From: Octopus sinensis
Taxonomy: Eukaryota
Assembly (NCBI RefSeq): GCF_006345805.1
Contig: NC_043007.1
Span: 43,524,001 to 43,588,000 of the forward strand
DNA length: 64,000 bases
Reading direction: 5' to 3'
Below, one piece after another: positions 1 to 64,000 of this stretch. A program made the translations under genes and the position numbers. The notes under the pieces were generated by a model. The model made no database searches and was not told the DNA's origin. It worked only from the letters and a program-made list of their open reading frames with translations. How positions within the stretch are numbered: the first letter of the stretch is position 1; every line of letters starts with the position of its first letter.

Positions 1-369
1 AATTTGGTATTTTTGGTGTGCGGTAATACTTTTGGTGCTACCCTGCAATAATTTGGTACTTTTTTCAAATTTTTTCACTTTACATAAAAAAATAAGTTTA
101 CAGCATATGTAAGTGAACAATGTAACAATAAATACATTACATTACTACTGGACTATTTTATATGAAAATATATTTTGCAACATGTTATAACGAGGTAGTT
201 TATAGCTAATTAGTAGCTAGTTGGTGTAGAACGTATTCAGAATGTGTATCGTACATATCACCGGCTTGCGCCTCTAATGCAAGTCAGTAGCATCCTTTAT
301 ACATATGTGACAAGTGCTTCCTTACTATCACGTTAAACTTTTATTAATTACGAGTCATTTATAACCTTC

Positions 370-2642
370 ATGATCAGCACGAAAGATAAAAGCAGTGATG
401 AAATTGACTTGGGTTTAACTCCGCCAAAGAAAAGAATTAAACAATATAATCATAAATTATCGAACAAACTTTTATTGGATTCTCGATTTTCATCATGGTT
501 AGAACCAAGTAAAACAAATATCGAAAGAGCATACTGTAAATTTTGTCGTGAAATTCAAGGCAGTGTAATTCATCTGGAGAGGCACAGAAAAACGGATAAA
601 CATATTAAAAATGTTAATTCAGAAAATAAAAGTGAGATACTGACCGACTTACTGCAGCCTGCAACTTTTGTTTATATTACAAACGTAGCAGCTGCAGAGC
701 TTAAGCTTTGTTCCTTCATTGCAGAACATAATTTATCAATGAGACTTATCAATGTCCTGATTAAATGTGCAAGAACCAAAGCTACTCAAATATATAAAAA
801 TATTTTAGGCCCTTATTACTTTGAAAACCTCATTAAACAGTTAAAAGAATGCAAGTTTTCATTAATTGATGAGGATACTACTGATGTAAGTACAAAAGTC
901 AGCTTGTTCTGTTTGCCAGATTTTATGATTGTAGCGCTCAAAAAATTATTGTTAGTTATTTAATTCTTTTGAAATCCAAGGATTGCTCTGCTAATGGAAT
1001 TTTTTCCTCTATTGAAAGATTCTTCACCTTACATGATACTCCTTTTGAAAATTTGATAAGATTTGCCAGCGACAATGCTAGTGTAACGATGGGACAGAAG
1101 TGGAGTGTCCAGGCATTACTGAAGAACAAAGTTCCATCTCTCTTTATCCAGAGTTGTGTCTGTCACTCTATACATATCTGTGCATCAAAGGCATGTTCAG
1201 AATTACCTACATTTTAGAAGAACTTGCTAGAAGCATATATTCATTCCTCTCAAAAAGCCCAAAGTGATTGCTAGAATATGAAGAATTTCAGGCATTTACT
1301 CAAACAAATCCTCATAAATTATTACATGTAAGTTGTACAAGGTGACTATCTTTAGAACAAGTCAAAAGAATTCTAGAACAGTGGCCTGCTCTAGTGTTAT
1401 CCTTTACTATTGCTGCTATTGAAGATAACAACAGTGCAGCTTCAAATGTGTTGAACTCATTAACAAATCCAATCACAGAGATGTATTTTTAGCATATATT
1501 TTGTCAGATATTAAGTTGAACTTCGATTTCCAATCAGAAAGCTATAGAATACACAAACTGCACGAATCTATTACATATACTCTTTTCTACTCTAGGCACA
1601 AAGCCCGAAATTTTTGGGGAGGGGCCAGTCGATTAGATCGACCCCAGTACTCAACTGGTATTTAATTTATCGACCCCGAAAGGATGAAAGGCAAAGTCGA
1701 CCTCGGTAGAATTTGAACTCAGAACGTAAAGACAGACGAAATACCTATTTCTTTATTACCCACAAGGGGCTAAACACAGAGGGGACAAACACGGACAGAC
1801 ATAGGTATTAAGTCGATTATATCGACCCCAGTGCGTAACTGGTACTTAATTTATTGACCCCGAAAGGATGAAAGGCAAAGTCGACCTCGGCAGAATTTGA
1901 ACTCACAACGTAACGGCAGACGAAATACCGCTAACCATTTCGCCCGGTGTGCTAACATTTCTGTCAGCTCACCGCCTTATCTATTACATATACTGTTAAG
2001 GGAATACTTGGCAATTTTGTTAAAAAAGAAATTGTGAAAAATAAATTATCATCAGTGTATCTTTCCAGAGGAGCAAAAGTTGAAAGCATCTATTTAAAGA
2101 AAGTTTCATCTATTAGTACAACTGAATTGAAACAATTTCATGTGAAAACATTAATTTTTTTAGGTGCACCTTGGGAAGGAATTTTTTCAGTGCTTCTTTG
2201 CACATGATTTCTTTCGTAATCAGTATTCGTGATTGTTCCTCTGGCATGCAAATTTCAAAATATTGTTCAAGAGAGTCAGACTGAAGCTCTTAAATAAGAA
2301 TGGAAAGAACTTAAACTTCACGATAACAATGACATAGCTGAAGCTACCAAACCAGAAGATTATTGGTATAAAATTTCTAAGGAAAAATGTGGAGATGAAG
2401 CTCGTTATCCGGTCCTATCATGCTTTATGTTTCAGCTCCTATCATTACCACATTCTTTAGCTGTAGCTGAGAGAATATTTTCAGTTCTAAGTAACATTAA
2501 AGCCAAGAATAGGTCTAAACTGAATACCCAAACAATCAATGCTCTGCTACATTTAAAATGTCTTCTTCATGATGTAAACTGCACAACTTATACATCCGAT
2601 GCAGAGATTTGTGCTAAATTAAAAGAAGGACAAGGACATTGA
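370..2642 (+). pseudogene. hAT-superfamily DNA transposase, frameshifted and interrupted by a SINE
   Basis: N-terminal BED-like Zn finger (AYCKFC...LERHRKTDKH). First catalytic Asp region FSLIDEDTTDVS. FASDNAS plus CVCHSIH (D and CxxH motifs). C-terminal hATC-type LLSLPHSLAVAERIFS (catalytic Glu). Split over several frames with stops. Confidence 0.9.
1582..1978 (-). mobile_element. Dimeric tRNA-derived SINE (family 1) inserted in the hAT ORF
   Basis: Two tandem copies of the gtcgatta..atcgaccccagt...gaaaggatgaaaggcaaagtcgacctcgg..gaatttgaactc body. Flanked by an exact 16-bp TSD ATCTATTACATATACT at 1566-1581 and 1979-1994. Confidence 0.9.
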
Positions 2643-3552
2643 TACTAAGAGGAACCTCACCCTGTTGACGATGCAACCTTCTAATTATAAAGTAAGTACA
2701 TTAAATGTGTAGGTCAAATATCTGGCAAGCAATGAGTAAATGAACGCTACACTCACACACACAGTAAGAGAGAAATAGGAGTAGGAGTAGGGACTATATA
2801 CACACATACATACATATATACATACATATATACATATACACATATGTATATATATACATATGTATATATATACATGCATAAATAATACACACACATACAT
2901 ATGTATGTATGTGTATCTCTCTCTCTCTCTTTCTATCTATATATCTATATCCACTTTCTCTATCTCTCTCCACTTCCTGTCGCTTCAGCCATATAACCAC
3001 ACACGTGCGTTTCTTGGATATTTTCCTTATCCGGACCTTTCCTTTCTCTCATTTTTCTGACGAAAAGCCATGTTCGAAACGTTATACATCCACTCTTTTT
3101 TCCATCTTATACTAAGCATCAAGCTAATATATATTCCATATATACGTACGTCCTTTTGACCTTCGTTATTTTGTTATTCCTAACTTTCGACTTGCATATG
3201 AATATATATATAGCTTCGAAACACAGAGTAGATGAAACCATGACGACTGAAGAAGGGGAATTTTCCTTGTGTTATTTGTCCTGTACTCTATTTTATCGTT
3301 GTTTAAGAAAAATGTCCAGTTCCTTGGTTTTGTGTTTATGGTTTCGTTTCTCATTGTGTTCGACGTTTTTTGGTGTCCTGTACCCATATATGTATGTATA
3401 TATACATGTAGAGGTAGGTACGTACATATATGGATGTATATATGCATATGTTTTATATATATATATATACTACTAATATTGGATAAAAATTTTTTCAGAA
3501 ATAATTTTCATCAAAAGTGGCAGCATATTAAAATACCTATAAAGGTTAAAAT

Positions 3553-3715
3553 TATAAACAACTTATAAACAAGGGCAATAGAAAAATTATTTCAATGCCA
3601 ATATGCTGAGAACAGACTTTAAATCGCCAATTTCCACATTATAATATACATTCACTATAGATACATGTCATGTTGAAATAATTTTTCTATTGCCCGTGTT
3701 TATAAGTTGTTTATA
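3553..3715. mobile_element. MITE-like element with 43-bp inverted termini
   Basis: 3553-3595 and 3673-3715 are reverse complements with 1 mismatch; both ends are TA. Confidence 0.7.
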
Positions 3716-4167
3716 TATATATATACTTACACACACACGCGCGCGTTAATATCGAAATGTGAATGAGTGCTCAATACTGCATTATACAGAAAGATAGACA
3801 GATAGGTAGAGAGACAGAGACAGATAGATAGAGATAAAGAGAGAGAGAGAGAGATAGAGATAGAGAGAGAGAGAGGAAGGGAAGGAGAGTGAGTGTGTGT
3901 GAGCTTCCATGATATGATATCAATATAGAGAGTAATTTTGTTTTAATTTCTTTTTGCTGCTTGAGTACAGTTTTATTGTACTTTACGGTAATAAATATTT
4001 TTCTTTTGACAAGTAATATTCATCTCATCATTTCGTACAGCACCAAGCAATTTGATAAGAGTTAAATTATAATTTATTGTATGTACGCCATATTTCTTCA
4101 TATTATCCACTGTGGCAAAAAAATTTAATGATTGCTAAATTATAGTCATTGTATTTTTTACCTTTTA

Positions 4168-4735
4168 TGTCTTACTTGTTTCTGTCATTAGACTGTGGCT
4201 ATGCTGGAGCACCGCCTTGGAAGGGTTTTTAGTCGAATACATTGACCCTAGGATTTATTTTTTAAAAACCCTAGTACTTATTTTATTGGTCTGTTTTGCC
4301 AAACCACTAAGCTACGGGGAGGTAAAACACACCATCACCCGTTGTCACGTGCATGAAACTTGGCAAGAAATTTCGCAAGAGAATATTCGTCATCTGATCA
4401 ATAACATGATTCATAGGGTCCTTGCATTGAAAAAGGCAAAGGGAATGTCTACTAAATATTAAATATTCTCATTATAACGATTTATAAATAATTTGGAAAT
4501 ATGATTTCAGATTTAAACAAATTTTAATGATTATAAGGGTATCTATTTACTTCTGTTATGTCTGTGTACATATAAGACAAATTTCTTTCAGTGTTCGTCT
4601 ATCACATCTACTCACAGGGCTTTGGTTGGTCCGGGGCTGTTGTGGAAGAAACTTACCCAAGGTGCCGGTGGGACTGAACCCAGATTCATGTAGTTCGGAA
4701 GCAAGCTTCTTAGCACACAGCCACGCCTGCGCCTG
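4168..4735 (-). mobile_element. tRNA-derived SINE (family 2, CORE-like central domain), in two pieces separated by a Tc1 fragment
   Basis: Tail part 4168-4347 and head part 4575-4735 match the family-2 copies at 12172, 48530 and 49668. Confidence 0.75.
4348..4462 (+). mobile_element. Tc1-type transposase C-terminal fragment
   Basis: HETWQEISQENIRHLINNMIHRVLALKKAKGMSTKY* matches the Tc1 C-terminal pattern W..I....I..L..SM..R...V..AKG..TKY. Confidence 0.75.
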
Positions 4736-4825
4736 TACGTGTACTATGTCTTCATGTTACCTGTAGTAGTAGAATTACACCACCAAACTTCCCCGTTATA
4801 CGACAGTTAACTCTATAATATAAAT

Positions 4826-5146
4826 CAGGAGTCGGCGAACTGGGGTAAATTACCCCAAGTGTGGTAAAAATTAAATTCTTGTGGGTAATGAGGACTCATT
4901 AGACATAAGTAAAATTATATTAAAAAATGTGTTCCTTGTTGCGACAGAAATTTTTCTTCAGGCAACACTGTATCTGATCAATGTAATGGACGTGTAAATA
5001 GATTAATATAGATTCAATAAAATAGATTCAGTAAACCTTTTGAATTCAAAGAATCTATGATTTTCTTCCTTTCAGATAAAGAGAATAATTTTGGCGTAAA
5101 TAACTATATTTTGGGGTAACTGGTTAAAAAAGTTCCCTGACCCCTG
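4826..5146. mobile_element. hAT (Charlie-like) MITE
   Basis: Termini CAGGAGTCGGCGAACT and AAAAAAGTTCCCTGACCCCTG. Flanks ATATAAAT and GTCTAGAT look like a decayed 8-bp nTCTAGAn-type TSD (5/8 identical). Confidence 0.6.
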
Positions 5147-6769
5147 GTCTAGATTGTAATTATTCAGTATACGGGTTTTTGTTAAGTAAAATATTTCTCT
5201 TGCCCACGCCTAGAATTTCGGTTCTGTTATAGCTGACATTTAAATGTAATGAGGCAACAGTGGATTAAAAAGGAACGGCTCGTTTTGTTATTCGTAACAA
5301 ATAGTCAAGTGAATGACAACGAAGAATCACTCTTTTATTTTATCTTTGTATTAAAAAAAAAAAAAGCATTAGTTGTTTATGCTCGCATTATTGGTCTGTT
5401 TGAAATCCTGTCATTGTTATTACACCGGATATTAGCAACATTTGTTTATACCTCTTTCATATTGGCAGAATCTAATTTTCAAATAAATAAAAGGAAGTTC
5501 AACACGTTTTTCAATTCTCCGTTTCACCCAAACAAAGAACTGGTTGTTGTCTAATGTATGTATTCATGTTTGTATGTGCGTATGTATGTATTATGTGTAT
5601 ATGTGAATGTATGTTTTGCGTGTATGTGTGCATGTATATTTATGTATATGTACGTATACATATGAATACATATGAATGTACGTATCTATATGTATACATG
5701 TATAAACATATATGTGTGCCTGTGTATGTATTGACATGTATGTATATTTGTGTATATATGTATACTTCTATGGATATAAATACGTATGCGTGTGTGTGAT
5801 TGTATGTATGTATAAAGATATATGTGTGTATGCGTGCATATATGTATATGTATGCAGATATTCATGCATGCATGCATGTGTGCACGTATGCATGTACGTA
5901 TGCACGTATGCACGTATGCCTGCATGTATGCATGTACGTATGCATTTATGTATATATGCATGTATGAATGTATGTATATATGTATATATGAATGTATGTA
6001 TGCATGTATATGTATGTAAGTATGTAAGCATGTATGTGAATGGAGGCATGGCACTTGTTGCAGCTTCGCAATAACTGAGGTACCTGGTTAGATCCCATTG
6101 CATGGTACTGTAGACAGTGTAGATTTCCATAACCTTGGGTCGGTCCAAGCCTTTTGTGTATAATGTTGGTCGACGGGAATTGTGAATATTTGTCGGAGAG
6201 CTTGTATCTGTAATTCAAAGGGCTCTCCTTGTCAAAGAAAAGAGTTAATTTATATTATATACATGCTACATGCATGTATACGCATATTAACATATTTATG
6301 CATACAAAGCATGTATGTATACATACATGGATAAAAATATCATACAAATGATATGAGTAAGAGTATGAGGCAAAGAGGAAACAAAAAATAATACATAAAG
6401 ACAGACAAGCAGAAACATTTGACTAAAAAGTGTAAAAATATAATAGGAAAAAAGCAGCAATGAAGATAAATATGCTAATGAAAGAAACTGAAAAGACTCT
6501 ATTGTTTCGGGTAATAACAACACCACCGGCAACAGCAGCAGCAACACTAACACTGCAGCCGGAGATGATTACCACGCCAGCAACATTGGAATTATCCAAC
6601 CCACGCCTTGTAATAACAGCAGCGACAGCAGCTCCAACAACAGCAGCAGCAACATCAAATCCGGGACCAACGGAAGAAAAACTAGAAGCGATAACACAAC
6701 CAACACTCAAGTTCGGAGACACATCTGTTAGCCAGGAACTGGTTTTAAGTAACATCTGCAAACCATAGG

Positions 6770-7332
6770 TTTCCTTTTAGAATTCCGGAAAGGCGTTATG
6801 TCACGTCTCTGGCGCCTTAATGATGAAGGAACTCCAGATGCAATTAAATGGAGACCCTTAGAACGACCGGGGATGTATATAAACAGGAGCGGTCGATGCA
6901 AGCTTTGCATAGCAGAAGGAGCAAGGATCCTAAAAGACTCGCTAGACTTAGAGATCCTTTTAAACTCTAGAAATGAGGTCTGCAGCCCTTCTCCGCATTC
7001 TAAACGCAACCTGCTGCAAGCGTGCGATTCCCCTTTCGTGGATTAGCTCTATAATATTTGCGGGATGGAACCAATCTAAGGGCGAGGATTCCCTCATTCG
7101 TTGATTAGGGTTGTAAGCATTTATTGACTAGGATCGATCTATGGGTGATAAACCGTCCCACTTAAGCCTCAGACAATATTTTTTTGTCTACCAAATTAAC
7201 TGACCGTAATGTTTTTGTATCTTTAGTTTGAAAAACGGTTATATGTTCGCGGCTATTGGAGTCTGAAGAATCGTCTATAAGGCTAAGCGCGTTATGGATG
7301 CGAAATCATTGGAAATCTATGATCGGCCATAT
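6770..7332 (+). mobile_element. Penelope-like element 3' fragment (GIY-YIG endonuclease C-terminus plus 3' end)
   Basis: SRLWRLNDEG..IKWRPLE....Y..RSGRCKLCIAE...IL......LLNSRNEVCSP..H, the same W..C.LC..E..LN.R.E motif as at 53420. A CTGAAGA...GAAA...ATC motif follows downstream. Confidence 0.75.
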
Positions 7333-7360
7333 AGTTTACTTCCTATAAATACACTACTGC

Positions 7361-7468
7361 TCTAATGTTTAGAGTGTGCTTCTTTTTTCGGATATATCAT
7401 TCACTGACGATATATATATCGTCAGTGAATGATATATCCGAAAAAAAAAGCATACTCTAAACATTAGA
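7361..7468. repeat. 108-bp near-perfect palindrome without spacer
   Basis: Centre at 7414/7415 (gatata|tatatc); 2 mismatches. The right half is related to 33707-33750. Confidence 0.9.
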
Positions 7469-7475
7469 GAAGTAA

Positions 7476-7585
<110 letters not shown>

Positions 7586-8017
7586 CATGTATGTATGTAT
7601 GTATGTATGTATGTATATTTGTATGTATGTACGTATGTTTGTATGTATGTGTGTGTATACATACATACACACACAAAATTTCATCAAATATGTTATAATT
7701 AATAACAAATTATGCATTTTCTGGTTTATGACATCTAGAAAATGGTATCCACTATTGTCTGCATCAGTGGTATCTTACTATTTTATATTATATTCTTCAC
7801 AAGGGGTTCGCCAAACACTGCCGGACATGTCAAACGGGTAAGCTGGAAGAAAAAAATGTTGACATAGTTCTGATAACATTTGTTTTAATTAAAAAAAAAA
7901 ATAATGAAGAATTTAGTCAAATAACCTTTTCATTATTAAGCTGGCGTGTGGAAGAATTTAACCTAAAATTTAGGTGGAAGATTATTATTTAGATCACTTG
8001 AAACAAACAGTAAGTTT

Positions 8018-8270
8018 GTAAGATACAAATAAGATGATAATATATTTTCGAATGTAGAGACACCGTCAGAACATCAGAAATATTGTATAAATTACCCTTA
8101 CAAAGCAGGAAGATTTGTCTACAAACAGCCATGAGACACGAACCCACATCTCTTGAAGACAAATCGTTGACAAATTTTTCCGCTTTGTAAGGGTAATTTA
8201 TCCAATATTTCTGCTGATATAACGGCATCTCTGCGTTCGAAAATATATTATCATCTTATTTGTATATTAC
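8018..8270. repeat. 49-bp inverted repeat with about 155-bp spacer (MITE-like or fold-back)
   Basis: 8018-8066 vs 8222-8270 are reverse complementary with a few transitions. Confidence 0.7.
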
Positions 8271-9101
8271 AGTACATATTTCGGCGCTTATAAAAAACAA
8301 ATGTTAGTTTGTTTATATTTATTGACAGTAAGTTTGTTTCATATAACCAGGGGCAGCCTCAGACAGTTTGGTATCAAAAGGGTTAAGTTATACTTATAGA
8401 AGTTTGAGAGACGCTGGCCCGTGGGATTTGAAATCTGAACTTAAAGTACCGCAACCACAAGTTAGGTTTGACACTACTAATTTTGTCAATCCGCTGCCAC
8501 AAGCAAGTTTTGTTATTAAATAAATCCCTTTACGTTTATAGCTATCTAACGATATTCCTCAACTCCTTCAGAGTATCTAATGTTTTGAGGCAATTTCCGA
8601 TATTCGAATCTCTTGTAAAGGGTTTACTCATTTGCTTTGCTACACTTAGACCGAGATGGACAAATATAAAATCATTTTTCCATCACGGGATTTAAAGAAC
8701 ACATTATAAGTAAGAGCTATTGACGAATTCAACCATTGGGAATATAAAATATCGAAAACCACACGTTGCTTCATATCCCCTAAATCGGAAAAATAAAATA
8801 AAATAAATGTATAAATGGATCCTACGTCGGTTTCAGCGACAACTATTTTAAATGTTCGATCAACTAAACAACTTATTCGTTGTGATATATTGTTTAAGCG
8901 GCTGAGTATTCCCCAAATTTATATTCCTTTAAAGTAATTTTCAGGTTGAATCAGCGTGATTTAACGTGCGACACGGACGGAGCTTTGAACTAGAAGTAAT
9001 ATTCACCAATCATGGAACTTCGTAATTGCGAAGGGAACCTCTTAATTACTCAGCCATTCCTCCACCCATTACAACTTACCGGCGTAACACACACGCACAC
9101 G

Positions 9102-9166
<65 letters not shown>

Positions 9167-9413
9167 AAGACGAAGCGAGAGCCTCTACGTAGTCGTTGGA
9201 ACTACGAAAAATAACAGCTAAATCTCAATCATATCATGTCCTACCCTCTGAAATACTGAAGAACAATGTAATCCCGGATGTACGAAATGGCGGAGAGTCA
9301 CTAATGGAACACCTATGAAAATAGGTTTGCTCGATGCGGGTTGAACTGGGTTACATTACAATAAGAACAAGAAAATGTTCTCCTCCTCCTCCTCCTCCTC
9401 CTCCTCCTCCTCT

Positions 9414-9449
<36 letters not shown>

Positions 9450-9450
9450 A

Positions 9451-9490
<40 letters not shown>

Positions 9491-10149
9491 TTCATGGGCA
9501 TTTATACATTCATGCACATACATACATGTACATACATCCTCATATATATGTATATTACATGGAAAAATGCGAACAAGAGAAATAATATTCTTAAGATTAT
9601 AAACCTGGAAAAGTACAGGACAAGTTATTACACTTGGAAAAGTTCATGATATTTGACCCCACAACTTTTTTGATACAAATTTTTGTTACATGGAAGCAAA
9701 ACTATGAAATTCCTCATGCTTTCTTCAATCATTGAAGCTAAGATAAATATATTCTGCTTTAAAAAAAATTATTCAGATCTAAACTTGATTGGAGGCGTTA
9801 CTTACGCTCCTATAACGTTGCTACAAATTTTGATGTAAACTTTTTTCTACTGGACCAAATCTCAATTTCTTTATGGCAAAATGTAGCTAGGGACCAGTCC
9901 TCTTCAAAAATGGGAACAGTTTTCAATTTGGTAACTAAATTAGCGACAAACCTCTGAAGATGCTGCGTGTGGGTAAATTACGGCTTTAAGAATATTATTC
10001 AACTACTACCGTAGTTGAATGATATACAAGTTGTCCAAAAAGTTTCGCCCGATTCTTATTTTGAAAACTATTGTAGGTTTTTCAATTAATTTTATTGTAT
10101 AGAACAATGATGAATAATATAATAACTACGAATGAAACAATGACGCAAC

Positions 10150-10480
10150 AATGATAACTACGAACGAAGTGGTTCAAACTGTTTTCCTTTGTTTCCGATA
10201 CAAGATAGCAAATGCGAAGCCACGCTGCGACAAGCCTTTTGGCACAGTTCCACGTCGACTGTGACGAACTGCTCGTTAATAACTCTACGTTGATCAGCAA
10301 TGGTTCACGATTTCTCTTTGTATACCATGTTTTCATGAACACCCCATAAGAAGAAATCCGTAGGTGTTAAATCGGGTGAATGCGCTGGCCATTCGATCGG
10401 TCCACGCCGTCCAATCCATCTGCCATTAAAACTGATGTCATGCTAATCACGAACACAATGTTGCAAGCGAATGTCCCTTT
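10150..10480 (-). mobile_element. Tc1/mariner-superfamily transposase 3' fragment
   Basis: Minus-strand translation GRWIGRRGPIEWPAHSPDLTPTDFFLWG...VY...C..CIGNKGKQFE contains the WP..SPDL.P.DFFLWG motif. Confidence 0.85.
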
Positions 10481-10674
10481 GCTGTTGCACTTGAAGAAAG
10501 AAGAAGGTTTGAAGCATGTTGATCTACCGTATATATACAATACGGAGTAAATAATTCAGGAGAAAATATTTGCGAAGATATTATTGACTCTATTATTATA
10601 TAGTATAACAATTAAAAATGAAAATAACAAGATCAATAATATACACGATTGCAGGCCCCAAAAGCGTTAAATAG

Positions 10675-11029
10675 CTGAAGGATTAAAATTAATCAAAGGA
10701 CATGCTAAATATGTCTACCTTCTGGAAATAACAGTCAAAAATCTTATTTAAATCGCCGAAAATAGACTGATAGTAACTACAGAAACCAACCGTCTGAGGG
10801 CTAACGGGTCAAGCCAATCTCTCCGTATACATTCAAGTAATTGAACTGACGTGGACCGGTTTCTGGACTGGCATTATAGCGTCACCTTTCCTCAGCATGC
10901 GGTACCATGATGGCGATCCCCAACGGGTCACGTTATCAGTGTATTTTCGGCGATTTAAATAAGAGTTTTGACTTATTTCCAGCAGGTAGACATAATTGGT
11001 ATGTCCTTTGATTAATTTTAATCCTTCAG
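10675..11029. repeat. About 97-bp inverted repeat element (MITE-like)
   Basis: 10675-10772 vs 10934-11029 are reverse complementary with modest divergence. Confidence 0.7.
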
Positions 11030-11068
11030 TTATACATACATACATACAGATATATATATATATATAAT

Positions 11069-11129
<61 letters not shown>

Positions 11130-11733
11130 GCACCCATATACATATACATGCTCTCATAGCCTCACATCCTTACATATACATATATTGATGGGCACATCCC
11201 CACGTGTACATATTTACATAGACACACAAACTTGTGAAGTCCGATTCATTGTTATATACTTCTTGTGTCTTTAAATATCAAGCAACACTGATATGCAGTC
11301 ACACAACGAATATCATACAACACTGACATGCGGTCATACAACACCCACAAGATGTCATACAACACCTACAAAATGGCATACATAAGTGGTGTAGGATGAG
11401 TACGCTTAATAGTATTTGGGGCAGGCAATGACTAAAGAATGCTACGCACACACATAGACACACAGACACTGAGGAAGAAAGAATCATGGAGAAAGAAGTG
11501 GAGGAGGAGAGGGAGTAAATGTTAGAGTGGATATGAGAGGAGTTATACAAATGGGAAATGAGAAATTGTCGTACAACACCCACAAGAGGTTATTCAACAC
11601 TCATTTCGGATATGTTTAAATTGCTATAGTTTTATCCGTCAGTATACTTTTGCAAATATGGTATAGATACAATAATTATAAAATATTTAAAACGGCAGAA
11701 GCAGTATTCATACCAAAATATAATATTCATCCC

Positions 11734-12035
11734 CACTTAAAAGTGGATGTTGTGTTAGAACACAGAATACTGCAATAGTTACCACGAGAAAACCTCTCAC
11801 AGTTTTGTGGTAGATATAAGCACTCTTGTTTATATCACTTGCGGGAGACAATAAACCCACTGGCTATTAGTGATAACAATACTTGATAAGGCATTGTAAT
11901 TCCATGTATGTTGCTGATTGAGCAATCACTGTTTTTTCCAGTGGTCAGGCGTCTACCATTGACAAGGCCAAAGAAGGCCGAAATCATGTGATATAACAGT
12001 ATTCTGTGTTCTAACAAAACATCAACTTTTAAATG
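11734..12035. repeat. About 39-bp inverted repeat enclosing an HHR-like motif
   Basis: cacttaaaagtggatgttgtgttagaacacagaatactg (11734-11772) vs cagtattctgtgttctaacaaaacatcaacttttaaatg (11997-12035). Confidence 0.7.
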
Positions 12036-12171
12036 ATGATAAATATTACAATAATTATAATTTAACTGATATCCGGTCTTTTGTTGCTTATACAAAATGA
12101 TGAAATGAGCACTAATTTTCATAAGAGAAATATTACCTTAAAAAATTAAATATAACAAGATAATATTCTTG

Positions 12172-12578
12172 TATTCTTTTTATTTGTTTCAATTATCAGA
12201 TTGCGGTCATGCTGGAGCACCGTCTTTAGTCGAAGAAATCGACCCCAGGACTTATTCTTTTGTAAGCCTAGTACTTATTCTATCAGTCTCTTTGCCGAAC
12301 TGCTAAGTTACGGAGACGTAAACACACCAACATCGGTTGTCAAGCGATGGTGGGGGACCAGTTCAGACACCCACACACCCACACCCACACAGACAGACAA
12401 ACACACACTCCTATACGACAGGTTTCTTTCAGTTTCCGTCTACTAAATCCACTCATAAGGCTTTGGTCGGCCCGAGGCTATAGTAGAAGACACTTGTCCA
12501 AGATGCCACGCAGTGGGAGTAAACCAGGAACCATGTGGTTGGGAAGGAAGCTTCTTACCACATAGTCACGCCTGCGCC
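12172..12578 (-). mobile_element. tRNA-derived SINE family 2, full length
   Basis: The minus strand starts ggcgcaggcgtgactatgtggtaag (A-box-like) and has a B-box-like ggtttactcc, a ttggacaagtgtcttc core, an internal CA-rich tract and the family tail. Confidence 0.85.
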
Positions 12579-12887
12579 TATGTGTTCAATAATGTACATA
12601 TTCTTAATACACTCTGGTTGATTCGAACGTGAATACGTAAATCGCTGTTGTAGTTTTATTTCTATAACTTCTCTCATAACTATTCTGTCATTTACTATCT
12701 TTCTCCCTCTACCTCTGTCTCCATCATTCTTTCTCTCTCTCTCTCTCTGTGTAGCGTTCTATAGTCATTGCCTGCACCAAAGTCGAGAATGTGCACTCAT
12801 CCTGCACCTCTTATGTTAATTCTCACTGTATTTCTCTTGTATTCTCTCTACTCTATTCTTCCTGCAATGTAAAGCATGAGTGGAGAA

Positions 12888-13205
12888 ACCAACCAACCAA
12901 CCAACCAACCAGCTAACCAACCAACCAACCAACCAACCGACCAACCACCAACCAACCAACCACCAACCAACCAACCAACCGACCAACCAACCAACCGACC
13001 AACCAACCAACCAACCGACCGACCGACCGACCGACCAACCGACCAACCGACCGACCGACCGACAGACCAATCAACCAACCAACCAGCCAACCAACCAAAC
13101 AAACAACCGACCGACCGACCAACCGACCAACCAACCAACCGACCAACCGACCAACTGACCAACCAACCAACCAGCCAACCGACCAACCAATCAACCAACC
13201 AACCA
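12888..13205. repeat. Compound (CCAA)n/(CCGA)n tetranucleotide microsatellite
   Basis: Visible directly; explains the NQPT/VGWL ORFs. Confidence 0.95.
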
Positions 13206-14773
13206 TCGGCTATAATTATATACAAATTTTGGAAGGTTCGGAGCGCCTATCGTGAGTACTTATATTTTACACTCCGTCATCTTCAAAGTTTGAAATATTG
13301 CTCATGGATCCTCAGTATACTTTTGTTGATCCCCCGGTCCCAGTGCTCTGCAGACCACAAATTGACACGCAGTGATCAAAGTGGACTAATAGTTTAAACA
13401 GGCAATAACGAAAGATATCTAACGGCGGAAGAATATAATTCTTAGTTTATCTATTTTCTGCACAACCCAAGGTTATTCAGAACTGGAATATATTTTAGCT
13501 TCACGTAGAAGAAATTAAAGCGTAAACACATTCTGTGTTGATGTGCGGAAAAAGGAGTCTCCAAAAGATTCGTTTCACGGATTTTTGACCACTCCTCGTG
13601 GAAAATATACCCAGAATTCCGTTCTCTATCAATAGCATTGATTAGCTACTTGTAAAGCAGTGATGTATAAGGTAGACAATATAGAGGGGTGCCTGACTTG
13701 CATATTTGTGCTTTTGATGGCTCGTCGAATTCTCTCTTCACCAGCCTGTTCTGGTACAGTATTATCTCACCCCTCCTATATATACATATATATATACACA
13801 CACACACATATGTACATACACTAAACAATTTTTCTTTTGTTGTTCTTTCCAACCAAAATCTAAAAGCTGCCATATAAAATTGTCTTGCGTTAAATATAAA
13901 TTCAAATGTATTTTGTTTTCACTGTCTTGTTTCACTGTTTTGTTTCACTGTTTTGTTTCAGTATTTTGTTTCACTGTTTTGTTTGACTTGCTGTAATCGT
14001 TTGCCGATCACAAATTATACCAAATTATCGAATTATCCAAATCATTGAATCTGATAGAATAATACTAATAGCCCACTTTTTTTTGTTGTTATTTCTCTAG
14101 TCAATAATGGGATAAGCTTAAGACATAACTCACAAACTACATTGACTTTTCTTTTTCCTTATCTTCTTCCTCGCTGTTAAAATGCAAATGGCGTTAAAAC
14201 AAGAAAATAACTGGTAAATACGGGAAATTTCTCTTCTATTTTATTTTATTACAACGATATTTGTATAATCGTTACATAAAATTTCGTGTGAACATTCACT
14301 GTTTCCTATATATGAGGTGACAAATCTTGTCTAAGAAAATGGCTGGCTGCAAGTACATGTCATTGACAAGGTCACGAAAGGCCGAAATAGGAATTAGAAA
14401 TTAACAGCGTACTCATGAGGCTAGTTATAAAACTAATCTTGAGATTTTTTAATAGATATTTTGCAGGCACTGCTAGTTTATATTTGTTTCTCTATGCGGC
14501 ATATAAACTTATGTAAATTTCTACTGAGTCAACTCTATCTTCCAATGATTACAAGATCGTAAATCTCAAAGGTTTAGGGGCTGAAAGGAAAGAAAATTTC
14601 TGCTAGTTTGTGTTGAAATCGTTTTTTTCGGCTAGACGTTTCAACGATATTTTGTTGAGTTGAATTCTGTTTCTTCGACCACTGACTTGGTCAGAGTTAT
14701 GTAAAACACGTCTTGTCTCAACGATATCCGACACTGTACATCCAACATTCTCGTTAACCGCTGCTTACATATT

Positions 14774-14817
<44 letters not shown>

Positions 14818-14821
<4 letters not shown>

Positions 14822-14970
14822 CGGTGTGTCCTCGTTTTGCGCTAAAACGGCTCGACCGATTTTTCTTAAACTTCACACTCAGCCTAATAGTCTGATCACT
14901 AGGTTACTGATATACAAATAAACCGGATAGTAGTAACAGGAATACCTATGGTCATAGGTTTGCACGCTAA
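14818..14970 (+). mobile_element. Possible Helentron/HINE (DINE-1-like) non-autonomous fragment
   Basis: (GT)n followed by aaaacggctcgaccgatttttcttaaacttcac, resembling the post-microsatellite motif of DINE-1-like elements (from memory). Confidence 0.35.
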
Positions 14971-15021
14971 ACATCATCATCATCATCATCATCGTCATCG
15001 TCATCGTCGTCATCGTCATCG

Positions 15022-15062
<41 letters not shown>

Positions 15063-15714
15063 GTCACCAACAAAAACAACAGAAATATCAGTAACAGCAG
15101 CAGTAGTAGCAACAGCAGCAACGACAGCAATAGCAACAACAAAATCTTGTCAAATTTCTTCCATCCACTTGAAGTTTTTAAAATTTTCACCAAATTTCAC
15201 AATGTTTCATTAAAAAAAAAATTTTTTATGTTATGGAGTAGTTTAAGGAATATTTGCCTGTTAGTTCTAGAAAGTTACGAGACCTCATAACGGTTTCATG
15301 TGTTCTGACCTCCATGCCAATTTGATAAACTTTAAGGGGTTGGAAGAAATTTAACATGATCGCAGCAATAACAACAGCCACAACAACACCTTCATTCTCA
15401 TCTTTACTGGTCACATAATCCTATAAAAGACTGCAGTATATTATTCTTTCTTCATCTCTTAATTAAGGTCAGTGTTGCTTAGCTCCTGGTCTGTTTTGAC
15501 CATTACATTCAGGCCTTGGAACTCTGTCACTGTGTACGGTTTATGTGCAGCCACCGACTTGAAACAGTTCAAACAGAGCGTTGAGTCGATCATTATCGTA
15601 GCCTAATGAGGATCTAGAATAAAAAACGGGATGGTCACTACTAGAACCCCTTTCGATCATTGATCTCTTCAATCATAGCTAAAAGGAGGTTAAGCAAAAA
15701 CTACAGCAACAACA

Positions 15715-15975
15715 TCCCTCTGATGCTCGCTCCTTGCCGTGGTGGAATGACTTGCGTAGACTAATGACTCTGGGAGCGATGTCGCTGGGAGTTCTAAACT
15801 CTTGGTAGGGCCACTCTTGGCGGCAAAGTCGAAGACGAGGACCCAGACTAAGTGCGACCGATCCCCAAAGACTCCAACGGTATAACAAGCAGATGTTGAT
15901 TACAACAGATCTCAATGCTTGAACCCGCAGATGAAGAGGGTTACGCATGACGGACATGCGACAGAAGGCGCCACT
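15715..15975 (+). mobile_element. RTE-type LINE 5' UTR fragment
   Basis: ccttgccgtggtggaatgacttgcgt...atgactctgggagcgatg..gggagtt...ctcttggtagggccact...cagactaag resembles the conserved RTE/BovB 5' end (from memory). Confidence 0.55.
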
Positions 15976-18497
15976 CAAAACTATAATCGGGTAAAAAAAA
16001 ACAAAAAAAATCTATAACAGCAACGATAACAACAGCAGCTACAGCAGCAGCAGTAGCATCATCATCATCATCATCATTATCATCATCAACAACAACAACA
16101 ACAACAACAAAAACAACAACAACAACAGCATCTGTAGCAGCAGCACCACAAACAATAAAAATCACGATAACTGCAGAAATATGACAAACACAGTATTACT
16201 TGATACAGTGATAGTGGTAGATCTCCGACGAGGAATCAGCCGATCGATCAACTGAATTACCTGCTCCTGAATCCGCATGTAAATAGTTGAGTATTCCGGT
16301 GGTACGTTATCCTTAACGTAACTCTTAAGCAGAATCAGTGTAACACAGTGTGTGTCATAAGGGTGGACCTTGTAAACCCGACGAGTTTCCGTCTACTCCT
16401 TTTCACTCACAAAGTATGGGTTGACTCGAGGCTAGAGATAATATTTGCCGAAGATGGTATGCAATGGGATCGAACCCAGGATTTCGTGGCTGCAAAGCGA
16501 ACTTCTTAACTATTTGACCCTATTGCAGCTATACTGTCCCTACACCTGTTACAGTAATCTGCAACGTATGGGCTTTATAGATACATTAGATCGACGAAGG
16601 ACCTCCTGAACATTTCTTCTTGTAAAGAAGGGGCTGTAAGTGTGGTTGCGTTTTCTGAGTGGATTCGAAATCAGTGTTTCTTTTCCTTCCTGTAGTCAAC
16701 GTTATTTACAGGAAGCAAATTGACAGAGAAATTGACTTATATTCGTTTGTTGAAGAAAAAGAAATAAAAAAAATACATGCAAAAATCAATACAAAATAAG
16801 ATTGCTGATTGAACTTCTGTATTTAGAAATGAATCATAAAAATTTGAACAAAAAAAAAAGAAATGCTGAAACTAAAAACAAAGCAAAAATAACATAAAAG
16901 ATAGAAGAAAATATAAAATGAGAAAACTTTGGAAAAAGTAACTCAGAAGAAATAAAAACAAATAAATCAAGAATGTAATTTCCTTGTCTTTAGAAGCTTT
17001 AAAAAAATAACACAAAAAATTTTTTTTTTCATTATTTACAATGTCACTCGGTTGAAATCTAAACAATCTGTTTTAGCAGTTATAGCGATAATGATTCTAA
17101 TGAGTAATTAAGATTAAAGTACCAAATGTAGGGGAATGTCACCGATTTTCCTATTGCTTACGCATTTCATTTGAATTTTGTTTACCGAGTTCTTAGCTAT
17201 AATTTGTCGCACATGGAAACAAATTAATCAAACTGTTTATTTGAAAGTATTTCACTTGTAAATAATTACTGTATTACAAACACGAATGAATGTACAAGAG
17301 AAACTAATTATCTAGTCGTAACTTCGTTTGTTTGTACAGTTTCCAGCTTCCATTTATTATTATAATCCGAAATACCTGTCTCCTATGTCTTGTTAATAAA
17401 TCATGGTTTCTTAGTAACGAAATTTTTTTCCAACATCTACTTGTATAAATTTTATTTCAGAAAATTTATAAAATGTAATCAAATGATATACAAAACGTAT
17501 TGTATTCTATGATTTCGTAATTTTACAGTTTTCAACCAGTTCTTCTCGTAACTCTTTTGATTGAATTTATTTTAATAATATAGTTATATAATATCATTGT
17601 TTGGTCATTATCATAAAATCTTCGAACAAAACGTCCGAATGATCTCACTTTCAAATAAAAGGTTTACCATTCAACGATATATTTAAATAAGAACAAGTCC
17701 AGTGAACTTAAATCTAGGGACCTATCTACCTTCTAGAAATAACAGATAAATGTGTTCCAAATCCCACCACACTATCATAAGAATGAACGAATATGATGTA
17801 TAACGTAGTTCTAGATGTATATTATATTTATTATGCCAAAATGAAACTGAGATAGTCACTGCAGGAAATATGGTTGAACTATGAAAATTCGACCCAGCAA
17901 TGTTCATTGAATCACCAGACGAATGATCAAATATGTCCGAAGGTGTGAGTCGTTGTATCTGTATAATAGCGTGAAGTTTGATGGAGTATACCGGATACTG
18001 TAAATAAACATTTGCTCAGCATATATAAGATTAGCTCGATTTGAGAATGGGAAATATTTTCAAGAAACAGGAATTTTCCAAAATTGACACGAAGGAAAAG
18101 AACAGGCTACTGTCAGGAGGCAAGAGCGCAGTCGTGGACATGTACTTCTGGCCCAACAACCATCATCCGCACGGTCATTGTTCAACTTATCTCCGGCAGT
18201 CAACAGATTTAGACTTATGCAAAAAAGGGAGTAGAACTCATTAATGGTCTACGTAACTTACATAATTTGATCAAAAATTGGCCCAGAGAACTCCCCACAA
18301 TACGAAGAGAACTTCCCCAAGGCATAAAACCACACATAGCTTTGTGTGTGTTGTGTGTGTGTTAATGTGTGTGTGTGTGTGTATTTGTGTAAACGTGTGT
18401 ATGAGTGTGAATATGTCTGTATTTGTGTGTGTATATGTATTTATATATAGTTATATATAAATGTATGTATGTGTCTATGTATATATATGCTTCTGAG

Positions 18498-18564
<67 letters not shown>

Positions 18565-19139
18565 CAAATATGCTTCAATTTCCAAGTTTCTTTTTGTGTG
18601 CAATCATGTGTTGATACTCTCGTCATTATAATTAAAGTTTAAAGATCCATGACTGTTCTTTAATTGGCAAAAATTATCGTTGCATGCTGTGTTTTATTAA
18701 TTGGCGAAATGCTCTCAAGGATCTTCTTTAAACTGCATGTTTGTATGTGTATGCATGTGTGTACGTATGTGTGCATGTATGTGTGTGTGTGTGTGTGTGT
18801 GTGCATGTACGTGTGCATGTGTGTATATTCACGTATGTATGTGTATGCATGTACACGTGTGTGTCTGTGTTTATGCATGTACGTGTGTATGTACGTGCGC
18901 ATGTGTGCATATTCATGTATGCATGTGTGCGCATGTATGCGTGTGTGTATCTGGGCTTATTTATGTATATGTGGATGTATGTATGCATGTATGCACGTAT
19001 ATATGTATACGTGTGTGTATGTCCGTATGCGTTTGCCTGTATGTAAATATGCGTGTTTTCTTTTCCTCTTTTTTTGTTTATTTAGAGTTAATTTTGACAG
19101 TCCACTAACTCAGTAGCAAGATTATAAAAGAAAGCATTT

Positions 19140-19330
19140 AGTTTTATTCATCATCTTAAGAAGATTTTTCAGGTTTTTGTTACCTCTGATGTGGTTATTT
19201 GTAGCGTATGAATTAAGGAGTGGTACTCCCTTACCAAGAACCCATGCTCAGCTGCTGGTCCAGTCTTAATACGTATGAAGCAGAAAGTGTATCTTGGATA
19301 TTGGATTTGCAAACTCTTTATCAACGATCT
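19140..19330 (-). mobile_element. R4/Dong-like (restriction-like endonuclease) non-LTR C-terminal fragment
   Basis: SLQIQYPRYTF...LIHTLQIT...TK; homologous to 56885-57067. Confidence 0.55.
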
Positions 19331-19476
19331 GACAACAGAGTGCATATGCATATGTATGCGCGCTTGCTTGCTTACGCGTGTGCGTGTGCGCGCTTGCGTG
19401 CGTATGTATGTGTGTAAGTGTGTATGTATGTTTGTGCATGTATGCTTGTGAGTACGTGTGTATGTATGCATGTATG

Positions 19477-19510
<34 letters not shown>

Positions 19511-20593
19511 TGTATTTCAGGTTACTTGTGAGAGCTACTGGTAGTAGGTAACCCAATGCAACCTGCTGCATGGTCGGGACGTTGGTGACTAAACTGACAA
19601 CTCCACTAAAATCGTTTAGTGAGGAGTGGGATATGACACCCTGCAAGATGAAAAAACAAAAACTGTCGGACTCATTAAAGTCAACAGCCATCCAGTACTG
19701 TGAACACAAGCTTGGTCCTGATATATCTCATGGTCAGCAGTAGTTCCTGCAGTTACCATCAACAAACCGGTGACTTTGGTGCAGAAAATATAGTGGCTGC
19801 GCAGAGGCTTGACACGTTTTCAGCAATGGTCAGGTAAACGAGGTGGTATCAAAAAGATCCCGGACTAGTTCTGTAGCGCGCCAACTGATGGCAGCACATG
19901 GCTAGTAGCGACCAGTGTGTATGTATGTGCATGTTTGTATGTATATGTGTGCGTGTGTGTTGTGTTGTGTGTGCGTGTGTGTTGTGTGTGTGTGTGTGTG
20001 TGTGTGAGGTCGCTCTTGTACTGCTGGTTACGTAACTCAGTGCAATCAGTCTCTTGATAAGGAAGAGAGTTTCGTCGGATACCCTGCAGGATGAAATTTA
20101 AGACCTGCCAAAGGGCGAATGAACTCAGTAGAGTCAACGGCCATGCAACAACTAATAGAGACCCCTAATCTTTATTCAGACAACTTTCTTGAAGGAAAAC
20201 TCTGAATATAAAACCTGCGACATCGCTTGTATACAATGATGTAGACTAGTTTTGTATATTTTTAACTCTAGTTTTTACAGAGTTGAAAAAGCTTCAATTA
20301 CTGACATCGTTTAATTTTTAACATCTCTATTATGCGTTGCATTTTGTGGTTGAATGTAGACAAAACAGGTAAAACACTCAATTAAATCGTCTCTGAGGAA
20401 CTCGAGATTGTGTCACTTTTGGTGTTAAGCTCTCTGAACGCCAACTGCAAGAGGCGCCCATCCTTACCATATCTGTTCAAAAGAATGTAGGTCCCTAGCA
20501 GGACTGAAAAGCCAAAATCCGTTCTGCATTAAAGGAGCAATCTATCTATGACACTGCTTGAAATCAAGTGGCAACTATCATGCGTGCGAATGT

Positions 20594-20672
<79 letters not shown>

Positions 20673-20799
20673 TGTGTGGGTATGCATGTATGTACGTATC
20701 TATGTGTCCATGTATATATGTATGTGCGCATGTATGTATGTATGCGCGTATGCGTGCATGTATGTATATGTATGCATGTTTGTATGTATGCATGTATTA

Positions 20800-20830
<31 letters not shown>

Positions 20831-21251
20831 CTATATATCTACACACACGCACACACACCATAATGTAAAGGTGTTTATTATATGTCAGAGTATATTAAAC
20901 GTTAAAACAATGTATAAAGTAGAACTCAATATGAGGTACATATTTTTGTTTATATAATAAGTAATTAAGACAGTTATGATTTTCGCTGTGCCAGGTCATA
21001 TCCAACTAGGTACAGCTTCAGACAGTAGCCCACATGAATCTAAAATTTCGTACGTGACCTTTTGGCAGACCATTATCACTATAGCTATTCAGTTTTATCA
21101 GTGGAACCTAACTCCAACACTATATATAAAAAAGCAATAGTGATGATTGCGTGCCAAAAGTTGAACGCTCGCAATCTCTGTCATATCGTTGCTGATATAA
21201 AAGTTGGTTGGTGGGCAAATTCGTGTTGTTACGCTTTGCATCGTATGGAGA

Positions 21252-21316
<65 letters not shown>

Positions 21317-21904
21317 AATATAAGAAATACAGGATGACTACACTTACTGGACTTAATGGAAAGCAACGAGTAAAGGAACGCTACTCGTGCACACTCACAT
21401 GTAGTGAGAGAGTAAGAATCCTGGAGACAGATGATGATGATGATGAGGAGGAGGAGGAAGAGGAGAAAGAAGTACACGACAGAGTAATAAATATTTTTCG
21501 TTTTAAAACTAGTATTCATTTCCTCATTTTGTATAAACACCAATAAATTTGATAAAAGTTGAATTATAATTACTGTGTGTATATGTCGTATTTTCTAATA
21601 TTATCCATATTAGCAAAAGTATAATTCCAAAGTTATCTATCATATGACGGGTAATAGTCTAGTATATAAACAAAAAACACTAGACTAATATAAACACATC
21701 AGTTAGAATGCTGTAAAGGGATAAATTGCATTCCTAAAAATATGTTCGGATTGTGAATTTTATATTCGGAGTAATATTTTCTACTATTGTCATTAAAATT
21801 TTATTTTATTTCAAAGCACATTTTGCCGGAAACAAATATCATACCAAAATACATAGTAATATTTTTTGGAATTTCTACACATTTCTTGGTCATTTTATGC
21901 AACT

Positions 21905-21993
<89 letters not shown>

Positions 21994-22575
21994 CCACATA
22001 CTGAGGGTTTTCGTTTTTGCATACTAATTGCCTTGAATTTTGTTCTAACGGCAATTCATTAAATTGAAATAATCTACCTTGCTGATTAATTATTCGTTTC
22101 TTTAATTCATTCTTTTCTCTTTTGTTTTTTCATGAACAGATATAATTTTGCTTGATATAATTAATTAGTTTTTTTAATTAAAAAAATTGATGCAGCAAAG
22201 TCTCCAGTTTATTCCAATGATTAAGCTCGCCATTAAAACAAACTGATAATGAATATTCATCACGTGCTTAAAGAAGGAATTTAGTGAAAATAATGTAATT
22301 AAAACGATATTTCTAAGATGAACATTACAGCATGTTGTGGTCATAATTATACATAATTCACAGTATTTTTGCTGATGAATATCTTTTTATGTCCATCAGG
22401 TGGTTCAAGAAAATGATGATTGATAGCCGAGACACAAGGAATCTTCACCGGATGTTTGATTTTAAATATCTAGCTCATTCATACTTCGCTGTCATGAATT
22501 CATGTTGTTGTTGTTATTCTTGGGACTAAAGTTTAATCTGAAGTCAACAGTGATTGAAAGATACATAAATAAATC

Positions 22576-22615
<40 letters not shown>

Positions 22616-23002
22616 GGGAGGGAGAGAGAAAGAGAGAGAGAGGGAGGAAGAAAGGGAAACTCTTCGTCAAAGATACTAAAACGATGACAATTACATCTTT
22701 TTAATGAAATGGTTTGCTTAAGACTACATCACACTGGAAATACACTTGCCATACGCCTTTCAAACCAACAGGACAGGATGGGATATGAGGAACGTGTATC
22801 TGCTACCTTTAACCAGTCGAATAACAATATAGAAACGCCCTCTTCGTCAACATATATTTCAAATTTCATTTATTCGAGATTAATAAAATGATACCAATGA
22901 TATACTGTTATTTAACTCATCTTTAGCCTATACCTTTACACTTACTTCAGAAGAGATTCTGCTCTATATAGCTCAGTCTTTACTGTGATGATGAAGTATT
23001 TA

Positions 23003-23183
23003 CATTATTTACATTATTTACATTTGATGAATATTTGTCCTCATCTTGTTTGTTGTTAACACAATGTTTCGGCTGATATACCCTCCAGCCTTCATCAGGT
23101 GTCTTGGGGAAATTTCGAACCTGGGTTCTCATTCCTAAGATATTTTTCGATGTTGTTGTTGTTGTTGTTATTATTATTATTAC

Positions 23184-23262
<79 letters not shown>

Positions 23263-23498
23263 TTAATTATTATTATTATTTTAATTATTATTATTATTCA
23301 GGTTACTGCTTGGAATTGAACTCGGAATCTTGGGGTTAGTAGCCCGCGCTCTTAACCGGGCATATGGCGTAGTGGTTAAGAGTCCGGGCTACTAACCTCA
23401 AGATTCCGAGTTCGATTCCAAGCAGTGACCTGAATAATAATAATATCCGTCAAAGGTAAATAATGTATATAATTACTCATCTCTTAAATATAGAACTG
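23003..23498. mobile_element. Inverted composite of a tRNA-headed, HHR-bearing SINE-like element
   Basis: Minus copy 23003-23357 and plus copy 23358-23498 lie head to head. Flanked by a 13-bp direct repeat GATGAAGTATTTA at 22990-23002 and 23499-23511. Confidence 0.8.
23058..23103 (-). ncRNA. Minimal type I hammerhead ribozyme (PLE-style)
   Basis: Minus strand GACAC CUGAUGA A GGCUG GAGGGUAUAU CAGCC GAAA CA U U GUGUU. Stem I 5 bp, stem II 5 bp, 1-bp stem III, intact core. Confidence 0.75.
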
Positions 23499-24993
23499 GA
23501 TGAAGTATTTATTTTGCAAAGTATGATGTTGTGAATAAGTTTATCAACATATCCGAAGCGGTTTGAAGATTAAAGCTGAAGCGAACCTTAGTATAGTCAA
23601 TTTCTTACTTATTAAGTCTAGATTTAGGTGCCGATAAATACTATTCTTAAGTAACCTAATGAGAAATTCCAATATATTAACATAAATTCCGACTATCTCC
23701 CAATAAATAAAAGCCTTTAGTAATATCAGTGCGGATATATCGAGTTTATCTTCCAGTAAGAAATTCTTTTACAGTGCTGCTAATTAGTACACTGAGGCAT
23801 TGAAAGACGATAGATTTATAGCTAAAATCCACCACGTACAGAATTTATAGATAAAATCCACCACGTACAGAAAAATACTAATATTTATAAATGCAAAAAA
23901 TGAAAATAAACTGTTAAATGTTACCATCCACCCCATAGTTTAAATGTGTGTTCTATGATTTACCTAAACCTTATAAATAGGCATTTTATCATAGATCACA
24001 AATATTTAATAGAAATAGTATTGAGGTAAGTTACAGCTGCCCTCAAAATGTCGTTAATTCCCTTGCTACATAAACGGAAGAAAATTTTCTTGTACATGCA
24101 CCGAACTCTTCCCTTTTATATAATTGCAACAGCTCTTATATCTGGTACGTCTTTCTAAAAGAGCTAAGGCTTCTCTAACAGATTAAACAAAAGTTATATT
24201 GGGCTCGCTCAGAAAATATTAAAAGATGTTTCTCGCAACATATTGTTACGAACCTGCCGTCGCTCAACTCGAACCCGGGACCCTACTAAGTCGAGCGACG
24301 ATGATGACCAGGCTCAGTCAAACGGAATCCGCCAAAGAAAACGGTGATGGGGATGGCAGCGAACTCAAACCGGTAACCGGAGATAACAACAACAACAACA
24401 ACAACAGGAAGAGAGAGAGAGACGGCGGAAGGCAGTTGCTTACATTTAACAACAGTTTATACAATTGTTACAACATCAAATAAAACGTGAAACATCAGAT
24501 ATATTAAAGAAAATACAGAATTAAAAAGAAAAACAACTAATGCATTTAAACATAACACGACGTTCGAAAACAATCAAAACGCAATACAGAGTTCGAAAAA
24601 TAGTTCAAATTAAAGTCTTTCTCTTTTCTTCTTTCTTTCTTTAACACAATGTTCTTTTCCCTTCTTTTTCTTTCTTTTCCACAGTTCTCTTTTTTTGACA
24701 CAATTCTTTTTCTTTTTTTTACAACAGATTACAGTTTACGTCACAATTCTTTTTTAAAGTTCTTTTCTTTCAACGCACATCAACACCAAAATTCAACAAC
24801 AAAAAAACATAAACAAAACATTACCGAACGTTTTCGAGTCTGCAACAATTTCAGATCCTACTACAACAATCTATGCCTTCTCGCCGTAATCTCTCTCAGT
24901 TCCTTTCCGCTTGACATGTCCTCAATACTATCTGCCTGTCCTTCTCGCCTCTTGCCAACTGTCATCTCTGCATCGACCCTTACGCCAACTACC

Positions 24994-25089
24994 CTGTTGC
25001 CAACTCAACTCCTCTCGTCAACTGATCTGTTGCCAACTCAACTCCTCTCGCCAACTGATCTGTTGCCAACTGATCTGTTGCCAACTGAT
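24994..25089. repeat. Short tandem repeat of 33-bp and 15-bp units (ctgttgccaact...)
   Basis: Visible directly; gives LLPTQLLS/TDLLP in ORF 24649..25125. Confidence 0.8.
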
Positions 25090-26299
25090 CAACAAACCCC
25101 CAGCTCGCTGCATTTTAAAGGGTAGCATTTTAATTTTTTTCTTTAAACTTTGCTTGACCGGATAAGGGTCAGATGTATCTTCCAACCTCATTAATTTCCC
25201 TAGAAAATGACAGGACCAAAAGCTTTTCCCAGTCTGTCCGGCGCCAAACCACGAAACTAGGTCACAGCACTTTTTCTCTATTTTGACCTTCATATCAATA
25301 TGATATATGTACATTCAGGAACTTAGAATGATACCTCATACTTCACTGTCTAAATATATCTGGAGTCTAAAGGAGAAGTAAATTAGTAATTATATCTTAG
25401 GTGTTATCAGTTCCATTTACACAGACGTGAGTAGCCAGCTCTGTCATACAGACACGAGCAACTAACATTTAAACAAATTTGGCTGCTATTTTTAGCGTCT
25501 TAAAGACGGATATACACACTGGACTGTGTAGGCTGGAATGCTTTTGATCATAAGTCATAAATGGTCTGGGTTCAATAACGAAAACAAAAAATCATATTCT
25601 GAATTTATTATCCTCATCTTTAGAATGTATATTTACAATGTTTAAATATCAAATTATTACTTTGATTGGTTTAACCCCCGATCAGTATCAGCTGTCTTTT
25701 CCTGCATATAGGCATGACTCCAGACTGTGGAAATGTGAATATATCGAGGAATCCGATGGAAATGTGACGTAGATATTGTAAATGTTGTCCAATAACTTAG
25801 CAGTTCGATATATATTGATACACGAAATGAATAGCAGGTTAAAATACATAGTAGGGTCGATACTATCGATTAATACTATCGAGGGTTGTGCCCTAGCATA
25901 GTCAAAGTTCGTGACTGAGACAAGTAAAAGAATGAAAAATATACTACTTTAAAAGTAAAGTTACTGGATCACTATGCTATAAATGTTTGGCGCTGATGAG
26001 ATATTCATGAATTATAGATTAATTGCTATTCATAGCAACTAGTTTTACCGACAAGGAAGCATCTGATCGATAGTTCAATCTGCTAGAACAAGGAGCCCAA
26101 ATCTCTCTGAAATTAGACCTCACCTTCTTATATGGTCACAACTGGAATGTTTTTGATCATAAATTCCTGGATCAGAACTGACCTTGGCTTAAGCAGTGAG
26201 TTATGTATTATCTATGTAGTCATTCGAACTGCAAAAAATAACAGCAAAATCTCCCTCAAATTATAAATTGTTGTCTTAAATATTAGACTTTGCTTTATG

Positions 26300-26650
26300 C
26301 CTTATCTCCAGTGATGGTCACTCATAGAGATTTCACATACTTAACATTGCAAAAACTTCATCACAAAGACTGGCCTTTCTTTTCAAGATCTCAAAATACT
26401 TCAGTTTCGACAACAAAACTCAAGTGTGATTCATAATGGAATATTCTCCAGTATCTGGGGCTGCTGCTGCTGCTGCTGCTGTTGCTGTACACACAGATAC
26501 CTTAGACAACATCCAAGAAGAGTGAGGCCACGAAGCTTTTGGTATGTAGTCGTTCGCAAACACGCTCTGTTCTTTGACTCACAGAAGTGAAGTCTCTTCA
26601 TTCTTCATGTTCTGTTGCTGTTACAATAACCTCTGCTCTCCGGAGCTGGC
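26300..26650 (+). mobile_element. CR1/L2/Jockey-group LINE ORF2 3' fragment, decayed
   Basis: TQV*FIMEYS...GAA...TLDNIQ...LCSLTHRSEVSS..F...YNNLCSPELA matches the post-RT QVRP.MEY / L.HRR.V.SL / CS.EL pattern. Confidence 0.65.
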
Positions 26651-28207
26651 TAGTTTCATTTCATCTTCAATCAGGACTTCTTGATTAATTTACCTATCTT
26701 CCTCTCATCATCGTATATTGTGTCGAACCCCCAGGCCCCAAACTAGCAACTGTTTTCTAGTCCTCCATCTTCAGAACGTCAGCCCTCAGGAATTTCACCC
26801 TCGTCCATCATTTTCCTTCAGCTCTTCAAGAGGAGCATAAATCACGTCGATCTCATGGTCTCGGAAGAATTGCAAAAGCCGTGGCTACAATCCATGCCTC
26901 CTCCAGACTAAACCGTAAAAGAAGGAAGATATATAACAATGGAGTTCTAGACATACAAAGCAGCAGGATGGTGAGCCTTCATTTTAACTGAGTCTGAAGG
27001 TAAGGGGTAAAGCTCATGAGACTTGTGGGATTTCGAGATGGATGATATCGGTTCCGTTATTGTTCTGTTGCAGATTTATGACTGTAAGAAAGTAGGAAAG
27101 TCATAGGCAGGGAGAAGGTATCAGAAAGCCAATACTCTGGCGATGAAGGATTGGGTTAACGCTGGGGTGATCATGGTTGGACACACCAAGAATGACGAGA
27201 AGTAGAGAGACGAGTGAGTCAGGGATACTTGAGTGGGGGAGGTATGAAAACAATAAGATCCAAGGAGAAGAGGCCATCTATATTATAATGGAGAAAGTGC
27301 TTATTAATTAGGTATGAAATAGTTACTAAAAGAAAGTAATTATTAAAGGCTTTACCATCTGGAAATTTGTTTATAAATTCATGTTCCAAGAAATTTCCTG
27401 TAATTTCGATTTCTAGTTTACTGAATATTTGAACTACAAGTTGTTCACAAATTTAAATATTCGTTGCATTCAGTGCGGAGTAGATTTCAATGCTTAATAA
27501 ACAATATTCATTGCAGGCGAAACTTTCCGTTTTCATTTGTAATAGTCTCTCACTCTCTCTCGCCTCTATTTTCATTAATGATAATTTAATATGTATTCAT
27601 TTCAATGCTTTCATTTCAAACTTTAATTCGCTTTTGCAAAACCCACAGTTTATTCTATATACGTAATGTAAAAAAAAAATCATTGAATGGTTGAATGCTA
27701 CTAGACAAAATAGCAGTACAACTTTGAGACTTATGATAATATCAGTTTCCGGAGTTGTTAAAGGAATAAATATTTTTGATAAAATGAATTTTTTTTTTAA
27801 TATACCGGTATAATTAAAAAAAATTAAGAAGTGATTTTGTTGGTATGGCTGTTTGGAACACTATAAGCCTTACAATAATAACTATGTGATCGCTGCTATT
27901 TCTAGCACGCTAAATGTAGTTGGGTTACCTTGAAGTTTGTTTAAATTAAAGATATATTACAACTACGATAAATTACTGAAAGAAATATTTACTAAGCAAA
28001 TGAGATTTTTTATAAATTGAAGTCTTCAGGAAAATTTAGTTTCTGAGCTTCCTTTTATTATTGAATATTTCAAATTAAAATATTCGGTTCAATATAGTTT
28101 TTAACGAACTTTTATTTATATGATTTTTTTCATTTCCTGTTTATTTCATTCATTGTTTGCAATGTTCTCTCTCCTCCCTCTTTCTCACACACACACTGTC
28201 TCTGTAA

Positions 28208-28327
<120 letters not shown>

Positions 28328-31300
28328 CAGGTTTGATATCATTAATACACAAATATCACGCTAGAATTTTGCAATTCAACATGTGACGTCCCAAAAATTA
28401 TGCCGGAGGGCGGTCTTTCTGCTAGTTATGGTAATGATAGAAAAAAACCCCAGAGAAAGGAAACATTATGCTCTTGGGTTTAGAAGGTGGAGTGAGTCTG
28501 TTAGTGACTGAATTCCAAGATGTAGGACGGTGTGTTGCGTCTACCTCTTTACAAAAAGGGGCGATCTTTCAAGTCTAATAGAAGGGTGCTAGATTAGAAT
28601 AAACAACAGTATGAAGAGAGGGAGAGAGAGAGAGAGGGAGAGAGAGAAAGAGGGAGAGAAAGAAAAAATGTTTTCGATTACATGACTTGTTAACTTGGGA
28701 CTAAAAAACTAATAACAGCTTATGGATTCTAGTGATGTACTGTAACATTTGAAAGTGAAGTGTCTTGGCTACAGGCATTGTGAAATACTAGCAATAGAAT
28801 ACAAACTGTTGGCCACACATGTTAGTTGACCGACGCCATAGTTAATATCTGTAGATTGACGTCAATATTTCATTATTTTATTCACTGTCGCGTTGGTTTT
28901 GTATTTTATCCTAATTATAAACTAATTATTGTAGTTTAACACCCGATAATACCTATTAGGCGAGTGGCATATGGAAAACTGCCGCGTCAAGAGAATAAAA
29001 AAGAGAAGTGTGCGTTTGTGTATGTGTGCGCGTGTATGTGAGTGTGAATGCGTGTCCGTGTGTGTGTATGTGAAAGAGAGAGAGAGAAAGAAAGAGAGAG
29101 AAGGAGTGAGAGAGGAGGAAGGAAGAAATAAAAAAAGAAAGCACGTAGAAAGAATGTTAAAATTCAATCAATAATCTGTTGGTCTATTTATAACATGGAC
29201 TGTTCTTAATCAATCCAGAAGTGGATAGAACAAGATTGTTCCAGTTTGCCATTTGTGTGTTATGGATTAGTTTTGTCAGCCAATTTAAAGTGGTACACTA
29301 ACTGTAAAAAGGAAGCTGAATGATAGTAAAAACTAAGGGATAAATGGAAACAAGGCATTAGAATGGATGTTTATAACCAATACTTGCATTGACAGTTGAT
29401 GAATTGTAAAGTCACCTCTGCAAGAAATTCTTATTGCAGATACAGAAACGTGAGGAGTTAAAGAAAATATTGGTGAGTCCTACAAATACGATGGACCATA
29501 GGGTGTACCACTGAAAATTTTTTCTTTTAAGTAGTGTACATCACAATGTATACTCAGTGTCCATATGTTAACGTCACAGGATAGATAACATAAGACACAC
29601 AGTTAAGTCATATAAGTTATATAGGGTAAGTCACAATGTACATAGGATAAATCACGGAGTATATAAGGTATGCAGGTATTTTGAAAATACCTTCCGGAAT
29701 GATTGTGACCTGCATAGTTACGGGCTGCCACTAGACAAGGTATAGCATCTGCTCATCCCCACCCCTGCTAAGGACTCGGCGAAGTTATGAGACTGCAGCA
29801 TGGCGGATTGTGAAGACGTAGCAGAAGAGCTCAACTGAGCCAGCGGTGCTTCTTATATTGATGCTAAGCGAGGAATCCAAAAGGATCAATACTCAGGATC
29901 ACCAAGCTCTATCAAGAGAGTAACTGCAACATATCCGTAGGGGTGGCGTCCATGGTTGTGTAATCAGCTAATGAAAGATTCACTATGGACTCAAGCTCCC
30001 AATTCAAATTCATAATAATGGAATTGGATGGTGACAGAGAGTCATAAAAATCTGCGAAAGCAGCGAAAAAAGATATAAGGTAAGTCACAGTTTAGATATG
30101 GTAAACCAAAGCGTATACAGGGTTAGTTGCAGAGTACATAAAATAATGCACAGCGTATATAAGGGAAGTCACACTGTATATGGCGTAAGTCAGTAAAATT
30201 CATTCGCAAATCTTGTTTTTTTATAAATGTCTTAGTCGTAGAAGTGAAGAACTGGCAGTGTTATTAGAGCACAGGATAGACACATTGTGGTGTTTGTTTC
30301 GGTTCCATGCACTCCGAGTTGAAATCCTGCCGATATCAACTTTGCTTTTCGTTCCTGTGTGAGTGATAAATAACGTATCTGTCTGAAACAGTGGATTGGC
30401 AGAATTAATAAAGCGTCGGACGAGCTACCTCGTGGCATCTGTTCCGGGTTTTGCGTTCTGATAGTATCATCTGCTTCGACACTGGTGCTAGCTTTTATGT
30501 CAAGTAATATCAGTGGAATAGAAATGACGACCTTGTATGCATGGGAAATTGATTATCTTCCGCGAGAAAAGACATTGCCCAGGCCTGCACTTTGGAGAAC
30601 TTTCTAGGCGAAAATCTATTGCATTATGAGATACACGGAGAGAAGCTTTGGGTCATAAGAAGGGGAATCGCACTGCCTATGACTCTTTTCAAAGTATCTG
30701 AGACAGGTGGCTGACAAAAGCCAGTGTAGCATGGTTTCTGGCCGCCCTGTGCTGTAGCCTAATTGACTGCTAGCTTCTTTAAACGTAATATATATTCTAC
30801 TACAGCAGGCATACCAACATAAAAGTGGCCACCCTGTGCGGTTGGTACATTCCTCATACTCCACCCTATACCACTGATGTGTGTGAGAGGAAAGAGAAAG
30901 GAAGCTATCTCTAGACAGGAGATCTGGTTTTAATGCTTACTTCATAGTGGACTTCATTATGGGCAACCATGAATCAGATGGTTGTGTTAAACCGGGCGAC
31001 GGTTTAAATACAGCACTTCAAGTTAACGCAATACTTGTCGACTCACCTATGTTACATTGTTCTGGCAATGTGAGGGCGCATGGTATCGTTGTTTGGGTGT
31101 TGAATTCTCCATCGTTAAACTGAACGTTAGATTCTCAGAAGGGATAATGCGTTATATCCTTGGGCAAAGCTCTTCATTTCATTTTGATTCAGTCCACTCA
31201 GAGCTGAAAAATAAACATCAGCGACTGTTGGAGAGTTAGCCCTGTGAAGGACTAGCATCCCGTTCAAGTTGAAGTATTGTGCTCTCAGCCTCTTAAACAC

Positions 31301-32367
31301 TGCAGAATACATGATTCAATGTATTTCATTTATTTAAACGGCTGTGTGCAGTTTAAGGTTGATCTCACTGTCAAGCTGCCACCTAAACTTCTCGAGTATT
31401 GATATGTTAAAAAGTGTTGCATAAGGAATCTCAACCTTGTGACTCGTCTATCTGCACCAAAATTAACCCGAGTCTTTATTCTACACAATTCTCTTAACTC
31501 ATGTATACTTGAGAAAGTAAAAATTTGTCAACTTCAACATCTTCCAGCTAAAACTATTCTCCCAACCGCCAAAACTGACACACTACAAGAAGAATTCCAT
31601 CTCTCCCCCCAAAACCCTGGCTCTGCCTTCTATTTTGAATTAGAATTCATCGTCATACTTGTAGAAATACCAGTGTATTGAAGTGATTTCTAAGTTACTT
31701 AGCTATCGTCTTCAAAATGAACCCTATCTTTATCTTGAACTTTTAAATTTATCAGTTGCTCAGGCCTTTGTTAGATTTCCCCTAGTAACAAACGTACACC
31801 AAATCTAATTATATCACACACACACAAGAATGTTACTGTTGGCGATTTCCATTCTTTTACACAGCGTCCTAAGTGAGAGATACTTCTTAATGGCCATAAC
31901 GATTTTAGGATCGCTTGAAGAAAATTCACGAGAAATGAATTTTAGCTTGTTACACCTTGGTCTGTAGAGTCATGAATTCAGTGATTAGATAGAACGAAGC
32001 TATCACTGATAATACAGCGATCCGTTATCTTATGGGCATTATTCGGTTAAAAGTATGATGAAGATAGTCCTTCCTTACGTAACCATTTAGATTCTAAATT
32101 CCACAAAGCCGAATAAACAAATTCTTACTGTTATATTTGTTTCGAAAAAGCCATAAACATTCTACTTCTTTCCACTCAGTAAATATTATAGTTACTGTCT
32201 GATCCACAAATATTACTATATCCTCTAATCATAAGGTCTGTTTCTTAAATCTACAGCTCATAGTTATTAATTAATTTGGCAGTTGTTACATTATTTTTGT
32301 TTTAAAACTTACTTCTACCCTTCATCGGAATAATAGAAGTGAAAATAAACCCCACAAAATGGTTGGT

Positions 32368-32447
<80 letters not shown>

Positions 32448-32487
32448 GTACATATATATATGTATATGTGAATGCATATGTGTATGC

Positions 32488-32520
<33 letters not shown>

Positions 32521-32535
32521 TGTATATATACATGT

Positions 32536-32581
<46 letters not shown>

Positions 32582-33364
32582 GAACAGTTGTCGCGAAGAA
32601 ATCAAATTGCTGGTTAGAGATTACTGTTAGTTGCCCCCATATTTTCTAACTCTATGACACTTAATTTATTTCTACTGTTTAGCTGAGCACAGATAATCGG
32701 TAAATATTAAATGCCCGAACGACTTATCTGCTTTTCATGGCTGGCATTAAGAGATTTACAAAGAATTAACGTACACGCAAGTTTTTTTTGTTACTATAAA
32801 AATGAAAGCGATCTTCTGTTCTGAGAACATATTGATTTATTAAAATAAGGTTCAAGGTCCTTTATTGAAGGATAAGTGCATGTTTATTTTATCAACTCTG
32901 TCGCAATAATATATCGAATAATGAGTCGTAAAGCAAACATTAATCTACGAAAGCCGTAACTGACCCAGTCCGAACCCAATAGATTCAAAGGATCAGCGGT
33001 TCCTATCATATTACAGTTTTGCATTATCCAAAGCCAAGGCACATATTCGGCTAACAAGGTGCAGGTATATCGGCGGATTAAGAAGTTCGCTTTACAATAA
33101 CGTCGTTCCAGGATCAATCTCACTGGGCCGTACCATAGGAAAATATCTTGTCATTGCCTCCTGCTAACTAATAATTTGTGAGCGGAATTTGTTAATTAAA
33201 AACCATGAAAAATAAAGCAAAAATATACCCAAATAACAAGAATATTGAAGATCTCTTATATAAGATGATGGTAAGAGATTGTAGATGAATCAGCTCCCAC
33301 GTAACCATATAATCGTGATGTCCAGCACCCTAACCACTCATGTACTTATAACACACGCGCGCGA

Positions 33365-33417
<53 letters not shown>

Positions 33418-33602
33418 AGTAGCAGACAAATAAAGGTGATCTGTAAAATAAAACATTAACAGAAATGTTATTCCTAGTTAGTTGAGTTAATGGTTAGAGA
33501 ATCGAATAGAAAGCCTCACAATAATCCAATTCTGTGCTCTGTGAGGACAACTTCGCTTTTCATTCTCTCGGAGCCGACAAAATAACATTTCAGAACTGGT
33601 TT

Positions 33603-33665
<63 letters not shown>

Positions 33666-34002
33666 AGAAGAAATCGGTAGTGTTCACACCTGAAGAGTGT
33701 ATATGTATCGTCAGTAGTTCATATATCCGAAAAAAAAAACAAACTCTAATGTAGTAATATAATTTTATAATTTTTAAGAAGTTAAAAGTTTCTCACATAG
33801 AAAGCGCTTAGCTGTATAGGCGACTCGTCAGACGCAAATGGCTATTTCAGGCGTAGATACTGCAGCTGAGGCTAATACTCACATGTGGGTTTCTGTGGTC
33901 ACAACAAATGCTGTTATGGCAACAAGACCAAAGCAAGATATTCCAGGTGCAGATCCATGGTCTTGCGAGACTAAGGAATATCTCTGTCTGTCTCCCTCCC
34001 CC

Positions 34003-34062
<60 letters not shown>

Positions 34063-34241
34063 GTGTATATGTATGTATCTATGTATATATATGCATATGT
34101 GTATGTATGTGTATATATATATATATGTATATGTATGTTGGTGCAAACTGATGTGCCAGCGCACAAAACTCTCGGAACTTGAGACACTCTGTTGCTTCCG
34201 ATAAATATTAAAAGATCTATCTATTTATCTATCTATCTACG

Positions 34242-34273
<32 letters not shown>

Positions 34274-34303
34274 TGTATGTATGTATGTATGTATGTATGT
34301 ATG

Positions 34304-34350
<47 letters not shown>

Positions 34351-35454
34351 AAATAAGCAACAAGGATACCAGAGGTAATACAGTACAATCGTTTCATGCC
34401 ACTCCATTTAACTGAACAATGCAATCATTACATCAATTTAAAATGTAGAGCAATCTTCAGCTTCACAAAGACATAGAATTTAATTAAATTAGAACAGATG
34501 GACTCATTAGTATAATTATACCTAAAATCTCCAAGAAGTTAAGGAGATAGACAAAGAACTTGTTGTCTCTACTTCAGCATAGAAGTTACTAAAATTATCA
34601 GGAAGACTCTGCCTGTCTTGTATGTCCCTTGTATATCTAAGGCTGAGAGAACAGAGGGCAGTATCTGTTAGGAGTAGGGCTGAGGGAGTAGACATACATT
34701 ATAGTTGGTATAGTTATAAAAATCAAGATTTATTATAAGCAATATCATGAGGTTTAGTAAAGGAAAACTTAAAACAAGATGTTAGCTGATAATTAAGGGG
34801 ATCGTCCACTAGCAGACTATTGATAATGAAACAGGGGAAGTCTTATCATGTGGTACTATAGTTAAATATTCTAAACAATGTTGCTATATTGTATACAGTT
34901 AAAGTTTAGAGTTATTCAAAGGATTATTAAGAAGAATATTATAACAAAAGGATTGAAATTTATGAATACTTTTGAGTATACACCAAACTTTTACTACAAT
35001 AGAGGGAAGAAAAGAAATTATCCAGAAATAGTTTAATGTTTATACATATTGTATATTTAAATACTAACTAATCAGATGGTGTCTGTGAATATTGATTAAT
35101 TGGTATATACTAGTATTAATAAAGGAGTATTGGGGCAAAGGAACATGCTAATTATATATTAATAACATTTTAATCTAAGCAGTATTTTTTTAATAAAAAG
35201 TGAATATACCAGTATAGTTTTATATGAGATAACTAAGAATTTATAGAGATACAAAAATTAGATTAATTTTATAAATAAATAAAGGGTAATTATGAAATAA
35301 TAAAGAAATAAAAAAATAATAATCACAAACCAATCTTCATTGGATGAAGGCAGATATTGAACATTTGCAATGGATTATCTACTTCATTGCTAATAAAGCA
35401 TACTTGATATCTCCCATGGTGAGTGACTTTGTGGTCACCTGGTATCTATCTATC

Positions 35455-35552
<98 letters not shown>

Positions 35553-35575
35553 ATATCTATCTATCTAGCTATCTA

Positions 35576-35668
<93 letters not shown>

Positions 35669-36327
35669 TTATTTATCTATATAGATATAGGTTTATTGGG
35701 CTTTCATCTCCTTACAAAGTCATAGCAGCACCGTCGTGCCACACAGTACGCCCTAAGCAATTTTAAACCTAGCGGTACGTAAAACCCTTCAAGTGTGAAC
35801 AGTACCGATTTCTTCTTGAGTAGCCAGTAGCATGTATTTGAACAAAAACAGGCAAATAATGGTATATTCTATACAAGATGAATTCTCTATTTATTAAAAC
35901 TAATCGCCTCCAGAGAATAACAATCGCGTGATGGCACTGCTTCCAGAGAAGAATCGTGTAATAGTATTTAGGGCCAATTTCAAATGAGAAGGGGTGACAA
36001 TATAAAAAATCAAGAATTCTCCCAAGCAAGTATGCTACTATCTTCAGATAATCAGATTGTCTTTTCCTTAATGCATATATAAGGTACACACGCACACACA
36101 CACACGCGCGCGCACGCACGCACACACACACACCACTAAAGGCGGAAGTTTACATTTCTGATTATCAAGGAAAAAAAGAAAATCATGAAAAATCTATTCC
36201 ATTGTATATTGTTGAAGAGTCATTCGTATAATTGATTGCACAAATATATTTCCAGTTATCTTATATGCATGCATGCATATATGTATGTATGCATGTATGT
36301 ATTTATGTATATATGTATGTATGTATG

Positions 36328-36379
<52 letters not shown>

Positions 36380-39179
36380 ACTATAATATATATCAGATAT
36401 AGTATAAGATAAATGATCCGAGAGTTTCAACAAATGCAGACATTTCAGAAAGTTCCTTTTAGCCTCCTGGAAAAACACACGACCAACAGATGAAACTGAT
36501 TTACTAACCTGAGAAGCACCATGAACATATACATACAGAAATGAGCATACATACACTATATTTAAACTCATTTTGTAATTCACTAATTGGACATATAACA
36601 CTGCTTATCAAAAACCACGGCTTAGGTTTTAGATTTCTAAACTTATTCCCAAAACTGAAGGAAAGTCTCAACAATATAGAAGTATTAATCAAATTAACTC
36701 ATTATGATAATATATTCTTTTGGGGCGTTTTCACTCTTCCCAGCTTCAAATGATTGCAGACATAGAAAATTTCTTATTGATCATCCTAACATTCAAGGAA
36801 TAAATTTTTCTACTCAAACGTAAGCAATAGCTTAGATGATTGATTAAAAAGCTAATTAGAAATATTTATGCAGTGAGGGAAAATAATGTTAAACTATGAA
36901 CAATATTATGTTAATTGTTTTGTTATGCACTGGAGAAAAATCTGGACGTTCCGACATTCTGTTCTTATCAGCAAAGCATTTTCTTTCATTGTATTTGCCG
37001 AAATATTTGAGGAAGAACAATTAAGCAAAGCAGTAAAATATTGATAAAAAATATAAGTTTATAGAATAACTATCCTAGATATGTCATCTGTGTAATAAAA
37101 CACTGGTTAAATAAGGGTGCATTAAAGATGTGTGTATTAAAGATCTAACTAGAAGTAATAATGCAGATATCATACACTAGATATTGTAGAATTCGTTCAT
37201 AATATGAAGAAAATTATGTAATATTACCTGAACATAACGAATGACCTTACAAGACCTGTAGCTTCCCCAACTCATCTGAAGCATTCTAACTCTCTCCGGC
37301 TTGAATTTCTGCTAGGGTGAATGGAAATCTATGAAGAATGAGAATAGAAAGCTGAACTGTCCATTTACGCTCTCTATATACGACATGAAAGTGAATCAGT
37401 TTATATCAAGAATTCAGTTGAATGGATTATGTCTAAGAGAGGAAGGCCAAGGTTCGTAAAGATATCATTTCTAAGGGTTGTAAAATTCTCATAAGTCAAA
37501 GTCATTGTTAGGAAGGAGCCAATTTCAGAATGTTATTCGGATAAATTAAAGATACAATAAAATGCTTCCACAGAAATAAAGCAGCACCAAAATTTTCTGT
37601 AGTTGTGTGAAAGGAACAGTCTTAGTGCATTTATAACTTATCACAGACTCTTGAAAGGTAAGCGAATCTCGAACGATTCAATACGCAACAAATACTATAA
37701 CTTTGTACAGAAATTTATAAAACACATCGTTATAAAAGATGTAATAACTACAAAATCTGCCAGAGATTGAAATTAACCTGAACTAAAGCAAGTAGTTTTA
37801 ACTGTTTCCCGATAATTTTTCTGAAAAACCTGCAAAAAGTTTCTGTTCAAACCTTTTCAAATACTTTTCCAAAGCTTTCTTAGAATTCCCCAAAAGTTGA
37901 AAAGGAGATACTTCTTATCTACAAGCTATGAAGCAAAGCAGATATTAAAAATTGCAGCTCTATCACTGTGATATAGAACGAATTAGCAAAAAGAAATTAG
38001 TTACGTTTTTAGAAACTAATTCGAAAAGTGACAGCAAGGTTTCTATCTAGGTAGGAGCTTCCTCACATAGCAATTGAGGCATTGTGTTTGTACATTAAAT
38101 CAGCTTTCCAAGCGGTCAAACTTAGATATTGGTAGATATAGACTAATTGTAGCTAAAGAGTTTCTCCCATGTACAAATAGCCACGTTGAAGAAACTCCTT
38201 TACAGTATAGGGCTTGGAATCAGGCGTCGAAAGTGAGGTTTTATGTATGACATTTCTGATAGAGCAACGTCCTTCACACTACGTTACTGTATAATCCTAA
38301 ATTACTATACTGGTAGCTTTCGATCATTTCATAGAATACTGTTTATTGCTGCAGCAATCATTCTCCTGTGATGTAAACAAGATGTTGATGACAAGACTAT
38401 GGTAGCTTATATTTCTGAGAGATTACTTTTGTTTGAGGCAAGTTGGTTGAGCATTATCAGAATACGCATTTAATTCTCAGCCTATTTCCAACTTCTGGTA
38501 AGAGCTATCGACTTTTTGTTTCGTAGTGACAATATGTGCTATGATAAGTACGTAAATATGAGCTGTCATTTCAGAGGGACAGAGAAAAGAAGAGAGGGAG
38601 AGTGAGTGAGAGAGAGAGAGAGAGAGAGAGAGTGAGAGATACAGAGAGATACAGAGAGAATGATTGTAGCTGCGATATGCTTGGTTAACTTCGAGAAAGT
38701 ATTCTGCATTTTTCATAGAAACCAAGTTTGTCAGTCACCTTTTCACTGATGGTTTTATTTTAGAAAGCGTTTTCCCAGAATTTATATATCCCATTTAACC
38801 CATCTGCATGCCTCTCGGGGTACATTTCACGATAAATTGTTGAACAATCATTTAATTTAGGGCCACCTTTCATGGCCCTACTGTTTGCTTTTTTTAGATG
38901 ACTAGTGCTGGAACAGTAGAGAATCGAGTTTCTCCAGTAGAGGTTTATAATGTGATTTATCTAGACTTGAAACTACCAGAGCAGGTTAAGAACATAGACT
39001 TCTCTTGTTGGCTCATTTACAATGTGTGTAAAGTATGACAGTCAGTTGTTACTTTTACCTAGATTAGCCCTGGTCCAATAGATTTATGTCAACAGCATTC
39101 CAACTATAAACTTTTCGTCTTTTTAGGATTATATTGTTACGTAGGACTACATTTTTGAAAATGCCCTTTTTCGTTTTTT

Positions 39180-39605
39180 AGACATTAGGTTATGATCTGA
39201 AGGAAATTTGGCTCCTATTCCTAGTAAGTAAACTACATTGTTTAAAATGACCTTCCCTTTATATAGACGTTAGGATGTGATTTGAAAGAAATTTGGCTAT
39301 GTTTAGCAGATCAAGTACATTTCCAAAAACGTCTTTCCCATTATTTTTTAGACGTTAGAATGTGATCTGAAAGAGATTTGGCTCCTATTTATTGCAGGCC
39401 AGACGTAGGGATGTGGTCTGAAGGAAATTTGATTTTTATTTCTAGCAGGTCAACTACATTGTCTAAAATGTCTTTCCCTTTATTTGGACGTTAGAATGTG
39501 ATCTGAAATAGATTTGGCTCTTATTTCTAGCAGGTCAACTACATTGTCTCAGATATCCTTTTCTTTAGACGTTAGGATGTGATCTGAAGTACATTTAGCT
39601 TCTAG
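39180..39605. repeat. Degenerate tandem repeat, about 80-85-bp unit, about 6 copies
   Basis: Recurrent gacgttaggatgtgatctgaaggaaatttggctc..tttctagcaggtcaactacattgtc. Dispersed relatives near 9210, 25470, 26080 and 26230. Confidence 0.8.
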
Positions 39606-40235
39606 TAAGATGAAGCGTGCTACTGTCAGCAATGTCTGCCGTTGGAATGCTAAGCTTTTCTTGATGATGGATATTCTTGGAAGCGCCGCTAATAAGCATA
39701 ATATAAATTCCACATCTCAAAGCATTGGAATCTGTATATCATTCTATTAATAATTGTGGTGATGGGGAGACAGTAAACTACGTCAGTTAGATTCTTAGCC
39801 ATAAGATGGTCAGTGATCTATATGATTCATATGTTCCTTAATATCTGTTCTAGGATCACGGCGTACAGTAATATCTTCTCTGTAATTAACAGCAGTGTCA
39901 ACACCTGAAGCTTCACTTCGATCTCTACAGTTATATATGGAATATTCAAAAATCATGTTGCAGTTAATTCCATTGATTACTGAATCCCCCAAATTCTCCA
40001 TAGCTATCACTATGGTGTATATTACTGCAAAGCCTCGGGGCTAAGGGTGGCAGATTTGCCTATATTAGACATTATCACAGCTCAAGTGCAATGCATACAT
40101 ATATACATACATAAATACACACATACATACATATATACATACATACATACATACACACACATATTTACAAGTTAATTATATGGATATATATATATAAACA
40201 TATATATCTATACATATATACATACATAAATACAC

Positions 40236-40286
<51 letters not shown>

Positions 40287-40330
40287 ATATACATACATGC
40301 ATACATGCATACATACATGCATACATACAT

Positions 40331-40408
<78 letters not shown>

Positions 40409-40557
40409 CGTATTTTTGCCATCTCAATATGGCTAACCCCTAAGGGTGGATGCTACTGTAGTTTTTAGCCCCAGGAGGACACACTCCTCCAGCTGGCCAT
40501 AGACACACTTTCTGTGTCCTGTCAGTATTTGAAAAGGGAAGTCATCCTTCCCGTCTT

Positions 40558-40627
40558 CAACTTATGATACACACGGACTCGAGTTTCGAGGTATTGACCT
40601 CTCGTCAGCGTGTGACAATCATAGTTG
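40558..40627 (-). ncRNA. Type I hammerhead ribozyme, intact (GUC cleavage between 40576 and 40575)
   Basis: Exact reverse complement of the intact plus-strand copy at 41647-41716. Confidence 0.92.
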
Positions 40628-40910
40628 TCGCCGAGAATTAGATTTCCTTCACAAATACTTATACTTTTTCCAGCGCCCACTGTCGCTGATATTGAAAAAG
40701 TGAAATCAAACAATGATAAATATCAAAGTGAGTTATATACAGTAGCGGTAACACATCGTGACGTATTTTTGCCATTTCAATATGGCTAACCCCTAAGGGT
40801 GGATGCTACTGTAGTTTTTAGCCTCAGGAGGACACACTCCTCCAGCTGGCCATAGACACACTTTCTGTGTCCTGTCAGTATTTGCAAAGGGAAGTCATCC
40901 TTCCCGTCTT

Positions 40911-40980
40911 CAACTTATGATACACACGGACTCGAGTTTCGAGGTATTGACCTCTCGTCAGCGTGTGACAATCATAGTTG
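40911..40980 (-). ncRNA. Type I hammerhead ribozyme, intact (cleavage between 40929 and 40928)
   Basis: Same sequence; 353 nt from the 40576 site; lies inside the spacer of the palindrome. Confidence 0.92.
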
Positions 40981-41293
40981 TCGCCGAGAATTAGATTTCC
41001 TTCACAAATACTTGACGGGAAGGATGACTTCCCTTTGCAAATACTGACAGGACACAGAAAGTGTGTCTATGGCCAGCTGGAGGAGTGTGTCCTCCTGGGG
41101 CTAAAAACTACAGTAGCATCCACCCTTAGGGGTTAGTCATATTGAAATGGCAAAAATACGTCACGATGTGTTACCGCTACTGTATATAACTCACTTTGAT
41201 ATTTATCATTGTTTGATTTCACTTTTTCAATATCAGCGACAGTGGGCGCTGAAAAAGTATAAGTATTTGTGAAGGAAATCTAATTCTCGGCGA

Positions 41294-41363
41294 CAACTAT
41301 GATTGTCACACGCTGACGAGAGGTCAATACCTCGAAACTCGAGCCCGTGTGTATCATAAGTTG
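41294..41363 (+). ncRNA. Type I hammerhead ribozyme with U16.1 to C change (GUC to GCC), predicted impaired
   Basis: ctcgagCccgtgtg at 41344 vs ctcgagTccgtgtg in the other three copies. Confidence 0.85.
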
Positions 41364-41646
41364 AAGACGGGAAGGATGACTTCCCTTTGCAAATACTGAC
41401 AGGAAACAGAAAGTGTGTCTATGGCCAGCTGGAGGAGTGTGTCCTCCTGGGGCTAAAAACTACAGTAGCATCCACCCTTAGGGGTTAGCCATATTGAAAT
41501 GGCAAAAATACGTCACGATGTGTTACCGCTACTGTATATAACTCACTTTGATATTTATCATTGTTTGATTTCACTTTTTCAATATCAGCGAAAGTGGGCG
41601 CTGGAAAAAGTATAAGTATTTGTGAAGGAAATCTAATTCTCGGCGA

Positions 41647-41716
41647 CAACTATGATTGTCACACGCTGACGAGAGGTCAATACCTCGAAACTCGAGTCCG
41701 TGTGTATCATAAGTTG
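41647..41716 (+). ncRNA. Type I hammerhead ribozyme, intact (cleavage after C41698)
   Basis: CAACUAUGAUUGU CACACG CUGACGA GAGGU CAAU ACCUC GAAA CUCGAG UC CGUGUG U AUCAUAAGUUG. Confidence 0.95.
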
Positions 41717-41912
41717 AAGACGGGAAGGATGACTTCCCTTTGCAAATACTGACAGGACACAGAAAGTGTGTCTATGGCCAGCTGGAGGAGTGTGTCCTCC
41801 TGGGGCTAAAAACTACAGTAGCATCCACCCTTAGGGGTTAGCCATATTGAAATGGCAAAAATACGTCACGATGCGTTACCGCTACTGTATATAACTCACT
41901 TTGATATTTATC

Positions 41913-42008
<96 letters not shown>

Positions 42009-43211
42009 GTATACACATACACTTAATGACTTAATGTATGTATGTTGTTAAAACACCACTTGCTGTAGTTTTTCGTTTGGGAAAGGTTCCTTTAGAAACG
42101 CATAGTGTTAAAAAATACAATACTATGTTTTTTTTTTTAACATTATACGTCTTACAAAGGATCTTTGTCATACGAAAAACCGCAGATCCTGGTGTTTTAA
42201 CAGCACACATACATTAAATTCTGTGATATTGATAACGTTTGCATTATTGAGCTGCTTCAAACACATAATTTGAATATTTCTATATAGTTTATTTCTGTAT
42301 TTATTTCTACGATTTTTAGATCCTTCTATTTTATTTTCAGGACAAAACATACTCAAATAGATGAACAACAACGCCGCACACTTGATGTATGCATGCTCTG
42401 GGAAGAAAACCCCACAGAATATTGCAAAATAGATTTTCTAAAAAAAATATAAGACACCATCGGAGAAAGAAGAGTTCGTGTTCTTAGTCACTGCTGGGGA
42501 GAAAAAAAGGAGCTGGTTAGAGACATCCACTACTTTGCATACTTCCAAATGGGAATAGCGTTGGTCGCTCTGCGAAGACAAACGACGGCCAGTTAAGAGA
42601 TAACAATGGATATCATCGAGAAGAACTATCATGTCATGGGAGATAGAGATGCAGGGAATATGAGAGTCACAAGAATCCGGGTTCAACCCGGTGATAATGG
42701 TGATGATAACCATGATGATGATGATGATAATGATGATAATGATGATAATCACGACGACGACGATAATATGTGGTCATTGTAAATAAGAACGTTATCGAAG
42801 TATGCGTATAAATATTTGTTGATAGGCAGTTTTTTTAAAATATTATTAAGGGTTCTTTTTCTCTCTAATAACCTTTTCCCCCTTTTCTCAGTGGTTATAC
42901 CTTTGTGGAAATGTATTTGATATAAATGTTTTTCATGTCATTGTTTTCCACTTTATATACTTTACGCACAATTTTATAGACTCTTATTTTCCATTTTCCC
43001 CATAAACAAAATGAAAAAAAATTATCCCGTACATATGATACAACCTTTAGTTAAAATGTATATATCTGCCACGTTAATAAGCTTAAATATTTCACGGAAT
43101 AACACTTATGCGCATGCATTAAGTGATAGGTGATATAAAAAACTTAGTTCAATTAAAAACGAATACACCACCACTGCCATCATCTCCCCTCTCTCTCCTG
43201 TTTCTCTCTCC

Positions 43212-43254
<43 letters not shown>

Positions 43255-43960
43255 GTTCCTTTAACCTCACCGTCAGAACATCACCCCTCTACTAAAATTA
43301 TATTTTTAACTCTCCTCCGCTACTTTCAACTAACATTTTTAATCACGTAATAAATATTACGTTCTCCCTACCTCACGTCATGGAAGCTTCCTTCTCGTTT
43401 TTCTTTCTCCATCTTCCTGCGTCACTCTTCGCCTTATCCTCTTTTTCTCTCTCCTCTCTTTCCCTTCAACTAATCACGCGAAAGCGATACAATTACATTC
43501 CCTCTACCCCACACCATGGACGCTTCTCTTTCCCTATTTTCTGTCTCCCTACTTTTCTCTAATCACATGAAAGCGCTACCGACGGGCTAAGCAACGCAAT
43601 GACAAGCAGAATTATTATAAGATGACTCAGTTAGATGCCAGGATCTTTTAAGGGCCTCCGTGAATGGTAGATGGGAAGGACGAAGTTATCCCCAGAGCAG
43701 ATGGCAGGTCCACGTACATGCAACAGAATGGTGTTAAACTGAGTGACGAATTACATCTGCCACCTAACAACAAAAGCGATTTCTCTAGTGGGCTTCCGTA
43801 CAGTTTCCGTCTATCATGTATCACGATGTTTTGATAAACTCGATGTAAGTGGGGAAGAAGACACTTGTTGAAGAAGTCAGGCTACAGGAATGGATATGAA
43901 AAATTATAGTTTCCAATCGAGCTTCTTAACTACACAGCCATGCTTTCGAGTTCTCACACA

Positions 43961-44095
43961 GCTTGCTTACTAACCACATACTTCCGGGTTCAGTCCCACT
44001 GCGTGGCATCTTGGGCAAGTGCCTTCTACTATAGCCTTAGGCCGACCCAAGCCTTGTGAGTGGATTTGGTTGACGGAAACTGAAAGAAGCCCATC

Positions 44096-44161
<66 letters not shown>

Positions 44162-44410
44162 GTATGTATATATATGTATGTGTGTGTATATGTTTGTATG
44201 TCTGTGTTTGCCCCCCCCCCCGACATCGCTTGACAACCGATGCTGGTGTGTTTACGTCCCCGTAACTTAGCGGTTCGGCAAGAGGAACCGATAGAATAAG
44301 TACTATGCTTACAAAGAACAAGTTTTGGAGTCGATTTGCTCGACTGAATGCGGTGCTCCAGCATGGCCGCAGACAAAATGAATGAAACAAATAAAAGAAT
44401 AAAAGAAAAG
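43961..44410 (+). mobile_element. tRNA-derived SINE family 2
   Basis: ccgggttcagtcccactgcgtggcatcttgggcaagtg head and core, TA/TG tract and family tail. Preceded by a diverged opposite-strand head at about 43780-43945. Confidence 0.85.
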
Positions 44411-44539
44411 AATGTATGGTCCTAGGAAAACTGCTGACATCTACCCTATGAGGAGGACTAAAGTCATATCTATTCTTCTTTTATTCTTTCATGTGTTTCA
44501 GCCAGGTGGCTGTGGTCATGCTGGAGCACCACTATGATT

Positions 44540-45325
44540 TGTTTTCGTTCTTTATTTTTGCACCCTCTCCACAATCCTACCGTGGCTCCTCTCCTCTGAC
44601 TGATGTGATCCCATCAAAATTGTCGATCGCCTCTGGTGTATAAGGGAATTTAACATTGCAGCCCCCAACTGTGCCTCATGTCGGCCCATTGGTTCGTCTG
44701 GTATTGCGGATAGGAGAATGTCTAGTTTCTTTTTGAAGACTTCCACATCTATATCGTGTAAGTTTCTCAATTGTTTTAGCAGAGCATTGTAGAGCTGTGG
44801 TCCTCGGAAACCTAGTACCTGGTTCTTATATTAGATGTATTGGACGGTACTTTCGGTCCTATTCAATGGCGTCCAGTATGAGCATTCATATAACACAATT
44901 TTGTACCGTACTGTGGCGGTTTCCTTTGCAAATTTATAGAAAGCCTTGGGGCTTGTTTTATGCTTTCTACAGCTCTCTTCTTGTTCTCTGTTCTTACCTT
45001 TTCATGGGTGAGTTTAATTTTGTTTTCAATTTCCAGCAGTATCTGTCTTAACTTAGCCTTTTTACTACTATCTTTCAGTTTTCAATTTAACTGGTTTGAG
45101 ATCTTTGTGCTGTGTCTCATAAGGATTTTCCTACCTCTGGGGATTCTATTTATATGTACTCTGGCTTTTCTTTCTGGCACATATTTGGTGTATATAGCTT
45201 GCACAATCGACGTAAAGGGACATAGTTTTAGGTCATTGTCTTGTACAGACGGGCTGTCAGATCAGTTTTGATTGTGGATCTCTTTGTGGATTGATTTCCA
45301 GTTTGCGTTTTGGTTGGATATGGCT
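44540..45325 (-). mobile_element. CR1/L2-type LINE ORF2 remnant with an internal deletion removing the RT
   Basis: The linker ANWKSIHKEI...KAFYKFAKE is joined directly to the 3' end TGRH...GFRGPQLYNAL...LRNLHDIDVEVFKKKLDILLSAIPDEP...NSLIHQ. Confidence 0.75.
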
Positions 45326-45395
45326 TTTATATATATATATATATATATATTTCATACATGTATGTACCTACATATAATTATATAAGTTCTATCCA

Positions 45396-45450
<55 letters not shown>

Positions 45451-45479
45451 ATATAAATAAATATATATATATGTATATA

Positions 45480-46450
45480 TAAATCCAAATAATGGAACAG
45501 GAACACAATAGACGACAATAAAACATCCGGACAGATAAATGATACAAAGACGGACAGGAAAAAACAAGGACGGGTTATTCGTAGCCTTTTCTCCTCAGTC
45601 AAGTTTCCATATTATCCTTACAGTTTCGGCCGGTTACACTTGAGGCTGTTCAAATCTGGTTAACCCCCAAAGTCTAAGCCAAGAGCATTAAATATTTTGG
45701 GAGAAAGCAAGCGAGTGTGTACAACAGACAGAAAAAAAGCAGAAACAAAAAAGAACGGAGAAAATGTTACAAAATTACAAATACAAGCAGCAAGAAAATA
45801 ACAACGGGTGTCTTTCGCCTATTAGGGACGAATCAAATTGAGCTGGCATGTGTAGAGTGAAAGCCTTGAGGCAGGAACATAGGAGATGAACCTAAGAGAT
45901 GAAAGTCATGAGATTATAGAGGTGCTTCGAGGTCGGCAATCAAGCCAAGAAAGAAAGGTCATGCTTAAGCCGAACACCGGTCTCGTGGAAGGAAAGGAGA
46001 GAGGTCGGGGAAAGAAGGGTTGAATAATTAGGTGGAGAACTGGAAAGAAAGAAAATCAAAGCGGTATAGAGAAGGTGCAAGGGAGATGAATGCGGAAAGT
46101 AGATAGATTAAAGAAAGAGAAGGACAAGAAATGTGAGAGAAAGGGAGCGTGAAAAAAAGTGAAAAGAAAGAAGAAACTATGAGGGGGACTAAAAGAAAGA
46201 GTAAAAGAATTGTACAGAATCTAGATACATACATACAAGGTGAGCAAAAGTCTACGTGCGCTGCTATATGTATGTATAAATCCAAAAATGGAACAAGAAG
46301 GCAACATATGACAATGAAACATCCGAACAGATAGACATTACAAAGACGGACAGGAAAAACAAGGACGAGTCATTCGTGGCCTTCTCTCTTCAGTCAAGTT
46401 TCCAGATTACCCTTACAGTTTCGGCCGGTTACACTTTAGACTGTCCAGTT
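45480..46450. repeat. Two direct copies (45480-45680 and 46262-46450) of a roughly 190-bp dispersed repeat
   Basis: Shared aaatccaa..aatggaacag...acaaagacggacaggaaaaa..caaggacg...cagtcaagtttcca..ttac.cttacagtttcggccggttacactt. Confidence 0.8.
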
Positions 46451-47569
46451 ATGCTTGAGACGCACTTTCTTATTTCTTTTTTTTACATATTTTGTAGAAT
46501 ATTCAGTTGAATATTTTTTGTGCGAAGTCTATTTCTGTCTCTTTTCTCTTTCTTTCTCTTTTACCTTTCTCCCTCTCTCTTTTTTATCTTTTCCCCCTTC
46601 TCTTCCTCTCTTTAACACTTTCTTCAGTGTTACTTCTTTCCCTTTGCCCTCCACTCTTTCTCTCGTCTCCCACTACCACATGACCCGTGACCATTCACAT
46701 CTCTCTCATCCATTTCCTTTTTCGCCCTACCATTGACTCGGTCAGTCACGTTTCTCTCTACTCCTCCATCTTTTCTTTTTACAGGATTTGTTTTCTTCAC
46801 CTTTCATTCTGATTTTCTGTTTGCCCCTTTCTCGTTTCCAGCCCAACAGGATATTTTCCTTCGCGTTGCCTAATATTCCTCCATCTTGCGGCCGCACGGC
46901 CTTTCTTCGTTTTATATGTATAATTATTTTATTTTGTCGTGTTTGCTTTCGTCAGTGTCCTGTACGTTCGATCACTATTTCCAGTGACTCCACGCTGCTG
47001 GCGCCACTAAATATGAACACTATCATCATTAAAGGTGCAAAATTGGTTTGCTCTTTTGGACGTTGACTGATGAGGAATTAGCCACGAATTTTCTGTTTGT
47101 TGAGTTTTTGTTAAATTTTTGAAACATTATTTAATGTAACGCTATGCACTTTTTCTTTTTATGTATGTATGTATGTATGTATGTATGTATGTATGTATGT
47201 ATGTATGTATGTATGTATGTATCTATCTATCTATCTATCTAATATCTATATTCTTTCAATTTTTCTTTCGCGTTACTCGTTTCTCCATGCTGATCCTTTC
47301 TGACAGTAACCCTTATTTGTTTTTCCAATTAAAGAATAACATATTTTGTATGTCTTCGAAACGAGAAATTGTTGATGGGAGGTTATGGACAACACTGACC
47401 TAAGCGATCTTTCTAAGAAATGTGAACAAACATGCGCGTGCACAGACACATACACATGCGTACATGCATAAATGCATATATAAATATGCGTGTGCATGCA
47501 TGAGTATATATGTACACACACACAAGTATATGTATGTGCGTGTATAAATATGTATATATAATAATAAAA

Positions 47570-47610
<41 letters not shown>

Positions 47611-48479
47611 CGTAGTCTGATCAATAAATATCCGAACCGTTCCATAGTAACGAAGCTAAAGCCGCTTGGCACAGATTGATTTTGAACTCTGCTGTGCATG
47701 CGCATTAAGATTTAATGTTCTAGCTCACCTCCGATGTTTACAGCAGTGCTTGGAAGTAACGTGTGTGGCGTGTGTTGGTCACATTGACCATAACAGAGAA
47801 AGTTGAGCAGAGATTTTGCCAAAAGCTTGGTGATACCTGATCAGAGGCCAACGCAAAGTTTTCAGAAAGTTTTCATCGTCCTCGACACAATCATTGAGAT
47901 GTTGTGCAACTGAAATCCGAGTGTCTTTTCGGTCTGCTAAAAGCAGTTTTGACACAAATTCGACAGATACGCGTCTCATACCCAAATCTTCAGTGACAAT
48001 GGACTGAACTGAACTGAACCGCAATGAATCTGCACATTCTGTGATAAATCACGGATGGTGATTCGACGAACCCCCCAGCTGCTAGTACACCTGCGATGTT
48101 TTTCGCAGTTCTAATGGCTGCAGGTCTCCAAGAACGTTCGTCAATAATTGACATTTTTTCTGTCATCTTGGAAACGCCTGAACCACTCGTACACTTGTGT
48201 GGGCTCATACACTCCTCTGTATACACTTCCTGCAGCTTTGCGCAGGCCTCTGAACAGGTATTACCATGACAACATTCTCTGTCATGGTCAATGCGACGAT
48301 CACCCGTTACACACGTTACTCCGAAGCAGTGCTATAAACAGCGGAAGTGAGTCAGAACGTTAAAACTTAGTGCACATGCACTACAGAGGTCAAGGTCAAT
48401 CTGTGCCAAGCGACTTTACTCTGCCTGCTTTAGCTACATTACTATGCCGACAGTCCGGATACTTATTGATCAGACCTAG
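47611..48479. mobile_element. Mariner-derived non-autonomous element built from two inverted 5' ends
   Basis: TA-flanked with diverged roughly 200-bp inverted arms. Both arms run into the transposase start (TEKVEQR.. and MTEN..). The minus strand also encodes DERS.RP and SVQSIVTEDLGMRRVS.EFVSKLL. Confidence 0.85.
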
Positions 48480-48529
48480 TATATATGTGCGTGTGTGCGT
48501 GTGTGTGTGTGTGTGTGTATGTGTGTGTG

Positions 48530-48919
48530 TTGTTCTTTCTTTTCTTTTACTTGTTTCAGTCATTTGACTGCGGCCATGCTGGGACACCGCCTTTAGTCGA
48601 GCAAATCGACCCCAGGACTTATTCTTTGTAAGCCTAGTACTTATTCTATCGGTCTCTTTTGCCGAACCGCTAAGTTACGGGGACATAAACACACCAGCAC
48701 CGGTTGTCAAGCGATGTTGGGGGGAACAAACACAGACACACAAACATATGCATACATATACATACATATATACGACGGGCTTCTTTTAGTTTCCGTCTAC
48801 CAAATCCACTCACAAGGCTTTGGTCGGTCCGAGGCTATAGCAGAAGACACTTGCCCAAGGTGCCACGCAGAACCCGGAAGCATGTGGTTGGTAAGCAAGC
48901 TACTTACCACACAGCCACA

Positions 48920-48921
<2 letters not shown>
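48530..48921 (-). mobile_element. tRNA-derived SINE family 2, full length
   Basis: High identity to 49668-50070. Confidence 0.9.
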
Positions 48922-48979
<58 letters not shown>

Positions 48980-49605
48980 CGCATATGCAAATACATATGT
49001 ACATGCATTCATATCTCCAGTCTTCTCTTATCTGAGGAACCGGAAACACGCTAGAGAAACTGTAGAGTAACAGAGTATTGTATCAGTCTAAATAAACTGT
49101 ATACCTACAAATGTGCACACACACATACACACACATATCTATAAACACACATATACATATACACATGAGCACACATATATAAAAACATGTGAATATGCTT
49201 GAAATGCCTGTCTCGACGCGCCACTCTATTCAGATAAAAGTCCAGCACCGAATATATTATAGTTTCAAACATCAACTGTTAGACCTTCTCTTTCTTTTCA
49301 TCACATTGTTTAAAAACTGCCACTGAATCCCCTTCCCCCTCCATCTTATTAATTATCGCCTTTATTTCAATACAATCTTCATTAATATAAACGGATTATG
49401 AAAATCGCCAACTCGTTAAACAGAAAGAGGAAACTACGAAAGAAAATAATTTCTGTGATAATAAAAGAATTTCAGATTATGATAATTGTTTAATGGAATA
49501 ATTTAAGTTAAGAATTCTGTGGAAATGATTTAAACTAGTCAACATTACTTGAAAACACAGATAAAGTAAATGGCATTATATGAAAAAAATAAACATAAAA
49601 CAACA

Positions 49606-49667
<62 letters not shown>

Positions 49668-49670
<3 letters not shown>

Positions 49671-50070
49671 CTCTCTTTTACTCTTTACTCTTTACTCTTT
49701 TACTTGTTTCAGTCATTTGACTGCGGCCATGCTGGAGCACCGCCTTTAGTCGAGCAAATCGACCCCGGGACTTATTCTTTGTAAGCCCAGTACTTATTCT
49801 ATCGGTCTCTTTTGCCGAACGGCTAAGTGACGGGGACGTAAACACACCAGCATCGGTTGTCAAGCAATGCTAGGGAGACAAATACAGACACACAAACATA
49901 CACGCACATACATATATACGACAGGCTTCTTTCCGTCTACCAAATCCACTCACAAAGCATTGGTCGGCCTGAGGCTATAGCAGAAGACACTTGCCCAAGG
50001 TGCCACGCAGTGGGACCGCACCCGGAACCATGTGGTTGGTAAGCAAGCTATTTACCACACAGCCACTCCT
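49668..50070 (-). mobile_element. tRNA-derived SINE family 2, full length, abutting an (AAT)n tract
   Basis: The minus strand starts aggagtggctgtgtggtaa and continues through the core and tail. Confidence 0.9.
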
Positions 50071-50689
50071 AATAGCTCCAGACTATATAACAACATGAAC
50101 GTACACTATGAAGCTCACTCCACAAAACAAACTAAATCCCATAACATCGCTGCAATGAAAGGAAAACTTTGCAAAACAACCATGGGAAAAGTTCTGTTAA
50201 AGGAAAGGAACTAAGAAAATCAGATATTTTTGTTATATACAGTCTGGTTTCTTTCTTAAACGCGCAATATCTCAATGTGACATACGCAAGACGTCGAAAC
50301 CAGCACTAGGAACCCGCCAAAAGCACACCAATTACACAGTAAGTACGTAAATTAAATAATTACTTATACATGCATCTGTCCATGCATCCATGTGCATATG
50401 CTAATATTTACAAGCAACATAAATAGTGTCTACACGACACACATGTACACACACAGAAAATAAAAGAATACGTGTAACGAGCGACAACGAACAAAGCAAA
50501 AACAAAGTGACTTCCCACAAATGAATATAAAAAGGAGTAAATTAGTCACCCAGAGACACTTCCAGAGAGACTTAACGACTGATCTACTGCAGCGATACAA
50601 CACGCAGGGAAGGACTCGACATACAGAGAGTGCACACAGGCACTTCCCTGAGAAAAGCTTTGTCCAAGAACAACACCTCTCGCTACTCC

Positions 50690-50990
50690 AAGGAGTGCAC
50701 ATTATCGAACTGCCCCACTAATGACCCTGAATTGTGCCAGAGGACCTCTGTGGCAAATGTGGTACATCCTACATAGGAAGCACAACAAGAAAACTGCATA
50801 TACGCATAAAAGAACACATGCAAGCAGCCACTTCCGTAAAGAGATATCTACGGAAATGCTAGACCCGGGAATTCACTATGCACATCAGGGCAGCACAGCA
50901 GAACAGGGGCAACCTTAGAATCTCTGAGGCCATCCTAATACACCAAAGAAAACCAAATATCAATAACAAAAGAGAGTTACAGGAAGCTAG
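50690..50990 (+). mobile_element. Penelope-like element GIY-YIG endonuclease fragment, second lineage
   Basis: CGKCGTSYIGSTTRKLHIRIKEH...SVKRYLRKC*...LRISEAILIHQRKPNINNKRE matches the canonical PLE C..C..YIG.T.R.L..R..EH...EA..I....P.LN pattern. Confidence 0.8.
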
Positions 50991-51223
50991 CTGGTTGCTA
51001 TAGCAACACCTTTCCGCGCATGTCCACTCCACACACGCTCACACACATGCAAATCGGCAACATACGTTTAATTCTTGAAAATGGAGTCATAACCCCGAAA
51101 TATTGAATGCAAAGTAAGTCTACGTTAATTCATATATTTGTTTTCTTGTGATTTTCCTTGTATTTACTTTGCATTGTTCTGTCCTTACCCACGATCCTTT
51201 ATACAAAATATATAAATATATAC

Positions 51224-51316
<93 letters not shown>

Positions 51317-51379
51317 ATGTATATATACATTTAAATATATATATATATATATTATATATATATATATATAAATGTATAT

Positions 51380-51410
<31 letters not shown>

Positions 51411-51460
51411 CATGTATCGATGTTTGTCTATGTATGTATGTATGTATGTATGTATGTATG

Positions 51461-51533
<73 letters not shown>

Positions 51534-52081
51534 GTGTCTGTCTGTCTGTTTCTCTTTTTTCAGAATTGATCTCGGTCAGAATTTGTGATCGTGAACGTCA
51601 GTTGTCCGACCAACAGATAAACCAGGCTCATTGTAATAACGATGACGTGTAAGTGGTTGAATATTTCACAGCAACATGTATACTTAACGTACTTCTCAAG
51701 TGATTGTGAAGCAAACTTCTTCATCTTAATCATTTGACCAAAGCAGAGAGAAAGAGGGAGAGGGAGATAGAGAAAGAGAGTGAGAGGGAGGGAGAAGGAG
51801 AGTGAGAGAAAAGGATAGAGAAGGATAAAGAGACAGAGAAACTTCCTAATATTTTATGTAAGTCGATACATTTTTCATTTGAGCAATTGTCACTTCGATC
51901 ACTTGAATTACCATTAAATGTCTGTACACTGCACAACACACACACATGCACACACGCGCACACACAAACACACACGCACACACACACACACAAGCACACA
52001 CACACACTGACACGCGAGACACACATACACAAATGTGTATTGTGTGTGTGTGTGTGCGATAGTGTATGTGTATGTGTGTAT

Positions 52082-52177
<96 letters not shown>

Positions 52178-52654
52178 CCGATTGAATAATGAGACCATAT
52201 GTGTCTTTCTCTTCAGGAAGAAATGGGAAATCCGTTGGAAAAAACAAGTGCCTTTCGAAACACGTGTAGAATGAAATAAAACGATTTCTGTTCAATCTTC
52301 GTTCAGCTCCATTTCTTCAATTCACTAATAATATTAAAATTCAATTATCCGCACCAACGCACGGTTGCAACACCATATGGTTGTACCTCCAACCGTGCTG
52401 TCTTCTGCTGTGATTTTTGCTACCAAGGTATCGGTTAAACTTTTGATTAATCTGCTACAAGATTATTCATCTTTCTATTTCACATTATATATATATATAT
52501 ATATGAATGTGTGTGTATATGTATAAGTGTGTGCGTGTATGTATTTGTATGCATATATGCATGTACATGTTTATATATATATATGTGTGTGTGTGTGTAT
52601 GTGTTTGTGTGTGTGTATGTATGTATGTTTGTGTATACACAGATTTGTAGACAC

Positions 52655-52930
52655 AGGCGTGGCCGTGTGATAAGAACTTTACTTTCTAACCACATGGTTA
52701 AGGTTTCAGTCCCACAGCATGACACTTTGGGTTAAGGTTTTCTACTATAAACTCGGGTCAACCAAAACTTTGTAGGTGGGTTTGGTAGATGGAGACTAAA
52801 AGAAGCCCGCAGTATATATATATGTGCGCGTATGAGTGTATGTGTGTGTGAGTGTGTGTGCGCGTATTTATGTCTGTGTTTGTCCTCCACCACCGCTTGA
52901 CACCTGGTGTTGGTTTGGTGGATGTAGGAA
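52655..52930 (+). mobile_element. tRNA-derived SINE family 2, 3' truncated
   Basis: ggcgtggccgtgtgataag...ggtttcagtcccacagcatgacactttggg head and core, followed by part of the tail. Confidence 0.8.
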
Positions 52931-53419
52931 TATATATATGTACATGTATATGTCCAGATCTCTGCGTGTATGCATCCACACTTATACGAGTGTGCATGTG
53001 TGCTTAGATGTACATTCACACATTCGTGGGCGCGAACATGCACACACAGTCACACATACACGCACACGCATACACATATACGCATACTTACGTACACACA
53101 CGAACTCACACACACACACACGTGCACACCTTTATCTCCATGTACAAAAGCATACGAGCACACGCGCACACACATAAATGTGCTCGTGTACATACATGCA
53201 CACGAATGGGTTCACACGTACATGGTGCGCTCGCACGCATAAACATCTATGCGCATGCATACGGTGAGCAGATGTATATGCGTACTCACGCACATGCACG
53301 CGCGCACCTATACTCGCGTGGTCATTTACAAGAGGTGATGTACAAGGAGTAAGAGTATGTTGATAGACAAGCATGGAGAAGTGTTGGGGATTGGTGATTT
53401 GCGGTACTGTTCATGGGGA

Positions 53420-55345
53420 TTAATTTGTGATGGTGACCTTGGTGCAGGCGGTGTTAGGATAAGGCTGATACTGAAGAGGTATATCCGGGTTGTCGTCGGC
53501 CAGTGGCTTGAAATTTATCAGAAGGGTGTACCTCTGGTGACAGCAATACGATATTTCATATTTCTTGTTGATGGATACTGTGGTTTGGTCGCTGATATGC
53601 AGTTTTTCGCAGAGGCACAGCTGGCAGTCAGGGGCACCAGGTGAATATGGTGACACCCTGCCGATAATAGGCCACTTGATAATGGGTGTTTCGTCTCGAA
53701 AGTCACAAAATTTCCAGAGAAAGCGCGACAGAAGTGTGGAGTTCTCTATGTCCCCAGATGTAAATGACTGTAAGTGCTGGGAGTATCTTCCCTTGAAGTC
53801 CTTGGCTGTCATGCCCGTATAGTGACTAGCAATGCCATCGGATGGTGTAAGGGTGACTCTGTATACTACAGCCCTTGAAAGGCAGGGTCCTCCTGGGCGC
53901 AGGTGGTAGGGTTGCAAGATGGGTTTGTGCGTTGTGTAAGTGAGTTTTTTTACATCTGTTGATGTGTGCGATGTTGGATGTGATGTTGTCTAAGCAGGAA
54001 TTACTTACTTTGACATTATGGGTATTGAATAGTTTATAATAATCATGGCCTCTGGGGAAATGTTTCTTAATTAACGACAGCAAGCCCCTGGCTACGTTGG
54101 TAGAAATTTCAATGTTAAATGGGGAATATACCAGATTATTTTCTTTTTCCTAATTCTTTTGGGGTGAGAAGAGGAGGTTTGGGGTTCGTCTTCATACCTT
54201 AGCTTCTCAGAAAATCCGCTTCTAACCAAAGCATCGTTGTAGTGGTTGGGGGGGGGGGGCGGCTCTGTTAAAGATCTCCATGCTGGCTGAGAGTTTAGAC
54301 ACCCATTTGCTAATTGCCTGAAACCAGGTTTCTAGTTACAGCGTGAGTGGATGTGGGTGGGTACTTGAGCTCTTATGGATATATAGCATTTCTTCTTTAG
54401 GCTTCCCGTAGGGGCAGTATTTTCCCGTGTTCAGGCCTAAGCCTACGCCCAAGAAATCGTCAGGCTGGTAGTAATAGCTATGGACAGGAGGAACTCTGAA
54501 TATTCTTATCAAGTACTTCCTGAACCTGTCCATGGCGTGGCCATTCATATGGCTTGAGATAGCCAGGCCAACGTCCATATAGAGGGGCCGACCTATGTGG
54601 ATGGGTACGTCTCTTGAGGGTATTCAAAATGTATATCCCGACGAGGTCGGCGATTTCAGACCCGTCAAAGATTCCCATAGGGACATCAAACAAAGAATCG
54701 CTTTCATTCTTCACCCAGAAGGAAACATCATGGGTCAGAATTGACTTCCTGGCATTCATGACGATTCTGATATCAAGATCACTAATGCTGGTATATTGTC
54801 CAACAAAAACTAGGGTCTTCAGGAGGAGGAGTTTAGATACGAAAAAGGAGTTGTCAACAATGTCGAACTGCGTGAATTTGTAAGCTGATTTATTCTTGAT
54901 ACCACGGAACCAGTCAATCACAGCTGCGCTGGAAACCATTGAGTCAACTCTGTAGCCCTTCTGATGTCAGAGTTGATAGTATCGAGAATATGCTTGCTAA
55001 TGATACCTATCACGCTTTTGGAGGAGTTGATCATCCTGCATTTGGGGTTGGAATGGAAGTTAGGCTTTTGGTCCTATGGTGGAGTCGCGTGGCAAGGCGA
55101 TCCACGCGATCCTCTATCTTAAGGCAGATAGCTAGCGCCTCTGTTTCTGTCTTTGTATGTGGAATTATGTTTTTTTCAATGTTTTGGTGGTGGCGCTTGT
55201 GAGGAGTCTTGAGTGTGTGGAAATGTTTACTTCATAAATATTTTTTGGTTTTGTCTGCGAGAATGTGCAGATTGGGAGATTGTTTAATACTGGTCATATA
55301 GTCATTTAAGGATTTAAGGAAGGGGTTAGAACAATGCTGAACCTA
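53420..55345 (-). pseudogene. Penelope-like retroelement ORF (RT plus C-terminal GIY-YIG), 5' truncated and frameshifted
   Basis: ADKT, NPKCRMINSSKS.IG.ISK, QW..S.AVIDWF, QFDI, VPMGIFDGSEIADLVGIYIL, LYMDVGL (from YRDDGL), LIKKHFP, AVVYRV..HYTG.T..FKGRYSQH..SF, W..C.LCLCEK..I.....IN...E....CH. The 5' end abuts (TA)n. Confidence 0.92.
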
Positions 55346-55372
55346 TATGGATATATATATATATAATATATA

Positions 55373-55420
<48 letters not shown>

Positions 55421-56462
55421 ATGTATATGTATTTTTCTATGTATATGTACTATATACAAATATGTTTCTGATATATATATCATATACAGATATGTATGTA
55501 CTTCTTTATATGATATATATATGCATAGATATTTATATATCTATATTTGTATATTTATATATCTCTCCTTCTTTCTCTTCCCCCTCACATCACCTCGCAT
55601 ATATCTCCTCACAATCAAATAACATACATATCTTCTCACAATCTGACGTTTTGTAACTTTTAATTTAAATTCCGTTTTTCGTAAGACGAATCTTCTTCAT
55701 TTAACCCGTATTTGTGAAGTTCCTCCATTTTTACTTCCATTATTTATATATTTCCAGCTGCAGCATCCAATGTTTAGAACACTTGTTGCTTTCGGTTGTT
55801 CATATCTCAATTATTTCGTTGGTGTATTTGTTCTATTCACAAAAGAAATTCGGTATTTTTTGACCCGATTCGCATCTGTACAAATGACAATATATTTCAC
55901 GTATATTTATCATATCTTATTATTTTCCATCACCATAGATATTCTTTATATGAAGTGTTTGTACTGCAATTTTGCCTTTCTTCATACTGCAATTACCTCA
56001 TGATTTCGATTGTTATTTGCGGTATAATTTTCACTTACATCGTCCACAAAGGAAAAAAAGAAAGAGAAAAAAAGACAATACAAGATCTTTATCTCAGAAA
56101 TATTGTGTGTCGCACATAATGGCTTTCTTATTTTCTGTACAATTTTCAATTATACACACGTATATATTTAACGCAAAAGAAAAGGAAAAACCACATATAT
56201 TATAAAACTGTCAGTGTAATAAATGAACGTGATTGAAAAGTACAATCTCTCCTTTAAAAAAACGCGTCTTAAATTACGCGTGTCAGCATCCTATATATGG
56301 CTGCTTGAATCTTAGTTATGAATAGCATACATACATACACGCATACATAAGAATAGCTAATATGCTGCCACACACACATACACACGCACACATATAAATA
56401 TACATGTGTGTATGTATGTATATATTCACATATTTATATGCATATTGCAAATGTATATTGTG

Positions 56463-56735
56463 AAGGTGCGTGGCTTAGTGGTTAGGGTATTTGGTTAACG
56501 ATCGTAAGGTTGCGAGTTCAATCCCCGGAGGTGAGTTGTGTCCTTGAGCAGGACACTTTATTTCATGTTGCTTCAGTCCACTCATCTGGCGAAAATGAGT
56601 TGCACCTGTATTTCTAAGCGCCAATTTTGTCTGCCCAAGATGGCTCAGTAACTTGCATGTTAATTTCACAAGCAGGTTTTTTCCCCGTTGATCGGATCTA
56701 CTGGAACCCTCGTCATCGTAACCGACGAAGTGCTA
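56463..56735 (+). mobile_element. tRNA-derived SINE family 3
   Basis: ggtgcgtggcttagtggttagg (A box), gagttcaatccc (B box), tgtgtccttgagcaggacac core. Diverged relatives near 16210, 31070 and 51560. Confidence 0.8.
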
Positions 56736-56884
56736 GTTATATATAGTAATCATGTAAATGTGTGCGTGTTTGCATATATGTGTTCTGTTTCTCTTTTTAA
56801 TTTCGAGTAAATTTTTACCGGCCACCAACTTGGTAGTAAGGTTGTGAAAGAAAGTATCTTAATTTTATCAACATCATTTAAATC

Positions 56885-57290
56885 TTAAGAAGGTCTTGCA
56901 GAGATTTTAGTTTCATATATCATGACCATTTGTAGCATATGAATTAAGGATTTGCATTCTCTACCCAAAATTCCAAGTTCGACCATATTTTGCTCCCGGC
57001 GGGTTGTTATGTATCCTGTTGCTCCCATAATAAGTATGAAAGTGTATCTTGGGTACTGTATTTCCAAACTCTTCGTTAACAGTTACTAGATGTCTCTTTT
57101 CTCTTGTATTTTTCTAACCACATTGGTGTCTAGAGGGCAGTTGATTTTCACAACAGTACATATCTTTTCTTAATGACCCCACACAACAATATCTGGACGG
57201 TTATGTATTAACTTGGTGATTGTCTTGATTTTTAAGTACCACCAATATTCTTGTGACCCATCGGTCTCAATATATTCAACTTCGTCTGTC
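56885..57290 (-). mobile_element. R4/Dong-like non-LTR retrotransposon REL-domain fragments
   Basis: EYWWYLKIKTITKLIHNRPDIVVW (RPD motif) and IQYPRYTFILIMGATGYI...LIHMLQ...TKI. Confidence 0.75.
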
Positions 57291-57582
57291 TGTGGTATGT
57301 ATGTATGTATGTATGTGTATGTATGTATGTATGTATGTATGTATGTATGTATGTATGTATGTATGTATGTATGTATGTATGTACGCACGCACGCATACAC
57401 ACATACACATACATACACATACGTATATACGCACACATCTATATATGATATCTATATAGATGTATTGGGTTGTGTAATACAAAAGTGTGCATACGCGTAC
57501 ACACAAAGGCATCGAATTGCCGGAAAGATATGCTTATATGTGTGTGTGTGATAGAGGAAGGGAAAATATATACATAAATGTA

Positions 57583-57655
<73 letters not shown>

Positions 57656-58332
57656 TGCACATACACACATACACGTATATACCTAAACCAGTATGTATCT
57701 ATTAATCAATCTATGTATGTGTACATGTACGCGTGCAACACACACATACACATACAAGTACATACATGCACACACACATATCCCTGTATATACGTATGTA
57801 TATCCGAGTACATGTAATTCTCTATATAAGTAGATATAGTTTATTATAGATAATGTGTGTGTGTGTGTGTGCGTGCGCAGATTTTTCTGTACAAATATTC
57901 GTCGACAAAATCTAGACAAGAAAGTTTCTCATTATACAATGCTATTGTTGATGTTCAGCAACACAATTCATCTGGCATCTCTACTTCACAGAGGTCACTG
58001 ATCGGGAAAATCATTCTATCAATATTTTTTTCCTATGACTGCATCGTCTTTAATGAGGTAGTCGGAGTGGTGATAGTGGCGAAGGAAGCTCGTGTTTAAA
58101 ATACATAGCTTTCATTATAAAGCCCTGCAGTGAGTGGGAAGTTTTTTGGAGGAGATTTTTACACATCCGTTGATTACATACACTCCCATTTGTCAGTTGT
58201 GTCGACCGTGTTATTATTGTTGTTGTATTTGTGGGTTCGTTAACCTTTTGATCTTTCAGAGTTATATTATGTAGGTAGTCGGTTGAATGACTGGGAGATA
58301 ACCACAAATTGGTTTCAATAACACCCAATGTT

Positions 58333-58892
58333 AATCACAGATCCAGCGCTATTCACACTCAGTGTTTCATAGATACAGTGTATGTAAAATGACCGTACAG
58401 ATCCAGTGCTTCAGAAATGTATTGCCAATCGCGGACCCAGTGTTTCGCTAACCACAGATCCAGTGCTAACAACAGACCAACTGCTAACCACAGATCGAGT
58501 ATTTTGCAGAGCTAGTGCTAAGCGCAGGTCCAATACTAACCACGAATTCAGTGTTAACTACAGATCTAATGCTGACCACAGATCCAGCAACGATTACAAA
58601 TCCAGTGTTAACTCATGAATCAGTGCAGAATACAGATCCGAAGTAACCGTAGTTCTCATGCTTACCCAAGCTCCTGCGTTAACTACAGATCCAGTGTTCA
58701 CTACAGATCTAGTACTAACCACTGATTCACTGCCTCGAAGACGCAGTCTTTTATAGATCCAGAGATCGCCGCAGATCAAGCACTCAAGACAAAACCAATG
58801 ATAACGTTACACCCAGTACTCACTACAGATTTACCGCTAACCACAGATCCGCGGTTCACTACAGATCTGGTACTTCCAATCCAGTGCTAACC
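58333..58892. repeat. Degenerate 18-bp minisatellite (CTAACCACAGATCCAGTG)
   Basis: Many decayed units; translates as LTTDPV repeats. Confidence 0.85.
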
Positions 58893-59004
58893 GCTGACGA
58901 TGGTGCTGCTGCTATTTCTGTTCGGGTTTCTGCTTTTGCTATTGGCACTGTCAGTCATGCTACTGTTTTAGTAATTAGGAAAGCTACTGCTGCTGCTACT
59001 AGGG

Positions 59005-59797
<793 letters not shown>

Positions 59798-59827
59798 GCA
59801 TGCCTGCATGCCTGCCTGCCTGCCTGC

Positions 59828-59897
<70 letters not shown>

Positions 59898-60187
59898 GCA
59901 TATATTCATATAGAGAATTGAGGTAGAAACATAGAAAAATAAGTTCACGGTAATCAGAGACTCGTTAAAGGATCATTAAAATCAACATATTTAACAGAAA
60001 AGCTGAAAAACATAGATAAAAAAAAATTGCCTTTCCACCTCAATGTGGTTACCTTGAATTATTTGTTTAACTTTTATATGTCAATTCTCTATAAGGATAC
60101 ATTTGGTCCCTTTAGTTGAACAGTACCAAGATAAACCACGGTGAGATGAAAAAGAAGTTTTAAAATTAATACTTTTCTGCTTTTTGC

Positions 60188-60259
<72 letters not shown>

Positions 60260-61442
60260 ACACACACACAGACACACGCACGCACGCACACACACACATG
60301 TATATGTATGTATGTGTGTGTGTGTCCGCGTGCATCTTTGTGTATATGTCTGTGTGCATATATGAATGTATGCACGTATATATCTGTGTGTGTGTGTGCA
60401 CATGAGATCAAATATGGCGCATGAATGAAAATAATTCAATACGGATGAATAATTTCATATTACGATCATATGAACTCAATATAACACGTAACTATCAGTT
60501 TCATGTAAGTCATCTCCGTTTAAATCTGAAACAGCTTCTGTGTGGAACTTTACACTACGTATACCGAAAAATAAAAATAAAATGATTTTTTCCACTGCCA
60601 AGAAAATACTATTTCTGATGCACGAACAAGGGTCAGATCTGACAAATTACGTCCCCTGAAATGAGAATTGCTTGTAATTTGTGATATGTAGGGTAGACAA
60701 AGAGAGCGAAAGAAAGAAAGAGAAATAACGAAAATGATAAGGTTAGAAAGAAAGGAAGAAAGAAATGATATATAATAATGAAACAGGAGGAAGGACAGTA
60801 CTTTGAGACCGAGGTCATATGGAATTGGAATACACTGAATGATGGTAGTAACAAAAGCAACAATCTTAAAGACCAGCAACTGAGAATACATTTGTTCTTA
60901 AGTAAGCAAGGAGAAAATCTCAGATTTTGAGTTTAGGTGTAGTTCAGGTATAAGGGAATACTCTTCATTATCGGTTTCTTTTCCGCTAAAGACAATCTGT
61001 ATCTTCTGCAACTGTTGGTGAGTGGCTTGTAGTTTTTCAATAATTTCAACCTAATATTGTAATTGTAAATTTTCTCTTTTAAAAGCCATTAATTTTGTGA
61101 GTTCATGCTTTTTCTATATTCGTAGTTTGTGTACGAAGCAGTGTGATTATGTGGGTGTTTCACGAATTAAATTCGACATCATAGTCGACAGAAATACTGC
61201 ACGAATTATAAGTATTTTGTAACAAGACGAACTACTATTATTAAAAATCATAATGTAGCTGTTAATAACTCACATTTGCAATAATACGTCTTTCATTCTG
61301 TTATACAAAACTGCTTTACCAATTTCCCTCAAATAACGACGTGTAAATGTAGGTATAATAAGGCTTGGAGAGACTTAAGAAATGGTATACCATGGGGTGT
61401 AAGCCAAAACAAATGAAAAATCTAACAATCAAGTTTATAATA

Positions 61443-61780
61443 ATAATAATGGTTTCAAAGCTTGGCACAAGGCCAGCAAGCTCGGAGGAGGGGTGAAGTC
61501 GATTACATAGACTACAGCCCTCAGTTCGAAAGGATGAAAGGCAAAGTCTACCTCGGTAGAATTCGAACTCAGAGCATAAAGACGGACGAAATGCTGCTAA
61601 ACATTTTGCCCGGCGTGCTAATAATTCTGCCAGCCTTTTAACGATAGGCACAAGTTCTGAAAGTTTTGGGGAATGGGGTTGACGATTATATCGACACAAG
61701 TAAACACTTGTGTCGATATAATCGCCAACTGGTACTTATTTCATTAAACCAGAAAAGATGGAAGATGAAGTCGACTGCGG
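61443..61780 (-). mobile_element. SINE family 1 copies (one near complete, one partial)
   Basis: gaaaggatgaaaggcaaagtctacctcggtagaattcgaactcag...ttttgcccggcgtgcta..ttctgccagc, as at 1582-1978. Confidence 0.8.
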
Positions 61781-61857
61781 CGAAATTTGTACTCTTTTCT
61801 TATCTTCTCTTTCATTTGTGTGTGTTGTATCGTATCTTGTTCATTGATTCCGAAGTA

Positions 61858-63807
61858 CAGGTATACCTCACCCTAGGTCGTTAATTGGTTCCAGGAGATA
61901 CGATTTACGTCGAAAAACGACTTAAGTCGAATCAACTTGTCTCTAGGCTAGGCTAGGCCGAATTTACTTGTTTCTGTCCTAAACCGATAATAACTATTCC
62001 CAGTCCGGTACTTTATTTATGAATGCATCTTCAATAATACATGGTTAATAAAAACCTATTTTAAGTTTACAAACAAATAATTTTCATTTTTTAATACAGT
62101 ACAGTAAAAAAATGTAATCTAAATTTACGAATACAATTTGGCGGTGCTTACCGTACATCGTGGACGCTTTATTTATGAATGCGGTTTGCAATAGGACATG
62201 GTAAAACAAAAGCCTTTTTAAAGCTTACGAAACAAATTCAGTAAATATTATTATTTTGCAATTGTAAAAAAACAATAAAATTATTTAAAATTTACCAATA
62301 CGTACATACAATTTGGTGGTTTACATCGCGGATGTAGATGGCTGTGGATCGTTAGTATCAACAGCTAAATCTGGCTGTTCTTGTTGTTCGATGCACTTAA
62401 AAAATTGAACTGTCTTCTTTTCCTCAAGGATTACATAATAAGGAGCAAAAGCTTCGTGACAAACCCCCATAACGAGAAAGCAGCCGATAAACAGACGTAA
62501 GCAAATCTGAATTCAAAACAATCGCGGGTATCACGAATGACACCGACGCCTAACGGTAGATATTGAAACTACAGTTGCAGGGGAACTGACACATCCGGTT
62601 TGCAGTTGAAAAAGATTATGAAACGAAACTAGATGAATCGAAAATCATGATGGAAAATTTAAGGAAAGTCTTATAATGATAAGAGAAGTACTAAAAAAAC
62701 TGGATCAAAGTGTTAATATACTTCTGATGGGTGACTCAAACTTCACCAACATCAAATGGCGCGAAGACTACATAATCTCGCAAAGAGCGTAATCAAGCAG
62801 AATCTCTACTTGACCTCACAAAAATGCTGTTCATGGAGCAAACAATACTCTTCCCAACCAGGAATGATAACATATTAGACCTCTGTTTCACCAACAATGT
62901 AGGTCTTATCCATAACATGAAGGTAACGCTGACAATCTTTTCAGGCCACAGCATGGTAGAACGACGATGTATAGTCCAAAACCAATTAATGATGTATTCC
63001 ACACAGACGACACCCAAACTCTGTCTAGTCTAAACTTCTACAAGACTGAGTGGAAGTCAAATGAAAAATGGAATACATCATTAATTGGTTTTGGACTATA
63101 CATCGTCGTTCTACCATGCTGTGGCCTGAAAAGATTGTCAGCGTTACCTTCATGTTATGGATAAGACCTACATTGTTGGTGAAACAGAGGTCTAATATAT
63201 TATCATTCCTGGTTGGGAAGAGTATTGTTTGCTCCATGAACAGCATTTTTGTGAGGTCAAGTAGAGATTCTGCTTGATTACGCTCTTTGCGAGATTATGT
63301 AGTCTTCGCGCCATTTGATGTTGGTGAAGTTTGAGTCACCCATCAGAAGTATATTAACACTTTGATCCAGTTTTTTTAGTACTTCTCTTATCATTATAAG
63401 ACTTTCCTTAAATTTTCCATCATGATTTTCGATTCATCTAGTTTCGTTTCATAATCTTTTTCAACTGCAAACCGGATGTGTCAGTTCCCCTGCAACAATA
63501 GAAAGACCAATAAATAAGACAACGCAGTGATTTCATGATTTCGTTCACTAAGCTACACTCCTTTATGGTGTGTATCTTAACATTTACTGTATGTATTTTA
63601 ATATGATTTTATATGCTTTTATTCTTATTTATTTTATGTGCTTTTAACGGTTTTCTAGTGATTTTACCATTCCAATATTTGTGGCGGACAGGCGAAAGTC
63701 GAGTAAAAGGACAAACTTGATTTTTATTTTTCCATATATTATTTTTGAAAGCCGACGTATAATCGAGTACGACTTAAATCGAAACGACTTAAACCGAGGT
63801 ATGCCTG
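61858..63807. mobile_element. Tigger/pogo-like non-autonomous DNA transposon
   Basis: Termini CAGGTATACCTC and GAGGTATGCCTG (Tigger-type CAGGCATACCTC). TA on the left flank only. Subterminal (a)cgacttaa motifs near both ends; roughly 155-bp tandem dimer at 62010-62320. Confidence 0.65.
62574..63496. repeat. 923-bp fold-back: 428-bp inverted arms with a 67-bp spacer, made of a CR1/L2-type APE endonuclease fragment
   Basis: 62574-63001 vs 63069-63496; I see 1 mismatch. Encodes ILLMGDSNF..IKW, FMEQTILFPTRNDNILDLCFTNN, FSGHSMVE and LNFYKTEW. Confidence 0.92.
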
Positions 63808-63819
63808 CTTTTGTAAGTA

Positions 63820-64000
63820 ATCTGGCTTTGGTCTAATTCTTCTTTCATTTGCTTTATCTAGTGTGATGTTGCTACTCTTAACTAGTTTTCCTCTTTTCAA
63901 GGTTGCTTTGGCACATTTTTCTAAGCCAAATTTCATGCTTATTTCTGTGGTAAATCCATGTACCGCCTGTAGTAATGTTTCCAGCTGTTTATCATGTGTA
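63820..64000 (-). mobile_element. R4/Dong-like reverse transcriptase fragment, cut by the window edge
   Basis: QLETLLQAVHGFTTEISMKFGLEKCAKATLKRGK. Confidence 0.75.

What the first reader, a model, noticed from the sequence alone, without database searches (positions are those of the whole stretch)
40405..41915. Young retrozyme-like array: 353-nt units delimited by hammerhead ribozymes, predicted to yield a circular RNA
Seen: about 4.3 copies of a 353-bp non-coding unit, about 99% identical, inserted between (TA)n tracts. There are four HHRs, and cleavage positions are exactly 353 nt apart on each strand (40929 to 40576 minus; 41345 to 41698 plus). Established: metazoan retrozymes are short tandem non-autonomous retroelements with type I HHRs whose transcripts self-cleave to monomers that circularise, and PLEs are their proposed mobilisers. 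Inference: a recently active cephalopod retrozyme family. The class is known; I cannot tell without a search whether this family has been described.
Basis: partly seen in the sequence, partly recalled or inferred. Interest (0 to 1): 0.92.

Follow-up and report, generated by a model that had tools for sequence, protein, structure and literature searches.

The report
Octopus hammerhead retrozyme, inverted twin insertion
A 1.5-kb block of 353-bp non-coding repeats carrying self-cleaving hammerhead ribozymes sits in a (TA)n microsatellite of an octopus-like genome; it is an ordinary, though undescribed, member of the known animal "retrozyme" class, and its layout fits insertion by a Penelope-like retrotransposon.

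Summary
The repeat is real: 1511 bp of a 353-bp non-coding unit, about 0.6% from its consensus, between two (TA)n tracts. It is not one head-to-tail array. It is two arrays joined head-to-head: 40405-41013 (minus sense, 1.73 units) and 41014-41915 (plus sense, 2.55 units).

Three type I hammerhead ribozymes are intact (Rfam RF00163, 32.2 bits, gathering cut-off 34). The fourth, cleaving after 41345, has U16.1>C and scores 22.8 bits, so it is probably crippled. Only the minus arm has two intact sites, which would release a 353-nt monomer (40928-40576).

Every sequence-level criterion of metazoan non-LTR retrozymes is met. Transcription and circular RNA could not be tested.

The layout fits published Penelope-like element (PLE) integration:
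- Both arms are 5'-truncated, with 3' ends outward.
- The 3' ends lie 46 nt apart inside the unit (171 and 217), with no homology to the target.
- The target is an AT microsatellite.

The window also holds four decayed copies of an RT + GIY-YIG family matching the 'Hydra' PLE clade. Intact relatives carry hammerheads with the same short helix III.

Nearest protein matches are Octopus. No other copy of the unit was found in the window or in the collections I could search.

Verdict: new member of a known kind, moderate interest.

The parts
40094..40404 (.). Left target flank: (CATA)n/(TA)n microsatellite, ending in a pure (TA) run at 40374-40403
   Evidence: TRF; sequence; TA-run scan
40405..41013 (-). 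Minus-sense arm, 609 nt (1.73 units). The sense strand runs from 41013 (unit position 269, 5'-truncated end) to 40405 (unit position 171, 3' end against (TA)n). Private changes are 105G>A, 44G>T and 153A>G.
   Evidence: Alignment to the unit; inverted repeats I1-I5
40923..40967 (-). Intact type I hammerhead; cleavage 3' of C17 at 40929
   Evidence: Rfam RF00163, 32.2 bits, E 1.1e-5
40570..40614 (-). Intact type I hammerhead; cleavage 3' of C17 at 40576
   Evidence: Rfam RF00163, 32.2 bits, E 1.1e-5
40576..40928 (-). The only 353-nt monomer bounded by two intact hammerheads; the predicted precursor of a linear and then circular RNA
   Evidence: Positions. Fold of the equivalent plus-arm unit 41346-41698: -116 kcal/mol, z -5.7. 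Circular consensus fold: -117.1 kcal/mol, 63% paired.
41013..41014 (.). Head-to-head junction of the two 5'-truncated arms (unit 269 on the left, unit 21 on the right). It has no microhomology and no filler, and it is not a symmetric palindrome.
   Evidence: Sequence; alignment; the nearest complement of the right arm's start lies 105 nt left of the junction (I4)
41014..41915 (+). Plus-sense arm, 902 nt (2.55 units). It runs from unit position 21 to unit position 216/217 against (TA)n. Private changes are 144C>T, a 1-nt deletion at 258, 352T>C, 60C>A, 247C>A and 176T>C.
   Evidence: TRF; alignment
41307..41351 (+). Hammerhead with U16.1>C (T>C at 41344), which breaks the conserved A15.1-U16.1 pair; probably crippled
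   Evidence: Rfam 22.8 bits against 32.2 for the other copies; sequence
41660..41704 (+). Intact type I hammerhead; cleavage 3' of C17 at 41698
   Evidence: Rfam RF00163, 32.2 bits
41916..42013 (.). Right target flank: (TA)n microsatellite
   Evidence: TRF; TA-run scan
53495..55339 (-). Context, not part of the array: a decayed, frameshifted copy of a Hydra-clade-like PLE (RT + C-terminal GIY-YIG), matching residues 87-713 of P0151. Its 5' end lies 12 nt from a (TA)n run. Shorter remnants lie at 59052-59531(-), 23542-24067(+) and 6684-7022(+).
   Evidence: tblastn; BLASTP 49% identity, E 7e-34; family motifs; RT fold; TA runs

Best explanation
This is a single, fairly young insertion of a non-autonomous, non-coding hammerhead retroelement (a metazoan non-LTR retrozyme) into a (TA)n microsatellite of an octopod genome. 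It was most likely made in trans by a Penelope-like element (PLE) reverse transcriptase/GIY-YIG endonuclease.

Inferred insertion mechanism:
1. The enzyme cut both strands of the AT-rich target.
2. Each 3'-OH primed reverse transcription at an internal site of the retrozyme RNA, at unit positions 171 and 216/217, 46 nt apart, without homology to the target.
3. The template carried intact GUC|C junctions, so it was either a ligated 353-nt circle copied round and round or an uncleaved multimer.
4. It was copied for 1.7 and 2.6 unit lengths.
5. The two 5'-truncated cDNAs were joined head-to-head.

Inferred life cycle, by analogy with retrozymes tested in a coral, a mussel and the axolotl: transcripts of the sense strand self-cleave after GUC, and the 353-nt monomer, with a 5'-OH and a 2',3'-cyclic phosphate, is circularised by the host RtcB-type tRNA ligase into a highly paired circular RNA. 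At this locus only the minus arm has two intact ribozymes.

Shown here: the repeat anatomy, the ribozyme motifs, the predicted folds, the target, the absence of detectable coding capacity, and PLE remnants nearby. Inferred: transcription, cleavage, circularisation, and which enzyme did the insertion.
For: Ribozyme:
- All core nucleotides are present (CUGACGA, GAAA, A15.1-U16.1, C17).
- Helix I is 6 bp and extends through an internal loop into UAUGAU/AUCAUA and CAAC/GUUG.
- Helix II is GAGG/CCUC with loop UCAAUA; the Rfam consensus loop is CAAAUA.
- Helix III is A-U and C-G plus a UCGA loop.
- Rfam RF00163 scores 32.2 bits, E 1.1e-5, three times.

Retrozyme features:
- The unit is 353 nt with GC 42.8%.
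- The monomer folds with z -5.7, and the circular form is 63% paired.
- No frame exceeds 66 codons, and a six-frame protein search found nothing.

One event:
- All 9 differences are private. None is shared between units or specific to one arm.

PLE-type integration:
- Both arms have their sense 3' ends against (TA)n and their 5'-truncated ends meet in the middle. This is the 'partial tandem plus inverted 5'-truncated copy' typical of PLEs (PMC8557442).
- A purified PLE protein cuts and extends both DNA strands, prefers AT-rich DNA, and starts reverse transcription at two adjacent internal RNA sites not homologous to the target. The stretch between those sites is the optional 30-40-bp 'tail' (PMC11167929).
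- Here the two 3' ends are 46 nt apart. The RNA downstream of them (GAUGUG, GUUUGA) has no homology to (TA)n.
- Pure (TA)n runs cover only 1.8% of the window.

Candidate partner clade:
- Four decayed copies of an RT + C-terminal GIY-YIG family lie in the window.
- The family shows every hallmark listed for the Hydra PLE clade: an RW[KRQ] motif for the published RWK, DKT, a CxC-X5-6-C linker for the published CxCX5C, no CCHH, and CxxC..E..N..CxH.
- Its model has an RT fold.
- Five of six contigs with intact ORFs carry a type I hammerhead with the same helix III design, GAAAC-N4-5-GUH, and fully covarying helix I. The sixth has only 11 nt of 3' UTR.
- In L003 the tandem unit has about 495 nt of non-coding sequence around the ribozyme.
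- Hydra-clade elements are reported to insert almost always into (TA)n and to occur in molluscs.
- A decayed relative in another dataset (L007) shows two 5'-truncated copies head-to-head between microsatellites.
- O. vulgaris is reported to have 336 PLE insertions at 2% divergence or less.
Against: - Only one locus is available. No other copy of the unit was found in the window or in any collection I could search, so 'family' and 'mobile' are inferences.
- There is no evidence of transcription, cleavage or circles.
- The hammerheads score just below Rfam's gathering threshold.
- Thermodynamic folding prefers an alternative pairing of the core (-24.2 against -17.4 kcal/mol for the hammerhead fold), and helix III alone is unfavourable, so cleavage may be slow or need a dimeric form or a protein.
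- The PLE remnants in the window are old. They carry no detectable hammerhead and share no sequence with the unit.
- 46 nt is somewhat longer than the published 30-40-bp tail.
- Target-site duplications cannot be read in (TA)n.
- Naiad and Neptune PLEs also target (TA)n, so the clade assignment is weak.
- Gene conversion between the inverted arms could make the locus look younger and more uniform than it is.
Confidence: 0.7

Rival explanations
1. Two independent insertions of the same element in opposite orientations, the second landing exactly at the 5' end of the first. This would still be retrozyme/PLE biology, but not one dual-strand event.
For: PLE ribonucleoproteins are reported to nick AT-rich DNA either in their own terminal repeat or elsewhere, so nested or adjacent reinsertion is plausible. 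The junction has no microhomology.
Against: No (TA) residue is left between the two 5' ends. The arms show similar divergence (3 changes in 609 nt against 6 in 902 nt) and no arm-specific variants. Inverted 5'-truncated partners are described as a regular product of PLE insertion.
Confidence: 0.12
2. Leftover terminal repeats (pLTRs) of an autonomous PLE that lost its ORF at this site, followed by local DNA-level amplification by unequal crossing-over. On this view it is not an independently mobile non-autonomous family.
For: A 2026 preprint proposes that retrozymes arise from PLE terminal sequences and then amplify locally. The tandem Hydra-like element in L003 has about 495 nt of non-coding sequence around its hammerhead, close to the unit size here.
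Against: No trace of RT or endonuclease coding sequence lies inside or next to the array. Unequal crossing-over does not produce an inverted arm. The star-like pattern of private changes fits one burst.
Confidence: 0.08
3. Assembly artefact: a false inverted duplication, for example from a chimeric or missed-adapter long read, or mis-collapsed repeats.
For: PLE-type tandem/inverted structures are noted to cause assembly problems. A second young inverted repeat lies at 62569-63501 in the same window.
Against: The structure is asymmetric: unit 269 is joined to unit 21, and the outer ends are at 171 and 217. The arms differ by private substitutions and one indel. The two flanks are different sequences. 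A missed-adapter palindrome would be a perfect mirror image.
Confidence: 0.05
4. Integrated cDNA of an exogenous viroid-like or delta-like circular RNA replicon rather than a genomic retroelement.
For: The unit is small, highly self-paired and carries a hammerhead. Its junction-spanning multimers imply a circular or multimeric template.
Against: Only one polarity carries a ribozyme. The hammerhead is the metazoan type I form. There is no ORF. GC is low like the host genome. The insertion signature is that of a host retroelement.
Confidence: 0.03

Closest known systems
Metazoan non-LTR retrozymes (Cervera & de la Pena 2020, PMC7229834), e.g. the Mytilus galloprovincialis repeats of about 350-390 bp and the axolotl 330/350-bp repeats
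   Same: - Type I hammerhead once per unit.
- Tandem units of a few hundred bp.
- Low GC.
- No LTR and no ORF.
- Monomer predicted to be highly self-paired.
- PLEs present in the same genome.
- Helix III of 2 bp plus a tetraloop, described there as the invertebrate type.
   Different: - The host is a cephalopod, which the papers I could search do not report.
- The unit has no detected sequence relative.
- The locus is a head-to-head pair of short arrays rather than a simple tandem.
- RNA circles have not been shown here.
Hydra clade of Penelope-like elements (Craig et al. 2021, PMC8557442)
   Same: - Canonical rather than minimal type I hammerhead in the non-coding part.
- (TA)n target preference.
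- Tandem/inverted insertion structures.
- The clade is reported in molluscs, and decayed family members occur in this window.
- The hammerheads of intact family members (L001-L005) share the GAAAC-N4-5-GUH helix III design.
   Different: - The 353-nt unit encodes nothing and shares no detectable sequence with the PLE copies found.
- No intact, closely related PLE was available to compare terminal sequences.
- Naiad or Neptune PLEs could equally provide (TA)n-targeted integration.
PLE integration in vitro (Poseidon of Anolis carolinensis; Frangieh et al. 2024, PMC11167929)
   Same: - Cleavage and extension of both DNA strands.
- AT-rich target.
- Internal, non-homologous start of reverse transcription at two nearby sites, which explains the 'tail'.
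- Unprocessed, uncleaved RNA is used as template.
   Different: - A different PLE clade and a coding element.
- The published tail is 30-40 bp, against 46 nt here.
- Nothing was tested biochemically here.
Newt/salamander satellite 2 hammerhead repeats
   Same: - Unit of about 330-350 bp with a type I hammerhead.
- Weak helix III with a palindromic loop that can form an extended intermolecular helix III. Here ACUCGAGU gives 8 bp at -12.1 kcal/mol.
   Different: - Those are very large satellite arrays in vertebrates with a 1-bp helix III that needs dimers.
- Here the block is a 4-unit dispersed insertion with a 2-bp helix III.
Twin-priming inversions of LINE-1
   Same: Two cDNAs primed from the two strands of one target site give an inverted, internally truncated insertion.
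   Different: - In L1 twin priming the arms are two parts of one linear RNA, and one end carries poly(A).
- Here both arms run through more than one unit of a repeating or circular template and both start at internal sites.

Membership tests
Hammerhead ribozyme, type I (Rfam RF00163) | Conserved core (C3-A9, G12-A14, A15.1-U16.1, H17) with helices I, II and III, helix I open | tested here: met
   Three copies have the full core and all three helices (32.2 bits, E 1.1e-5; sequence). The fourth copy fails at U16.1 (22.8 bits).
Hammerhead ribozyme, type I (Rfam RF00163) | Score at or above Rfam's gathering threshold (34 bits) | tested here: not met
   The score is 32.2 bits, 1.8 below the cut-off. 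The shortfall comes from the helix II sequence, not from the core.
Hammerhead ribozyme, type I (Rfam RF00163) | Self-cleavage 3' of H17 | not testable with these tools
   Needs in vitro transcription. The thermodynamic MFE prefers a competing fold.
Metazoan non-LTR retrozyme | Canonical type I hammerhead in each unit of a short tandem repeat (150-450 bp, dimers to multimers) | tested here: met
   353-bp unit. Each arm contains two hammerhead sites 353 nt apart. One of the four sites is mutated.
Metazoan non-LTR retrozyme | Low GC (below 45-50%); no LTR, PBS or PPT; non-coding | tested here: met
   GC is 42.8%. No LTRs appear in the repeat scans; PBS and PPT were not searched for specifically. 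The longest frame is 66 codons, and no homologues were found.
Metazoan non-LTR retrozyme | Monomer RNA highly self-paired | tested here: met
   MFE -116 kcal/mol, z -5.7 against shuffles. The circular fold is -117.1 kcal/mol with 63% paired. These are predictions only.
Metazoan non-LTR retrozyme | [quoted passage not shown] | not testable with these tools
   No RNA data are accessible. Exact-ORF look-ups in public assemblies were empty.
Metazoan non-LTR retrozyme | Co-existence with autonomous PLEs in the genome | tested here: met
   Four decayed PLE-like copies lie in the window. The literature reports PLEs, including recent ones, in Octopus. No intact PLE was seen in the window.
Metazoan non-LTR retrozyme | Multiple dispersed copies (a family) | tested here: inconclusive
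   No second locus occurs in 64 kb. The source genome is not searchable with these tools.
Plant LTR retrozyme | Type III hammerheads inside LTRs, PBS and PPT, about 700 bp between ribozymes, GC above 55% | tested here: not met
   The ribozyme is type I, there are no LTRs, the spacing is 353 nt and GC is 42.8%.
Autonomous Penelope-like element (for the array itself) | ORF encoding RT, with or without a GIY-YIG endonuclease | tested here: not met
   tblastn with four family proteins gives no RT or endonuclease similarity in 40405-41915. No long ORF is present.
PLE-type insertion architecture | Partial tandem plus an adjacent inverted 5'-truncated copy; optional tail from two RT start sites; AT-rich or microsatellite target | tested here: met
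   Head-to-head 5'-truncated arms, 3' ends at unit positions 171 and 217 (46 nt apart), and (TA)n on both sides. Compared.
Hydra-clade PLE (for the remnants at 53495-55339 and elsewhere and their intact relatives) | Short single ORF with RT + C-terminal GIY-YIG; RWK and DKT motifs; CxCX5C linker; no CCHH; CxxC and CxH around the conserved E and N; canonical hammerhead | tested here: met
   Alignment A1 shows RW[KRQ] in place of the published RWK, DKT, a CxC-X5-6-C linker, no CCHH, and CxxC..E..N..CxH (against the list). The model has an RT fold. Five of six contigs carry a type I hammerhead in the UTR. No reference Hydra sequence was available for a phylogeny, so the assignment rests on motifs.
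Viroid-like or delta-like circular RNA replicon | Ribozymes in both polarities and/or a delta-antigen-type ORF | tested here: not met
   Rfam at E up to 10 on both strands finds hammerheads in one polarity only and no other ribozyme. There is no ORF.

The most novel reading that the evidence does not exclude
The locus may be a molecular fossil of how animal retrozymes move.
- A Hydra-clade-type PLE enzyme cut both strands of a (TA)n target.
- It started reverse transcription at two fixed internal sites of the retrozyme RNA, unit positions 171 and 217, which would be the 'tail' signature.
- It copied a circular 353-nt RNA, or an uncleaved multimer, round and round to give two multimeric cDNAs joined head-to-head.

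If the same paired 3' ends and inverted partners recur genome-wide, that would tie non-LTR retrozymes to PLE integration, possibly to a specific clade, through insertion-site anatomy rather than co-occurrence or sequence similarity alone.
Probability: 0.35. Interest if true: 0.6.

Novelty: new member of a known kind. Interest (0 to 1): 0.42.

Why it matters
Non-LTR retrozymes were defined in 2020, and their mobiliser is still inferred mainly from co-occurrence with PLEs and from similarity to PLE terminal repeats. None of the papers I could search reports hammerhead retrozymes in cephalopods.

This locus extends the class to an octopod. More usefully, it is a clean, young insertion whose boundaries can be read:
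- two 5'-truncated multimeric arms, head-to-head;
- internal 3' ends 46 nt apart;
- no homology to the (TA)n target.

These are the features seen biochemically for a PLE protein, so a genome-wide survey of the family could test the PLE-mobilisation hypothesis from sequence alone.

Two practical points follow. Rfam's gathering threshold misses these ribozymes. Pfam misses the whole Hydra-like RT + GIY-YIG family (at least 2515 cluster representatives), so both are likely under-annotated in mollusc genomes.

Tried and rejected
Searches for further copies of the unit, all empty:
- Exact look-ups of three unit ORFs in public assemblies.
- A protein search with all six-frame translations of the unit concatenated.
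- Pattern scans of viral contigs and of metagenome contigs, twice.
- blastn of the unit against the rest of the window, where the best outside hit has E 0.22.

Other negative results:
- The Rfam gathering scan of the whole window found nothing. The hammerheads appear only with the E-value threshold.
- No other ribozyme family and no antisense ribozyme was found.
- Pfam on the GIY-YIG-like ORFs and on full-length family proteins found nothing useful.
- The word-indexed protein search for the endonuclease-like ORF was empty. The exhaustive HMMER search was needed.
- A PDB sequence search with P0151 was empty.
- No hammerhead lies near the window's decayed PLE copy.
- Rfam missed the hammerheads of L001-L005, and so did my first, too strict descriptor. 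A relaxed motif scan found them.
- No (TA)n occurs in contigs L001 and L002, so my own data do not confirm the target preference of the intact relatives.

Explanations rejected:
- Snap-back synthesis or a missed-adapter palindrome, because the junction is asymmetric.
- Simple inversion of part of a direct array, because rejoining would give 171|21, which is not a continuous unit.
- A TATA-like box (TATATAA, unit positions about 191-197) was noted but not pursued, since it is uninformative in AT-rich sequence.
Full report
**1. What is there**

The region 40405-41915 consists of a 353-bp unit. It lies between a (CATA/TA)n tract (40094-40404) and a (TA)n tract (41915-42013).

TRF reports only 41014-41915 as a tandem array (period 353, 2.6 copies, 98% matches, no indels). 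The repeat finder shows why. The left part, 40402-41013, is the reverse complement of 41261-41872 (612-nt arms, 99%).

I aligned both parts to one unit, with position 1 as the first base after the hammerhead cleavage site and position 353 as C17.
- Plus-sense arm: starts at unit position 21 (41014), runs through two cleavage junctions and ends at position 216/217 (41915).
- Minus-sense arm: its sense strand starts at position 269 (41013), runs through two junctions and ends at position 171 (40405).

So there are 2.55 and 1.73 units, joined head-to-head. Both 5' ends are truncated and meet at 41013|41014, and both 3' ends lie against the microsatellite. The junction has no microhomology and no filler. 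It is not a mirror point, because the nearest complement of the right arm's start lies 105 nt to the left.

There are nine differences from the consensus: eight substitutions and one 1-nt deletion at unit position 258 of the first plus unit. All are private to single units. None is shared between units or specific to an arm. That is 0.6% divergence with a star-like pattern, which fits a single origin.

No other copy of the unit exists in the 64-kb window.

**2. The ribozymes**

Rfam at its gathering threshold finds nothing in the window. With an E-value threshold, Hammerhead_1 (RF00163) matches end-to-end:

| Position | Strand | Bits | E-value | State |
|---|---|---|---|---|
| 40570-40614 | - | 32.2 | 1.1e-5 | intact |
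| 40923-40967 | - | 32.2 | 1.1e-5 | intact |
| 41660-41704 | + | 32.2 | 1.1e-5 | intact |
| 41307-41351 | + | 22.8 | 0.015 | U16.1>C |

The gathering score is 34 bits.

The intact sequence is CACACG-CUGACGA-GAGG-UCAAUA-CCUC-GAAA-CUCGAGUC|CGUGUG.
- All core nucleotides are present.
- Helix I is open, which makes it type I. It continues past a small internal loop into UAUGAU/AUCAUA and CAAC/GUUG.
- Helix II has 4 bp. Its 6-nt loop is close to the Rfam consensus CAAAUA.
- Helix III is only A-U and C-G closed by UCGA.

That is the 'two base pairs plus tetraloop' form that Cervera & de la Pena describe as the invertebrate type. The palindrome ACUCGAGU could also form an 8-bp intermolecular helix III between two ribozymes (-12.1 kcal/mol), as in the dimeric newt ribozyme.

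The weaker copy reads GAGCCC, a T>C change at 41344. This breaks the A15.1-U16.1 pair next to the cleavage site. From my own knowledge of hammerhead mutagenesis this pair is essential, so cleavage after 41345 is probably poor.

The one monomer expected to be released efficiently is 40928 to 40576 on the minus strand. No ribozyme is detected in the opposite polarity.

**3. Is it a retrozyme?**

The criteria of Cervera & de la Pena 2020 are:
- a canonical type I hammerhead;
- tandem units of 150-450 bp, from dimers upward;
- low GC;
- no LTR, PBS or PPT;
- small, highly self-paired circular RNAs;
- PLEs in the same genome.

Results here:
- The unit is 353 bp with 42.8% GC.
- The longest stop-free frame in a circular reading is 66 codons.
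- A protein search with all six frames finds nothing.
- The monomer folds to -116 kcal/mol (z -5.7 against dinucleotide shuffles).
- As a circle it folds to -117.1 kcal/mol with 63% of bases paired. Helix I of the ribozyme extends into a long stem pairing positions 2-52 with 272-321.

All sequence-level criteria are met. Expression and circularity cannot be tested with these tools.

**4. Organism**

A hAT-like ORF at 370-963 has its best matches in Octopus vulgaris and O. bimaculoides proteins (64-77% identity, E down to 1.5e-62). The window is AT-rich and full of microsatellites. An octopod origin is therefore supported, but the species is not determined.

None of the papers I could search reports hammerhead retrozymes in cephalopods.

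**5. How it got there**

The structure matches what is published for Penelope-like elements.
- Craig et al. 2021 describe PLE insertions as 5'-truncated partial tandems, often with an inverted 5'-truncated copy at the 5' end. They also describe an optional 30-40-bp tail and a bias for microsatellites, (TA)n in particular.
- Frangieh et al. 2024 showed that a purified PLE protein cleaves and extends both strands of an AT-rich target.
- They also showed that reverse transcription starts at two adjacent internal sites of the RNA that are not homologous to the target, and that the stretch between these sites is the tail.
- They found that uncleaved RNA is the main template.

The same features appear at this locus.
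- Both flanks are (TA)n, although pure (TA)n of six or more repeats covers only 1.8% of the window.
- Both arms have their 3' ends outward.
- The two 3' ends are 46 nt apart in unit coordinates (171 and 217).
- The RNA immediately downstream of each end (GAUGUG, GUUUGA) has no similarity to (TA)n.
- In the predicted fold, position 171 lies in the CACG loop of a hairpin (162-179) and 217 lies at the base of the next hairpin (200-219). I note this without leaning on it.

Both arms cross the GUC|C junction twice. The template was therefore not a cleaved linear monomer. It was either a ligated circle copied more than once around or an uncleaved multimer, and the data do not distinguish these.

The simplest reading is one dual-strand target-primed event whose two cDNAs were joined by the host. 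Two successive insertions cannot be excluded.

**6. A candidate partner clade in the same window**

Degenerate ORFs at about 53.4-55.3 kb on the minus strand looked GIY-YIG-like. Pfam and the word-indexed search found nothing.

The exhaustive HMMER search found 2515 cluster representatives, 494 of them at E up to 1e-10. They include proteins of about 690-713 residues in which this domain is C-terminal. An upstream window ORF aligns to residues 229-336 of one of them, P0151 (49% identity, E 7e-34).

tblastn maps four decayed copies in the window:
- 53495-55339(-), covering residues 87-713;
- 59052-59531(-);
- 23542-24067(+);
- 6684-7022(+).

An alignment of seven family members shows these motifs:
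- RW[KRQ], in place of the published RWK;
- an invariant DKT;
- GLYRDDGL;
- a CNC-X5-6-CPLxGxC linker, in place of the published CxCX5C;
- a GIY-YIG core without the CCHH cysteines;
- CxLC..EK...LNxRSE...CxH.

This is the list Craig et al. give for their 'Hydra' clade of C-terminal-endonuclease PLEs. They describe that clade as short (under 3 kb), carrying canonical hammerheads, inserting almost always into (TA)n, and occurring in molluscs.

An AlphaFold model of P0151 is of moderate quality (mean pLDDT 67, with the palm and endonuclease blocks at 80-89). The listed top Foldseek matches in the PDB are nearly all reverse transcriptases, among them DRT9 (3.6e-7), retron RTs, telomerase (about 1e-5) and group II intron RTs.

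Contigs carrying intact ORFs (L001-L006) hold a sense-strand type I hammerhead in the untranslated part, except L006, which has only 11 nt of 3' UTR.
- Their helix I sequences are entirely different but complementary: CUGUGAA/UUCACAG, GUAGUUC/GAACUGC, and an interrupted helix in L001.
- Helix III has the same design as in the window, GAAAC-N4-5-GUH. L001 reads GAAACUCAGAGUU against the window's GAAACUCGAGUC.
- In L003 the motif occurs at both contig ends (61 and 2629). This implies a tandem unit of 2568 nt with about 495 nt of non-coding sequence around the ribozyme. An ORF-less derivative of such an element would look like this retrozyme.

Decayed relatives in another dataset (L007-L009) are 68% identical in DNA to 53436-54655. 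L007 shows two 5'-truncated copies head-to-head between microsatellites, the same architecture as the array.

The largest window copy ends 12 nt from a (TA)n run.

Limits of this line of evidence:
- The window's PLE copies are old. They have no hammerhead and share no sequence with the unit.
- Naiad and Neptune PLEs also target (TA)n.
- The clade assignment of the mobiliser is therefore a lead, not a result.

**7. Age**

On the calibration quoted for Octopus repeats (Jukes-Cantor distance 0.09 equals about 25 My), 0.5-0.6% corresponds to roughly 1-2 My. This is an inference. It assumes the same rate and no gene conversion between the inverted arms.

The same paper counts 336 PLE insertions at 2% divergence or less in O. 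vulgaris. PLE enzymes were therefore plausibly available recently.

**8. Rivals**

- An assembly artefact is unlikely. The structure is asymmetric, the arms carry different private changes, and the flanks differ.
- Local satellite expansion does not explain the inverted arm.
- A simple inversion of part of a direct array would leave a 171|21 join, which is not a continuous unit.
- An exogenous viroid-like RNA is unlikely, because only one polarity has a ribozyme.
- A solo PLE terminal repeat that lost its ORF cannot be excluded without the genome.

**9. Verdict**

It is a new member of a known kind. The added value is the legible insertion anatomy and the Hydra-clade lead. Together these make the PLE-mobilisation hypothesis testable by a genome-wide survey.

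Noticed in passing
window 53495-55339(-), 59052-59531(-), 23542-24067(+), 6684-7022(+): Four decayed copies of an RT + C-terminal GIY-YIG family. By motifs it matches the Hydra clade of Penelope-like elements. The family is large (2515 cluster representatives at E up to 1e-3) yet gets no Pfam hit. The model of a full-length member has a reverse-transcriptase fold.
   Followed up: yes
L001 476, L002 2380, L003 61 and 2629, L004 2533, L005 2466: Contigs with intact ORFs of that family carry sense-strand type I hammerheads with covarying helix I and a 2-bp helix III. Rfam's Hammerhead_1 model misses all of them at E up to 0.1. In L003 the element is tandem, with a 2568-nt unit.
   Followed up: partly
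L007 645-2171 (also L008, L009): Decayed relatives of the window's PLE copy (68% DNA identity). In L007 two 5'-truncated copies are joined head-to-head at 986-988 and flanked by microsatellites, the same layout as the retrozyme array.
   Followed up: partly
window 62569-63001 and 63069-63501: A second young inverted repeat (433-nt arms, 99% complementary, 67-nt spacer). Its ORF fragments resemble a LINE endonuclease region, though Pfam finds nothing. It may be another inverted retroelement insertion or an artefact.
   Followed up: no
window 12176-12573, 43960-44377(-), 48543-48930, 49696-50070: A dispersed repeat family of about 200-400 bp (74-93% identity between copies), SINE-like in size and distribution.
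   Followed up: no
window 337-2639(+): Remnant of a hAT transposon (Dimer_Tnp_hAT, E 3.4e-10). Its N-terminal ORF has its best hits in Octopus vulgaris and O. bimaculoides proteins (64-77% identity). This is the only evidence for the organism.
   Followed up: partly
window 39146-39596: An 85-bp tandem repeat (two blocks of 2.9 and 2.2 copies, 74-80% matches) about 800 bp upstream of the array. It is unrelated to the 353-bp unit.
   Followed up: no
window 40300-40410, 41760-42000, 51900-53300, 55350-56450: (TA)n and (CATA)n microsatellites produce many spurious sub-threshold Rfam matches (mir-297, mir-3149, mir-466, a pestivirus 3' UTR element). These are composition artefacts.
   Followed up: yes
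window 41013|41014, with arms 40402-41013 and 41261-41872: Read-through transcription across the junction in either direction would give an RNA with about 600-nt complementary arms, a long double-stranded RNA hairpin. That could feed small-RNA or ADAR pathways. This is speculative.
   Followed up: no
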